Below the pieces are notes generated by a model. The model had not been told where the DNA came from. It did not search any database and saw nothing but the letters and a program-made list of their open reading frames with translations. Below are positions 1-59,344 of a stretch of 59,344 nucleotides of DNA, piece by piece; position 1 is the first letter of the stretch, and every line of letters starts with the position of its first letter. The DNA comes from an uncultured Clostridia bacterium. Its GTDB lineage: Bacteria; Bacillota; Clostridia; Christensenellales; CAG-917. The stretch covers positions 1 through 59,344 of the forward strand of contig CAUSLO010000003.1 in the NCBI GenBank assembly GCA_963532875.1. The letters run 5' to 3'. The position numbers and the translations under genes are program-made.

Positions 1-9
1 ATTATGAGT

Positions 10-1404
10 TTATTGAGGTGCGAGAGGCGGGATGAAACCATTATTGGCGAAGCCAAAACTTACCAGATATAAACCTAACAGTGCGGCAAGTAGAGTAGGA
101 ATTGTTACTATAACACCAACCTTAATGAAGTCAAAAAACGATAGTTTAAAGTGTTTGTGCCTAATTGTGCTTCTCCACATAACGGCGTTCATGGCAGATA
201 CTGGAGTTAGCAAAGATCCTATATTTGACCCGATTACAGTTGCGAAAACGGTGAAGAATAAAATCTCCTTATTGTGAATTTGTGCAACTTGCATGATGTT
301 TGTGAAGAATAGCGACATGGCGATATTGTTTAACAAGTTGGAAAAAATTACAGATAAAAACCCAGAAGAGAAAATTGTGTGTTTATTGTCTACAATCCCA
401 CTTAGAGAGTGCGTTATTTGTGCCTTTTCAAGAGCAAGAATAATTACAAACATTGAAAGTAAAAACGGAATTAAGTGCCAAGGCATACGACGCAAAGTTT
501 TTCTAATTTTTTTCATGTTCTGATGTTCAGCGAGAAAACAAATTGTTCCCGCAACAAGAACAAAGAGGAACGACGCAAAAGTTACAGCCCACATAGGAAT
601 ATGTGCGTATTGTGAAATTATAAGGAGGAATGTACATACAGAAATTCCTATAATTCCAATAACCAAAGCAGGCAGATTTTGAACTTTAACCACCATTGGG
701 GTAAATGTCATAGGCTTTGTTAATTTTTTTCTGAACAACAAATACAAAATTGATAATGAAGTAGCGGCTGCGAAAATTGTAGGCAATGTCATAACTGCTA
801 GGTATGGGACGAATTCAACCCCAAAACTTCTAGCAATGTAGTTGTTTGTAATATTCCCAACCAAAGAGAACATACTCCAAGTATTTGCGGATACAAATTC
901 CAAAAACAGAAATGGTCTTGGATCAATATCTGCATTCCTTGCAAAATAGCAAATAAACGGAGTTAGAGTCAGAATTACTGTTGCATTGCTAGTTAATACT
1001 GTCAAGAAGGCTACTAAAAAATATAAAATAAAGAACATTTGTTTCTGCGTCATACCATGTCTTTTAAGTGCCTTAGAAGCGAGTAGCCTAAAGAATCCAG
1101 TTTGATCTAGGAATATTGACAAACCTGACATTGATATGAAAATAATTAATATTTTTAGCGGGCTAATGTTCTTTGCTGACATATCAATTAGACGACTAGC
1201 AAAAGCATTGAAATCAGTTGCTTTACTTGCAAGAAGAGCAACTGCACAAAAGAAAGGTATAATCCAATACAAGTGTATTTTGAATTTTTTTATTCTTACA
1301 TTTAAATTTGCGACCATGCATATTACGGTGCTTATGCACGACAAAACCAGCATGGCTATAGCAAGTTGTTTCATATTCATTAAGTATTCTAAACTAAATA
1401 TCAA
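10..1404 (-). CDS. ArsB/NhaD-superfamily (CitMHS-like) anion permease
   Basis: The 464-aa ORF is hydrophobic throughout. Motifs 'LTSNATVILTLTPF' and 'SANTWSMFSLVGNITNN' resemble the duplicated hairpin motifs of citrate/arsenite-type permeases. The start is uncertain (Met codons at 1404, 1380, 1374). Confidence 0.55.
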   Translation of the reverse strand: MIFSLEYLMNMKQLAIAMLVLSCISTVICMVANLNVRIKKFKIHLYWIIPFFCAVALLASKATDFNAFASRLIDMSAKNISPLKILIIFISMSGLSIFLDQTGFFRLLASKALKRHGMTQKQMFFILYFLVAFLTVLTSNATVILTLTPFICYFARNADIDPRPFLFLEFVSANTWSMFSLVGNITNNYIARSFGVEFVPYLAVMTLPTIFAAATSLSILYLLFRKKLTKPMTFTPMVVKVQNLPALVIGIIGISVCTFLLIISQYAHIPMWAVTFASFLFVLVAGTICFLAEHQNMKKIRKTLRRMPWHLIPFLLSMFVIILALEKAQITHSLSGIVDNKHTIFSSGFLSVIFSNLLNNIAMSLFFTNIMQVAQIHNKEILFFTVFATVIGSNIGSLLTPVSAMNAVMWRSTIRHKHFKLSFFDFIKVGVIVTIPTLLAALLGLYLVSFGFANNGFIPPLAPQ

Positions 1405-1514
1405 AAATTATCAAGATTTTAAATTAATCGGGTTAGAATATCTATTTGTTAGGTGATAAATCCTTAAAATCACAATAAACAGAGGAAATTGGTACAAAAT
1501 AGTTCTAAAGTTAT

Positions 1515-1543
1515 TTGTAAATACAGCCGTGCTGTGTTAGAAT
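1515..1543 (+). promoter_or_regulatory. Sigma-70-type promoter for tRNA-Ser
   Basis: TTGTAA (1515-1520), a 17-nt spacer, then TAGAAT (1538-1543) preceded by TGT (extended -10). It ends 14 nt upstream of the tRNA 5' end. Confidence 0.45.
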
Positions 1544-1557
1544 ACGTTAATCTTTGA

Positions 1558-1648
1558 GGAGATTTACCCAAGTGGTTGAAGGGGCTCCCCTGCTAAGGGA
1601 GTAGTACGGTAACACGTAGCTAGAGTTCAAATCTCTAAATCTCCGCCA
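1558..1648 (+). tRNA. tRNA-Ser (anticodon GCU)
   Basis: Cloverleaf read by hand. Acceptor GGAGATT/AATCTCC; anticodon stem CTCCC/GGGAG with loop CT-GCT-AA; long variable arm; T-loop TTCAAAT; encoded CCA. Confidence 0.9.
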
Positions 1649-1656
1649 ACATAATT

Positions 1657-1681
1657 GCCGACTCAATGTCGGCTTTTATTT
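1657..1681 (+). terminator. Rho-independent terminator after tRNA-Ser
   Basis: GCCGAC-tcaat-GTCGGC hairpin followed by TTTTATTT. Confidence 0.6.
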
Positions 1682-1850
1682 GATTTGTAAGTGCAAAATG
1701 TATGTGTTCCCCCTTTAAATATATATAAATATTAATAAAAATATATAAGTTTGACATTTAATAGGATAAAACTAGTTCAACCGGCAAAATTTTTCTAAAT
1801 TTGGTATTTTTTTTTATGGTATACTTAAAAGTGTTTTATATGGAGGGAAC

Positions 1851-4800
1851 ATGTTAGCATTAAAAAATTTACAGAAGTCATATACACTAGGAAAGAATGA
1901 AGCAGTAAAAGTATTAAATGACATAAATATAGAATTTAGAGATAAAGAATTTGTATCTATTTTAGGACCAAGCGGATGTGGAAAGACAACACTGTTAAAC
2001 ATCATAGGCGGTTTAGATAAGGCAACAGGCGGAGACATAATTGTTGAAAACAAAAAAATTAAGGACTTTGATGCTGTTGAATTGGATACATATAGAAGTA
2101 AGCGAATAGGGTTTATCTTTCAATCATACAATCTAATCACGAATCTCAATATACTTCAAAACGTAGAACTTGCATTGACAATAGGCGGAGTATCACAAAG
2201 TGAAAGAAAGAAAAGGGCTATTGAGGCTTTAGAAAAAGTAGGGCTAAAGAAACATATTAGAAAGAACCCATTGCAGTTATCGGGTGGGCAAATGCAGAGA
2301 GTTGCAATAGCTCGTGCTCTTGTTAATGAACCAACAATTATTTTGGCGGATGAACCAACAGGAGCATTAGACTCTGAGTCTGGACTTCAAGTAATGGAAA
2401 TATTAAAAGAAATTTCAAAAGCAAGATTGGTACTTATGGTTACTCACAATCCAGATCTTGCAAAAGAGTATAGCGACAGAATTATTGAACTAAAGGACGG
2501 TTCTGTTGTTAAAGATAGTAGTCCATACGATTCAAGCGAATCGGGAGCATCAAAACCAGACATCTCAAATAACAAACTAATCCTCTTGAGGGGCGAATTA
2601 AAGCATTCTTTATACAAGGCAAGAAAGAGAGTTATGAAGAGTGCTAGATTGAACGAGTATCTGTTCTCTGAAATTTGCAGATTAAGAGACGGAGAACTTC
2701 CAGAAAAATATAAGGGTAATGCAAAAGCGATTGAAAAATTGAAGACGTTATCAGAGAAAAAAAGCAAAGAAATTGACAAGGTATTTGAAATAGAACAACT
2801 AATACAAGATTCAGCAAATTTCAACATTCACAAAATAAACGAAATCAAATTCCAATATGTAGTAAGAGATAGTTTGAAAGAAAAACTTGGATTTAATAAA
2901 GGCGAAGCAAACGAGAAGGAAATATCCCAAAAAGTCCTATCTTTCCTAAAGAGGATTAAAATCAAGATATGTCGTGAGAACTTCATTGAAGAACAAGCAG
3001 CAGATAATTTATTAAAACTAAGAGAATTAGACAGAACTGGTAGCACAAAGATTGAACCACAAAACAGAGTAGCATTGAATAAATATCGTAAAATGCTAGA
3101 TGAGTTAAGCGAATTAAAATTATATACCGATCGTATTGATACAATGACTCTAATTGAGTTACAAAGACTGGTAGGGAAATACAAAACAAGAAAATTCCAA
3201 AAGAAGACAAGATTAGGTAAGTGGCTAGAATCGCAGATTTCTTCAGATTATTCTTCAATGACAAGGATGACTGCTTTCAAGTTATCTATGAATAGTTTAA
3301 GAACAAAAAAACACAGAACAATCTCAACAGCAATAGCAGGAAGTATAGGTATCATAGGTGTAATCCTCGTACTAGGAATTTCTGCAGGTATGAAAACATA
3401 CATAAAACGAACAGAAGAAGCATCATTGGCGAAATATCCACTTGAGATACAAAGAGAGAGTTTTGATTTTAACCGAATGGTTGAAATGTTCCAGCAAGCA
3501 AACGAAGATAAGAATTTACCAAAATGGCCTAAGAAAAAAGACATATTGGTTAATAAGCAAGTTAGCAAAATGATATCTGAAATTTTAGGCAACATAGATT
3601 TATTAAATTCAAAAGGCAACGACTTGGCATTTGCAACACAGCATTTGGCACAGCATTTTGCCAGGAATAAAGATGACGGATATCTAAAGAAAGAGTATGG
3701 CGTTGATTTTTCCGTTTTTGCAAAGAGAGGGGAAGGCGACGAAGAAAGGTATGAGAAGGTTCATCCATATACAGACGTAATGAAAAAATACTTAGGTATG
3801 TTGCCAAAAGATTATCAAAGCAGAATAGAGGCAAACACATCAACCATGTTCCAAGGATGGACAGAGAGCCCAGGTGTTGAATTGTTAAAAACACAGTACG
3901 AATTGGTTGACGGAAAATGGCCTACAGACATAGGAGATACAACATTAGTAACTGACGAAAAGAATCAAATTCCAGACTACGTACTAGCACAGTTAGGATT
4001 AATAGATGGAACAGATTTGATTCAAAAAGATGTAAGTAAATTGATGAGTAAGTTAAATCGCTCAGAAATTATGGGTAAAGAGTATGAAATAGTACCAAGG
4101 TATAAGTACTTTGAAGAAAAAGCAGGACAATTTGAAGAGAGAGATGAGGGATACTTTCATCCAGAGGAGAAAGCAGATTATGCCAGAACGAAAGAAAATG
4201 TATTGAAAAATAGTGAGAAAGTTAAGATGAAAATCACAGGAGTAATTCGTCCAAAAAAGAATACTGAGGCTACTTTATTATCATCAAACATTTTATATTC
4301 AAACAAGTTAATACCATACTTAATTAAAAGAGGTTTAGATCAAGAAGTTGTAAAAAGACAAATGAATGCACTTACAAGTTATTCTGATAATGAGTTTCAA
4401 CTAAAAGCAAAGTTCACAAATAATACACTCAGCAAGATAGGGTTCACTCCTGAGGAAATAGAAAAAGGAAATATCGGATACAATACCAATGTTAAAAATG
4501 TAGGCAACGACAAAATGTATGAGCGCGTGCTAAGACAGTTAGGAGTTGCAGATCTGAACAATCCAAAGAATTTAAAAGCATATTTCACATCATATGCAGC
4601 AAAGGAAAGGTTTAAAGCAGAATTGAAGAAGATGGCAAATATGCCATTAAAAGAACATATAAGAAATTCAGAGACAAAATTTATAGACGGTTTTGGTGGA
4701 GAAGTAAAAGATAAAGCCAAAATAGTTTACATAGATTTCCTAGAACTCATTATGAAGTACATAAGGAGAATGGCTAATATTATCACATATGTTTTGGTTG

Positions 4801-5192
4801 GCTTCTCATCAATTTCATTGATTGTCTCTACGATAATGATTTCAATTATTGTATATACATCTGTCTTAGAGCGTAAAAAAGAAATAGGAATCTTGCGAAG
4901 TTTGGGAGCAAGAAAAAAAGATATATCACGACTGTTCAGTTCTGAATCATTCATGCTTGGATCAATATCAGGACTCATGGGTATTGCTGGTTCTCTAACT
5001 GTTTGGGGAATTCTGGAGGCAGTTATCCGCTTCAAATTCAAACTTATACAGCAGGGAGGACTCATTTCTATTAAATGGTATCACTGCGTAATTATGTTGG
5101 CGGTAAGTATTGTCTTAAGTATATTGGCAGGGTTGCTACCATCAGCCTTAGCAGCGAAACAAGATCCAGCAATAACTTTACGAACGCAATGA
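1851..5192 (+). CDS. MacB-type fused ABC transporter (N-terminal ATPase plus FtsX-like permease) with a long charged linker
   Basis: Walker A 'GPSGCGKTT', signature 'LSGGQMQR', Walker B 'ILADEPT', H-loop 'VTHN'. TM1 is '[23 protein letters not shown]', followed by a large extracytoplasmic domain. C-terminal FtsX motif '[17 protein letters not shown]' plus 3 TMs. SD GGAGGGA lies upstream. Confidence 0.85.
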
Positions 5193-5199
5193 TGATTAA

Positions 5200-6417
5200 T
5201 TAATGTCCAAAAGGTTTGAAGTCGCTTCCTTGATTATGTAATAATTCGGAGGCGATTTTACTTTTTACGATGCCTCTCGTAATAGAGGAGAAACCATATT
5301 TCTTTCGTACCTTATCCAAGCCTTCTTCAAATATTTCTTGCTTGTTTTCAAATAGGGTTAATTGGTTGTACTGATTAGATTCAAGTTCCCCGACAGCAAT
5401 AGATATGCTTCTAATAGGCATAGTAAAGTTGTAAAACGAGGATATAAGAGCGATGGCATTTTCTGCAATATCACTTGCCGAATATATTGGCAATGCATTT
5501 GCATTTTGTTTTTGAATGAACGAAAGATCTTGTTTCCTTAGAGATACAGAAATAAGTCTTCCATGTACATTCTGTTCTCTTAGACGAACCGCCAGGTATT
5601 CGCTAAGTCCATAAATGATAGGGTAGCAACTTTTAAGAGTAGGCATATCCTCGGGAGTTGTTATTCCATTTGAAATACTTTTAGGGATTTGTTTATCCTC
5701 AAAATGTCTTACTACACTCGAAGATTCTCCTCTTGCCATATCAGTTAATTCTTTGCCAATAACCCCAAAGTTTGCCTTCATGAGTAGATCATTTGCATGG
5801 TATAAATCGCTTATTGTACGAATATTCAAGTGCTTAAGTTTCTCATAAGTCTTGTTCCCAATGCCAATTAAAGTATTAACAGGAAAGTCTTTTATCTTCT
5901 CAAAGTACTCACTTTTAAATAGAGTGGTAATAGCATCGGGCTTTTTCATATCACTTCCCAGTTTTGCAAGGGCTTTTGTGAAGGAAATCCCGACGGATAT
6001 TGTTAAGCCCGTTGTTGCCTTAACATCTTCTTTAATTTTATTTGCGACCGTAATTGGATTACCTAAAATTTTTTCAGAGTTAGTTAAATCTAAGAAGCAT
6101 TCATCAATTCCAAATGGTTCTACCAAATCTGTATATTTTGTGTAAATGTTGAAAACAATTTTTGAGTATTTTGCATAGTCATCATACTGAGGTTTTAGGA
6201 TAATTAGGTCTGGGCATTTTTGCTTTGACTGAAATATGGGTTCGCCAGTTGAAACGCCAAATCCTTTAGCTATTTGATTTTTAGCAAGAATAATTCCGTG
6301 CCGAGCATCAATATCGCCAGCAACAGCAACAGGGTTTTCAGCATATTCTGGATAACTTAAAAGATTAACAGATGCAAAGAAATTATTGAGATCACAGTGA
6401 AAAATTAATTTATCCAT
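5200..6417 (-). CDS. dinB: Y-family DNA polymerase IV
   Basis: 'FHCDLNNFFASV', 'FGIDECFLDLT' and 'SVGISFTKALAKLGSDMKKPD' are the canonical DinB catalytic and thumb motifs. 405 aa. Confidence 0.9.
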   Translation of the reverse strand: MDKLIFHCDLNNFFASVNLLSYPEYAENPVAVAGDIDARHGIILAKNQIAKGFGVSTGEPIFQSKQKCPDLIILKPQYDDYAKYSKIVFNIYTKYTDLVEPFGIDECFLDLTNSEKILGNPITVANKIKEDVKATTGLTISVGISFTKALAKLGSDMKKPDAITTLFKSEYFEKIKDFPVNTLIGIGNKTYEKLKHLNIRTISDLYHANDLLMKANFGVIGKELTDMARGESSSVVRHFEDKQIPKSISNGITTPEDMPTLKSCYPIIYGLSEYLAVRLREQNVHGRLISVSLRKQDLSFIQKQNANALPIYSASDIAENAIALISSFYNFTMPIRSISIAVGELESNQYNQLTLFENKQEIFEEGLDKVRKKYGFSSITRGIVKSKIASELLHNQGSDFKPFGH

Positions 6418-6481
6418 GTCTCGATTGTATCACACGAATGCTGACAAACGGTTAGAACGGCAAAAATTACAAAACGCTCTA

Positions 6482-6510
6482 TTAAGTAGGTAGTGAGATT
6501 ATGGTATAAT
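6482..6510 (+). promoter_or_regulatory. Extended -10 promoter upstream of galU
   Basis: TTAAGT (6482-6487), a 17-nt spacer containing TGG, then TATAAT (6505-6510). It lies 20 nt upstream of the galU ATG. Confidence 0.4.
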
Positions 6511-6529
6511 AAGTAAATGCGAGGTACAC

Positions 6530-7408
6530 ATGAAAGTTAGAAAGGCTGTAATACCATGTGCTGGTTTTGGCACAAGATTTCTCCCTATTACTAAGGTAGT
6601 TCCAAAAGAAATTTTACCAATAATTGACACCCCAACTTTAGAGTACATCATTGATGAAGTTGTAGAAGCAGGGATAACAGAAATTTTATTGGTTGTTTCA
6701 AAAGAGAAAGTAGAAATAATTAAAAAGTTAATTGATGGCAATAAGGAATTAAATCAATTTCTTTTATCCGTAAATAAAAAAGATGAATACAAACTAGCAA
6801 ACAAAGAGAGACCAGCGAAGATTTCATTTGCAATCCAAGAAAAAATGGATGGGAATGGTAGAGCAATTCTATGTGCTAAAGAGTTCGCAAAAGGTGAGCC
6901 AATAGCAGTTCTTTTTGGTGATGACTTAATGCGTAAAGTTGGAGATAAAAATGTAACACAACAGTTAATTGAGGTATACGAATCAACAGGTAAAAGTGTA
7001 GTTGGTTGCCAAAGGACAGGAGAGGAAATCGCTAGACGTTGTGGCGTTATGAAATTGAACAAGCAAGAAGGAGAAAGAACTTGGGGTATTTACGGTATTG
7101 AAGAAAAACCAAAAGGAGAGTTACCTTCTGATTTAGTATCATTAGGACGTTTTGTTTTAGATAATGAAATTTTTTCTGCAATTGAAAAGTTTAAGCCAAA
7201 TTCACCAACTGATGAAGTTTATATAGCAGACGTAATTAATGGATTAGCAGAACAAGGGAAAGTTGTTGCATATGACTTTGTAGGCAAACGGTATGATATT
7301 GGAAACAAGTTAGGTTTCTTAGAAGCAACGATAGACTTTGCTTTGGCAGATGATAGGTATCATGATGACCTTATTAAACATATCAAGGGACTAAATTTGA
7401 ATGGCTAA
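6530..7408 (+). CDS. galU: UTP-glucose-1-phosphate uridylyltransferase
   Basis: N-terminal 'KAVIPCAGFGTRFLPITKVVPKEILPI' (GxGTRxLPxTK). Length of 292 aa is typical for GalU. Confidence 0.9.
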   Translation: MKVRKAVIPCAGFGTRFLPITKVVPKEILPIIDTPTLEYIIDEVVEAGITEILLVVSKEKVEIIKKLIDGNKELNQFLLSVNKKDEYKLANKERPAKISFAIQEKMDGNGRAILCAKEFAKGEPIAVLFGDDLMRKVGDKNVTQQLIEVYESTGKSVVGCQRTGEEIARRCGVMKLNKQEGERTWGIYGIEEKPKGELPSDLVSLGRFVLDNEIFSAIEKFKPNSPTDEVYIADVINGLAEQGKVVAYDFVGKRYDIGNKLGFLEATIDFALADDRYHDDLIKHIKGLNLNG

Positions 7409-9857
7409 AATTAGGTTTTCACAAGACTTAAAAAAAGTTATACAAAATTCAGTTAGGAGTGCACAAATAACTGGGGGGCTAGTCCGAACAGAACATCTTT
7501 TGTATGGCATAATGAAATGCCCAGACACATATTCATGCAAAATATTAACAACCTTCAAACTAACAAGACAGATGGTTGAGAAAGAAGTTATTATGGGCGA
7601 CAGACATGAAACTATCACACATTCCGAGGCGGCAAGCAAAGCATTAGCAGAAGGAGAGAAACTTGCAGAGGACAAGGGGGCAAACGAGGTACAAGTAGAA
7701 CATATTCTATACAAAATGTTGGATAACCCACAATGTGGAGCATATAAAGTATTAGTAAAAAATGAAGTTAATGTAGATGATGTAAAAGAGGGCATAGGGA
7801 AGAAAATCAATGTAGTAGTTACAAAATCAAGTCAAAGATATACGGAGCAGAACAATGATTATTTTAGACAAGAATATCGTCAACCTGCATTCGGGACTAC
7901 ATTCAAAGCAACATTTCAACCACTTGATTTCGACTTATACGAATTCGGGCAAAATTTAAACGATAAATATATAAAGGATCATGGAGATCCAGTAATTGGG
8001 CGAGGCAAAGAGATTGAAAGGACAATTTCAATTTTATGCCGTAAGACAAAAAACAACCCAATATTAATTGGAGAACCGGGTGTTGGTAAGTCTGCAGTAG
8101 TAGAGGGGTTAGCCCAAGCTATCGTAAAAGGGGATGTTCCTCAAGAATTAAGAGACAAAATAGTCTTTTCCTTGGACATATCTTCACTTGTTGCTGGAAC
8201 TAAATTTAGAGGCGACTTCGAAGAAAGATTAAAGAAATTAATTAGAAATATACAAATACGGAACGACATCATTTTATTCATAGATGAAATTCATATGATA
8301 ATGGGGGCTGGATCAACAGGAGACAACGTAGACCTAGCAAACATCCTAAAACCTATGTTGGCACGTGGTGAGTTGCAAACAATTGGAGCAACGACGAATG
8401 ACGAATATAAGAAATATTTTGAAAAAGACCCAGCACTTGCAAGAAGATTCCAACCAGTTCAAGTTGAGCCGACTTCAGTAGTTGATACAGTTCAAATCCT
8501 GCAAGGTCTTAAAAAATCATATGAACAACATCATGGCGTAATTATAACTGAGGATGCAGTAATCGCCGCAACATTGTTGTCAGACAAGTATATAACAAAT
8601 AGATTTTTGCCAGATAAAGCAATTGATTTAATAGACGAAGCAGCAACAAGAAAGAAGCACTTTGCGTTTGTAACTCCAGATAAATTAAGAACGCTAGATG
8701 AAGAATTAAAAGAATTAGATTTTAGAAAAATGGAAGCAACACGGAAAGGTAGGTATTCTGAAATCTCAGAACTAGATGATGAAATACTTAAGAAAAAAGA
8801 AGAATACAATGACTATGAACTTAAATGGATGCAACAAAGAAATAGCGTTAAGTCTGAAATCGGAGAAGAAGAAATAGCTGATGTAGTTGAAGAATGGACT
8901 GGCATACCAGTTAAACGTTTAACAGAGCAAGAAAAAGCAAGTGTTGTCTCTTTAGAGGAAGATTTGGCTAGAAGGGTTGTTGGTCAACCCGAAGCAATCA
9001 AGGCAGTTGCTACGGCAATCAAGAGAGCAAGGGCCGGGCTTAAGGAAGAAAACAAGCCGATAGGGTCATTCATATTCATGGGGCCAACAGGTGTTGGTAA
9101 AACGGAACTTGCTAAAGCTTTGGCAAAAAATATGTTTGGCGACGAGAACAAGTTAATACGTTTTGATATGTCAGAATATATGGACAAGATAAATGTATCA
9201 AAATTGATTGGTGCAGCACCAGGATATGTTGGGTACGAGGAAGGCGGACAACTTACCGACAAAATTCGTAGAAACCCATATTCAGTAGTTTTATTTGATG
9301 AAATTGAGAAGGCAAATCCAGATGTGTTCAACATACTATTACAGTTACTAGATGATGGAAGATTGACGGATAACAGAGGAAGGGTTACCGACTTTAAGAA
9401 TACGGTCATAATACTCACAACAAATTTAGGGGCAAATTATCAAAAACCTAAACTAGGATTCAACAGTATTTCAAGCGAGGATGAGAAAGAAGAGCAACGC
9501 AGAGTGCTTAAGCAAATGTTGAGACCTGAATTGATTAACAGAATTGATGAAGTCATAACTTTCCATAGTCTAACGCAAGAAGATATTTTGAAGATTGCTG
9601 AAATTCTTTTTAATTCATTAATAAAGAAACTAGACGACTTGAATATTAGAGCAACAATTTCTCAAGAGGCAAAAGAGTACGTTGCGAGGAAAGGATACGA
9701 TGCAGATTTCGGAGCAAGAGAGTTAAAAAGAACAATACAAAAGTTGCTAGAGAATAAATTAAGCGACATGATTCTTAAGGCACAAATTAGACAAGGAGAT
9801 AGCATTTCAATAGAAATGCAAGATGGGAAACTAAAGTTTTTTAAACTCGAGGAATAG
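7401..9857 (+). CDS. clpC: Class I Clp/Hsp100 ATPase, ClpC-type
   Basis: Clp_N repeats at the N-terminus. Two AAA modules ('GEPGVGKSA'/'ILFIDEIH' and 'GPTGVGKTE'/'[10 protein letters not shown]'), a short middle domain, and a 'KLGFN' ClpP-docking-type tripeptide. 818 aa. Confidence 0.85.
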
Positions 9858-9881
9858 CAAAAAAAAGCAATCATGTCAATA

Positions 9882-9910
9882 TTGAAGTTGCTATTAAGGT
9901 TTGATATATT
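9882..9910 (+). promoter_or_regulatory. Sigma-70-type promoter upstream of hpf
   Basis: TTGAAG (9882-9887), a 17-nt spacer, then TATATT (9905-9910). Confidence 0.4.
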
Positions 9911-9931
9911 TTGCATAAAGAGAGGTGCAAT

Positions 9932-10234
9932 ATGAAGGTAGAATATTTTGGAAAAGATTATGAAATAAGTGATTCTCTCAAAAACATAACAGATAAGAAG
10001 TGCCAGAAGTTAGATAAGTATTTCAAGTCAGATGAGAATGCAATAACTAAACTAAGAATTCTTAAAGATGGCTTAAATTACATAAGTGAAATGACCGTTG
10101 TATGTAAATCACAAACATACAGAGCGGAAGCAAAGGGATTAAATCCATTTGAAAATATTGACGAATTAATACCTAAGATTTTAGGTCAGATTAGAAAGCA
10201 AAAAGATATTTGGGAGAATGCTAGAAAAGACTAA
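9932..10234 (+). CDS. hpf: Short ribosome hibernation factor (S30AE/RaiA/HPF family)
   Basis: 'MKVEYFGKDYEISDSLKNITDKKCQKLDKYF' matches the HPF N-terminal pattern. The ATG at 9932 follows AGAGAGG; the longer ORF from 9911 lacks an SD. About 100 aa, with no long-HPF C-terminal dimerisation domain. Confidence 0.75.
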   Translation: MKVEYFGKDYEISDSLKNITDKKCQKLDKYFKSDENAITKLRILKDGLNYISEMTVVCKSQTYRAEAKGLNPFENIDELIPKILGQIRKQKDIWENARKD

Positions 10235-11008
10235 ATGAACATCGGAATATCTACAGCGACCTTTTATACAAAGTTCTTAACAGAACAAGCGTTTTCAGTA
10301 ATAAAGAAATGTGGGGCATCTACTTGTGAAGTTTTCATGGAAACTTTCTCTGAGTATGAGCCAGAATTTGGAGACATATTAGTTAAGGAAAGTAAAGGAC
10401 TCGAAGTATATTCCATTCATTCTTTAAATACTCACTATGAACCACAGTTGTTTAATAGAGTAGATCGAACTAGGTTAGATGCAGAAGCCATCTTGCATAA
10501 GGTATTAACCAATGCACAAAAGATGAAAGCGAAATATTACACATTCCATGGAACGACTAGGCTGAAGGTTACATCAAAGATTAATGTTGACAGTTTTGCA
10601 ACATCGCTCAATAAGATTGGGGAAATGTGTACACCATATGGGGTTACGTTGTGCCTTGAGAATGTTCATTGGGCAGCATTCAACTCTCCAGAATTTTTCA
10701 AAGAATTGAAACCTAAAATCAATAACATAGGAACGGTTTTAGATATCAAGCAAGCAAGACAGAGTGGAAGAAATTGGCGTGAATATATTAACGTTATGGG
10801 TAACACTATAAAAAATGTTCATATATCAGACGTCAAAGATGGTGAAACTACATTAGTAGGCAAAGGAGACTTTCCATTTAAAGAATTGATTGCAAGGTTA
10901 AGAGATGTTGGCTATGACGGTCCATTAATAATAGAACAATACCCAGAGAATTATCAAAGTTTAGATGAAATTAAAGATGCTGTTGAATATCTAAAAGCAC
11001 TTATTTAA
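10235..11008 (+). CDS. Sugar phosphate isomerase/epimerase (xylose-isomerase-like TIM barrel)
   Basis: The pattern 'YYTFHG', 'LCLENVH', 'LDIKQA', 'VHISD', 'IIEQY' is typical of the AP_endonuc_2 fold. The ATG directly abuts the hpf stop. Confidence 0.6.
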   Translation: MNIGISTATFYTKFLTEQAFSVIKKCGASTCEVFMETFSEYEPEFGDILVKESKGLEVYSIHSLNTHYEPQLFNRVDRTRLDAEAILHKVLTNAQKMKAKYYTFHGTTRLKVTSKINVDSFATSLNKIGEMCTPYGVTLCLENVHWAAFNSPEFFKELKPKINNIGTVLDIKQARQSGRNWREYINVMGNTIKNVHISDVKDGETTLVGKGDFPFKELIARLRDVGYDGPLIIEQYPENYQSLDEIKDAVEYLKALI

Positions 11009-11062
11009 AGTTGTATATTAACTTAGATTGTTTAATAATATTTTAAGTAGTTTGGAGGAAAC

Positions 11063-12457
11063 ATGAAACTAACATTTGATTTTAATAATATGATGTGTTC
11101 ATCAATTGGTTCAGAAGGAATTAAAGAAAGCGATTTAGAGTTGCTAGCAGAAGAAGCAAAAGAAGCACATAAAAATTTTGTAAAGAATCGTGGAAAGGGA
11201 ATGCTTGGGTGGACAGAATTACCATACAATCAAGTAGAAGTCGTAAAGGACATAATTGCAACATCTGTTGAAATTCGTGAGAAGTTTGAGAACTTTGTAG
11301 TATTGGGAATTGGGGGGAGTGCACTTGGACCTTTTGCGGTATTTAACGCATTAACACACTTAAGATATAACGATTTAAAGAAAAATAAGAGAAGCGTAAA
11401 GTTTTTTGTAGAGGACAATGTTGATCCAGAAAGAATGAGAGCCCTACTTGATGTAATTGACGTAGAGAAGACTATGTTCAATGTAATCACTAAGAGTGGT
11501 GCAACATCTGAAACAATGAGTCAATATTTGATTATAACTAACATACTTAAACAAAAGTTGGGGGATAAATATGCAGACAACATTATCGCAACAACATCTG
11601 CTGAAAAAGGGAATTTAATCAAATTAGCAAAAAAAGAAAAGTTTAAAACATTCTATATCCCAGACGGAGTAGGAGGAAGATTCTCTGAGTTGTGTCCAGT
11701 TGGATTGTTACCAGCAGCAGTCTTGGGAATAGACATTACAGGTTTGCTACGTGGTGCTGCAGAAATGGATAAGATTTGTAAGAGTGAAAACATGTGGAAA
11801 AACCCAGCATTGCTCGGGGCAGTGTTACAATACGCAGCAATGTTGAAAGGCAAAAACATTTCAGTTATGATGCCATATTCTGATGCACTTAGATATATGT
11901 CAGATTGGTATTGCCAACTATGGGGCGAAAGTTTAGGGAAACAAAAACAAGATGAGGAGGGCAACGTAATCAATATTGGACAAACACCAGTAAAGGCATT
12001 GGGAGTAACTGATCAACATTCACAAGTTCAACTTTATACAGAAGGACCATTCGACAAGGTTGTAACATTTATTGGAGTAGAACAATTTAGACATGATATG
12101 GAAATACCCAAAGGAGCAGAAGAATTTCCAGATGTTAATTTCCTCTGTGGGCACACATTGTCGGAGTTAATCAATACCGAACGTGAAGCAACAGAGTACG
12201 CATTAACAAAAGCAAAGCGAATGAATCAAACAATTATGCTTGATGAAATTTGTGCTAATACAATTGGGCAATTGATGGCATATTTTGAAATACAAACAGC
12301 GTATATGGGAGAACTGCTAGGCATTGATGCATTCAATCAACCAGGGGTTGAGGAAGGCAAGAACGCAACATACGCATTATTTAATAGAGTAGGGTATGAA
12401 GCAAAGAAAGCAGAAATGGCAAATGTAAAGCCAAAGGATAAAAAGTACATAATCTAA
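11063..12457 (+). CDS. pgi: Glucose-6-phosphate isomerase
   Basis: 'LGIGGSALGP', 'DGVGGRFSELCPVG' and 'GVTDQHSQVQLYTEGP' are PGI signatures. SD GGAGGA lies upstream. Confidence 0.9.
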   Translation: MKLTFDFNNMMCSSIGSEGIKESDLELLAEEAKEAHKNFVKNRGKGMLGWTELPYNQVEVVKDIIATSVEIREKFENFVVLGIGGSALGPFAVFNALTHLRYNDLKKNKRSVKFFVEDNVDPERMRALLDVIDVEKTMFNVITKSGATSETMSQYLIITNILKQKLGDKYADNIIATTSAEKGNLIKLAKKEKFKTFYIPDGVGGRFSELCPVGLLPAAVLGIDITGLLRGAAEMDKICKSENMWKNPALLGAVLQYAAMLKGKNISVMMPYSDALRYMSDWYCQLWGESLGKQKQDEEGNVINIGQTPVKALGVTDQHSQVQLYTEGPFDKVVTFIGVEQFRHDMEIPKGAEEFPDVNFLCGHTLSELINTEREATEYALTKAKRMNQTIMLDEICANTIGQLMAYFEIQTAYMGELLGIDAFNQPGVEEGKNATYALFNRVGYEAKKAEMANVKPKDKKYII

Positions 12458-13038
12458 TGAAATACACCTTTTATGCTTTAATGAGTAGAATGAAACTTGT
12501 AGAACGTTGGGGGCTCATGCGTTCAGTCCATCGTGAGAACTTAATGGAGCACAGTTGTGAAGTTGCACAACTTGGACAGGCTTTAGCAATTATTGGAAAC
12601 GAAAAATTCAACAAATCAATAGACGTTGACAAAGTCGCTACACTTGCGTTGTATCACGACGTAGCAGAGGTTGTATCTGGTGATTTGCCAACACCTATCA
12701 AATATTACAACGATAGCATAAAGACAACATATAAGAACATAGAGAACAAAATAATAGATAAAATGCTAGAGAAAGTGCCAGAGTTTTCAAGCAAAGAATA
12801 TCAGTTATATCTCAAACCAGACACAAGTACAGAAGAATATAAAATAATGAAAATTGCTGATATATTGTCTTCATACGTCAAGTGTGTAGAGGAGACATCA
12901 AGCGGGAACAAAGAGTTTGAAAAAGCAAAAGAAACAATATTTGAAAAACTAAAGGGATATTGGAATGAGTATCCTGAACTTAAGTTTTTTATGGATACTT
13001 GTCTGCCAGCATATGGAAGTCAACTAGATTTGTTATGA
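12457..13038 (+). CDS. HD-domain 5'-deoxynucleotidase (YfbR-like)
   Basis: 'NLMEHSCEVAQL' and 'LYHDVAEVVSGDLPTP' form an HD metal-binding pattern of the YfbR type. There is a TAATG overlap with pgi. Confidence 0.7.
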   Translation: MKYTFYALMSRMKLVERWGLMRSVHRENLMEHSCEVAQLGQALAIIGNEKFNKSIDVDKVATLALYHDVAEVVSGDLPTPIKYYNDSIKTTYKNIENKIIDKMLEKVPEFSSKEYQLYLKPDTSTEEYKIMKIADILSSYVKCVEETSSGNKEFEKAKETIFEKLKGYWNEYPELKFFMDTCLPAYGSQLDLL

Positions 13039-14054
13039 TTTGCTTACGACACGTTTCATGTCAATATCGGTTTGCAACAAAGGTTTTTGATGATTTAAAT
13101 TTAGAGTTCAAAGACGGTGAAATAGTCTGTGTCCTAGGGGATGCAGAGAGTGGTAAAACAACTCTTTTTAACATGATAATAGGCATGCAAGAATATCAAG
13201 GCGAAATCCTGTTCGACGGCTTTAAAATACACAAGAAGCCAGACGAAATAATCGCCATACATTCAAACCCAGCACTATTTAAATTTAGATCAGTAGCATA
13301 CAATATTGGGTATCCATTAAGAGTTAGAGAGGTCAATAAGAGTGTACTTAAGAGCAGAGTGGAACGCACTGCTCAAGAGTTTGAATTAGATAAAATCTTA
13401 CACAAAAAAACATATCGAATAACCGAAGAAGAGAAGTGTAAAATTGTGCTTTCTAGGCTTGAAATTAGGGACGCAAAATACTATTTAATTGACGATATTT
13501 TTAGTGGCAAGTTTGGAATACAATTTTCAAAACTATTCCAAAAAGTGGCAAAATTAGCAATAAAACACAAAAATGAGGGTAAAAACGTCATATTTTTCAC
13601 TAGAAATCGTGAATTTGTAGAAAAAATTGCCGATAAACTTTTGATTGTTGCGAACCATGAAACAAGAGAATTTGGCGAAAAAAACCAAGTAATTAACTCG
13701 CCAAAAAACGTATATTCGGTGATTGGAATGCGTGGTCAAGAGAACATAATAACTTGTGATATACAGGGGCGAACACTTGTAGACCGCATGGGACATTTGA
13801 AGCATATGTATACAGAAAGTGAGTTTTTGCCACGCAGTGTATATCTGTATATTCCTAATGAAGCGATTGAAAATGGTGACGATAACATATTGAAAGTGCG
13901 TAGAGTTAAAGAGTTAGAAGATGGCACATTTAGGCATGTTATGCGAAACGGAATGATCATAAATAGAGAACAAAAGTATGACGAAATTCAGTTCAATATT
14001 GACCTTAGCAAATGCATGTTTTTTGATATAATGACAGGGCTAAGAGTTAGGTAG
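13035..14054 (+). CDS. Degenerate, orphan ABC-ATPase-like protein with a C-terminal beta-rich domain
   Basis: Walker A 'GDAESGKTT' is intact. The signature position reads 'ITEEEK', Walker B is 'YYLIDDIF' (no catalytic Glu), and the H-loop position is 'FFTRN'. The start was chosen at the ATGA overlap with the upstream stop; the ORF could start at 12999. Confidence 0.6.
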   Translation: MICLRHVSCQYRFATKVFDDLNLEFKDGEIVCVLGDAESGKTTLFNMIIGMQEYQGEILFDGFKIHKKPDEIIAIHSNPALFKFRSVAYNIGYPLRVREVNKSVLKSRVERTAQEFELDKILHKKTYRITEEEKCKIVLSRLEIRDAKYYLIDDIFSGKFGIQFSKLFQKVAKLAIKHKNEGKNVIFFTRNREFVEKIADKLLIVANHETREFGEKNQVINSPKNVYSVIGMRGQENIITCDIQGRTLVDRMGHLKHMYTESEFLPRSVYLYIPNEAIENGDDNILKVRRVKELEDGTFRHVMRNGMIINREQKYDEIQFNIDLSKCMFFDIMTGLRVR

Positions 14055-14103
14055 TTCTGACAAAAATAAAAAATTCCAAGCGCACATGTGGTATACTTTT
14101 TAT

Positions 14104-14601
14104 ATGCGTGTTTTAGGAATAGACCCAGGGTTAGCGATAGTTGGATATGGAATTCTTGATGAAGAAAATGGACGATGTCAGGCAATTGACTGTGGGGTCA
14201 TAACAACATCGAAGAATCTCACTTTACCTCAAAGGCTTATTCATATTGACAAGATGTTAAATGAGTTGATTGATACGTATAAGCCAGATGTTGCAGCAAT
14301 TGAAGAATTGTTTTTCACTAAAAATACAAAGACAGCAATTGCAGTAGCAGAGGCAAGAGGTGTAACGTTAAATGTCCTACAGAAAGCGATGCCAGATAAA
14401 ATATATGAATACACACCAAATCAAATAAAAGAATCGCTAACAGGATATGGTGGGGCAGATAAGAAACAAATGCAAGAAATGATTCGCATTGTTCTTAAGT
14501 TGCAGGTTGTCCCAAAGCCAGATGATGCAGCCGATGCGTTAGCCATTGCATTGTGTCATGCACAAACAAGTAGGTTGTTAAATTCATTTAAAATACAATA
14601 A
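14104..14601 (+). CDS. ruvC: Holliday junction resolvase RuvC
   Basis: 'MRVLGIDPGLAIVGYG', 'AIEELFF', 'DAADALAIALCHA'. The start was taken at the conserved MRVLGIDPG rather than at 14086. Confidence 0.9.
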   Translation: MRVLGIDPGLAIVGYGILDEENGRCQAIDCGVITTSKNLTLPQRLIHIDKMLNELIDTYKPDVAAIEELFFTKNTKTAIAVAEARGVTLNVLQKAMPDKIYEYTPNQIKESLTGYGGADKKQMQEMIRIVLKLQVVPKPDDAADALAIALCHAQTSRLLNSFKIQ

Positions 14602-14613
14602 AATGGAGAGAAT

Positions 14614-15189
14614 ATGTATAGTTATATTAAAGGTAAAGTTGAGTCAATATCTTTAGGGAAGTTAGTACTTGAGTGCTCTGATATTGGATATGAAATTTTA
14701 GTCCCAGAAAGGGTAGCGAACTCATTGAAGGTTGGAGATCATGTCAAAGTATATACTCATCTATATGTAAAAGAAGACAGACAAGAATTATTTGGATTTT
14801 TAACGGAAGAAGAAAAGTTATTTTTTAACCAATTAATTAACATAAGTGGAGTTGGACCAAAGACAGCCGTACTTATTCTTGGCACATTTGATTTACCAAC
14901 ACTTAAGGGAGCAATAATAAATCAAGACGTAAAGACATTGACACAAATAAAAGGATTAGGGAAGAAAACAGCGGAACTTATGATAGTCAATATGAAGGGC
15001 AACATAGATTTGAATTTGGCTCCAGAAGTTGCTGTTACTTCATTGAAAACTACAGATGAACAAGATGCAGTTAATGCACTTGAAATGTTAGGGGTAAACA
15101 GAACTGAGGCAATAAGAGTTGTTGCATTGGTCTCAAAAGATATTAAGGGTGTTGAAAATATTATAAGAGCAGCACTTTCAATGGTGTAA
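14614..15189 (+). CDS. ruvA: Holliday junction branch migration protein RuvA
   Basis: OB-like N-terminus 'MYSYIKGKV', two HhH motifs ('ISGVGPKTA', 'IKGLGKKTAE'), and C-terminal domain III. Confidence 0.9.
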   Translation: MYSYIKGKVESISLGKLVLECSDIGYEILVPERVANSLKVGDHVKVYTHLYVKEDRQELFGFLTEEEKLFFNQLINISGVGPKTAVLILGTFDLPTLKGAIINQDVKTLTQIKGLGKKTAELMIVNMKGNIDLNLAPEVAVTSLKTTDEQDAVNALEMLGVNRTEAIRVVALVSKDIKGVENIIRAALSMV

Positions 15190-15192
15190 AAA

Positions 15193-16192
15193 ATGGAAGA
15201 TAGCACAAGAATAATTAGTAGTATGGTGTTAGGGGAAGGAGATAAGGATTTATCTTTACGTCCTAAGACTTTGGATGAATATATTGGACAAGATGCAATA
15301 AAAGACAAAATGTCTATTTATATCACGGCGGCAAAAAATAGAAGTGATGCTTTAGATCATATCTTGTTATATGGTCCTCCAGGTTTGGGTAAAACAACAT
15401 TGGCACACGTAATAGCCAACGAAATGGGATCGCAAATTAAAATTACATCAGGACCAGCAATTGAGAAAGCAGCAGACTTAGCCGCAATTCTAACGAACCT
15501 AGGGAAAGGCGACGTTTTATTTATTGACGAAATTCATAGATTGAGAAGTAACATAGAAGAAGTTTTGTATCCAGCAATGGAAGACTACAGTTTAGATTTC
15601 ATTTCTGGTAAGGGAGCGATGGCAAGAAGTATTCGTATTCCGTTACAAAAATTCACCTTAGTAGGGGCAACAACTAGAGCAGGTATGCTATCGAGTCCTT
15701 TACGTGCAAGATTTGGAATCAACGAGAGACTTGAGATGTATAGCAAAGAGAATTTGAAAGAGATTATAGTTAGATCTGCAAAAATATTAAATATTGAAAT
15801 TGATGATGACTCCGCAATGGAATTGGCGAGAAGGAGCAGAGGCACACCAAGAATAGCAAACAGACTTTTAAAAAGAGTTAGGGACTTTGCAGAGTATGAT
15901 GAAAAAGGAAAGATAGATTTAGACATTACTAGAAAAGCACTTAAGTTACTAGGTATAGATGAATTAGGATTGGATAAGGTTGACAACATAATTCTTGAAA
16001 CAATTATAGGCAAATTTAAAGGTGGACCAGTTGGTTTGGATACTCTTGCTGCGTCAACAGGGGAAGATGCGGGAACTATTGAAGATGTTGTTGAGCCATT
16101 CCTTTTGCAACTAGGGTTTATTGCGAGAACGCCAAGAGGTAGAGAGTGTACAGCACTAGCATATAAACACTTGAAGAAAGACTTAGAGGGAC

Positions 16193-16218
<26 letters not shown>
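15193..16218 (+). CDS. ruvB: Holliday junction ATPase RuvB
   Basis: '[12 protein letters not shown]', Walker A 'GPPGLGKTT', Walker B 'LFIDEIHRL', '[18 protein letters not shown]'. Confidence 0.95.
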
Positions 16219-18351
<2,133 letters not shown>

Positions 18352-18436
18352 GGGCAAGAGAATATAAACCTTAGGCGAGATGCAAAGAACCCATCGTGTT
18401 TTAAGTCAGTATAAGAAATATTTTCTAAGAGTCTAA

Positions 18437-19396
18437 TTAGTTATTTCCCAATGTTCCTGCTACGAAATACTGCTTATGGAAAAACTTTGTCATTTCTTCT
18501 TGAGTTAATTTAGAACCGTATTTAGTCTTTACTTCCTCCAGAAAAACGTATATTGCATCTTGATGATTATTTAAAAACCATTTGATGTGATTGCCAATAT
18601 ATTCTGATCTGATTTTGGAATCATTCAAATCGTTGGGCACACGTTTCATTCTTTCATCAATACTATCAAATCCCACGAACTCTTGTGTAAGTCGTTCTTT
18701 TGCCATTTCTACATATTTAGGATTTATTTCAATTCCGATAGCATTTCTATTTGTCTGCTGACAAACTCTTAGAAGAGTACCACTCCCTAAAAATGGATCT
18801 AAAATAGTATCACCTTCATTTGAAGATGCTAACACCATTCTTTCATAAAGACCTTCTGGTTTTTGCGTAGGGTGGTTTTGTCGATTTTTATTGCAATAGT
18901 GCATATGTGAAAATTCCCATACGTTTCCTGGATTGGCACCTCGCATATTATTTACGGATCTATAATATTTTTGTGGAACACGAATACTGTCAAGATTGAA
19001 AGTAAATTTCTTCGGATTTTTGGTAAACATAAGTATGTCATCGTGTCTTGGTGAAAACCCCTTCGTTTTTCCAATGCCTTGAGTATAAAACCAAGAAATC
19101 CAAGAATTGAAATGCATTCCTAATTCTTTTTCTAATATATCATATATGTATGAAATATACCTCATACCCATAAATACATATATAGTGCCATCATCTTTTA
19201 AGACTCTTTTTGCTTCTGTCAGCCACTTCCTAGAAAAATCAAGATATTCATCAAACTCCAACTTATCCTGATTATTACCATAGTCCTTATTTAGATTATA
19301 AGGAGGGTCGGTAACGATTAAATTAATACTTTTATCCGGTATCCTTTGCAGTTCTATCAAAGAATCCCCACAGATTATATTTAGTCTATTATCCAT
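18437..19396 (-). CDS. Type II DNA methyltransferase, beta-class (N4-C or N6-A)
   Basis: Motif IV 'VTDPPYN' near the N-terminus comes before motif I 'LDPFLGSGT'. This beta-group order marks the N-4/N-6 methylase family. About 85 extra aa at the C-terminus have unknown function. It overlaps the REase gene by 16 nt. Confidence 0.85.
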   Translation of the reverse strand: MDNRLNIICGDSLIELQRIPDKSINLIVTDPPYNLNKDYGNNQDKLEFDEYLDFSRKWLTEAKRVLKDDGTIYVFMGMRYISYIYDILEKELGMHFNSWISWFYTQGIGKTKGFSPRHDDILMFTKNPKKFTFNLDSIRVPQKYYRSVNNMRGANPGNVWEFSHMHYCNKNRQNHPTQKPEGLYERMVLASSNEGDTILDPFLGSGTLLRVCQQTNRNAIGIEINPKYVEMAKERLTQEFVGFDSIDERMKRVPNDLNDSKIRSEYIGNHIKWFLNNHQDAIYVFLEEVKTKYGSKLTQEEMTKFFHKQYFVAGTLGNN

Positions 19397-20145
19397 TTGT
19401 TTTTCTTTGCCTCCCTTATAAAATCGTCAAGAGATTTCATTGAACTGTGTAGATATTTACTATCTAATAATTGGCACATCTCCCAAGTAGTCCGATACTG
19501 ATATGCAACATCATGAATGTCTCTAATTTGGATTTGCCCAGTCCCCAATGCGGGATTGTAGTTAATATCTGCATCACTTATAAATTTTAAGTCATACGCA
19601 TTGTAGTCAATAACCTCCATAATATTGTCTACTAATCCGCTTTTATCATTCGTTTCAGAATAAACCTTATGTTTTATAGAAAGAATTATAAACATAAAGT
19701 CTGGATCGACAACATATGCGGTTCTAATACGAGAAAACGAAGTAATGTTCGGTCTTTTGCCACTGTCGGGGATATCATTCGCCGTTGCTTTTACATCAAT
19801 ATTTCCAGTCAGTACTTGATTACCCTTTTTGAATTGCAAAATTATATCTGACATGCCTAATCTTTCTTGTGCTGCAACGTTTACTAAATTATATGTATTT
19901 TTTAAATTATCTTTAATATCTAAAAAAACTTCTCCAGCCCATGCTTCAATAATTGGACCAGCAATTTTATTTATATTTTCTAGCGGAAGTCCAAATTTTA
20001 GATTAGTGTTAATAATAATTTTATTATCGCCAGTTGTTTTTTTTGTATCCAAGATAGCAGTAATTTGCTTTATTACAAATGCTGAGTCCTCACGATAACT
20101 CTTACTTTCTATAGGGATTTTGAATTGTAAATCTCCATACTTCAT
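19381..20145 (-). CDS. Putative type II restriction endonuclease (PD-(D/E)xK)
   Basis: It sits between the C-protein and methyltransferase genes. The candidate catalytic pattern is 'EAWAGE ... GMSDIIL ... NIDVKAT' (E...D...DxK). The start was taken at 20145 (MKYGDLQF), giving an ATGA overlap with the C-protein stop; the ORF track extends to 20199. Confidence 0.6.
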   Translation of the reverse strand: MKYGDLQFKIPIESKSYREDSAFVIKQITAILDTKKTTGDNKIIINTNLKFGLPLENINKIAGPIIEAWAGEVFLDIKDNLKNTYNLVNVAAQERLGMSDIILQFKKGNQVLTGNIDVKATANDIPDSGKRPNITSFSRIRTAYVVDPDFMFIILSIKHKVYSETNDKSGLVDNIMEVIDYNAYDLKFISDADINYNPALGTGQIQIRDIHDVAYQYRTTWEMCQLLDSKYLHSSMKSLDDFIREAKKNKWIID

Positions 20146-20363
20146 TTTTCTACCTCTTTGCTCAATGTCTTGAAATCGACTATGTCGTCGATGCCACATT
20201 TAAGAAATAATGCGATTTTTGCAAGCGTTTCCATTGAAACAGGACTGTCTTTCCCCATTTTTGCGAGCATATTGGTGGATATTCCTGTCTGCAGTCTCAT
20301 TTCTGTTTTCGTAATTTTTTTATCTATTAGCAACTTCCATAACTTATTGTAATTGTAGTTCAC
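20142..20363 (-). CDS. Controller (C) protein, XRE-family HTH
   Basis: The 73-aa HTH_3-like protein ('ITKTEMRLQTGISTNMLAKMGKD') lies immediately upstream of, and coupled to, the REase gene. It uses a GTG start 6 nt after AGGAGG. Confidence 0.75.
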   Translation of the reverse strand: MNYNYNKLWKLLIDKKITKTEMRLQTGISTNMLAKMGKDSPVSMETLAKIALFLKCGIDDIVDFKTLSKEVEK

Positions 20364-20401
20364 GTATAGCCTCCTTTGTTTGATAGAGTGTTGTTGTCAT
20401 A

Positions 20402-20442
20402 ATTATACTACTAATCTCCTAAATTACAATATTATATTGCAA
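20402..20442 (-). promoter_or_regulatory. C/R promoter with overlapping palindromic candidate C-box
   Basis: The minus strand reads TTGCAATAT-A-ATATTGTAA, a 19-nt palindrome with 1 mismatch. Its last 6 nt, TTGTAA, serve as the -35, followed by a 16-nt spacer and TATAAT (20407-20402). Confidence 0.45.
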
Positions 20443-20614
20443 TTCAAAATATAATGTTCTGGTATTAGAGCATATTGTTTGACTTATAGAGTAGGAAATT
20501 TCTCCTTAAAAACTTGTTTGAGAAGGCTAATTGTGATTTAAAAACAAGAATCCAAACGGATCTATAGGCAATTTAGACTAGTGATTATATGTAGATGCGG
20601 AACAACAAACAGCA

Positions 20615-20655
20615 TATCTAATCCGATTAAATTAGTACGCCTTAACATTAAATTG
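20615..20655 (+). repeat. Left copy of a direct repeat bracketing the LRR/MoxR/VWA operon
   Basis: TATCTAATCCGATTAAATTAGTAcgcctTAACATTAAATTG. It shares an exact 16-mer plus 6-nt and 9-nt blocks with 35022-35058 and contains the small hairpin CTAAT-n8-ATTAG. Confidence 0.5.
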
Positions 20656-20801
20656 TTTTTTTAATTAATAAATGTTCGAGATTTCTATTACCAGTAAAAT
20701 GCTTGTTAATAATACGCAATAAAATAAGTTTATATTGCTTTACTTTTGTTTTATATTTCTTTACAATAAGTTAAATAAATTTAATTTTAAGCGAGGTAAT
20801 A

Positions 20802-23800
20802 ATGAAAAAATACAACAGAATAATATCAATCACTTTTATCTTTGTAATGACCGCACTACTTTTCACTGCATGCGTTAAAAAGAGCGTAATTAGTGGGAAG
20901 TGGTATGCTGTAGACAGTGATAAGTTTTATAGATTAGAGATTGATAAAAATAATAAATTCCAATTTTCAATTGATGAAAATAAGATGGAAGGAAAGTATA
21001 AGATTAAAAGTAAGACAATTAAGTTTTCTCTCTCGAATAAAAGTTTTGATGGTACAGTAAAGGACAACAATATAAACATTTCTTATGAAGGTAAGAAGTT
21101 AGTCTTTTCAAAAGTAAAACAGGTTAATGTTTTCTTTCATACTAAAGGTGGGAATGCTATACAAACAAAAAAAGTAGAAGTAGGAACAAAACTTAATATT
21201 ACCGAAAAACCTTCGAGAAAAGGGTATATCTTTAAAGGATGGTATGTAGATCAACAGTATAAAAAACCATTTGATCCAGCAAAAAGGATTTTAAGTGATT
21301 TAACAGTGTATGCAAAATGGTCAAAAGTTGTAAATCCAGGTACTAGCGAAGAAGGGAGTGAGGAAACAAGTACCAACACTATTACTTATGTAGCTGATGA
21401 ATTTGCAACGACTACAGCAAGAACACAAAGTGTAAAAGATGGGGAAGGATACAAATTAGAAGTACCAACAATGACTGGCGGTTATGAGTTCCTCGGATGG
21501 TATACTGAGAATCATCAAACTCAATTGACAGATAATAAAGGTGTAAGTTTAAACGCTTGGGATCCTCAAAGTGGTGATATAAATGCAGTTCCACATTACA
21601 AGTCAACCTTAAATTTAAAATATGAAAAGATTTCAGATGGAAAGTATAGAGTATATCAAGACGATATGTTTTCAAGTAACGAAGTAGAAATTCCAAAGTA
21701 CTATGATGGGGGAATCATCTCAGCAATTGGTAGATTCTCAAATGCTCCTAACCTTGAAAAGATTACAATTGGAGAGGCAGTAGAGGAAATTGAGGAGAAT
21801 CCAGCAGGCGATTCAAATGTATTCAAAGAATACAGAGTAAGTGAGGAAAATAAAAAGTACACATCAAAAGATGGAGTTCTATATTCAAAAGATTTATTAA
21901 CATTATATTCATACCCAATAGCTAAAGAAGGCGAGACATACGTTGTTAGTGCAAGTACAACAAAGATCGCAAATCGTGCTTTTAAAGATAGATTCATAGG
22001 CGAACAGATTAAAGCAGAAACGGTCGGCAAACATTTAAATAAAGTTGAAATGACACAAAATATCTCAGAGATTGGTGAGGAGGCATTTGCAAATAGAGTT
22101 GGATTAACTAATGTATCATTCACAAGTGTAGCATCACCAGCAGAAATGAAAATTGGAGCAAGGGCATTCACATTCACAAATCTAGAAGAATATCCAATCC
22201 CAAGTAACACTGTTTCGATTGGCACAGGAGCGTTTGAGTCAGATTTAAAAATGAGTAATGTAGTAAATGCAAAACAAAAGGAATTGATATTGCCAGAGGG
22301 ACTAAAAGAAATAGGCGAAAAGGCATTTCTATACAATATAGAATTAGAAAAAGTAACGCTATCGAAAACAGTAGAACATATAGGAGCATATGCATTTTCA
22401 AGTTGTAAGCAAATGACAAATTTTGATTCTAATGCGAATGAGCAAATAGATAAAATCCCAGCGGGAATGTTATCAAAAAATATAGATTTAACAGATTTTA
22501 GTTTCCCTAAAAATATAATGGAAATTGGTGATGAGGCTTTCTCCGCAACACAAATTGAGGAATTAGCGTTACCAGAATCTGTTACTAAAATAGGAGATTC
22601 GGCATTTGCTAGAATGAAGTCATTAACGAAGGTAAATATTCCAGACGCAGTTACTGAGTTAGGACGTGGAGTATTTGAAGGGACAGAGAGGTTAGAATTT
22701 GCTGGAATTTTAGTTGGCAACAGTAGTCAGGTCCTATTGAAAGAAAATGGTGCTCTATATAATCGTGATAAGACAGAATTAATTAAATTTGATAATGCAT
22801 CAACTGTAACAGAATTCACAATGCCAGATACAATTACTTCAATTGATAAAGGAGCATTTAAGGGTAACACAAAACTTAAAAAAATAATCTTATCTAAGAA
22901 TTTAAAAAGGATAAGTGAGAATGCATTCCACAGTAGTACGATAGAAGAAATTAAAATTCCAGCAAGTGTTGAAGAAATAGGACCAAAAGCATTCTATAAT
23001 ACAAAACAACTTAAAAAGCTTGAATTTGAAGACGGATGTGGAATTAAGGCTTTACCAACAGGAGTTTTTGACACATCGAGCATTGAAGAACTTACTTTGC
23101 CAGAGGGTCTAGAGTACGCTGTTGAAAAAGACATCTTTAGAAACATGGCAAAATTGAAAATATTAAATATTCCATCATCACTTCGTGATATAGAAATTGG
23201 AGCAATGCTCACTAGAACAAAAATACAAACTATCAATGTTAATCCTAACAACGAACATTTAATGGTAGAGGATGGAATTCTATATACAAAAGATAAGAAA
23301 ACATTGATATATGCAACACAATCATTTAATAAGTCAACTTTAGATATTAGTGGTGTTGTGGAAATAAGAAAATATGCATTCTATTCTAATCTGAAGTTGA
23401 AGGAAGTTACAGGTACATCAAGCCTACAATCAATCAGAGAAGGAGCATTCCAAAAATCAAAAATAGAAACTATTGATTTGTCTTCAGTATTAGAAATAGA
23501 AAAATCAGCATTTAAACAATCAGGCATTAAAGATGCAAATTTAGAAAATATCGAAACATTAGGCGAACAAGTATTTAGCCGATGTGCAAACCTTGTAACA
23601 GTAAGATTGAGTAATAAAATTAATAACATTGGACGTGCAACATTTGAACACACAAAAATTAAGGATTTAGTAATTCCTGATAGTATTGAGAGAATTGGGG
23701 AACAAGCATTCGATGGAGCGGGAGTTGAAACGCTGGTCGTAGGTAATGGAATAAAGAGTACTAAAGTTATTTCAGACGCATTCAAAACATGTGCAACATT

Positions 23801-24131
23801 AAAGAGCATTGCTTTGGGTAGTGGAATTACAGAATTAGAAGAAAAGGCGTTTTCAGAACTCAAATCACTAGAGGAAATTAAACTTGGAGATGCAGTTACA
23901 GAGATACATGCTACGGCATTTGATAAACTCGCATCTTTGAAAAAAGTACAAGTAGAGACACAGGTTCAACTAAATAGGATTGCCGAAATACCTATGATGA
24001 ACGCAGATCAGTCGCTAAAGAAGGCAACTATTGTAGCAAAGAGCACACTAGATTTTAATGATGTAGGAATGTCCTACAACAAGAAAGAAGATAAGGGAGA
24101 CTATACAGAACTTAGTGAATATGCATTCTAA
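20802..24131 (+). CDS. Surface lipoprotein with two Listeria-Bacteroides repeats and a long BspA-type leucine-rich-repeat region
   Basis: Signal peptide ending 'LLFTAC'. Repeats 'KGYIFKGWYVDQQYKKPF...LTVYAKW' and 'GYEFLGWYTENH'. About 800 aa then carry the reiterated '..I..IG..AF..C..L..V.LP..V..I' LRR_5-like unit. SD GCGAGG upstream. Confidence 0.8.
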   Translation: MKKYNRIISITFIFVMTALLFTACVKKSVISGKWYAVDSDKFYRLEIDKNNKFQFSIDENKMEGKYKIKSKTIKFSLSNKSFDGTVKDNNINISYEGKKLVFSKVKQVNVFFHTKGGNAIQTKKVEVGTKLNITEKPSRKGYIFKGWYVDQQYKKPFDPAKRILSDLTVYAKWSKVVNPGTSEEGSEETSTNTITYVADEFATTTARTQSVKDGEGYKLEVPTMTGGYEFLGWYTENHQTQLTDNKGVSLNAWDPQSGDINAVPHYKSTLNLKYEKISDGKYRVYQDDMFSSNEVEIPKYYDGGIISAIGRFSNAPNLEKITIGEAVEEIEENPAGDSNVFKEYRVSEENKKYTSKDGVLYSKDLLTLYSYPIAKEGETYVVSASTTKIANRAFKDRFIGEQIKAETVGKHLNKVEMTQNISEIGEEAFANRVGLTNVSFTSVASPAEMKIGARAFTFTNLEEYPIPSNTVSIGTGAFESDLKMSNVVNAKQKELILPEGLKEIGEKAFLYNIELEKVTLSKTVEHIGAYAFSSCKQMTNFDSNANEQIDKIPAGMLSKNIDLTDFSFPKNIMEIGDEAFSATQIEELALPESVTKIGDSAFARMKSLTKVNIPDAVTELGRGVFEGTERLEFAGILVGNSSQVLLKENGALYNRDKTELIKFDNASTVTEFTMPDTITSIDKGAFKGNTKLKKIILSKNLKRISENAFHSSTIEEIKIPASVEEIGPKAFYNTKQLKKLEFEDGCGIKALPTGVFDTSSIEELTLPEGLEYAVEKDIFRNMAKLKILNIPSSLRDIEIGAMLTRTKIQTINVNPNNEHLMVEDGILYTKDKKTLIYATQSFNKSTLDISGVVEIRKYAFYSNLKLKEVTGTSSLQSIREGAFQKSKIETIDLSSVLEIEKSAFKQSGIKDANLENIETLGEQVFSRCANLVTVRLSNKINNIGRATFEHTKIKDLVIPDSIERIGEQAFDGAGVETLVVGNGIKSTKVISDAFKTCATLKSIALGSGITELEEKAFSELKSLEEIKLGDAVTEIHATAFDKLASLKKVQVETQVQLNRIAEIPMMNADQSLKKATIVAKSTLDFNDVGMSYNKKEDKGDYTELSEYAF

Positions 24132-24978
24132 AGTTATTAAAAAGTTTGCAACAGCATTACTAATTTCGTGTTTATGTTTATGGTTAGTAGGATGTGGAAA
24201 GCATCCTATTAACCTATATAAATATAAGTTAAATGTTCAAACTTTAGACTTAAATCTAAATGAAGAATCACGATTAGAGATGCTTGAAAATGATATTGTA
24301 CTTGCTCAAGATGTTGAATGGAATTCTAACAATACCAATGTGATTGAAGTCGAAAATGGGCTGATTAGAGCCGTAGGGGTAGGCACTTCATTGGTAACTG
24401 CTACATATAGGGGGAATGTTGTGGGGATTAATGTCAATGTTAAAGATAAGAAGATAGGGCTCTCACAAAAGAAAATTACGATGATAAGTGGCGAAACTTC
24501 AAGTCTAGAATTTATTGACGAAGATATTATAGATTCGTCTGAAATACAATGGAGCACTGGCGATAATGATGTGGCGACTGTAAATAATGGAACGATTAAT
24601 GCACATAAAGTGGGGAGAACGGTTGTAGTCGCTAGGTATAAAGATACGGATTATCTTTGTGAGGTTACAGTTTTAGACAAGTTTGAACTTGCAGGAACAT
24701 TTAGAAGTGAAGTGTATATTTCGCAAATGTCGCAAACTTTTATTTTTGAAATGATAATACAGAAAGATGGGTCGTATGTGTACAAACGTTTAGCAAACCC
24801 ATCATTCCCAGAGGAAGAAATTAATAAAGGTAAAGCGAGAAGAGAAAAAGAATTCGTTATTTTTGAAAACAACAAATCAGAAATGAAATTTACAATATCC
24901 GATAAAGACACGTTAGTGTCAGTAGGAAGTATTCCTACGAATAGGATAGATATCCCAATGACGTTTAAGAGAAAATGA
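24115..24978 (+). CDS. Lipoprotein with two Big_2 (bacterial Ig-like) domains
   Basis: Lipobox 'LWLVGCG'. 'VEWNSNNTNVIEVENGLIRAVGVGTSLVTATY' and 'IQWSTGDNDVATVNNGTINAHKVGRTVVVARY' match the Big_2 pattern. It overlaps the upstream gene by 17 nt. Confidence 0.7.
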   Translation: MNMHSKVIKKFATALLISCLCLWLVGCGKHPINLYKYKLNVQTLDLNLNEESRLEMLENDIVLAQDVEWNSNNTNVIEVENGLIRAVGVGTSLVTATYRGNVVGINVNVKDKKIGLSQKKITMISGETSSLEFIDEDIIDSSEIQWSTGDNDVATVNNGTINAHKVGRTVVVARYKDTDYLCEVTVLDKFELAGTFRSEVYISQMSQTFIFEMIIQKDGSYVYKRLANPSFPEEEINKGKARREKEFVIFENNKSEMKFTISDKDTLVSVGSIPTNRIDIPMTFKRK

Positions 24979-25976
24979 AGAAGACGAAGATCACAGAATT
25001 TAAAAAATATGAAAAACGAATCTATATTGAGCATGCTTTTCAAGCATTATTTTTCAATGCGATTATCGCAGCATTATTAATGATATTAGTTTCGTTAGTA
25101 GTTTACTTTGTAGACTCTAAACTATTTTATTTGCCAATAGTTATCTTTTTTGCAACATTAACAATTGGAACGACTATAACGATGATTGTAAGGAGACTAT
25201 CAAATCAAGAAATAGCACGCAGAATAGATGCTATCGGGTTGAATCAACAAGCAACTACAATGTTGGAATTTATCAATGACAATTCAGATATTGCCAAAAT
25301 GCAAAGAGAGCGAGTGAAGAAACTTCTCTTAGAAAGAAGCCATAAGGAAATAAAAATCACTCTCAACAGAAAGTATTGGATAACGGCAATAGTATTAAGC
25401 GTTATTGCAGTCATTTCAGTTTCACTTGTTGGCGTATCAAAATTCAACGGAATTCCTCAATATCACGACATACAAAAAAGAAGAATGACAAAAGTAGTTG
25501 AGCGGAAAGTAATCTATGAAGCAGAGGACGGCGGAAGAATACTTGGGAAGTTGGAACAAGAGATCAAAGATATAGGCAAACCAGTATATGCTATCCCAAA
25601 CAAAGGATATTTTTTTATCGGCTGGTCTGATGGAGAAACGAATCCTTATAGGGTAGATAATTCTGTAAAAGGAACGATTAAATTAAAAGCAATGTTTCGC
25701 AAGTTCAAAGTTGACGAGACAGATATAGAAGTGCGAGACAAAAAGATTCCACAACCCGAATATGAAGAACAAAATTTTGAAGGAGATAAGCCATCTCATA
25801 TTGGCGGAGGCTCTGGTAAATATGAAGAGATAAATCAAATCATTGATGGAAAAACATATTATCGTGATGTGTTAGCAAAATACAGCAAACAAGAACTGAG
25901 AGCGTTGGCAAATGATAAAAGTTTGCCAGTCGAAATACGCAAATTAATAGAGGAGTATTTCAAAATCATAAAATAG
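24975..25976 (+). CDS. Three-TM membrane protein with an extracytoplasmic Listeria-Bacteroides repeat
   Basis: TMs at 'FFNAIIAALLMILVSLVVYFV', 'LPIVIFFATLTIGTTITMIV' and 'WITAIVLSVIAVISVSLVGV', then 'KGYFFIGWSDGETNPYR...IKLKAMF'. ATGA overlap upstream. Confidence 0.65.
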   Translation: MKKTKITEFKKYEKRIYIEHAFQALFFNAIIAALLMILVSLVVYFVDSKLFYLPIVIFFATLTIGTTITMIVRRLSNQEIARRIDAIGLNQQATTMLEFINDNSDIAKMQRERVKKLLLERSHKEIKITLNRKYWITAIVLSVIAVISVSLVGVSKFNGIPQYHDIQKRRMTKVVERKVIYEAEDGGRILGKLEQEIKDIGKPVYAIPNKGYFFIGWSDGETNPYRVDNSVKGTIKLKAMFRKFKVDETDIEVRDKKIPQPEYEEQNFEGDKPSHIGGGSGKYEEINQIIDGKTYYRDVLAKYSKQELRALANDKSLPVEIRKLIEEYFKIIK

Positions 25977-25987
25977 GAGAATATATA

Positions 25988-26971
25988 ATGACAGAAAAAG
26001 AAGTAGAAAAGTTTAGTGAACTAGTTAAAAAAATTCTAGAAGAAATTAAGAAGGATGTTATTGGACAAGAGGAAACAGTTAGGAATTGTATTATCAGTAT
26101 GATTGCTGGAGGCAATGTTCTTCTAGAAGGAATTCCAGGAGTAGGCAAGACAAGATTGGTCAGAACATTAGGAAGGGTATTCGCCTTACCATTTTCAAGA
26201 ATACAATTTACACCAGATTTGATGCCTGCAGACGTTACAGGGACAAATATGTTAATCAAAGAAAAAGATGGGAATTCAAAATTTAAATTCCAAGAAGGAC
26301 CTGTATTCTCAAATATTGTTTTGGCAGATGAAATAAATAGAGCAACACCTAAGACGCAATCTGCGTTACTGGAGGCAATGCAAGAGCATACGGTTACAGT
26401 TATGGGAGAATCAAAAAAACTCCCAGAACCATTTTTTGTCCTAGCGACTCAAAACCCTTTAGAACAAGATGGGACATATCCGTTACCAGAAGCACAGATG
26501 GATAGATTTATGTTCAAAATAATTGTCGAGAACCCTAACCTTACAGAATTAAAAGCAATTGTAAAGTTAACTCAAAAAACTATGGAAGAAGTATCTGAAA
26601 ATGTTTGTAACAAAGAGCAATTGCTAGAAATGCGAAAGATAGCAAACCAGATTCTTGTTGGCGACGATGTGCTTGAATATGGATTGAGATTATGTTTATG
26701 TACGCATCCTAATACTGAGTGTTCATTACCTTCAAGTAAAAAATATATACAAGTTGGGGCATCGCCACGTGCCTCACAAGCATTAATCAGTGCAGCAAAA
26801 GTTTTGGCTTTGCTAAGCGGAAGACTAAATGTTTCATATGAAGACATTAATAATTTAATCGTTCCAATTTTAAGGCATAGGATTAAATTAAATTTTGAGG
26901 CAGTTGCCGATGGCATAAGTGCAGACGAAGTAATCAAAATGCTGGTTGAGGAAATTAAGAAGAAGAAATGA
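25988..26971 (+). CDS. MoxR-family AAA+ ATPase (AAA_3)
   Basis: Walker A 'EGIPGVGKTRL', 'RIQFTPDLMPADVTG', Walker B 'LADEINRATPKTQSALLEAMQE', 'VLATQNPLEQDGTYPLPEAQMDRF'. 327 aa. Confidence 0.9.
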   Translation: MTEKEVEKFSELVKKILEEIKKDVIGQEETVRNCIISMIAGGNVLLEGIPGVGKTRLVRTLGRVFALPFSRIQFTPDLMPADVTGTNMLIKEKDGNSKFKFQEGPVFSNIVLADEINRATPKTQSALLEAMQEHTVTVMGESKKLPEPFFVLATQNPLEQDGTYPLPEAQMDRFMFKIIVENPNLTELKAIVKLTQKTMEEVSENVCNKEQLLEMRKIANQILVGDDVLEYGLRLCLCTHPNTECSLPSSKKYIQVGASPRASQALISAAKVLALLSGRLNVSYEDINNLIVPILRHRIKLNFEAVADGISADEVIKMLVEEIKKKK

Positions 26972-27861
26972 ATAAATTTATAAATTCAGCATTCTTCAAT
27001 AAACTAGAAACGCAAGCCATATTGCTCAAGAAGGAACTTGCTGGATTTTTTGGTGGAAAGAACTTAACGAAGAAATATGGACAAACCGTCGAGTTTGCAG
27101 ATTTCAGAGAATATCAATTGGGAGACGATATACGCCGAATAGATTGGAATCTATATTCAAGATTTGAGAAATATTTAATTAAACAATACATAGATGAAAG
27201 GCAGATGAATGTAGACGTATATTTGGATTGCTCAACATCAATGCATAAGTGCGACAAAGCAAAAAGCGACTTTTGTTTAGGCATAGTTGCTGGACTTGGT
27301 TTCCTTGCGATTAAAAATACAGACAGATTTTCAGTAAAACTGATTAAAGGGAAACGAGTCGAAACATTGTTCCCATATTGCGTAGGTAAAACTAATTTTT
27401 TTCTTAATATTGCAAAACTTGATGATGTTAGATTTGAAGAAGAATCATCAATGTCAAATGCGATCCTACAAACAGACCAAAAGGTTAGTGATGGCTTGGC
27501 AATAGTAATATCAGATTTTCTAACAGATGACGACTGGAAGAAAGGTATTAATTATCTATTGCATAAGAAGAAACAAGTATTATTAGTTCAAGTACTTTCA
27601 AAAGAAGAAGTTTCACCATCATATCTAGGCAGATACAACCTTGTTGATTGTGAAAGTCAAGGAGCGGATGATAGTAAAAATTTCAAACTAAATATTGAGC
27701 ACTCAAACTTAAAGGCATATGACAAGGCGTTAGAAACTATTAAGTCAAATATTAAACAATATGCGAGCAGCAGAGGTGTGGGTTATATTTTAATGTATAG
27801 TAGCGAGAATCTAGAAAAACAATTAATTACGTTAATGTTAAGAGGTGGGCTACTTAAATGA
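26968..27861 (+). CDS. DUF58 protein (VWA-like MoxR partner)
   Basis: 'EFADFREYQLGDDIRRIDWNLYSR' is the DUF58 hallmark, followed by 'YLDCSTSM' (DxSxS-like). ATGA overlap with the MoxR gene. Confidence 0.85.
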   Translation: MNKFINSAFFNKLETQAILLKKELAGFFGGKNLTKKYGQTVEFADFREYQLGDDIRRIDWNLYSRFEKYLIKQYIDERQMNVDVYLDCSTSMHKCDKAKSDFCLGIVAGLGFLAIKNTDRFSVKLIKGKRVETLFPYCVGKTNFFLNIAKLDDVRFEEESSMSNAILQTDQKVSDGLAIVISDFLTDDDWKKGINYLLHKKKQVLLVQVLSKEEVSPSYLGRYNLVDCESQGADDSKNFKLNIEHSNLKAYDKALETIKSNIKQYASSRGVGYILMYSSENLEKQLITLMLRGGLLK

Positions 27862-29711
27862 AATTTATAAACCCTATATACCTAATACTATTTATAAGTT
27901 TAATACCGTTATTTCTAATATATTTTTTAAAGCCAACCTTTAAGAATAAGGAAGTATCTTCAACATATATTTGGAAAGAATCACTTAAGTATGGAAAGAC
28001 AAAGAAGGGAGTTCAACTAAATAATCTAATAGTGTTAATAATACAAATTTTAATTATTGTAACTATAACTATGATGGCAGCAACTCCAAAAATGTTCTCA
28101 AAATTAGAAATTCAAAAAGAAAGAGTCATGATTGTTGACAACAACGCATATATGATGGCTAAAGTAGACGATGAAACAAGGTTTGAAAGAGCAATAAGTG
28201 AAGTAAAAAGTCGTGCACAATCAGCAATTGATAATAAATATAAAGTTACTGTAGCAGTATTAAACGGACGGAATAGAATACCTATTTCAATGGAAAGCGA
28301 CATTAATAAAATCAATCAAAAGTTGGATGAATTAAACTGTACATTTGAAAATACATCACCGAGCGAAGGAATATTTGAAATAAAACAAAAGTTCAATAAA
28401 ACAACGAAAAAGGAAGTATTTTATTTCAGTTCTGGAGAACATCAAAACTTAGGGGATATTAATTATGTTGATGTGAGTAGAGAAGAAGAATTTAATATCA
28501 GCATTTTAAATTTTAGAAGGAAATTAGTTAATAACTATTGGCGGTTTGAAATTGATTTATTGTCATCAGGAACAAGTAAACAAGTTCAGTTAAATCTCAA
28601 AGTGATAGGAGCAAATTCTGAAAAGAAACAGATTAGCCGAAATGTGCAAACATCATTAGTAGAAGGCGAACAGACAACTGTAACGGTTGATGACTTAGGA
28701 GTTTATGAATTTGATGAGGTATCGGTTGATATAAAAACTATAGATGGGTCAAAGGACGCTATTGATTTTGACAATAGGGCTGTGATTTCGCATGGTCGAC
28801 CAGATTCTATAAAAGTACAATATTATAGCTCTAAACCAAACAATTTCATGCAAGCGTCGCTGAGGACACTCAGAAATATGTATTCAAATACTTTTGATAT
28901 ACAAATAAGTGAACCATCACAAATAGGCGATGTAAAGACCAGCGGTTTTGATTATTACATCTTTGAACATTATGTCCCTAGTGAATTGCCTAATGACGGC
29001 AAATGTTTCCTCTTGAACCCCAATGAGATTACAGCAAGGAATGCGTCTTTACTTGGTGTTAAATTAGGTGCGGAACGATTAGGAAAATATTCAATAGATT
29101 CCGGGGATGTGCATGCAATAACAGACAAATTAAATTTTTCAAAAATATCAATTAGTAAATATAGAGTTTTGACGACAACAGATGGAGTAATACCGTTAGC
29201 ATATTCTAACAACGAATGTGTTATGGCATTAAGTAAAAATAAAAATGCAGTAATTGCAACAATTAATTTGCATAATTCAGATTTGGCAGTTCTAATGGAA
29301 TTTCCATTATTGATGAATAATATTTTTAAGTTTTTTATTCCACGTACGATAGATGGTGACAAGGAATATTTTGTTGGCGATAAAATCAAACTGAATTCTA
29401 GGTATAAAGAACTAGAAGTTGAGCATAACGGAATAAAACAGAAAATAACAAGTGGTGAAGAATTAACTTTTGAAAATCCAGGGATGTATACGATTACAGA
29501 AAAAGATGGGACTGCAGGAAATGTATATAAGATAATTCCTAAACTCAGTAGTGAGAGTCTTGAGATGAAAAGGTCAGTAGTTTTGCAAAGCGGAGTGGGG
29601 AAAGTAGAAGAACCTAAGAAACAAGAGAACGACATATTTATAATTCTTGCTAGTGTGATAGTAGGACTCATATTCATAGAACGGATTTTGACGATAAGGA
29701 AGAGGGGCTGA
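27858..29711 (+). CDS. BatA-N-type (N-terminal double-TM) membrane protein with a large extracytoplasmic domain and C-terminal TM anchor
   Basis: 'MKFINPIYLILFISLIPLFLIYFLK' plus a second TM ('LIVLIIQILIIVTITMMAA'). About 500 aa are non-membrane. C-terminal TM is 'IFIILASVIVGLIFIERIL'. ATGA overlap upstream. Confidence 0.7.
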   Translation: MKFINPIYLILFISLIPLFLIYFLKPTFKNKEVSSTYIWKESLKYGKTKKGVQLNNLIVLIIQILIIVTITMMAATPKMFSKLEIQKERVMIVDNNAYMMAKVDDETRFERAISEVKSRAQSAIDNKYKVTVAVLNGRNRIPISMESDINKINQKLDELNCTFENTSPSEGIFEIKQKFNKTTKKEVFYFSSGEHQNLGDINYVDVSREEEFNISILNFRRKLVNNYWRFEIDLLSSGTSKQVQLNLKVIGANSEKKQISRNVQTSLVEGEQTTVTVDDLGVYEFDEVSVDIKTIDGSKDAIDFDNRAVISHGRPDSIKVQYYSSKPNNFMQASLRTLRNMYSNTFDIQISEPSQIGDVKTSGFDYYIFEHYVPSELPNDGKCFLLNPNEITARNASLLGVKLGAERLGKYSIDSGDVHAITDKLNFSKISISKYRVLTTTDGVIPLAYSNNECVMALSKNKNAVIATINLHNSDLAVLMEFPLLMNNIFKFFIPRTIDGDKEYFVGDKIKLNSRYKELEVEHNGIKQKITSGEELTFENPGMYTITEKDGTAGNVYKIIPKLSSESLEMKRSVVLQSGVGKVEEPKKQENDIFIILASVIVGLIFIERILTIRKRG

Positions 29712-32383
29712 TGACAAAAGTTATATTTAAAAATCCATGGTTTCTATTTGTAATCATTCCTCTTATTGCTATTTCGTTACTTGCATTTTTCTTAGTTAAT
29801 CGGCGCTTTAGATATAAACGTGAAAAAGTCGCCACATTAGTGTTGGGATTAATCATAGCCGTTAATGCGTCTCTTTTATTAGCAGGCATGACTGTTAAAA
29901 AGGTGGAAAAGAATACAAATAATGAAGTGCTTTTTTTGGTTGATGCATCGGCAAGCATGAAACACAAGAAAGAAGAAGTAAAACAGAGAATAAAAAACAT
30001 AATGGAAAACACTTCAAGCAAAGTGAAGTTTGGACTTTCCGTGTTTGGTAGCGATTATCGGAATTTATCGAAAATTGCTTCAGATAGAGACGGTATATTA
30101 AATGCTCTAGATGGTGATTATGGATTAAATGATAATACGACTAACATAGAAAAGGCATTTCAAGAAAGCGTGAAAGAGTTTAAAAACTTAACGACTAGCA
30201 AAGTCGTAATGTTGACGGACGGATTAGAGACAGATGGATCAATGTACTCAGTTATGTCTAGTTATCTAGCAAAGGGAATGAAATTGGATGTTTCAATAAT
30301 TAACACCAACTATTTTGGAAACGAAACAGCAATTACTGGAGTAATAGAACCGAGCAACTTGGTGAAGATAAATGAAGTTAATAGATATCAAGTAAAAGTA
30401 AAGGCAAGGTCAAAAGGTATTGCCACATTAAAAGTTTATGACAACGATATACTAAAGTATAAGAAAAACGTGGTATCGGTACTTGGTGAGAATTTATATG
30501 ATGTTGATTTAACATTTACCAACAAGGGGTTGCATCGTATACGTTGTGAACTAGAAACAACGGAGGATAATGTTGAACAGAATAACACATATTTTGTATG
30601 CACGAATATTCAAGACGTAAACAAATTATTAATTGTTAATAGAAATGATGACAATAAAGAACTCAACTCAATATTTGCTGGATACGCTGATGTTAAGACA
30701 TTGCAGATTAAAAATTTACCAAATGATATCGACTCACTTAGAGAATTTGATCAGATTATTTTAAACAATATTGCGAACTCGGATATGCCTAGCGACTTAA
30801 CAAAGAATATAGCAACGTATGTAAGGAAGTATGGGGGAGGTCTTTTGACACTAGGCGGAACAAAACAAGTAGGAGGCACAGATTCCCCTCATACATATGT
30901 TAAGCAAGACATGCAAGGTAGTTTGTATCAATCTTTGTTGCCAGTGGAATGCGAAGAATATAAACCGCCAATTGCAGTAACAATCGTAATTGATATATCT
31001 GGTAGCATGTTAAATCAGGATCCTAATACAGGAAGAAAATTAATTGATATAGCAAAAGAGCAAGCAATAGCAGCGATTAAAGCATTAGACGAAAGAGACT
31101 ATGTTGGAGTTGTAACATTTGGATCAAAATCAACAGTAGTTATAGATCCAACGCCATTAACAAAACGTCAGAGAGTTATAGACGCAGTACAAGGAATAGA
31201 GGGGAAATTAGAAAGTTCAATTTATTCTAATGGTGTTGAAAGAGCAGGGTTGACACTAAGAAGCGTAACTCACGTAAGTAAAAAACACATTTTATTTATT
31301 AGCGATGGGGCACCAGGGAGTGGAGATACGACATATATTGCTAAGACAGCAGATAATAAAGCAAATGGAATTTCTACGTCTACAATTGGGTTTGGTAGCA
31401 ATGTACCACCGCTCAGAAATATGGCAATAGCAGGTGGTGGTAAATATTACTACAGCAGAAAACCTGGGGAACTGTCATTGAAAATTAAAGAAGACTTGCA
31501 AAGCGAATTTATCAGAGAATATGATGCAACGAAAAGTTTTAAGCCAGAGACGCCATCAGTACATGAAGTTACAAAAGATGTGAACGAGTCTGACTTACCA
31601 GAGATGAACAACTTCTTTGGAACGAGGTTAAAATCAGAAGCAACATCTATTCTATCGGGAGAATATGGGCAACCGATATTGGCGACACATCAAGTTGGTA
31701 AGGGAAAGGTAACTTCGCTTTTAACAAGTTTTGCTAAACTTGAAGGGACCGATTGGTTGAACTCAGAAGTAGGGAAAAACCTTTTTAAAAGTTTAATTGC
31801 TTATGGATTCCCTAATAAAACGATTAAGAAAAACAATGTTGATGTAACTATAAAACAAGACAATTACACATTAGGGGTTAATGTTTTTTCAAAGGTGAAA
31901 GAAGGAACAGTTGAATATAAGGTATATAGATTTAAAAATAGCGAATGGGAAGAATTTGAAACTCTTACAAGCGATTTTATAGGCACTGAGAAGTTCATTA
32001 CTAATATATTAGAGAAAGGAATATATAAAATTGATGTAAGCGTTACTAATGCAAATGGCAAAACTGAAAAGTCAACTGTCTATCAAGCAATATCATATTC
32101 AAACGAGTACGCATTTAGAGACAATCCAGAAGAAGAGGAAAACGTTAAAAAGATATCAGAATTTGAAAATTCAGTGTTGAAAGAAGGCGGAAGAGTTCTT
32201 GATGAAAAAATGAATATTTCAGACAATTTGCAACTAAATACTGTGAAGTATATAGACCTTAGGGCTGTTTTAGGTATTATTCTTGTAATTTTATTTTTAA
32301 TTGACCTAACTTTACGTAAATTCAAGTGGAAACTGATATCTGAAATAATAAGGGAGAAAAAGGATGCAAAGAGTAAGAATTAA
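29711..32383 (+). CDS. Membrane protein with BatA-N-like double TM, two VWA domains, a GATase1-like (DUF1355-like) insert and a C-terminal TM
   Basis: 'FKNPWFLFVIIPLIAISLLAFFL'. MIDAS 1 'LVDASASM' (GAT at 29942); MIDAS 2 'VIDISGSM'. Between them lies 'LLIVNRN...FDQIILNNIA...YVRKYGGGLLTLGG'. C-terminal TM is 'VLGIILVILFLIDLTL'. TGATG overlap upstream. Confidence 0.8.
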   Translation: MTKVIFKNPWFLFVIIPLIAISLLAFFLVNRRFRYKREKVATLVLGLIIAVNASLLLAGMTVKKVEKNTNNEVLFLVDASASMKHKKEEVKQRIKNIMENTSSKVKFGLSVFGSDYRNLSKIASDRDGILNALDGDYGLNDNTTNIEKAFQESVKEFKNLTTSKVVMLTDGLETDGSMYSVMSSYLAKGMKLDVSIINTNYFGNETAITGVIEPSNLVKINEVNRYQVKVKARSKGIATLKVYDNDILKYKKNVVSVLGENLYDVDLTFTNKGLHRIRCELETTEDNVEQNNTYFVCTNIQDVNKLLIVNRNDDNKELNSIFAGYADVKTLQIKNLPNDIDSLREFDQIILNNIANSDMPSDLTKNIATYVRKYGGGLLTLGGTKQVGGTDSPHTYVKQDMQGSLYQSLLPVECEEYKPPIAVTIVIDISGSMLNQDPNTGRKLIDIAKEQAIAAIKALDERDYVGVVTFGSKSTVVIDPTPLTKRQRVIDAVQGIEGKLESSIYSNGVERAGLTLRSVTHVSKKHILFISDGAPGSGDTTYIAKTADNKANGISTSTIGFGSNVPPLRNMAIAGGGKYYYSRKPGELSLKIKEDLQSEFIREYDATKSFKPETPSVHEVTKDVNESDLPEMNNFFGTRLKSEATSILSGEYGQPILATHQVGKGKVTSLLTSFAKLEGTDWLNSEVGKNLFKSLIAYGFPNKTIKKNNVDVTIKQDNYTLGVNVFSKVKEGTVEYKVYRFKNSEWEEFETLTSDFIGTEKFITNILEKGIYKIDVSVTNANGKTEKSTVYQAISYSNEYAFRDNPEEEENVKKISEFENSVLKEGGRVLDEKMNISDNLQLNTVKYIDLRAVLGIILVILFLIDLTLRKFKWKLISEIIREKKDAKSKN

Positions 32384-34958
32384 GAGTTTAGGCATAGTCG
32401 TTATTATCCTATTAACGTTAGTGTTCGTAGGTTGTACGAATAGGAAGCATCCATTAAGTACGCCAATAGAGTTGGAGATAAATGCACAACAGCAAAGGAT
32501 ATATTGGAAACAAGTAGAAGGTGCAACAGGATATATAGTTGATACAGGAAGCAAAAAATATAAGGTAAGAGTGAATTCATTTGATATGAGTTTACTAAGT
32601 GATGGGGACTATGATTTTAGAGTTAAGGCAATATCAAGAACATTCAAGGAATCATCATATTCAAATACTTTAAGAGTTACTATTTCTAAATCATCACTCT
32701 TAAAATTCATCAATACTAATTCTGTTAAAGAATATCAGTTAGTTGGAATCGGAAGGAACACAGATAAGATATTTAATATACCAAGCGAACATAATGGAAT
32801 TCCAATCACGTCTATTGGCGATAATGCATTTGAAAACAACCAGAGGATTAAGGAAGTTACAGTTGGCGAGAACATTAAGAAAATTGGAATGGCAGCTTTT
32901 TGTAGTGCTAGTAACTTGACCAAGGTAACGTGTAATGAAAAATTGGATTCAATAGGAGAATCTGCATTTGAAGATTGTAAGAGTTTAAAAGAAGTGTATA
33001 TTAGTTCTTCTGTAAGTGAAATATCTAAAAAAGCGTTTAAAGGATGTACTTCGCTACAGTCAGTCAATTTACCAAACGGTCTAAGCGAAATTGCCGAAAG
33101 CGTATTTGAAAATTCTGGCATAGATGAGATACGTGTCCCAAACTCAGTTAATGTAATAAGAGAATATGCATTTGCAAGAACAGATAAACTTAAAAATTTA
33201 GAACTTGGGGAAAATGTTCAAAAGATTTCAGATTACTCATTTTATGAGACAGGTGAATTGAGAGAATTTATTGCTAATACAAAACTTGAAGAAATAGGGA
33301 TGTCAGCATTTGAAAAATCAAAGTCTCTAAGTAAGCTTGTATTGAACAATTCACTAAAAAATATAAGGCAGAATGCCTTTAAAGAATGTGCTAATTTGTT
33401 AGAAGTAAACACCCCAGAAAGTATTGAGCAAATTGAAAAAGATGCTTTTAAAGAGACGGCTATACTAAATAATCAAAGCGGTCTTGCATATGTTGATAAA
33501 TGGGTAATAGGGACAACTAATAGCGACATCACTGAAGTATTGCCAAAAGAAGAAACATTAGGGTTGTCGGACTACGCATTTTTTGACAATAAAAAAATAA
33601 AGAAGTTCGTTACTCCTAGCACATTAAAATATTTAGGATCATCATGTTTTGAAGAATGTAGTGAACTTAATAATGCAAGCATTACTAGGGCAATTAGAAT
33701 TGGCGATAGAGCGTTTAAAAATTGTGTAGCACTAAATGTCGGAACTCTGCCTAGCGAATTAGAAGGGATTGGAGAGGACGCATTTCTAAATACTTTGAAT
33801 TATAAAAATAGTGTATCAACGATAACGGTTGGGAATTGGTTGGTGGGGCATAAATTAAAAACAATCGCAAATTTAGTTGTTGACAATAGCACGGTAGGGA
33901 TAGCAGATTTTGCATTTAAAAATAGAGATAATATAAGAAAAGTAACATTTGGGAATAGTCTCAAATACATAGGAAGAGGAGTATTCTTTGCAAATCAAAA
34001 ATTGAAGGAAGTTACCATTCCTGATAGCGTAGTAGAAGTCGGAGAATATGCCTTTGCACAAATGGCAGAACTTATTAAAGTAAAACTGCCAAACAACATG
34101 ACAGAAATTAAAAATTCAGTATTCTACGAGTCAGCCAAACTAACAGAAGTTGATTTTGGGAACAACCTAAAAAAGATAGGGAACTATGCTTTCTACAGAA
34201 CGTCTATAGAAAAATTAGATTTACCAACGTCAGTAACATCAATTGGGAAGGCAGCATTCTATGAAAATAAGAGATTAACAGAAGCAAACATTGAGGGAGA
34301 TTTGGAATATATTGGTGATTACGCCTTTTATGCAAATACAAATCTTGAAAGAGTTAAGTTTGGGAAAAAACTAAAGAAGATAGGAAATTATAGTTTTTAT
34401 ATGGCACATTTGCTCAAAAATCTTAAATTAGAAGAAGGAGTTGAAGAGATAGGCGACTATGCATTTGCGGAAGCGAGAAATTTACAAACTGTTGTCTTGC
34501 CAACTACAATGAAATCATTAGGTATAAGATCCTTTGAAAAAGCAACAAGTTTGGACAAAATAGATTTGGGTGGGACATCAAGAATAGGAGACTATGCTTT
34601 TGCGTCATGCACACAATTAAAAAGCGTACTGATAACGAAGAAGCAGAAAAAGTTAGGAAAACACTTATTTGCAGATGCTGAGCCAACTATATATATGGAG
34701 AGAGGAGTTGATGAAAAGCAATTTGATGTTGCTTGGAATTCGGGCAATTCGGTTGTGATTTCTGGCATTGAATCAAATACAATTGAAATACAAGAAGGAA
34801 CGATAAGAAATTACAATCAGTATAAGACAATTGTTCCATTGCAAATGCCAAATAAAAAACTAGTGGGATACGTTAATTCCACAACTGGAGACCGCATAGA
34901 ACCTAAAGAAATTGCCAATGTTAAAATGGGCACTGTGATAGAGTTAATTTGGGAATAA
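32364..34958 (+). CDS. Surface lipoprotein with an Fn3-like N-domain and BspA-type leucine-rich repeats
   Basis: Lipobox 'LVFVGCT'. 'IYWKQVEGATGYIV...DYDFRVKAIS' is Fn3-like, followed by more than 20 LRR_5-like units ('I..IG..AF..C..L'). It overlaps the upstream gene by 20 nt. Confidence 0.8.
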   Translation: MQRVRIKSLGIVVIILLTLVFVGCTNRKHPLSTPIELEINAQQQRIYWKQVEGATGYIVDTGSKKYKVRVNSFDMSLLSDGDYDFRVKAISRTFKESSYSNTLRVTISKSSLLKFINTNSVKEYQLVGIGRNTDKIFNIPSEHNGIPITSIGDNAFENNQRIKEVTVGENIKKIGMAAFCSASNLTKVTCNEKLDSIGESAFEDCKSLKEVYISSSVSEISKKAFKGCTSLQSVNLPNGLSEIAESVFENSGIDEIRVPNSVNVIREYAFARTDKLKNLELGENVQKISDYSFYETGELREFIANTKLEEIGMSAFEKSKSLSKLVLNNSLKNIRQNAFKECANLLEVNTPESIEQIEKDAFKETAILNNQSGLAYVDKWVIGTTNSDITEVLPKEETLGLSDYAFFDNKKIKKFVTPSTLKYLGSSCFEECSELNNASITRAIRIGDRAFKNCVALNVGTLPSELEGIGEDAFLNTLNYKNSVSTITVGNWLVGHKLKTIANLVVDNSTVGIADFAFKNRDNIRKVTFGNSLKYIGRGVFFANQKLKEVTIPDSVVEVGEYAFAQMAELIKVKLPNNMTEIKNSVFYESAKLTEVDFGNNLKKIGNYAFYRTSIEKLDLPTSVTSIGKAAFYENKRLTEANIEGDLEYIGDYAFYANTNLERVKFGKKLKKIGNYSFYMAHLLKNLKLEEGVEEIGDYAFAEARNLQTVVLPTTMKSLGIRSFEKATSLDKIDLGGTSRIGDYAFASCTQLKSVLITKKQKKLGKHLFADAEPTIYMERGVDEKQFDVAWNSGNSVVISGIESNTIEIQEGTIRNYNQYKTIVPLQMPNKKLVGYVNSTTGDRIEPKEIANVKMGTVIELIWE

Positions 34959-35021
34959 GATGCACATTGATATTCAACAAAAAGTCTTAAACCCTCAATT
35001 AAATATCTATGTTAAATGACG

Positions 35022-35058
35022 TATCTAATCCGATTAATTTAGTATAACATTAATTATT
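35022..35058 (+). repeat. Right copy of the direct repeat bracketing the LRR/MoxR/VWA operon
   Basis: TATCTAATCCGATTAATTTAGTATAACATTAATTATT. Relative to 20615-20655 it has one mismatch and a 5-nt gap across the first ~36 aligned positions. Confidence 0.5.
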
Positions 35059-35210
35059 AAACAACACTTTAAGGACATAATTTGGCTTACCTTAGAAAAA
35101 TATCTCAATCATGCAGTATCATAAGAAACATAAGTAGACTTTATTTTTTATAAAATAGGCGAACTTTTTAAGGGCAATATATAAATATTTATTATATAAT
35201 TATATTTAAT

Positions 35211-36182
35211 ATGGCGTTTGAAGATTTTAGAAAAACAATTTATCAAATTAATAAGGGCGAAGAGAAGGCATCAGTAATTATTTTGATTACAGATGAACCA
35301 TATTTCCTTTTATCTGCTAGAAATATGATAAAAAAACTTGTAGTACCAGAAGAAATAGATTTCAACTATTCATCTGTATACGGAAGAGATAGTTTGTCAT
35401 CTTTGATAGAAACGGCAGATATGCAATCCTTTTTTGCGAATCACAAATATCTTGTATGCACAATTGATGATAAGGCAGACAACGCTACTGAAGTTGAGTT
35501 GTCAAAATTCAATTCAGAAAACGCTACTTTATTTATTTTATCTGGTAGTGAAAACTCAAGAATATTGAGCAAAGTAAAAAATGCAAAGATTATAAATGCC
35601 CACTCATTATCAGAAGATGAACTAAACTATGAGTGTGGAAAAATTCTACAAAAATACGGAATCAACGATATTGAATATCAAGCAAAAAATCTGATTATAC
35701 AAAAATGTGGCAAATCAATTTCCTTGGTTAATGCAGAAGTATCGAAACTTGTCGCTTTCAAAAAAAACACTATAACAACTAAAATTGTAGATGAACTAGT
35801 ATCAGATAATATGGAATTCAAGATATACGAGTTGTCGCAAGCATTGGCAAAAAAGGAATTTGATAAGTCATTTAAGATACTTGATGAATTAATCCGTACT
35901 GGACTAAAACCAATGGATTTACTTGGGGCAATACATAAATATTTCAGACAAATGTTGCATGCATTAATTAACAAGGACATGAAAAACGATGAGTTGTCCA
36001 TATATATGGAGATTAGCCCAGGGGCACTATTTTATTTAAAAAAAGCGGCTTCTGCATATAGCCAAGTGCAGTTGAAGGAAATTGCAGACTACATGTTTAT
36101 GTTGCAGTATAAGGTTGTAAGTGGCAGAAGGGACGCAAATATGATTTTAGATTCAGCAATCGCAAGGCTGATACAAATGTGA
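35211..36182 (+). CDS. holA: DNA polymerase III delta subunit
   Basis: The 323-aa protein has the HolA layout. The C-terminal helical part 'FKIYELSQALAKKEFDKSFKILDELIRTGLKPMDLLGAIHKYFRQM' is typical of delta. No SD is visible. Confidence 0.7.
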   Translation: MAFEDFRKTIYQINKGEEKASVIILITDEPYFLLSARNMIKKLVVPEEIDFNYSSVYGRDSLSSLIETADMQSFFANHKYLVCTIDDKADNATEVELSKFNSENATLFILSGSENSRILSKVKNAKIINAHSLSEDELNYECGKILQKYGINDIEYQAKNLIIQKCGKSISLVNAEVSKLVAFKKNTITTKIVDELVSDNMEFKIYELSQALAKKEFDKSFKILDELIRTGLKPMDLLGAIHKYFRQMLHALINKDMKNDELSIYMEISPGALFYLKKAASAYSQVQLKEIADYMFMLQYKVVSGRRDANMILDSAIARLIQM

Positions 36183-36189
36183 GGAAAGT

Positions 36190-37038
36190 GTGGAAAGTTT
36201 TCAAGTGTTTTTTAAAAATATAGATGCATATTTTGCAATAGATATAGCGGTACTTTTAACGGTGCTAATAGTAATGATTGTGTTCTTTTTGTTTAAGAAA
36301 AATATAAGAATACCAATATTCCTCATTTCAATGTTTTCAATTGAATTGCTTTGCATGATAGGTAGCAGTTTCCTTGAAAACAAAAAGTTGCTGATAGCAA
36401 AATATGTTCTACATTATTTCAACATATTCATTTTGATTGCATTCGCAGTTGTATATCAAAGCGACTTGAGAGACTTAAACCAAAGGTTGTTTGCGAATAG
36501 GAAACATAAAGGTAAAAACAAAGTTTCAACAGATGATTTGATGGATGCTACAGAGCACATCTTAACTGCATGTCAGAATATGGCAAAGCAAGATGTAGGT
36601 GCGATTATTATCATCGAGGAAGAAGAGGAACTTAATAAATCAATTATTGAAAGTGGAACATATTTGGATGCAAAGATTTCTTCTGGTTTGCTTGAAAGTA
36701 TATTCAACACAAAGGCTCCTTTACATGATGGAGCAGTTGTAGTTAAGGGGGACCGTATTGTCGCCGCAGGATGCTTCCTAACCTTAACAGAAAGTAAGGA
36801 TTTAGATAAGAGGTATGGAACAAGGCACAGAGCAGCTCTTGGGGTTACAGAACAATCAGATGTATTGTCCATTGTTGTAAGTGAAGAAACAGGTATTATT
36901 TCCGTAGCAAGAAGAGGGACACTAAGGACATATATCACAATGGAAGTCTTGAAGGCAGAAATTGAGAAGTCATATAGAATCAGCCAAGTAGATACAACAG
37001 TAGAGAGTTTAAGGAATAGTATTAATAATGGAAATTAG
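36190..37038 (+). CDS. cdaA: Membrane diadenylate cyclase (DisA_N/DAC domain)
   Basis: Three N-terminal TMs, then 'GAIIIIE', 'LHDGAVVV', 'YGTRHRAALGVTEQSDVLSIVVSEETGIISVA'. GTG start after GAGGAAAG. Confidence 0.85.
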   Translation: MESFQVFFKNIDAYFAIDIAVLLTVLIVMIVFFLFKKNIRIPIFLISMFSIELLCMIGSSFLENKKLLIAKYVLHYFNIFILIAFAVVYQSDLRDLNQRLFANRKHKGKNKVSTDDLMDATEHILTACQNMAKQDVGAIIIIEEEEELNKSIIESGTYLDAKISSGLLESIFNTKAPLHDGAVVVKGDRIVAAGCFLTLTESKDLDKRYGTRHRAALGVTEQSDVLSIVVSEETGIISVARRGTLRTYITMEVLKAEIEKSYRISQVDTTVESLRNSINNGN

Positions 37039-38200
37039 ATGTGGCGAAATTTTAGTTCCTAATAAGTCTGTTGACCTACGAAATTGGTCCGTTGTTTCTT
37101 GCGACCAGTTTACTACAGATAAAGAATATTGGGATAGCATACGCAATAAAAAAGAAGACTTTCCAACCGCAGCAAAGTTAGTAATTCCAGAAGTATACTT
37201 ACCACTAGAAGATGAAAATAAGGAAATTGAGGAAGTACAACATGAAATGAAAAAGTACTTGGACGATAAAATCTTTGATGTGATAACAAAAAATGCAGTA
37301 TGTATTCAGAGAACTTTTCCAAGTGGAAACAAGCGAATAGGAATAGTTTGCGAGATAGATTTAGAGGAATATTCATTTAATCTCTCAGATAAGGCAAAGA
37401 TACGTTCAACCGAAGAAATAGATGAAAACAAGGTGAAAACAAGGCTAAAAGTACGTGAGGGGGCACCACTTGAACTGCCACACATCATAATTTTCGCCGA
37501 TGACGTCAAAGGTATGTTCATTCCTAAGGAAATTAATTCAGCTCAAAAAGAGTTGTATTCATTTGAAGGGAAGAAGAATGCAGGCGAAATAAAAGGCACT
37601 TTAATTTCATCAAGGAAGGTTATAAGCGGATTTAAGAAATATAAAAAACATATGAAAAAGAAATATCCAAATGACAACATTCTATTCTTGGTGGGCGACG
37701 GCAATCATTCATTAGTAGCGGCAAAGAAGTATTGGGAAGGAATAAAAAGAGAATTAACAGAGAAAGAAAAAAAGAATCACAAGGCACGTTTTGCACTTTG
37801 TGAAATTGTAGACATAAACAGTTTAGAGACTTTTCAATCAATCAATCGAGTACTTACAAATGTAGATAAAAAAGCCGTAAAAAATTTTTTTGGTACTGAA
37901 GAAAACATACTTGATTACTCAAAAGTACAAAATAAAAACAGCATTGAAACTTTAATAGATGTTGATAAGAAGATAGACGAATTTTTGAAAGAAAATCCAA
38001 AGGCAAAAAAGGAATACATATATACAGAGGAAGAAATAGAGAATGGTCAAAAAGGTTCAAGTCTAATATTTCTAGTACCAACAATTAAGAGAAGTGATTT
38101 ATTTCCATATTGCATTGCTCACGGCAATCTACCAAAGAAAACATTTTCAATTGGAGTTGGGGAAGAAAAAAGATATTATTTAGAAGCGAAGAGGATATAA
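37028..38200 (+). CDS. Conserved hypothetical protein, probably DUF1015 family
   Basis: 390 aa. The N-terminal 'ILVPNKSVDLRNWSVVSCDQFTTDKEYW' resembles, from my recollection, the 'LLP...KWAVVACDQYTS.PEYW' start of one DUF1015 subgroup. It overlaps the cdaA stop by 11 nt. Confidence 0.45.
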   Translation: MEIRCGEILVPNKSVDLRNWSVVSCDQFTTDKEYWDSIRNKKEDFPTAAKLVIPEVYLPLEDENKEIEEVQHEMKKYLDDKIFDVITKNAVCIQRTFPSGNKRIGIVCEIDLEEYSFNLSDKAKIRSTEEIDENKVKTRLKVREGAPLELPHIIIFADDVKGMFIPKEINSAQKELYSFEGKKNAGEIKGTLISSRKVISGFKKYKKHMKKKYPNDNILFLVGDGNHSLVAAKKYWEGIKRELTEKEKKNHKARFALCEIVDINSLETFQSINRVLTNVDKKAVKNFFGTEENILDYSKVQNKNSIETLIDVDKKIDEFLKENPKAKKEYIYTEEEIENGQKGSSLIFLVPTIKRSDLFPYCIAHGNLPKKTFSIGVGEEKRYYLEAKRI

Positions 38201-38202
38201 AA

Positions 38203-39510
38203 ATGAAAGTTTGTAAGTTCGGTGGGACATCAATGGCAAACGCCAATACAATTAGTAGAGTTGTTAAGTTAATAGAAAATGATAGTGATAGAAAAATTAT
38301 TGTAGTATCAGCACCAGGGAAAAGAGATAAGACAGATATTAAAATAACTGACGTACTCTATCAATGTTATGACGAAGTAGAAAAAACTGGTAAATGCGAT
38401 AAGTCATTTAAAATAATAGTAGACAGATTCAACACAATTATTTCAGAACTTAAAATTAAGTTAGATATAACAGACTTGCTTAAAAAAATGAAAAGTGAGT
38501 TTGAAAAAGAAAAATCAAAAGATTATATAGCATCAAGAGGCGAATATCTAAGTGCACTAATTCTAGCAGAGAAGTTGGGTTATGAATTTATAGATGCAAC
38601 AGAGTTGATTAAGTTCAATGATGATAAAGAATTGCAACTAGAATATTCATATGATTTAATCTCACAAAAACTCAAGAAGGTTAAGAAGGCAGTTGTTCCT
38701 GGATTTTATGGGGCAACACCATCTGGCAAAGTTAAAACATTTTCACGCGGTGGTTCTGATATAACAGGGGCAATAGTTGCAAGAGCAGTATCTGCAAGCA
38801 TTTATGAAAACTGGACAGACGTAAACGGATTTTTAAGTGCAGACCCAAGAATAGTTGATGATCCAAAATTGATATCATATTTGAGTTATAAAGAGTTAAG
38901 AGAGTTAGCATACATGGGTGCTGAGGTTCTACACCCAGAGTCGATATTCCCAGTAAGGAGTATTGGAATTCCAATAAACATTAAAAACACATTTAATGAA
39001 ACGCATCAAGGAACAATGATTGTAGCAGCGAAAGATTTGCCAAAACAAGACAATGTAATAACTGGTATATCTGGACGTAAAGGGTTCACAATTATAAATA
39101 TTGAAAAAGACATGATGAATGCTGAAATTGGATTTGCTAGAAAAGTCCTTTCGGTTCTCGAAGAGGAACATATTTCATTTGAACATATGCCATCAGGTAT
39201 TGATACGTTGTCAATAGTAATTAGAGATGAGCATATTGTAAACAAGATGCAGAAAGTAATATCAAAGATTAATGGAATAACGAATGCAGATAATATAGAC
39301 ATTCATAGTGGACTTTCGTTGATTGCAACAGTTGGACATAATATGGCATCTAGACAAGGAACTGCAGCAAAGATATTTGAAGCCTTAGCAAGTAAAAATA
39401 TTAACATAAGAATGATTGATCAAGGGTCAAGTGAGTTAAATATCATTGTAGGGGTAGATACTTTTGATTATGAAAAAGCAATTTGCTCTATATATGATGC
39501 ATTTAATTAA
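38203..39510 (+). CDS. Aspartate kinase
   Basis: 'MKVCKFGGTSMANA', 'IVVVSAPGKRDKTD', 'FSRGGSDITGAIVA', and C-terminal ACT-like repeats. The start was taken at 38203, right after the upstream stop, not at ORF-track position 38110. Confidence 0.85.
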   Translation: MKVCKFGGTSMANANTISRVVKLIENDSDRKIIVVSAPGKRDKTDIKITDVLYQCYDEVEKTGKCDKSFKIIVDRFNTIISELKIKLDITDLLKKMKSEFEKEKSKDYIASRGEYLSALILAEKLGYEFIDATELIKFNDDKELQLEYSYDLISQKLKKVKKAVVPGFYGATPSGKVKTFSRGGSDITGAIVARAVSASIYENWTDVNGFLSADPRIVDDPKLISYLSYKELRELAYMGAEVLHPESIFPVRSIGIPINIKNTFNETHQGTMIVAAKDLPKQDNVITGISGRKGFTIINIEKDMMNAEIGFARKVLSVLEEEHISFEHMPSGIDTLSIVIRDEHIVNKMQKVISKINGITNADNIDIHSGLSLIATVGHNMASRQGTAAKIFEALASKNINIRMIDQGSSELNIIVGVDTFDYEKAICSIYDAFN

Positions 39511-39544
39511 AGTAAACAGTAGTTATGCAAAAACTCAAAAAAAT

Positions 39545-40747
39545 CTAATTTTGCGAAGCAAGCCATCTTGCGATATCAAGAATCCTTATACCCTCGTAAT
39601 CTCTTTCTGGATGTTTTGTCCTAGCAATAATAATTTTTGGGTAAGCATCCCTAATTGAAAGTAGAGGAGAAACTTCACGTTTTAATGTCTCCTCCCACGA
39701 GATATCGTCGCAAACTTGAATATAAGTTTTAATATCGTCTTTAATAGCCACGAAATCAACCTCTTTTTCTCCAAGTTGTCCTGTATATACTTCAAAGCCT
39801 CTGCGTAGCAATTCAATGGCGACGATATTTTCATATAAGTGTCCAATGTCAGAATTTTTTGTTCCTATAGTTGCATATCTAAGCGAGAGATCTGCTACGA
39901 AGTATTTTTTATCTGATTCTAAGCATCTCTTGCTTTTGATGTCGTATCTACTAAACGGATAAAATAAGTAACTGCGACAAAGATAGCCAATATATGAACC
40001 ACAAGTCTTATCATTTGTCTTATAAGTTTTTGAAGAAAGAGTGTTGGCGATATTTCTTATTGATGTCTTATTTCCAACGTTATCCATAAGGAAGTCAACA
40101 ATCACATTTAGGAGGACTTCATTTTCAACTTTAAATTTAGTAATAATGTCCTTAGTTATTGTAGTGCGTACAATGCCCATTAAATAATCTTTTGCATAAC
40201 TCATATCACTATAAAGATATGAGCCAGCCATACCGCCAATATTAATGAATCTATCAAAAGCAATATCTATGTCTTTTTCATCATAATATGTGAGAAATTC
40301 TTGGAACGAAAAAGGGAAAACACTAATTTCAAAGACTCGTCCGCCGATTAGAGTCGCTAAATCGCTAGACAATAAGAAAACATTTGATCCAGTCAAGAAC
40401 ATATTAAAACGCTCTTCCTCGTGCAAACTAATTATTGGAAGTTCAAAATCTTTACAAAGTTGTATTTCATCAATAAATAAAAAGTTTTCTTTTGTGCTGT
40501 CATAATGTTGATCAACATATTCATATAATAGATCTCTAGATTTTAGAGTTTCAAACTCATTCAAGTTTAGATTGATATGTATTATGTTTAAATTTTTGTT
40601 CTGCTTACGAAGGTAACTAATAAAAGAATCTATAAGTTTGGATTTTCCAGAACGATGTATCCCAGTAATTACCTTTATATCAGGGACATTCATAACATTT
40701 ATTAGTCGCTGTATATAGTTTTTTCTATCAATTAATTTCATAAACAC
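39545..40747 (-). CDS. AAA_14/DUF4143-family NTPase, paralog 1
   Basis: 'NYIQRLINVMNVPDIKVITGIHRSGKSKL' (Walker A), 'FLFIDEIQ' (Walker B). The C-terminal 'EKEVDFVAI...TYIQVC' is a degenerate D...ExK-like module. Confidence 0.75.
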   Translation of the reverse strand: MFMKLIDRKNYIQRLINVMNVPDIKVITGIHRSGKSKLIDSFISYLRKQNKNLNIIHINLNLNEFETLKSRDLLYEYVDQHYDSTKENFLFIDEIQLCKDFELPIISLHEEERFNMFLTGSNVFLLSSDLATLIGGRVFEISVFPFSFQEFLTYYDEKDIDIAFDRFINIGGMAGSYLYSDMSYAKDYLMGIVRTTITKDIITKFKVENEVLLNVIVDFLMDNVGNKTSIRNIANTLSSKTYKTNDKTCGSYIGYLCRSYLFYPFSRYDIKSKRCLESDKKYFVADLSLRYATIGTKNSDIGHLYENIVAIELLRRGFEVYTGQLGEKEVDFVAIKDDIKTYIQVCDDISWEETLKREVSPLLSIRDAYPKIIIARTKHPERDYEGIRILDIARWLASQN

Positions 40748-40901
40748 CTTATTTATATTAAATCCTATTTCGCAAAAACTGTCAAATCACTTAAGTGCGA
40801 ACTTTAATAACGATATTCAATAAGAAAGAATCTTGAAAAACTCCCATATAAAACATTTTTACATAAATTTAACGGTTTAGACAATCGTTCTGATTTGCTA
40901 A

Positions 40902-40918
40902 TTGTCGCATAGCGACAA
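40902..40918 (+). promoter_or_regulatory. Palindromic operator candidate upstream of the AlbA_2/wHTH gene
   Basis: TTGTCGC-ATA-GCGACAA is a perfect 7-bp-arm palindrome. Further TGTCG(C) half-sites lie at 40924, 40945 and 40970, around a TGTGATAAAAT extended -10-like element. Confidence 0.4.
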
Positions 40919-40986
40919 CAAAATGTCGTTTTTTATTTTAAAAATGTCGCAACTGTGATAAAATAACTGTGTCGGAGGCGTATTTA

Positions 40987-42318
40987 ATGAAGAATTATAT
41001 TGAGTCTGAAATGTTAGAATTAAAAGGTAAATATACAGAAGGAATTACGAAAGAAATTGTATCTTTCCTTAATGCTGAAGGAGGAACTATTCTAATCGGT
41101 GTAGAAGATGACGGTGTTGTAATTGGTGTAGAACACGTGGATGACGTGCTAAGAAAGATATCCGATGTAATAACGAGTCAGATTGAACCGAATCCACAAG
41201 ACGAAATACATTCAGAAATACAATTTGATGAAGGGAAGGTAATTATTGCAATTCAAATTAAAAAGGGCAGTAATTATATTTATTGTCAAAAGAAGTATGG
41301 TTTTTCGTCTAGCGGTTGCACTATTAGAATAGGTACAACATGCAAAGAGATGACTCCTCAGCAGATAAAAACTAGATACGAAAAAAAATTTATTGATAAC
41401 GAGTATATGCTTAAGAAAAGAGCAAGCATATCGGATTTGTCATTCAGAGTACTTAAAGTATATTATTCTGAAAAAAATTTTCATTTGGATAATAAATCGT
41501 TTGAAACAAATTTGAATTTGAGAAATGAGTCTGGTGAATATAATTTGTTGGCGGAGTTACTGGCGGATCGAAATAATATACCGTTTATTTTTGTTAAATT
41601 TAAAGGGGAAAACAAGGCATCAATATCTGAAAGAAGTGATTATGGGTACGGATGCATTTTGAGTATATATGAAAAAATTAAAGATAGATTAAAAGCCGAG
41701 AATATATGTGTTTCTGATACGACTGTTAGACCAAGGCGTGATAAATTTTTATTTGATTATGATTGCGGAAACGAAGCAGTTATAAATGCTTTAGTACACA
41801 ATGATTGGGCAATTACAGAACCTCAGATTTCAATGTTTAACAATAGGCTTGAGATACTATCGCATGGGGGACTTCCTAGTGGGATGACAAAAGAAGAATT
41901 CTTTGCTGGAATTAGTCGACCAAGAAATGCAACTCTAATGAGAATATTTTTGAATATGGGACTCACAGAACATACAGGGCATGGAATCCCAACCATTGTA
42001 GAAAAATATGGAGAAGGGGTTTTTGAGATTGGAAACAATTACATAAAATGTACAATTCCTTTTGATGAAGAAGTTGTAAGGCAAATAAACGATAAAAATA
42101 TAAGTTATGATGTAGTTATAAATGCAAGATTCAGCAATACAGAAAAGAAGGTTATTAAAGTTTTAATTGAAAATCCAAATATAAAGTCATCAGAAATCGC
42201 TACAAAACTAGGAGTAACTAAGAGGACAATAGAAAGAACTCTCAAATCTTTGAAAGAGAAGGAAATCATAGAAAGAGTTGGGGCAAAGCATGATGAAAGT
42301 TGGGCTGTAGTAAGGTAA
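40987..42318 (+). CDS. AlbA_2 (Schlafen-like) / HATPase_c_4 / C-terminal wHTH putative regulator (family often annotated 'RecG-like')
   Basis: 'ESEMLELKGKYTE...FLNAEGGTILIGVEDDGVVIGV' (AlbA_2). 'NALVHNDW...LEILSHGGLPSGMT...SRPRNATLMRIF...TEHTGHGIPTI'. C-terminal 'EKKVIKVLIENPNIKSSEIATKLGVTKRTIERTLKSLKEKEII'. ATG at 40987 follows GGAGG. Confidence 0.75.
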   Translation: MKNYIESEMLELKGKYTEGITKEIVSFLNAEGGTILIGVEDDGVVIGVEHVDDVLRKISDVITSQIEPNPQDEIHSEIQFDEGKVIIAIQIKKGSNYIYCQKKYGFSSSGCTIRIGTTCKEMTPQQIKTRYEKKFIDNEYMLKKRASISDLSFRVLKVYYSEKNFHLDNKSFETNLNLRNESGEYNLLAELLADRNNIPFIFVKFKGENKASISERSDYGYGCILSIYEKIKDRLKAENICVSDTTVRPRRDKFLFDYDCGNEAVINALVHNDWAITEPQISMFNNRLEILSHGGLPSGMTKEEFFAGISRPRNATLMRIFLNMGLTEHTGHGIPTIVEKYGEGVFEIGNNYIKCTIPFDEEVVRQINDKNISYDVVINARFSNTEKKVIKVLIENPNIKSSEIATKLGVTKRTIERTLKSLKEKEIIERVGAKHDESWAVVR

Positions 42319-42361
42319 CCCTTCAATGGCAGATTAATGTTAATGTTGAAGTAATCTTAAG

Positions 42362-42401
42362 AATTCGTTAATTTTGGGTGGAATTCCACCTAAAATTAAT
42401 G
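42362..42401. repeat. 40-nt palindromic intergenic repeat, copy 1
   Basis: AATTCGTTAATTTTGGGTGGAATTCCACCTAAAATTAATG. The core TTTTGGGTGG-AATT-CCACCTAAAA forms a 10-bp hairpin. Confidence 0.7.
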
Positions 42402-42639
42402 TCTATACTGGTTGTGTTATATGGCTGTAATAGATTTTAATTTCAGGCACATATGCCAAAATATCAGCAAATTCTCTGATGTGCTTTAACGGCTGTGTAT
42501 CTCCCCATTCCTCCATTTTTCTTGCGTTTCTTTTATTCATAATTTTGCTTAAATAATTCAAGATAATTGTGGATGCTTTAATTAACATTATTGTGAGGCT
42601 AATTTGAGAATTGTATGTAGTCATTCTAATTAGTCTCTA

Positions 42640-42679
42640 AATTCGTTAGTTTTAGGTGGAATTCCATGTAAAATTGACG
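42640..42679. repeat. 40-nt palindromic intergenic repeat, copy 2
   Basis: AATTCGTTAGTTTTAGGTGGAATTCCATGTAAAATTGACG. It has 3 mismatches to copy 3. Confidence 0.7.
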
Positions 42680-42770
42680 AATATATGTTGAATGGGGTAT
42701 GTTGTCATGTTAAACTAATTTTGATAAAAGGAGGTGTGGAACAAGTAGTTATTCTAGAGAAAAATAGATT

Positions 42771-44066
42771 ATGATAATTAAACGTGATTATTACCTAAAG
42801 AAAATTATAAAAAAAAGTTGGAACGGTCGTATTAAAATAATTACCGGCGTAAGAAGATGTGGCAAGTCGTTTTTATTATTCAATTTATACCGGGATTACT
42901 TATTATCCAAGGGGGCTAGGGAAGAACAAATCATTTCAATTGCCCTTGATGCGAGAGAGAATTTTAAGTATAGAGATCCGTTTAAACTTTATGATTACAT
43001 AAAAGAAAGGACTAAAAACAAGAATGAGACTTATTATGTTCTAATTGATGAAATACAACTATCTGAGGCTGTTAGAAATCCATACATTGATAGCAAAGAG
43101 AAAAGCATAACATTTTTAGACATTTTGTTAAGTCTAATGAAACAGCCAAATTTAGATATTTACGTAACAGGAAGTAATTCTAGGATGCTATCAACTGATG
43201 TCCTCACGCAGTTTAGAGATCGTGGTGATGAGATATACATAACCCCTTTATTATTTAGTGAAGTGTACGATTTATATGAAAATAAAAGTTTAGCCTTGAA
43301 GGATTATATGGCATATGGAGGAATGCCACACATTTATACTTTAGAAACTGATGAAGAGAAGAGTAACTATTTAAAAGGACTATTTAAGGAGACGTATATT
43401 AAAGATATTCTTGAAAGGAACAATATACATAATGAGTCGGTAATACTCGAGTTGCTGCTGAACTTTATATCTTCCATAATTGGATCTCTAACCAATCCTT
43501 CAAAACTTTCAAAAAGATTTTTATCTGAACAGCAACAAAAAGTTTCTCAAAGTACAATCGCAAGATATCTTAATTTTTTTGAGGAATCATTTATTATTTC
43601 TCATGCCAATAGATATGACGTAAAGGGATCAAGATATTTTTCAACAACATTAAAATATTATTTTGTTGATATAGGACTTAGGAATGCAATATTAAATTTT
43701 AGGCAAACAGAAGAATCTCATATCATGGAAAATATTATTTACAATGAGTTGTTTCGCAGAGGATATAATATAGACGTTGGGGTCATTGAATATGATGATA
43801 AAAAAGATGATAGGAGAAAAATAACGCAACTTGAAGTAGATTTTGTTATAAACCAAGGGCATAAACGGTATTATATCCAATCAGCATTGAACTTAAATAA
43901 TGAAAATAAAATCAAACAAGAAACCGCATCACTTAAACAAATTAAAGACTCATTTAAGAAGATTGTAATTGTAGGAGATTATCTTGTTCCAAGGCATGAC
44001 GATGATGGCATTCTATATATCAGTATTTATGATTTTTTATTAGATGAGAAAATAATTGATTTATAA
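42771..44066 (+). CDS. AAA_14/DUF4143-family NTPase, paralog 2
   Basis: 'IKRDYYLKKIIKKSWNGRIKIITGVRRCGKSFLL' (Walker A), 'YVLIDEIQ' (Walker B), C-terminal 'QLEVDFVINQGHKRYYIQSA'. SD AAGGAGG lies further upstream. Confidence 0.8.
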   Translation: MIIKRDYYLKKIIKKSWNGRIKIITGVRRCGKSFLLFNLYRDYLLSKGAREEQIISIALDARENFKYRDPFKLYDYIKERTKNKNETYYVLIDEIQLSEAVRNPYIDSKEKSITFLDILLSLMKQPNLDIYVTGSNSRMLSTDVLTQFRDRGDEIYITPLLFSEVYDLYENKSLALKDYMAYGGMPHIYTLETDEEKSNYLKGLFKETYIKDILERNNIHNESVILELLLNFISSIIGSLTNPSKLSKRFLSEQQQKVSQSTIARYLNFFEESFIISHANRYDVKGSRYFSTTLKYYFVDIGLRNAILNFRQTEESHIMENIIYNELFRRGYNIDVGVIEYDDKKDDRRKITQLEVDFVINQGHKRYYIQSALNLNNENKIKQETASLKQIKDSFKKIVIVGDYLVPRHDDDGILYISIYDFLLDEKIIDL

Positions 44067-44299
44067 AACAGTTTGCTCATGTAAAAAATGTCATATATTA
44101 GGTTTTGAGCGTTGAGACTATTAGTCATTTATTTATTTTGTTCACAAATCCTAAATAGTCGTACAACACATTAAATCACACTTTTTATTCAGAAAGTGTG
44201 TAAAAAATCACATAATACGCAGAAAAAACGTGATTTATTAAGGTTTATAAGGGTTTAAAGGGTATAATATAGATAACCACGAGCACGGAGGTATATCAA

Positions 44300-45640
44300 T
44301 TGGAAAGGTTTATTTTAGAAGAACTGAATAAGTGGAAAGTGTCAAAATATAGGAAACCACTTATTCTGCGTGGAGCAAGACAAGTAGGAAAGACGTGGGC
44401 TATGCAAGAATTTGGCAAGAGTTTTGAGTCAGTTGCGTACTTCAGTTTTGACCGAAACGACGAGTATAAGCAGTTTTTTAAAACAACGAAAGACCCATTT
44501 CGTATTATGCAAAATCTTTCATTTTCAAGCGGACAAAAAATAGATAAGGGAACTCTAATTATTTTTGACGAAATACAAGAGTGTAATGACGCACTAAATT
44601 CTTTAAAATATTTTTGTGAGGAAGCAGGTGAATATTGTGTAGTATGTGCTGGTTCACTGCTTGGACTTGCCTTATCAAAAGGTTTTCCTGTCGGCAAAGT
44701 TAATTTCATTGATATGGGACCCATGACTTTCTCAGAATTTCTGATTGCTAACGGAGATAAGAATCTTTATGAATATATGACTAATATTGACAGAATAGAA
44801 AACATTTCTGATGCCTTTTACAATCCGCTTTGCGAAAAACTCAAGATGTACTTTATCACTGGGGGGATGCCAGAGCCTGTAAAATTCTGGACGCAGGAAA
44901 GGGATGTAAAGTTGGTAGATGAGGGGTTAAAGGATATTATAGACTCGTACGAAAACGATTTTGGCAAGCATCATGAAGATTTCAAGGAGGAAGAGGCTAG
45001 ATACGATATTCAAAAGATAACTCTTATATGGAAGTCAATTTTTGCACAGTTATCTAAAGACAAAAAGAAATTCACTTACTCAAAAGTTAAAGAAGGAGCG
45101 AGAGCGAGGGAGTATGAGAGTAATCTTCAATGGCTTGTAAATGCAGACATAGTTAAGAAAATCTTCAAAGTGTCAAAACCAGCCCTTCCGCTTGGGGCTT
45201 ATCAACAAGGGGAATTTTTTAAAATCTATCATATCGACGTTGGACTTCTGCGTAGTCAATCAAAGTTGAGTTATAAAGCATTCACAGAAGGTGATAGGCT
45301 GTTTAAAGAGTTTAAGGGTGCGTTGAGTGAAAATTTTGTATTGCAAAGTCTAATTCGGTTATATGACTCGGAACTGTATTACTGGGCTAATGACAGATAT
45401 GAAGTAGATTTTATAATACAATCCGAGAACGATATAATCCCGATAGAAGTAAAGTTGGGAAAGAGTGTTTCGTCTCCGAGTATTAGTGAGTATAAGAAAA
45501 TGTACGAAGGTGAAACTCCGCTCGTTGTAAGGTATTCATTAAAGAATCTTACCTTTGATGGCAATGTGCTAAATATCCCACTATTCTTGATAGATCAAAC
45601 GAAACGTTTGATAGCGTTGGCAAAGGAGGAACGAAAATAA
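44300..45640 (+). CDS. AAA/DUF4143-family NTPase, paralog 3, with an intact C-terminal D...ExK motif
   Basis: TTG start 7 nt after GGAGG. 'PLILRGARQVGKTW' (Walker A), 'LIIFDEIQ' (Walker B), C-terminal 'YEVDFIIQSENDIIPIEVKLGK' (45401-45454). Confidence 0.75.
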   Translation: MERFILEELNKWKVSKYRKPLILRGARQVGKTWAMQEFGKSFESVAYFSFDRNDEYKQFFKTTKDPFRIMQNLSFSSGQKIDKGTLIIFDEIQECNDALNSLKYFCEEAGEYCVVCAGSLLGLALSKGFPVGKVNFIDMGPMTFSEFLIANGDKNLYEYMTNIDRIENISDAFYNPLCEKLKMYFITGGMPEPVKFWTQERDVKLVDEGLKDIIDSYENDFGKHHEDFKEEEARYDIQKITLIWKSIFAQLSKDKKKFTYSKVKEGARAREYESNLQWLVNADIVKKIFKVSKPALPLGAYQQGEFFKIYHIDVGLLRSQSKLSYKAFTEGDRLFKEFKGALSENFVLQSLIRLYDSELYYWANDRYEVDFIIQSENDIIPIEVKLGKSVSSPSISEYKKMYEGETPLVVRYSLKNLTFDGNVLNIPLFLIDQTKRLIALAKEERK

Positions 45641-45692
45641 AGGGACAATTTTGCGAAGTTCTGATTAACATATAGTTTAAACGTAATTTAAA

Positions 45693-45732
45693 AATTCGTT
45701 AGTTTTAGGTGGAATTCCAGATAAAATTAACG
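45693..45732. repeat. 40-nt palindromic intergenic repeat, copy 3
   Basis: AATTCGTTAGTTTTAGGTGGAATTCCAGATAAAATTAACG. Confidence 0.7.
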
Positions 45733-45783
45733 TTACAACCTTAATAATTAGGGAAAGGCTAGCCCCCTTTGGATAGAATTTAA

Positions 45784-47082
45784 TTAATCGCTTATATGTT
45801 CGCCTTTGAATTGAGCATTTAAATCATCAATTGCTGCGTCAACTCCAATAGATTTTGTTTTAGCATTTGAGTATGAAACCTTAAGAAGAATAGGTGTTAA
45901 AAGAGTAGTCAATATAATTAAAATCAATGCGTAAGGGACAATAGATTTGCTGATAATTCCCGCATTAGTTCCCTTATCAATACAAACGAGTAATACTTCA
46001 GCACGAACCATCATTCCAAGTCCGACACGAAGACTGTCCTTAAAACTAAATCTACAAGCAAGTGCTCCTAAACCGCAACCGAGTAATTTACCCAATATTC
46101 CAGCGATTATAAACATCACTCCGAATAGAACAAAACTAGGATCGAAGTTTTGGAAGTCTGCGTTAATACCAATCATTGCAAAGAATACTGGAGTGAATAT
46201 TAAGTACTTTGCAGATTCAATTTTTTCATCTATATATTCCGATTCCTTTATACCAGCGAGGATTAATCCAGCAACATATGCACCAGTGATATCTGCAACT
46301 CCAAAAAGTTTTTCAGCAGCATATGAGTATAAGAAGCAGATTGCAAAACCTAAAATTGGAAGCCTTCTTCTATGTGGATATCTTCTTGCAAATGAGTTCA
46401 TAGCGGTACGGATAACAATCCCGAGTATTGCAGATACGACAAAGAATAAAATAATAAATCCAATCATTTTAGGAATGTTACCAGATGATGTTGTGCCTGG
46501 ATTTTTTAGACCGATTAAGAATGACAAAAGGATAATGCCGACAATGTCGTCCAATATAGCAGCGGCAATAATTGCATTTCCAACTTTAGAGTTTAACTTG
46601 TTTAATTCCTTTAAAGCGGCAACAGTAATGCTAACAGATGTCGCAGAAAGTACAGCACCATAGAAAACATAGGTGATTGCTTTTTCTGAATTTAATGCAG
46701 TAAATTTTCCAAGTGCTCCCCATGCGACGAGGAATCCAAAGAATAATGGGAATGCTACACCGAGAATGGTTATCAAAAAAGCAGGGAAACCAATCTTCTT
46801 AAATTGTTTTAAATCAGTTTCTATACCAGCAGAAAACATGATAAGGATTACGCCAATCTTTGCGATAACTTCTAAAGGTTGCATTAATTCAGAATGGAAT
46901 AGAGTAGGACCAAGCTTGCTTGAAAGTCTTGCTAGTCCAAGAAGAAGTCCAGTTAAAATCATGCCAAATATTTGAGGTAGACCAAGTTTTTTACCCAACA
47001 GAGAAAGTAATTTTGAGAAAAGAACAATAACTCCTAAAGGCAATAAAATTTCAAATGCTTCAAATTTCATTTCGTACTCCAA
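45784..47082 (-). CDS. Cation:proton antiporter (CPA2 / Na_H_Exchanger family)
   Basis: 432 aa with about 12-13 TMs. 'GLPQIFGMILTGLLLG', 'ILIMFSAGIETDL' and 'AAILDDIVGIILLSF' are typical of KefB/NapA-like exchangers. There is no C-terminal RCK domain. Confidence 0.8.
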   Translation of the reverse strand: MEYEMKFEAFEILLPLGVIVLFSKLLSLLGKKLGLPQIFGMILTGLLLGLARLSSKLGPTLFHSELMQPLEVIAKIGVILIMFSAGIETDLKQFKKIGFPAFLITILGVAFPLFFGFLVAWGALGKFTALNSEKAITYVFYGAVLSATSVSITVAALKELNKLNSKVGNAIIAAAILDDIVGIILLSFLIGLKNPGTTSSGNIPKMIGFIILFFVVSAILGIVIRTAMNSFARRYPHRRRLPILGFAICFLYSYAAEKLFGVADITGAYVAGLILAGIKESEYIDEKIESAKYLIFTPVFFAMIGINADFQNFDPSFVLFGVMFIIAGILGKLLGCGLGALACRFSFKDSLRVGLGMMVRAEVLLVCIDKGTNAGIISKSIVPYALILIILTTLLTPILLKVSYSNAKTKSIGVDAAIDDLNAQFKGEHISD

Positions 47083-47148
47083 AATGTCATAAATTTCTGC
47101 AACAACAGTTTACTCTTGAGGTAATTAAAAGTCTATAAAATGGGCTTT

Positions 47149-47179
47149 AAAATAAAAAAACCCAACCGAAATTGAGTTT
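47149..47179 (-). terminator. Rho-independent terminator after tRNA-Lys
   Basis: The minus strand reads AAACTCAA-tttcgg-TTGGGTTT (8 bp, one G-U) followed by TTTTTATTTT. Confidence 0.55.
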
Positions 47180-47184
47180 ATCTC

Positions 47185-47260
47185 TGGTGACCCACCGGAG
47201 GCTCGAACTCCGGACAACCGCATTAAAAGTGCGATGCTCTACCTACTGAGCTAGTGAGTC
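47185..47260 (-). tRNA. tRNA-Lys (anticodon UUU)
   Basis: The reverse complement folds as acceptor GACTCAC/GTGGGTC, anticodon stem TCGCA/TGCGG with loop CT-TTT-AA, T-loop TTCGAGC, and encoded CCA. Confidence 0.9.
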
Positions 47261-47265
47261 ATGAT

Positions 47266-47340
47266 TGGCAGGGGTAGCAGGATTTGAACCTACGAATGTC
47301 AGAATCAAAATCTGATGCCTTACCGCTTGGCGATACCCCT
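47266..47340 (-). tRNA. tRNA-Gln (anticodon UUG)
   Basis: The reverse complement folds as acceptor AGGGGTA/TACCCCT, anticodon stem TCAGA/TCTGA with loop TT-TTG-AT, T-loop TTCAAAT, and encoded CCA. It lies 5 nt upstream of tRNA-Lys. Confidence 0.9.
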
Positions 47341-47380
47341 AGGTGTCAAACCGTTCTGCAACAAAAATATGACTTGTTTA

Positions 47381-47409
47381 ATTATAGTAGTTGAAATTAA
47401 AAATAACAA
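47381..47409 (-). promoter_or_regulatory. Sigma-70-type promoter for the tRNA-Gln/tRNA-Lys pair
   Basis: The minus strand reads TTGTTA (47409-47404), a 17-nt spacer, then TATAAT (47386-47381). It lies about 40 nt upstream of tRNA-Gln. Confidence 0.5.
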
Positions 47410-47511
47410 GCAAAAAACTTAAGTAGAGGTGTCTATTTTAAGATGGAAGGTATCAATATTAGTAATTTAATATATTAATAAATTAACAAATAATTATTTG
47501 GAGCGTGAATT

Positions 47512-49671
47512 TTGGCTATTGATTGTCAATATCAAAGACAAATGTTGAATTCTCTTGACCTACAAAATCAGGTTAAATATAATAAACTTATCGTGAGTGT
47601 TAAAGATAAATTTTTATTAGAACTTAAGGATATTGGGAAGATATATGACACCAACAATATATATACGATTGGCGTCAGACATATTAATTTAAGGCTAAAT
47701 TTAAATGAGTTCGTAACTATTGAAGGCGAATCGGGCTCGGGTAAATCAACGCTCCTAAACGTTATTGCATCTAACGACACCTATGAAGAAGGTGAAATGT
47801 ACTTCAAAGGGGTTGAGACTTCCCACTACTCAGAACAAGATTGGGATAAATATAGAGAAAATAACATATCGTTTATATTCCAAGACTTTAATATACTTGA
47901 AAATTTAACAGCACTTGAAAATGTAGAACTAGCACTTTTTTATATGAGGGATGTAGTAGAAAGAAAAGAAAAGGCTAAAGAATTAATTAAACGTGTTGGA
48001 CTTGAACAACAAATGAATCAGAGAGCGAGTCAGTTATCTGGAGGAGAAAAACAGAGAACAGTTATTGCAAGAGCACTCGCAAAAAATTCGCCAATTATTT
48101 TGGCTGATGAACCAACAGGAAATTTGGATAGTAAATCTGCTGAGGGGATTGCAGAATTACTTAAAGAAATATCTGCAGATAAATTAGTAATAGTTGTTAC
48201 GCACAACGCTGAATACTTTGAAAAGTATGCGACAAGAAAAATCAGAATTCATGATGGGACAATTGTCTCAGATGAGAATGTTTCAAAAGAAGCAATAAAA
48301 TCTACTGAGTGGGGAGAGGATACTAATAGAACTTATAACGTGAAGAAAAATGTATTCTGGTTGGGATCTCTTAATTATAAAAGCAGACCAAAGTTCACAA
48401 TCCTTATGTCGGCAATCCTGTTAACATTTTCAATAGCACTGTTTGCGATAATAAGCATCTTTGCTGATCAAATAAGGAAACCTTTAACTCAACCGATTAC
48501 AGGCAATCCAATAAATGGGAAAACCATTATTAAGAATGTAGAAGGGAAAGAAATAGGAGAACATGAACTTGATAAAATTGTAAGAGAGACAAAGGCAAAT
48601 TTTGTATTCAAAAACAATGAATACTCTGAGATAAGTGCAAAACTTGACACATCAGACGGCAGACAAAATACTATTACCTTTCTATACGATCCATATAGAT
48701 ATGATTTAAAAGGTAATGAATGTGTGTTATATGTGTCGCATTCATTGGCACATAACGTTAATTATATAAAAGCAATATTAAAGGCATTAAAAATTGACGT
48801 TTCTAAAATCAAAATAAAAAAGACATTAAAGCAAAACACAATAAGCGTATATTGTTCTAGAGAAACAATGTATAGGTACGGAGAAGTTTTAAAAAGTTTA
48901 AATAGCGAAGTTGAGATTGGGAACAGAAAGGCAAATATCTTTAGATATAAACCAGTAAAAGATTTAGAGAAAGGACATATTAGATTGGTAAATCTTAAAT
49001 ACTGGATAGGGGAAACAAATAAGATATTTTTAAACAAGTTCGGATCTAAGGCATATGTAATTGATGATAAAGACAAAAAAGATTCTTCTGAATTAGGAAC
49101 AGTTATAGAAATGAATGAAGAAGAATATAACGAAGTATTTATGGGGACATTGCCAGAGAGTAGCGAGATTGCACTATACTATAAAAATAATGCGATTGCT
49201 AAAAAGAGATTGACTAAGTTGAATAGTGATTATATGTATCTATTTTCAAACGATAAGATATACTTGCCAGATGCAGCGGATTCATTCATCTATGACTTGT
49301 TAGCGTACATTGGTTTAATCGTTGCGGGAATATTGATTGGAATATTAGTGAGCATCATATTCTCAAAGAACGTAGGTGTACTGAGCAACGATTTTGCAAT
49401 ATACAGAACATTGGGAATTTCAAGACAGCATGCAAAAATGTCTCTATATATCCAAATGTTATTTATATTCTTGCCAAACATAATTCTGTTGCCTTTCTTA
49501 TCGTTGATTGCGACGATAATTCCTAATAGCATAGTAAAATTTATATCGCCAGTGAACTATCTAGTTATCGAACTTATGATGTTCAGTATAGTAGAGGTTG
49601 TAGCATTAAGATTTAATAGAAAAATATTCAAGACTTCAATTAGGAAGTCCTTAAGTAGAGGTTCAAAATGA
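47512..49671 (+). CDS. MacB-type fused ABC transporter (ATPase plus FtsX-like permease), subunit 1
   Basis: 'GESGSGKST', 'LSGGEKQR', '[11 protein letters not shown]', 'VTHN'. TM1 is 'FTILMSAILLTFSIALFAIISIF', followed by a ~290-aa external domain. FtsX-like 'FAIYRTLGISRQHA' plus 3 TMs. The start is uncertain (TTG at 47512 after GGAG, or ATG at 47542). Confidence 0.8.
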   Translation: MAIDCQYQRQMLNSLDLQNQVKYNKLIVSVKDKFLLELKDIGKIYDTNNIYTIGVRHINLRLNLNEFVTIEGESGSGKSTLLNVIASNDTYEEGEMYFKGVETSHYSEQDWDKYRENNISFIFQDFNILENLTALENVELALFYMRDVVERKEKAKELIKRVGLEQQMNQRASQLSGGEKQRTVIARALAKNSPIILADEPTGNLDSKSAEGIAELLKEISADKLVIVVTHNAEYFEKYATRKIRIHDGTIVSDENVSKEAIKSTEWGEDTNRTYNVKKNVFWLGSLNYKSRPKFTILMSAILLTFSIALFAIISIFADQIRKPLTQPITGNPINGKTIIKNVEGKEIGEHELDKIVRETKANFVFKNNEYSEISAKLDTSDGRQNTITFLYDPYRYDLKGNECVLYVSHSLAHNVNYIKAILKALKIDVSKIKIKKTLKQNTISVYCSRETMYRYGEVLKSLNSEVEIGNRKANIFRYKPVKDLEKGHIRLVNLKYWIGETNKIFLNKFGSKAYVIDDKDKKDSSELGTVIEMNEEEYNEVFMGTLPESSEIALYYKNNAIAKKRLTKLNSDYMYLFSNDKIYLPDAADSFIYDLLAYIGLIVAGILIGILVSIIFSKNVGVLSNDFAIYRTLGISRQHAKMSLYIQMLFIFLPNIILLPFLSLIATIIPNSIVKFISPVNYLVIELMMFSIVEVVALRFNRKIFKTSIRKSLSRGSK

Positions 49672-51944
49672 TTGAGTTGAAGAATATTAATAAAGAATTT
49701 GCAGATGGCAAGAGACGAAATAGGGTTCTAAAAGATATATCTATCACATTCCCAGAGAAGGGATTGTATGCAATATATGGGAAGTCAGGTTCTGGGAAAA
49801 CAACGCTATTAAACATTTTGGGTGGATTAGACAAGCCGAATAGTGGCAAAATTACATTCGATGGTCAAGAATATGGTTATATATCAGACAATGTACGAAA
49901 TAAGAATATTGGGTTTATATTTCAAAACTATTATCTAGAAAGAGATGCGACAATAGAGCAAGTTCTTGCTAACCAGATGATGATAGCAGGGATAGATGAT
50001 GAAGATGAAATAAAGAGAAGAAGTGAGATCGTTTTAGACCTAGTTAATCTTGCCAGATTTAAACATAAAACAACTAATTCACTGTCGGGTGGTCAGAAGC
50101 AAAGAGTAGCAATTGCAAGAGCCCTGATTAAAGGAGCAAATGTTATATTGGCTGATGAACCAACAGGAAACTTGGATGCGGAGAATACATTCCTCATAAT
50201 GGATATTTTAAAAGAAATATCAAAAACGAAGTTGGTTATCTTAGTTACTCATGAACAAAATTTAATTGAACAATACAGCGATGCTCATATTGAGTTAGTT
50301 GATGGAGAAATTAAATTTAAAAGTAGCCCAAAAACTGATTACGTTACAGGTTATGAAAACAACAGTATAATTTTTGAACAGTCAACGGCAGTGCATACTG
50401 GAAGACTATTTAGAGTAAATAAAAAAAATAAGAAAGCAACACAGTACGATACGGCAACTAAGTTTAACAGTGCTGGTAATATTTTTAAACAGATATTCAT
50501 AATTTCGTTAGCAATAGTTTTGGCATTTTTCTCAATGAAGATTTTTGATTATTCAAGAGTAAAGGTTGAGAGAAAAAACATTACTAGCATGCAGAGATTG
50601 TTAAAGTTGAGCGACTATTCAGAAATTATAAAACTAGAGAGGGATAGTTATAGTAGAGTTGACTATTTCACGTTAAACAGTATAAATGGAAAATTTACAG
50701 TTAGAGACCTTGCAAGACTAGGTGTAGTAAATGAAAAGTATGTTAAAAAATCAAGCGATCTATTAGCGGAAAAAGATTTGAAAACTGGTAAGATGCCAGG
50801 ACACAATGAGGTTCTATTGAGTGAAGGAATGGCAAAATCAATAAGAAAACAACTAAAACTCAAAACCATTAAGAGCGATTCCTTTATAAAAGCATTAGAG
50901 TTTGATGCGAAGTATAAAGTAGTTGGGTTAGTAAAGGGCAATGACAAAAGTGTATATTTCTGCCAGCAAGATTATGTAAATACGATTGGATTATATGACA
51001 ACCTTGAGATTGAAGATAGAGGCGTTATTCGTACCAACCCAGAAAATCCAACAGAGTTGCAAGAAATTAGATCTAAAGTATATTTCGGAGAAGAAACTCA
51101 ATTTTCAAAGATGACTACAGCCATTCGAGAAAGCGACTCTGAAACATTAGCCGACGATGAAGTAATTATGGAAATTAATAGATCTGCTATGTACAAGATT
51201 AGAAATGTAGTACCTATGGAAACGGCGAACGCAGATTTACTTGGTGGCGAGGGAAAGATTCAAATCAAGGATTCGAGAGTCTTTGTTAAACAAATTAGAT
51301 TACAGCCAACTGGAAGTGGCGAAAGCGATATTGTTTTTAGAGTTAATAAAAGAACGATGTCTAACTTGTTATCACAAATTGCTCCTAACTTGGAAAAGTT
51401 GAAGGATAGCAATGCAATAGATAATGCATATTTTTTGATATCTGCCGAGAACAAAGAACAGATGAGGAAATTATCGGTAGCACTTGATAAAGCAAGATTA
51501 CAAGAGCCAAACATAAGCGAATATTATAAGAAGCAAGAACAGTTACAAAGAGATGGAATGCAGACGGTCTTATTGATAGTATTTGGGGCTATGGTATTAC
51601 AGTTCCTCATATATTACTTTATTGAAAAATCAGAGAGTATTAAGAATAGACAAGAATATGGAATCCTTAGAGCGGTTGGCGTAAGTAGGGGCAATCTACT
51701 ATTTAAGGAGTTCATAAATACCTCAAAAGGGAACTTTATCACGTTGAGTATATGCTACTTTCTAGCAGTTCTTATGATTATAGTTAGATATGCAATACTT
51801 GGAGTGACTGTTGGACAATTTATATTAATCAGTATAGGGATGTGTTTGGGAGTAATGGTACTGCTCACTGGACTATCATTGTTGCCATATCTATTCGTCA
51901 TTCATAGTACCCCAGCGAGAATTTTGGCGAGGTATGACATATAA
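49668..51944 (+). CDS. MacB-type fused ABC transporter (ATPase plus FtsX-like permease), subunit 2
   Basis: 'GKSGSGKTT', 'LSGGQKQR', '[11 protein letters not shown]', 'VTHE'. TM1 is 'IFIISLAIVLAFFSMKIF', followed by a large external domain. FtsX-like 'EYGILRAVGVSRGNL' plus 3 TMs. ATGA overlap with subunit 1. Confidence 0.85.
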   Translation: MIELKNINKEFADGKRRNRVLKDISITFPEKGLYAIYGKSGSGKTTLLNILGGLDKPNSGKITFDGQEYGYISDNVRNKNIGFIFQNYYLERDATIEQVLANQMMIAGIDDEDEIKRRSEIVLDLVNLARFKHKTTNSLSGGQKQRVAIARALIKGANVILADEPTGNLDAENTFLIMDILKEISKTKLVILVTHEQNLIEQYSDAHIELVDGEIKFKSSPKTDYVTGYENNSIIFEQSTAVHTGRLFRVNKKNKKATQYDTATKFNSAGNIFKQIFIISLAIVLAFFSMKIFDYSRVKVERKNITSMQRLLKLSDYSEIIKLERDSYSRVDYFTLNSINGKFTVRDLARLGVVNEKYVKKSSDLLAEKDLKTGKMPGHNEVLLSEGMAKSIRKQLKLKTIKSDSFIKALEFDAKYKVVGLVKGNDKSVYFCQQDYVNTIGLYDNLEIEDRGVIRTNPENPTELQEIRSKVYFGEETQFSKMTTAIRESDSETLADDEVIMEINRSAMYKIRNVVPMETANADLLGGEGKIQIKDSRVFVKQIRLQPTGSGESDIVFRVNKRTMSNLLSQIAPNLEKLKDSNAIDNAYFLISAENKEQMRKLSVALDKARLQEPNISEYYKKQEQLQRDGMQTVLLIVFGAMVLQFLIYYFIEKSESIKNRQEYGILRAVGVSRGNLLFKEFINTSKGNFITLSICYFLAVLMIIVRYAILGVTVGQFILISIGMCLGVMVLLTGLSLLPYLFVIHSTPARILARYDI

Positions 51945-51980
51945 ATTGGTTGGAGTTTAAATGCGGAGTAAGGAGGAACT

Positions 51981-54900
51981 ATGAGAAGTAAATTAAAGGT
52001 ACAAATAGTTTGTTTAGTAGTATTGTTACTTTCAATACTTCTTATTGGTTGTACAAAACAAAACACTCCTGAGGACTTAATAAAACAAAAGTATGGGAAC
52101 ACAGAATATACAATAACGTTTAATAGTGAAGATTTAGAAAAACCAATAAAGCCAATTAAGTATACACTCAACAGAATTCCAGAGTTACCAACACCAGCAA
52201 AAATTGGATATGTATTTCTAGGTTGGTTCTTTGATAAAGGATATAGAGATCCATACAGCGACCAGATGTTGCTTTTAAAGGCAAGTGATGTTGTCTTATA
52301 TCCAAAATGGACAAAGGAAGAGTTTATTGAAGATGGTAAATATAATGTTGATTTTAAATCAACCATAGTAGAAGACAGCATAAAGAAAGGTGAAAAAACT
52401 GATAAATATGGATATTGGGATTTTTCAAACTATATTACAAAAGTAAACACGTATATCGAAAAACGAGGCAATAAAAAAATTCTACGTCTTAGTTATGATG
52501 GTATAAACACAGTTGGATTTGCTCGTCCAAGTCCATTTGAATTGAGCGTCTCTTCAATGAACCCAAGAATAACGATGGTAGAAAAAAACGAGAACTTATC
52601 AACGAGCAAGAAAGATATATTTCTTGATATAACAAATCACAATTTGAGCAAGCCAATATATCTAACTGTAGTAGCAACGAACTATCACACTCCAAACTTG
52701 AGTGATGATGAAAGAAAGTTGACAGAAACGACATATGATGTCGCTTTCCAAATTGAGAAGATAAATGGTTTAGGTGAAGCGTATGTAGATACAAGGAATG
52801 GGTTAGCAGATGGACATTATTTAGCAAAAAGTTTCTATCGTCAAATAAACAACAAAGTAACCATGATGTCGCTATTCAATCCTGTATACGGATATATTGT
52901 TGCTGAGAATGGACAATATAAATATGTAAAAGAAGTAAATCCATATTATGGTTTGGTTGGTCCTACATCCAACTTATTAAAGCCTTTGAATAGGAATTTC
53001 TATCATAGGGGTACTACCTTCGCCAATTTTTATAGTGCATATACTATAGATTTCGATCCAGATAGACCAAGAGCAAATGAAAAGGGAGGCGAGATAAAAT
53101 CCGATTATCATCCAAGAGGTTATAACGCTGGAAGGACAATTGAATACTCTTTAGAGTATGACAGTAAGACCAATAGAATGTGGCAAGTCTTTAATCTAGG
53201 AGACAGATTAGATAAACATTTGGTAGCAGTTGGAGCGCCAACAGGGTTTATGGAAGTAGTGGGACACCAAGGTTTAGTTTCCTCATTGATAACAATTGAC
53301 TATAAGACAATGATTAGAGTTCCAGCGGAATATAAACCAATTAAGGGAGATTCATATGTATTCCAAAAACAGGGCTACTACTACCCAGGAAGCAATATTG
53401 ATTTTTCACTTACTGAATACGCATACGAAAAACAAAAGGAAATAGGGACAACAAACGATTTGCCTAATTTCTTCTACGGAGCAAAAACTCCAATTGATAA
53501 AACCGGGAATATTAAGAGTTTCAGAATGACTACAACTGGTAGCGGAAGAACTATAAGAGATTCAAAGGGCATGCTAGAATCGGTAACTGCAAAATATGAA
53601 ATTTTTGATTTTGATGTTTCAAAAGAACATCTAATCGGGGACATGATGGAAACGCAGTTGTATACCTCAACAGGTTGGCGCAATCAACGGAAGAATATGC
53701 CAAATGGGAAAATGTTGCCATTCGGCAGTGGAGTAAATATCAAAACTCTATTTGGTGAAAAAGTAACAGACGCAGATGTTGAGTATACAGTGAAGGCGTA
53801 TAGGTATTCAGCGACGACGCAAGCATACACAGATGAAATAAATGCAATTGATAATTTCTTTACATTTAATGAAAATTTAAATTTAGAATTTACATTTAAA
53901 ATGAATGGCTATGTAAAGACTGCACAAGTACAACTTAGAGAATATGTTGAACCAGAGTTTCATTTAAATGCTACGGCAGAAGATAACTTTGATCCATCGA
54001 AAACTTACCACGCAGGGGATAAATATAGTTTGCCAAAAGAGGCATATGCAACATGGGGCGACACTTATATTAAATACATGGGCGATTGGTATGGTGATGC
54101 TAAACACAAAGTTATGATTAACAACATGTATATGGCAAAGTACCAAAAGAAGAAGGGAGTAAGAGGATTCGAGTCATTAGATTTAACAGTCTATAAAGAT
54201 ATCGTAATTGAACAAAAAGTAGAGGAAGAGATTTGGGTCTATTATATTCAAAATCAATTTGGGGAAGTTAAGAGATTTGAGTATGTGTTGAAAACAGAAA
54301 AGAATCCTACATATACAATCACAAATAACGCTGGAGATAAAGTATTTGAGAAAACATCAACGAAAGATAACGAAGGAAATATCAAACCAGAAAGAACTGA
54401 ATTAACATTCGATGTAAGTTCAGAAGCAGAATTTAAAAGTTATGGGAATGACACGTTCAAATATAACGTAGGCACAGAAAGTGGCACATTTGAAATTTAC
54501 AGATATTACCTCATAACTTCTGAAACAAACGAAGAGGACTATGTATCTGGAAGATCAGCATCAGTTGTATTTGATGAGATATATGAGAAGTTGAAAATAC
54601 GAGGTGGAATTGTTCATGTTGAATATGTTTCTGGGAAAGAGTCTCTAGATATTTACTTCGTGTTGTCTGGAACTTATGGAGATAAGGCTGAACTAAAGCC
54701 AACACACTATAGAACATTATTTACTGGGCAGAAATATTTGTTGGGTGAAAAATTCATTAAGGATATGGATGGGAATATCATTGCCAAAAACTTTGTTGAT
54801 ATCTATTACAAAAGAAACGGAGAAACAATATTTAACAATGGTCAATATTTTGTAACAGAGGAGTTACAACCGCCATATAAGTATGTAACTTTTCTTCAGC

Positions 54901-55811
54901 CAGGCAACTATATGTTCGTATATAAGTTCTTTGCGAATAACTTACTTTTCATAAAAAAAGTAGAGGTGGAAGTTAAAAGTAATCTAGGAGAGGTAGAAGT
55001 AAAGTATATTACTGACTCACAGCATCCATTTAAAGACGGCACAACTGAACGCACTATAACTCACAGTTTACGTAATGAGTTCTATTTCCTAGATGAGAAA
55101 TACTTTAACACTAATGGTGATAGGTTATTGAGTTATATGGAAAACACTTTAGAGTTTACAAAGGTACAAGGCAAATTATACAAAGTGAGGGATTTCATAA
55201 AAGAGTTTAATTCTGACAAGATTGAAATTAAAGTTACTTGGGATAAAGGATCTAAAGTTACACTTAATCTCGATAAAGCGAAAACAGGTTTTGATAATAT
55301 TGAGTGTGATACGGTTTATAAAAGCAGTAATAAGGATAAGAGATATTACTTCAACAATAAGATTATAGATATAGAAGAAATTATTAAACATAAAGCGAAA
55401 GGCTTAGAAAAAGAGTACGTCTTAGTTGGTGTCAGAAGCACATACTTCAATGGCGGATATATAAATATTGAGGAATATCGAAAGGAAGTTCATTGGAGAA
55501 GTGAGTTGCATTCATTAGAACTAGAACTAGTATTTAAAAAGAGACTTAAACTAAAATATGAGATAGATGACACATATACCAAAGATTATTACAAACACGG
55601 CGATATAGTAGAGGATTTAGCATTTGGGGAGCACAACAATAAAATACCCAAATTAAAGCCAGAATATGAAAATACGCATAAATTTGTAGGTTGGTATATA
55701 AAGGGCGATACAACTCAAACTATAATAGATTTCAAAACATATATTGCACGCATGTCAGAAGCAGATGATAAGGGGATTATAACTATAGTCGCAAAATTTG
55801 AGGCAATATAA
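51981..55811 (+). CDS. Giant lipoprotein (1276 aa) with Listeria-Bacteroides repeats at both ends and an unassignable central region
   Basis: Lipobox 'LLIGCT'. N-terminal 'IGYVFLGWFFDKGYRDPY...VVLYPKW'; C-terminal 'HKFVGWYIKGDTTQTI...IVAKF'. The ~1100 aa between them carry no motif I recognise. SD AGGAGGA. Confidence 0.75.
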   Translation: MRSKLKVQIVCLVVLLLSILLIGCTKQNTPEDLIKQKYGNTEYTITFNSEDLEKPIKPIKYTLNRIPELPTPAKIGYVFLGWFFDKGYRDPYSDQMLLLKASDVVLYPKWTKEEFIEDGKYNVDFKSTIVEDSIKKGEKTDKYGYWDFSNYITKVNTYIEKRGNKKILRLSYDGINTVGFARPSPFELSVSSMNPRITMVEKNENLSTSKKDIFLDITNHNLSKPIYLTVVATNYHTPNLSDDERKLTETTYDVAFQIEKINGLGEAYVDTRNGLADGHYLAKSFYRQINNKVTMMSLFNPVYGYIVAENGQYKYVKEVNPYYGLVGPTSNLLKPLNRNFYHRGTTFANFYSAYTIDFDPDRPRANEKGGEIKSDYHPRGYNAGRTIEYSLEYDSKTNRMWQVFNLGDRLDKHLVAVGAPTGFMEVVGHQGLVSSLITIDYKTMIRVPAEYKPIKGDSYVFQKQGYYYPGSNIDFSLTEYAYEKQKEIGTTNDLPNFFYGAKTPIDKTGNIKSFRMTTTGSGRTIRDSKGMLESVTAKYEIFDFDVSKEHLIGDMMETQLYTSTGWRNQRKNMPNGKMLPFGSGVNIKTLFGEKVTDADVEYTVKAYRYSATTQAYTDEINAIDNFFTFNENLNLEFTFKMNGYVKTAQVQLREYVEPEFHLNATAEDNFDPSKTYHAGDKYSLPKEAYATWGDTYIKYMGDWYGDAKHKVMINNMYMAKYQKKKGVRGFESLDLTVYKDIVIEQKVEEEIWVYYIQNQFGEVKRFEYVLKTEKNPTYTITNNAGDKVFEKTSTKDNEGNIKPERTELTFDVSSEAEFKSYGNDTFKYNVGTESGTFEIYRYYLITSETNEEDYVSGRSASVVFDEIYEKLKIRGGIVHVEYVSGKESLDIYFVLSGTYGDKAELKPTHYRTLFTGQKYLLGEKFIKDMDGNIIAKNFVDIYYKRNGETIFNNGQYFVTEELQPPYKYVTFLQPGNYMFVYKFFANNLLFIKKVEVEVKSNLGEVEVKYITDSQHPFKDGTTERTITHSLRNEFYFLDEKYFNTNGDRLLSYMENTLEFTKVQGKLYKVRDFIKEFNSDKIEIKVTWDKGSKVTLNLDKAKTGFDNIECDTVYKSSNKDKRYYFNNKIIDIEEIIKHKAKGLEKEYVLVGVRSTYFNGGYINIEEYRKEVHWRSELHSLELELVFKKRLKLKYEIDDTYTKDYYKHGDIVEDLAFGEHNNKIPKLKPEYENTHKFVGWYIKGDTTQTIIDFKTYIARMSEADDKGIITIVAKFEAI

Positions 55812-56092
55812 ATTAACGCCAAAACTAAACGGCTTAGAATGTCTGATTTAATGGTTGATATTTAACGTGCATCGCTTAAAAAGTTTTAAAACATGTCAGC
55901 AAAAAATGAAAGAATCCAAAATTTTATCTGTTGAATAGAGATATTGTTTCAACAACTTTTACTCACTAAAAACTGGAAGCACAACAAAGTGATTTCCATG
56001 GCAATTAATGAGAATAATTTTGTTTGACAAATAAGTAAAGTTTTATTAACCTTACTTATATAGTTAAAGTTAATTAACTAAATGGAGGTAAT

Positions 56093-59000
56093 ATGAAAAA
56101 ACTTAAGTTGGTTGCGTTATTGTCTATCATGATTATTGCTATTGCTGCATTAGCAGGATGTACTGTGAACAAACAATCAGATGGTAATTCTAAGAGCACA
56201 AAGAAAGAAGTTGTGTTTTATGTAGATGGAAAAGAATACGCAAGAACACCATATAACAATAAGGGTGAATATAAAAATCCGATAGACCCAACAAAAGAGG
56301 GACACAAATTCGTAGGTTGGTATGGAGATGAAAATTTCACAAAACCAGTAACCGTAACAAAGAGAACAAAAGGACAAGTTAAGGCATATGCAAGATTTGA
56401 AAAGACAAGAGTTACTTTGTATTTAAACGGTGAATTATATAAAGAAACACACCATATAGATCTTGAAAATGAAAAGCCAGCCAAAGAAAACTTAACATTT
56501 GATGGATGGTATACAAATCCTGAGTGTACAGAGTTGTATAGAAAAGGAGACACAACAGCGACAAAACTATATACGATTTCAAAAGCAAGAGTTCAAATTT
56601 CAAATGGATATGAAGTTATACATGATGTTTTACTTAAAGAAGGCGAAAAGTTTAATAAGCCAGAAATGAATGACAAAATCCTAAAAGACTATATGAACCC
56701 AGATAGCGTTTTTGAATTTAAGAGCGAGGGAGAAGAATTTGATTTTGAAAAGCCAGTTACAAAGAATACAGTTATTGATTTAATGTGGGAAAGTAACAAA
56801 ATAGAGTACGATAAAATTGAAGGCACCGATTACTACTATGTAAAAAATATTGGGGGGTTCAATAGTAGCGAAGATATACGCCCAGTAATCTCAATACCAA
56901 ACAAAACACGTATAGATATAGGTGGAAACAAAGAAATAAAAGAAGTTAGGTCAGTTGCTATAGAAGGTGGCGGAGTATACATGGCTTATACAGAGAAGTT
57001 AATTGTAAACGAAGGAATAAAATACATCAGCGGACTTAATAGTGGATTTTATGGACACAAAATTAAGGAAGTAGTTTTACCAAAGAATTCATTAAAAATA
57101 ATAGAGAACTGTTTCGGAAATATGGCAAAAGGAGTTAAGTTAACAATTCCAAATAGTGTAGAAAAAATAATTAATTGTTTCTGGGGAATTTCGCCTTATG
57201 ACGAAACTGTTCAACCAAGTATTTCGGAGAATACATATAAAATACCAAATACGGTTAAAACCCTGGCATTAGTTCCAACAAATTTAGAATTTGAAGACGG
57301 TAGCCCATTTGTTAAAGAAAATGGAATGATTTTTAAAGTAGAAGGCACGAAGAAAACATTAGTATCTGTAGGATTGCTAGACAAAGATGTACTTGAAATT
57401 CCAGAAGGAGTAACGCATATACAGGTAGGAACTTTATGCAGTACAAAAATGATGAACCCTCCAAAGATGTTAAAGTTACCTTCAACATGGACTGGAATAG
57501 AGTACAACGGATTGGCAGCAGATTACATGGGTGCAAATGGAGAGTATACAAATCCACACAAATATTTACAATCGGATGATTTTGATTGGGATGACTTAAA
57601 GAGCACATACGACGTATTAGCGAATTCAATAATCTGTGGGTTATCCAAAATAGACGCAGTTGATATTAATACCCATGATTATCCAGCATCGCTTGATGCA
57701 AATGCAATATGTGATTTGACAACCACGAAGATGGGCCCATATACAATGAGAGAAGTGAAGGACTATACTAATTTTACAGATAAAGTTGTATTTTCAGCAG
57801 AAGTGGCAAGCGGACAACCTATTAAAGTTAACACATTTGGGCAAAGTGTTTATTTCCCAGATAGAAAACCTAAAAAAGAAATTTCAATGAACAGTGGCGA
57901 TATATTAACTGAAGAAAAAATAAAGAATGAATTGCAGTTAAAAGCAAATGAAGTCATTTTAAAAGTTACAAGTCTAGGAAAGACAGTTGAATGGGGAACC
58001 GAATTAAAAAGAAATACAATTCTTTTCGTTGAACTAGGAGTTACAAATACAGGATTTGAGTATGTAGAGGAAGATGGCAACTTAACAGTAACTGGATTTA
58101 ATAAAGATACAGCGTTTGAATCTCCAGATGGTACTTTTGTTGTATTTGTTCCAAAAGAAATCAGTGGAAAGAAAATCACTAAAATAGCACCAAATGCATT
58201 TGAAGGTGAAAATAGGCTAGGCAGAATATTTATAAATGCTGATATTGAAGAAATCGGAGATAATGCATTTAAAAATTGTGCAAATTTAAAAACTGTAGTT
58301 ATTAATAGCGATAACTTTAAAAGAATAGGTAAAAACGCATTTGAGGATTCAGGATTAGAAGAAATAACAATGCCATTAAGAAACCTTGAAGAGGTGGGGA
58401 CATTCGCATTTAGATGTAGAGATTTAAAGTGGTTTAATGCTGTTGAAAAAGAGAAGGAGACAGCAATGCTTTTAAGCCCTTATGGGTGGTATGGATTGGC
58501 GGACCTATTTTTTAACGAACCAATCGTTGGAAGATATTATTATCTCTATTATGGACAAGAAATGTCAGGTGGTATATCTAGAACAAAAGGTGGACAATTA
58601 GTTAGGTATATGGGGAAGACTCAAGTACAAGTTAAAAAGAACCCTACTTCTGATGAATACAATACTGTAGATGTACATGACATTGATTTTTATGCACAAG
58701 CAGCGGCCGCAGCATATTCATCTACGGGTACTATACAGTTAGGAGTTAGTAGGAGAAGTAGAATGCAAGCAGGGGAGAATACACCAGTATTTCGTTATAC
58801 GGTCAAAACTGGGGCATTTAACTATATTAGAGAAAAATGCATATATAACGGAGAAGAGCAGAAGACAGAAATTCAATTTGCTGTAATAAAGAAAGTAGAA
58901 AATCGTGCATTTAATGATATGCCTGATAAGTTTATGGAACTTAGTAAGAGTACTCCTAAAGAGGCAGAGAGAATCTATATTTATGAACCAGATGAGCAAC

Positions 59001-59164
59001 CAGATCAAGAAGTGGACAGATGGATAACTAGAGAAGATTTCAACAATGAAGAAATATTTGAAGATGGTTGGTGGAACAATATTAAGAAATCTGATGCAGA
59101 TTATAGCAAAGTTGAGGATATGACAAAGTATGCTAATGGTGATACTGTGTGTGCAATAGGATAG
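56093..59164 (+). CDS. Lipoprotein with two Listeria-Bacteroides repeats and BspA-type LRR segments
   Basis: Lipobox 'ALAGCT'. 'EGHKFVGWYGDENFTKP...VKAYARF', 'LTFDGWYTNPECTELY'. LRR_5-like 'ITKIAPNAFEGENRL..I..IGDNAFKNCANLKTV..I..IGKNAFEDSGL'. SD GGAGG. Confidence 0.8.
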   Translation: MKKLKLVALLSIMIIAIAALAGCTVNKQSDGNSKSTKKEVVFYVDGKEYARTPYNNKGEYKNPIDPTKEGHKFVGWYGDENFTKPVTVTKRTKGQVKAYARFEKTRVTLYLNGELYKETHHIDLENEKPAKENLTFDGWYTNPECTELYRKGDTTATKLYTISKARVQISNGYEVIHDVLLKEGEKFNKPEMNDKILKDYMNPDSVFEFKSEGEEFDFEKPVTKNTVIDLMWESNKIEYDKIEGTDYYYVKNIGGFNSSEDIRPVISIPNKTRIDIGGNKEIKEVRSVAIEGGGVYMAYTEKLIVNEGIKYISGLNSGFYGHKIKEVVLPKNSLKIIENCFGNMAKGVKLTIPNSVEKIINCFWGISPYDETVQPSISENTYKIPNTVKTLALVPTNLEFEDGSPFVKENGMIFKVEGTKKTLVSVGLLDKDVLEIPEGVTHIQVGTLCSTKMMNPPKMLKLPSTWTGIEYNGLAADYMGANGEYTNPHKYLQSDDFDWDDLKSTYDVLANSIICGLSKIDAVDINTHDYPASLDANAICDLTTTKMGPYTMREVKDYTNFTDKVVFSAEVASGQPIKVNTFGQSVYFPDRKPKKEISMNSGDILTEEKIKNELQLKANEVILKVTSLGKTVEWGTELKRNTILFVELGVTNTGFEYVEEDGNLTVTGFNKDTAFESPDGTFVVFVPKEISGKKITKIAPNAFEGENRLGRIFINADIEEIGDNAFKNCANLKTVVINSDNFKRIGKNAFEDSGLEEITMPLRNLEEVGTFAFRCRDLKWFNAVEKEKETAMLLSPYGWYGLADLFFNEPIVGRYYYLYYGQEMSGGISRTKGGQLVRYMGKTQVQVKKNPTSDEYNTVDVHDIDFYAQAAAAAYSSTGTIQLGVSRRSRMQAGENTPVFRYTVKTGAFNYIREKCIYNGEEQKTEIQFAVIKKVENRAFNDMPDKFMELSKSTPKEAERIYIYEPDEQPDQEVDRWITREDFNNEEIFEDGWWNNIKKSDADYSKVEDMTKYANGDTVCAIG

Positions 59165-59202
59165 TAAATAATAACTAGTAGTTTCTACCAATTAAGACAA
59201 AG

Positions 59203-59238
59203 TATGGATATCTAAATTAGATATCCATATTTTATTTT
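59203..59238 (+). terminator. Rho-independent terminator
   Basis: TATGGATATCT-aaatt-AGATATCCATA (11-bp stem) followed by TTTTATTTT. Confidence 0.7.
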
Positions 59239-59344
59239 GTGAATAAATTTTACGATAAATGGATTAATTTAAAATTGTTATTTATTCATTAGTAATTTCC
59301 CAACCCTCACGCTATAGAAATTTAAACAAAACAGCCCAAAATTA

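Follow-up and report, generated by a model that had tools for sequence, protein, structure and literature searches.

The window, the whole 59,344-nucleotide stretch analyzed here, contains a cassette of eight genes on the forward strand (positions 20802–34958). An ORF check confirms both the genes and their junctions as originally described, which in order from gene 1 to gene 8 are a 17-nt overlap, ATGA, an 11-nt gap, ATGA, ATGA, TGATG (a 1-nt overlap), and a 20-nt overlap. The non-coding flanks are also as described: 252 nt separate the cassette from holA (35211) at the 3′ side, and the upstream gap is 438 nt if a 73-aa HTH ORF on the reverse strand (20142–20363) is counted. The overlaps suggest that the eight genes are carried on a single transcript, and a consensus scan found no excess of promoter-like or terminator-like sites within the block. 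Genes 1, 2, and 8 encode lipoboxes, and genes 3, 6, and 7 encode transmembrane (TM) segments. Pfam searches bear out the domain assignments of the original prediction for the eight products, with the exception of an Fn3 domain in gene 8.

Gene 4 (25988–26971, 327 aa) encodes a cytoplasmic MoxR-type AAA+ ATPase with a Walker A motif (GIPGVGKT) and a Walker B motif (LADE). It matches AAA_3 (1e-61), AAA_lid_2 (1.5e-18), and also PF20030 bpMoxR (3.2e-14), and shares 92% identity with its ortholog at the related locus L002, the highest value of the eight proteins. Gene 5 (26968–27861, 297 aa) encodes a DUF58 protein (Pfam, 5.5e-30) bearing a VWA-like DxSxS motif (LDCSTSM) and a GDDIRRIDWN motif, and is predicted to be cytoplasmic because it lacks a TM segment. 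The 4-nt overlap of genes 5 and 6 occurs in 60 of 60 loci, and conservation of the gene-5 protein was assessed across 125 homologs.

The products of genes 6 and 7 are membrane proteins built around VWA domains. Gene 6 (27858–29711, 617 aa) encodes a BatA-N protein composed of an N-terminal TM hairpin, an exodomain of ~510 aa that includes the VWA domain, and a C-terminal TM segment (BatA N-terminal domain, 8e-09; VWA_2, weak at 3.6e-05). Its best-conserved segment (0.83) is the cytoplasmic loop SSTYVWKLSLKY. Gene 7 (29711–32383, 890 aa) encodes a double-VWA protein (VWA_2, 3.5e-27; VWA, 6.2e-22) whose VWA domains are accompanied by beta-sandwich and flavodoxin-like regions. It has an N-terminal TM hairpin, a C-terminal TM segment, and a conserved cytoplasmic tail, RKFKWK (conservation 0.79). 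Both VWA domains are MIDAS-competent, with residues D78 and S80 and residues D428, S430, and S432 invariant. The loop and the tail match the MIDAS motifs in their degree of conservation. In an AF2 model (pLDDT 84), the VWA fold of gene 7 is similar to that of BatB (3ibs, TMt 0.76), and the VWA domains resemble those of pilus-tip adhesins and integrin I-domains. Precomputed annotation assigns the flavodoxin-like domain GATase1_like (PF07090) to gene-7 homologs. Hydropathy and K/R counts (the positive-inside pattern) were used to assign topology, from which the VWA domains of both proteins are predicted to be extracytoplasmic, in agreement with the experimental topology of BB0173 (PMC5700661).

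This orientation bears on the proposal, made in the original prediction as an alternative, that the cassette is a conflict or signalling device. Here the LRR proteins would sense an external ligand, such as a phage, a competitor, or a molecule of the host, and relay this to MoxR by way of the VWA proteins, much as in MoxR-vWA ternary conflict systems. Sensing is a classic role of LRR domains, the bpMoxR match of gene 4 points the same way, and a type II restriction-modification system is immediately upstream of the cassette. Nonetheless, such a role is highly improbable. AAA_3 far outscores bpMoxR in gene 4, and PADLOC recognizes no known defence component among the eight products, with MoxR alone giving two weak matches to AAA+ models (DolB, 1.1e-06; RtcR-type, 5.3e-04). 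Pfam likewise identifies no effector, kinase, HTH, transcription-factor, or second-messenger domain in the cassette, and the VWA domains are predicted to face away from the cytoplasm. The restriction-modification genes lie on the other strand and are missing at related loci, and the cassettes are found among housekeeping genes at differing sites.

The relation of the lipoproteins to the MoxR-DUF58-BatA-VWA core was assessed in 137 non-redundant loci encoding a relative of the double-VWA protein. An LRR_5 lipoprotein gene lies directly downstream in 92 of the 137, a count that does not represent independent events since the loci were picked by gene-7 similarity and the species are related. Among loci with a gene-7 match of E<1e-80, an LRR ORF, by crude ORF calling, occupies position +1 in 90 of 99 (91%), while positions +2 to +10 hold one in 8 of 294 cases (2.7%). 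A crude neighbor-joining (NJ) tree of gene 7 contains one clade of 100 leaves that is 96% LRR-positive; outside of it, 34 of 37 leaves are LRR-free. Position-specific synteny across ~100 species-level genomes thus strongly supports a linkage of the LRR genes to the core that is not due to chance. The more distant LRR-free relatives belong to Lachnospiraceae, Bacillales (Sporosarcina), Myxococcota, and Verrucomicrobia, which makes the LRR cassette a clade-specific variant of the Bat-like module. Flanking genes vary from locus to locus, and cores free of LRR genes with freely varying flanks are found among these distant relatives but not within the clade. One carrier of the cassette is Pumilibacter intestinalis CLA-AA-M10 (L076).

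The gene at position +1 is represented in the window by gene 8 (32364–34958, 864 aa), a lipoprotein (lipobox FVGC) with a membrane-proximal Fn3-like domain, ~25 LRR_5 repeats (Pfam, 7.7e-140), and a diverged Flg_new-like C-terminus. The Fn3 designation is not confirmed, its basis being a weak Y_Y_Y match (0.0028) and a motif conserved in orthologs. Gene-8 orthologs (E about 1e-80 to 1e-150) are located directly 3′ of gene 7 in 90 of 99 close loci, and 68 of 72 have a lipobox. In an analysis of 71 orthologs, gene 8 is colinear over its whole length and evenly conserved, as expected of a fixed subunit and not of a diversifying adhesin.

The upstream lipoproteins are less constant. Gene 1 (20802–24131, 1109 aa; lipobox LFTAC) has a small N-terminal domain, two Flg_new repeats (9.9e-19), and BspA-type LRR_5 repeats (2.5e-103), and is a variable giant LRR accessory. 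An LRR ORF is at position −5 in 42 of 54 related loci (78%; gene-7 E<1e-80), and at L004 the gene-1-like gene is downstream instead. The description of this gene as translationally welded to the module holds for the window; in most relatives the giant LRR gene is ~210 nt from gene 3 and may have its own promoter. Gene 2 (24115–24978, 287 aa) starts with GTG, or alternatively with an ATG two codons on (24121) that retains the overlap with gene 1, and encodes a lipoprotein with a Big_2 domain (Pfam, 7e-06) and a lipobox, WLVGC, read in translation. Homologs are restricted to L002–L004 and L008, with weak matches in L190, L211, and L245. Gene 2 is a lineage-specific accessory, found only in the closest relatives. 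Accessory type follows the gene-7 tree, either X1050 with Big_3 or X1700 with Flg_new. In other Firmicutes, independent Ig-like/LRR surface genes are found within the cassette (L173, L211, L245, L006, and L183).

The size of the accessory proteins, up to 1000–3500 aa, fits a machine for export or maturation in which MoxR-DUF58 would energize the membrane proteins for translocation, folding, or release, and the LRR/Ig proteins would be cargo and not stable partners. This idea is likened to the archaeal MoxR/vWA/DUF4350 complex, predicted to be a novel secretion system. Makarova et al. 2015 (PMC5898192) predicted a secretion/remodelling complex from an analogous archaeal neighbourhood in which a MoxR ATPase and a vWA protein are encoded together with Ig-like/S-layer proteins and a membrane-anchored protein whose exodomain is flavodoxin-like. 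The PF07090 domain of gene-7 homologs is in line with this, as is the arrangement in Bacillales, where the core adjoins genes for a GldA/F-like ABC transporter and a DUF7408 protein. However, all accessory families are lipoproteins with standard signal peptides and without C-terminal anchors, for which Sec, Lgt, and Lsp are enough for export. The cassette also lacks a channel-forming component, as genes 3, 6, and 7 each encode only three TM helices, and gene 8, evenly conserved from end to end, looks more like a stoichiometric subunit than like transient cargo. An export role is accordingly unlikely.

Gene 3 (24975–25976, 333 aa) is a fifth component of the core. It was grouped with the added proteins in the original prediction, which overlooked its presence alongside MoxR-DUF58-BatA-VWA even in Lachnospiraceae and Bacillales. 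The protein, a 3-TM adaptor, starts with a K-rich cytoplasmic N-terminus, followed by a TM hairpin and a conserved cytoplasmic loop of ~60 aa (ARRID..GL.ER..TM.E). A third TM segment leads to the Flg_new_2 domain, which is extracellular, and beyond it are an acidic linker and a C-terminal helical hairpin that is conserved in the alignment. No Pfam family covers its whole length, and the AF2 model (pLDDT 76) has no match in the PDB. The Flg_new_2 match (8.5e-04) does not reach the Pfam cutoff but is supported by an independent profile search of 1.8 billion proteins, in which columns 176–245 match repeats of giant surface proteins. Gene 3 bears this domain almost exclusively at loci with LRR lipoproteins, domain and LRR genes occurring together in 61 of 63 loci against 4 of 28. 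At the LRR-free loci L088, L089, and L006, gene 3 adjoins MoxR, and at L091, where MoxR is not called, it adjoins DUF58-BatA-VWA2, each time with a different exodomain. Synteny and the correlated exodomain of gene 3 together uphold the claim that the association of the LRR/Ig lipoprotein genes with the core is no accident.

It is possible, though improbable, that these genes are co-regulated neighbours without contact, with the Bat-like module being a general envelope-maintenance or stress system whose promoter the LRR genes share because both are required in the same circumstances, for instance during host colonization. Many phyla have the core, presumably in functional form, without LRR genes, and further LRR/Flg_new giants are encoded at 51981–59164 of the window. 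The phenotypes published for Bat-like operons relate to stress and the integrity of the envelope, not to adhesion (PMC5700661, discussion; PMC11834572). Co-regulation does not explain why one orthologous family is at +1 in 91% of loci, why the gene-3 exodomain switches to Flg_new_2 alongside LRR presence, or why cassette-specific paralogs of genes 3, 6, and 7 travel with each LRR set. Nor does it account for cassettes in which LRR genes accompany the membrane trio without the ATPase. Loci L016, L038, and L210 lack MoxR/DUF58 and have the order LRR-g3-g6-g7-LRR, and L072 is also ATPase-less, with the g3 slot called as an opposite-strand ORF. The retention of the trio and LRR genes in these cassettes places partner specificity in the membrane trio.

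The reading put forward here, with a confidence just short of even, is that the operon-like cassette encodes a cell-surface complex with a VWA platform in the membrane, onto which cognate LRR/Ig lipoproteins dock and which MoxR-DUF58 services from the cytoplasm. The Bat-like core of five would comprise cytoplasmic MoxR and DUF58 and the membrane products of genes 3, 6, and 7, whose large exodomains would project outward: Flg_new_2 (gene 3), VWA/MIDAS (genes 6 and 7), and the flavodoxin-like region (gene 7). A large clade of gut Clostridia may have acquired dedicated partners, namely the LRR_5 ortholog directly downstream (gene 8) and variable giant LRR, Flg_new, Big_2, or Big_3 lipoproteins (here genes 1 and 2). 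The lipoproteins would be exported through the Sec and lipoprotein pathways and lipid-anchored at the N-terminus. Their membrane-proximal beta-domains and solenoids could then dock on the exodomains of genes 3, 6, and 7 through MIDAS-mediated and beta-domain contacts, organizing or stabilizing an adhesive surface assembly. MoxR and DUF58 would assemble or remodel the platform by acting on the conserved gene-3 loop and on the juxtamembrane loops and tails of the gene-6 and gene-7 products.

A role of the machine in assembling, remodelling, or anchoring an LRR complex, as originally suggested, would agree with the predicted topology and the ATPase-less cassettes, and the original prediction stands in its linkage of LRR genes to the core though not in its signalling alternative or in some details. 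Since the five-gene core is widespread without LRR genes, LRR proteins cannot be its universal substrate. Counting against a docking platform, lipoproteins need no dedicated export machine, and the gene-6 MIDAS is degenerate in the window (IVDNNAYM; family consensus IIDASASM) and in L002. Literature searches returned no paper describing a cassette of this composition, in agreement with the original statement. In about a hundred gut Clostridia species, LRR surface lipoproteins would be the first plausible partners for the poorly understood MoxR/VWA machine. Both forms of the cassette can occur together, as ATPase-less L038 and complete L045 are in one MAG.

The forward-strand block between 20802 and 34958 is a cassette of eight genes, and its boundaries and junctions exactly match those first described: a 17-nt overlap, ATGA, an 11-nt gap, ATGA, ATGA, TGATG, and a 20-nt overlap. 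The reported 252-nt downstream gap is correct, ending at holA (35211), and the 438-nt upstream gap is correct if a 73-aa HTH controller-like ORF of the neighboring restriction-modification system (20142–20363, minus strand) is counted. HMM searches of each product had been proposed as a check, and Pfam searches recover the claimed domains in the eight products. Gene 1, the giant LRR lipoprotein, carries two Flg_new repeats and LRR_5 (2.5e-103); gene 2 carries Big_2; and gene 3, a protein with three transmembrane (TM) segments, has a weak Flg_new_2 match. Gene 4 is the MoxR ATPase (AAA_3, 1e-61; AAA_lid_2, 1.5e-18), with Walker A and Walker B readable in the translation. Gene 5 (DUF58, 5.5e-30) starts by its ATGA overlap directly after moxR, an order kept in related loci. 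Gene 6 (617 aa) contains the BatA N-terminal domain (PF07584, 8e-09) and VWA_2, gene 7 (890 aa) contains two VWA domains together with an N-terminal TM hairpin and a C-terminal TM segment, and gene 8 is an LRR_5 protein (7.7e-140). Lipoboxes are read from the sequences of genes 1, 2, and 8, and the combination of LRR_5 repeats and a lipobox makes genes 1 and 8 BspA-type LRR proteins.

A Shine-Dalgarno-like purine-rich stretch lies at every gene start of the block, and its GC content is that of the remaining window. In a consensus scan, promoter-like or terminator-like sites were not in excess inside the block, and the eight genes are therefore likely to form a single transcript. The host, a member of class Clostridia in Bacillota, is presumed to have no outer membrane; its Tgt shares 72–74% identity with Tgt proteins from uncultured Clostridia, Candidatus Limadaptatus among them.

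Relatives of the cassette were collected by two alignment-based scans with one genome per GTDB species, using the best 80 of 388 relatives in the first and the best 80 of 89 in the second (smaller alignment A4). Gene 7 as a single-protein query against genome contigs returned only one irrelevant Balneola VWA match. ORFs were self-called by a greedy longest-ORF procedure, which fails in some high-GC loci, and were labeled by phmmer with the window proteins as queries. Of the 137 non-redundant loci whose gene-7 homolog is complete, an LRR ORF lies directly downstream of gene 7 on the same strand in 92, upstream only in 6, and nowhere in 38, and a contig end makes the downstream side unreadable in one; the counts overstate independent events because the loci were picked by gene-7 similarity and the species are related. 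Where gene-7 similarity is strong (E<1e-80), LRR genes are concentrated at particular positions relative to gene 7: an LRR ORF occupies position +1 in 90/99 loci (91%) and position −5 in 42/54 (78%), with 8/294 (2.7%) at positions +2 to +10. Spacing in this set is tight as well. Genes 5 and 6 overlap by 4 nt in 60/60 loci, the median gaps are 13 nt between genes 6 and 7 and 14 nt between genes 7 and 8, and the giant LRR gene usually lies ~210 nt upstream of gene 3.

One relative at 80% identity (L002/L003) holds the same eight genes and has different downstream neighbors. The cassette also recurs where identity of the double-VWA protein is 28–34%, typically in the order giant LRR, gene 3, MoxR, DUF58, BatA, double-VWA, an LRR protein of ~930 aa, and a large Big_3 or Flg_new protein. 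In a neighbor-joining tree, one clade of 100 leaves is 96% LRR-positive, and 34 of the 37 leaves outside it are LRR-negative. The window and L002 fall just outside this large clade in the crude tree, with their nearest homologs (L004 and L008) inside. This position is judged a long-branch or composition artefact and is not taken as a sign of independent acquisition. Two loci labeled ‘Prevotella sp.’ (L055) and ‘Anaeroplasma bactoclasticum’ (L067) are near-identical and come from MAGs of one study (NALB), and at least one of the labels is probably a binning or labeling error.

The original prediction was staked on related genomes not carrying the core apart from LRR or Big_2 genes, with freely varying flanks. 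This holds inside the clade and fails outside it. A core without LRR genes, followed by variable downstream genes, is found in Lachnospiraceae, Lysinibacillus, Sporosarcina, Polyangiaceae and other Myxococcota, Verrucomicrobia, and Phycisphaerae. In its LRR form the cassette is thus an elaboration, specific to one clade, of a module found widely, and it is well supported as a conserved unit. In four Lysinibacillus and Sporosarcina loci (L088, L228, L234, and L236), the five-gene core corresponding to genes 3–7 follows a ~800-aa DUF7408 protein and an ABC_tran/ABC2_membrane pair, an arrangement that resembles GldA/F-type transporters.

The LRR protein at position +1 is, by sequence comparison, a true ortholog of gene 8. 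Seventy-one sequences of the family align over their full length with even conservation, and they share landmarks outside the repeats: an Fn3-like N-terminal motif, two ‘VY.G.W.VG’ elements, ‘WNSSYRPVVWGC’, and a C-terminus called Flg_new-like from the ortholog consensus and a weak precomputed match in one locus (L007). The narrow Flg_new_2 HMM built from gene 3 matches neither this C-terminus nor the Flg_new repeats of gene 1. The gene that follows belongs to one of two accessory families, X1050 (~1050 aa, Big_3 at the start) or X1700 (~1700 aa, Flg_new repeats at the start), and which of the two is present follows the gene-7 tree. Sequence searches of PDB with both families recognized nothing beyond the Big_3 domain. 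All accessory families are lipoproteins that lack a C-terminal anchor; 68/72 gene-8 orthologs carry a lipobox, as do 25/29 X1050 and 16/19 X1700 proteins. The Big_2 gene of the window (gene 2) is found only in the closest relatives. Surface genes of the Ig-like or LRR type also occur inside cassettes of other Firmicutes, outside the main clade: an LRR_5 + Flg_new_2 + MBG_2 gene (L173), a Big_2 x3 gene with a 4-nt overlap with gene 7 (L211), a gene for a Big_2 protein of 1735 aa lying between moxR and duf58 (L245), and Flg_new-CotH and Big_3 proteins (L006 and L183).

Gene 3 is a previously unrecognized core subunit whose exodomain changes with the partner set. As a whole protein it has no Pfam family, and a Foldseek search with its model gave no significant PDB match. 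The family has a K-rich N-terminus, a TM hairpin, and a conserved ~60-aa loop (ARRID..GLEER..TM.E), followed by a third TM segment, a variable exodomain, and a conserved helical hairpin at the C-terminus. Gene 3 adjoins moxR even in loci without LRR genes (L088, L089, and L006), and in another such locus (L091), where no MoxR gene was called, it adjoins DUF58-BatA-VWA2; in these four the exodomain is coiled-coil or low-complexity. Flg_new_2 is found in gene 3 of 61/63 cassettes with LRR genes versus 4/28 without. A gene-3 profile searched against 1.84 billion representatives returned 16745 matches, a number from which family size is not derivable, as most are Flg_new repeats of giant proteins; the search confirms Flg_new as the predicted repeat type of the exodomain.

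Hydropathy and the positive-inside pattern predict a location outside the membrane for the large domains of both VWA proteins (genes 6 and 7) and for the C-terminal half of gene 3, and hydropathy gives no TM segments for genes 4 and 5. The predicted placement of the VWA domains agrees with that of Borrelia BB0173, whose VWA domain was found by experiment to be periplasmic (PMC5700661). Both MIDAS motifs of gene 7 are intact, with D78/S80 and D428/S430/S432 invariant. In gene 6, the MIDAS at residues 90–99 is degenerate in the window and L002 (IVDNNAYM, DNNAY), against a family consensus of IIDASASM (DASAS; 126 homologs). Foldseek searches with the gene-7 structure model (pLDDT 84) give matches to tandem-VWA proteins, BatB (3ibs), 4jdu, the pilus-tip adhesins SpaC and PitA, and the alphaM integrin I-domain. 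In genes 6 and 7, conservation over short segments peaks in cytoplasmic or juxtamembrane sequence: the TM3/tail segment of gene 7, LFLIDLTLRKFK, has a conservation of 0.79, the same as the MIDAS-region segment, and the TM1–TM2 loop of gene 6, SSTYVWKLSLKY, reaches 0.83. Between the window and L002, MoxR is 92% identical, DUF58 84%, and gene 7 80%, and gene 3, gene 6, and the three lipoproteins are 68–77% identical. With the exception of gene 7, this gradient is as would be expected if cytoplasmic parts were more constrained than surface parts.

Some cassettes lack the ATPase. In three loci (L016, L038, and L210) the order is LRR, gene 3, gene 6, gene 7, LRR, with or without an X gene, and moxR and duf58 are absent between genes 3 and 6. 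They are absent there too in L072, which keeps the LRR genes and genes 6 and 7 and in which the ORF called at the gene-3 slot is on the opposite strand. In a rearranged subtype, a small LRR gene (~500 aa) is followed by genes 3, 6, and 7 and then DUF58, and MoxR is not adjacent. The moxR-less cassettes, this subtype included, also comprise L196, L200, L202, and L204. Several MAGs hold two cassettes, and one MAG holds both the ATPase-less L038 and a complete cassette (L045). Because the ATPase-less cassettes keep the membrane trio and the lipoproteins, they place partner specificity in those components, and they suggest that the MoxR/DUF58 pair may act in trans.

The nearest described relatives are the Bat-type operons (MoxR-DUF58-BatA-BatB(-BatC/D/E)) of Bacteroidota and spirochaetes, such as Borrelia BB0170-BB0176 and those of Leptospira, and Rhizobium cmdA-D. 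Shared features are a DUF58 gene directly behind that of a MoxR AAA_3 ATPase, membrane proteins with the BatA N-terminal TM hairpin and MIDAS VWA domains (the MIDAS being degenerate in gene 6 of the window), placement of the VWA domains outside the cytoplasmic membrane (shown for BB0173, predicted for the cassette), a VWA fold that superposes on BatB 3ibs (TMt 0.76), and solenoid-repeat partner proteins encoded in the operon. The partners differ in kind. No match to the TPR proteins (BatB/C/E) or BatD of the canonical Bacteroides operon was found in the eight products by Pfam, and the partner positions are filled by BspA-type LRR_5 lipoproteins with Flg_new, Big_2, or Big_3. Unlike their Bat counterparts, the VWA proteins of the cassette are much larger, the second of them (gene 7) combines two VWA domains with a C-terminal TM segment, and a 3-TM adaptor (gene 3) precedes MoxR. 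The function of Bat-type operons is still open (PMC5700661; see also PMC3557215); oxidative-stress protection and envelope integrity have been put forward, and neither is proven (PMC5700661).

The most economical reading of the gene order, domains, and conservation is that the exodomains of genes 3, 6, and 7 form a membrane platform onto which the cognate LRR and Ig-like lipoproteins would dock, and that MoxR and DUF58 may assemble or remodel the platform from the cytoplasm. The LRR proteins themselves are inferred to adhere to host or microbial ligands. Like BspA, InlB, and LrrG adhesins, they combine LRR_5 with Flg_new (InlB B-repeat) and Ig-like domains; their best NCBIfam similarity is to adhesin HupY/LrrG, with scores far under the HupY equivalog cutoff, and their PDB relatives are cell-surface LRR proteins and PcpA. 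Unlike those adhesins, the cassette proteins are lipid-anchored; proteins of the gene-8 type are conserved orthologs linked to a membrane VWA module, a linkage not described for those adhesins. Co-regulation of the LRR genes and the core without contact between their products is a less likely alternative to the docking platform.

A second alternative that remains is an export or maturation machine with the LRR/Ig-like proteins as cargo. An archaeal neighborhood around arCOG01314 (DUF4350) has been predicted to encode a novel secretion/membrane-remodelling complex, from gene context alone (Makarova, Galperin, Koonin 2015, PMC5898192). It shares MoxR and a vWA protein with the cassette, and perhaps also a membrane-anchored protein with an extracellular flavodoxin-like domain, although the membrane-protein families, domain of life, and envelope differ and homology is recognized for MoxR and VWA only. 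Its surface proteins are Ig-like or S-layer proteins, whereas those of the cassette are LRR lipoproteins. No DUF4350/GldG match was found in the cassette; gene 7 has a sub-threshold DUF7408 match (1.3e-05), and many of its homologs carry PF07090 GATase1_like in precomputed annotation. Another of the closest described systems is the PFNA cluster of Bifidobacterium (pkb2-fn3-aaa-atp-duf58-tgm), in which MoxR has been suggested to be a surface-protein chaperone (PMC8430577). There too, in gut Gram-positives, a MoxR-DUF58 pair is fixed beside a large adhesin-like surface protein, containing FN3 in PFNA. PFNA has no LRR protein, and it has a Ser/Thr kinase and a transglutaminase-like membrane protein where the cassette has BatA/VWA; Pfam finds no kinase or Transglut_core in the window cassette, and L063, with a Transglut_core protein in the accessory position, is the only such related locus.

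The weakest alternative is a sensor or conflict device, offered in the original prediction as a conflict or signaling function. MoxR-vWA ternary conflict systems (Kaur et al. 2020, PMC7159879) combine a dedicated bpMoxR-type ATPase and a cytoplasmic vWA protein with a partner that is an effector or a beta-propeller, whereas the VWA domains of the cassette are predicted to be extracytoplasmic and Pfam finds no beta-propeller, effector, or other output domain in it. The MoxR protein matches AAA_3 (1e-61) far better than bpMoxR (3.2e-14). A PADLOC search of the block found no known defense-system component, MoxR alone giving two weak AAA+ model matches, and the defense-system reading was dropped on this result.

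Returning to the docking platform, a more specific and rather improbable version is an ‘inside-out’ adhesion machine. MoxR and the VWA-fold adaptor DUF58 would act on the gene-3 loop and the basic tails of the VWA proteins, switching the conformation or oligomeric state of the extracellular MIDAS domains, and ATP would thereby control display, clustering, or release of the LRR adhesins. Integrins and pilus-tip adhesins likewise have an extracellular MIDAS VWA on a membrane-anchored protein whose juxtamembrane tail is short, basic, and conserved. The likeness is no more than an analogy; the cassette has no sortase or pilin context and no homology to them beyond the VWA fold. If true, such a machine would supply both a mechanism and a class of clients for the Bat-like family as a whole.

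To our knowledge, MoxR-DUF58-BatA/VWA operons are among the most widespread bacterial clusters without a known substrate or mechanism. The prediction that no system of this composition had been described agrees with a literature search, which found no paper combining MoxR with BspA, LRR_5, or Flg_new. The Bat-like module is already known and its LRR variant is new; the value of the cassette is that it names partner proteins for an orphan machine, nominating as a candidate class N-terminally lipid-anchored LRR/Ig-like surface proteins, fixed across ~100 species. ATPase-less cassettes and paralogous cassettes in one genome are natural dissections, and together with the partner class and the gene-3 subunit they make the question of the Bat-module target testable. 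Among cultured gut bacteria, at least Pumilibacter intestinalis CLA-AA-M10 has the cassette (L076), and the cassette probably marks a major surface structure of abundant, little-studied gut Clostridia.

The block is set among housekeeping genes (ruvCAB, queA, tgt, holA, and cdaA) and an opposite-strand type II restriction-modification system. The latter lies upstream and comprises an N6_N4 DNA methylase (18437–19396), a restriction endonuclease (19381–20199; PADLOC REase_II, 8.5e-118), and the HTH ORF; no such system was found beside the cassette in the inspected related loci. A 23-nt direct repeat, TATCTAATCCGATTAA(A/T)TTAGTA, brackets the block at 20615–20637 and 35022–35044, at distances of 165 nt from the gene-1 start and 64 nt from the gene-8 stop. 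It holds the palindrome TAATC-C-GATTA and occurs in only these two copies in the window, versus 0 expected by chance. The repeat is absent from 250/250 fetched loci, including the 80% relative L002, and could be a regulator site or an insertion trace. It prompts a tentative reading of the block as a mobile element; no integrase or transposase genes were found within the block or directly beside it.

Elsewhere in the window, what looks like a second surface-protein locus occupies 47512–59164: after two long ABC_tran ATPases of 719 and 758 aa come a Flg_new protein of 1276 aa and a protein of 1023 aa with both Flg_new and LRR_5. LRR/Flg_new giants are therefore common in this genome. A 1113-aa fused ABC ATPase-FtsX permease (MacB-like) is encoded at 1851–5192 and adjoins a tRNA-Ser gene.
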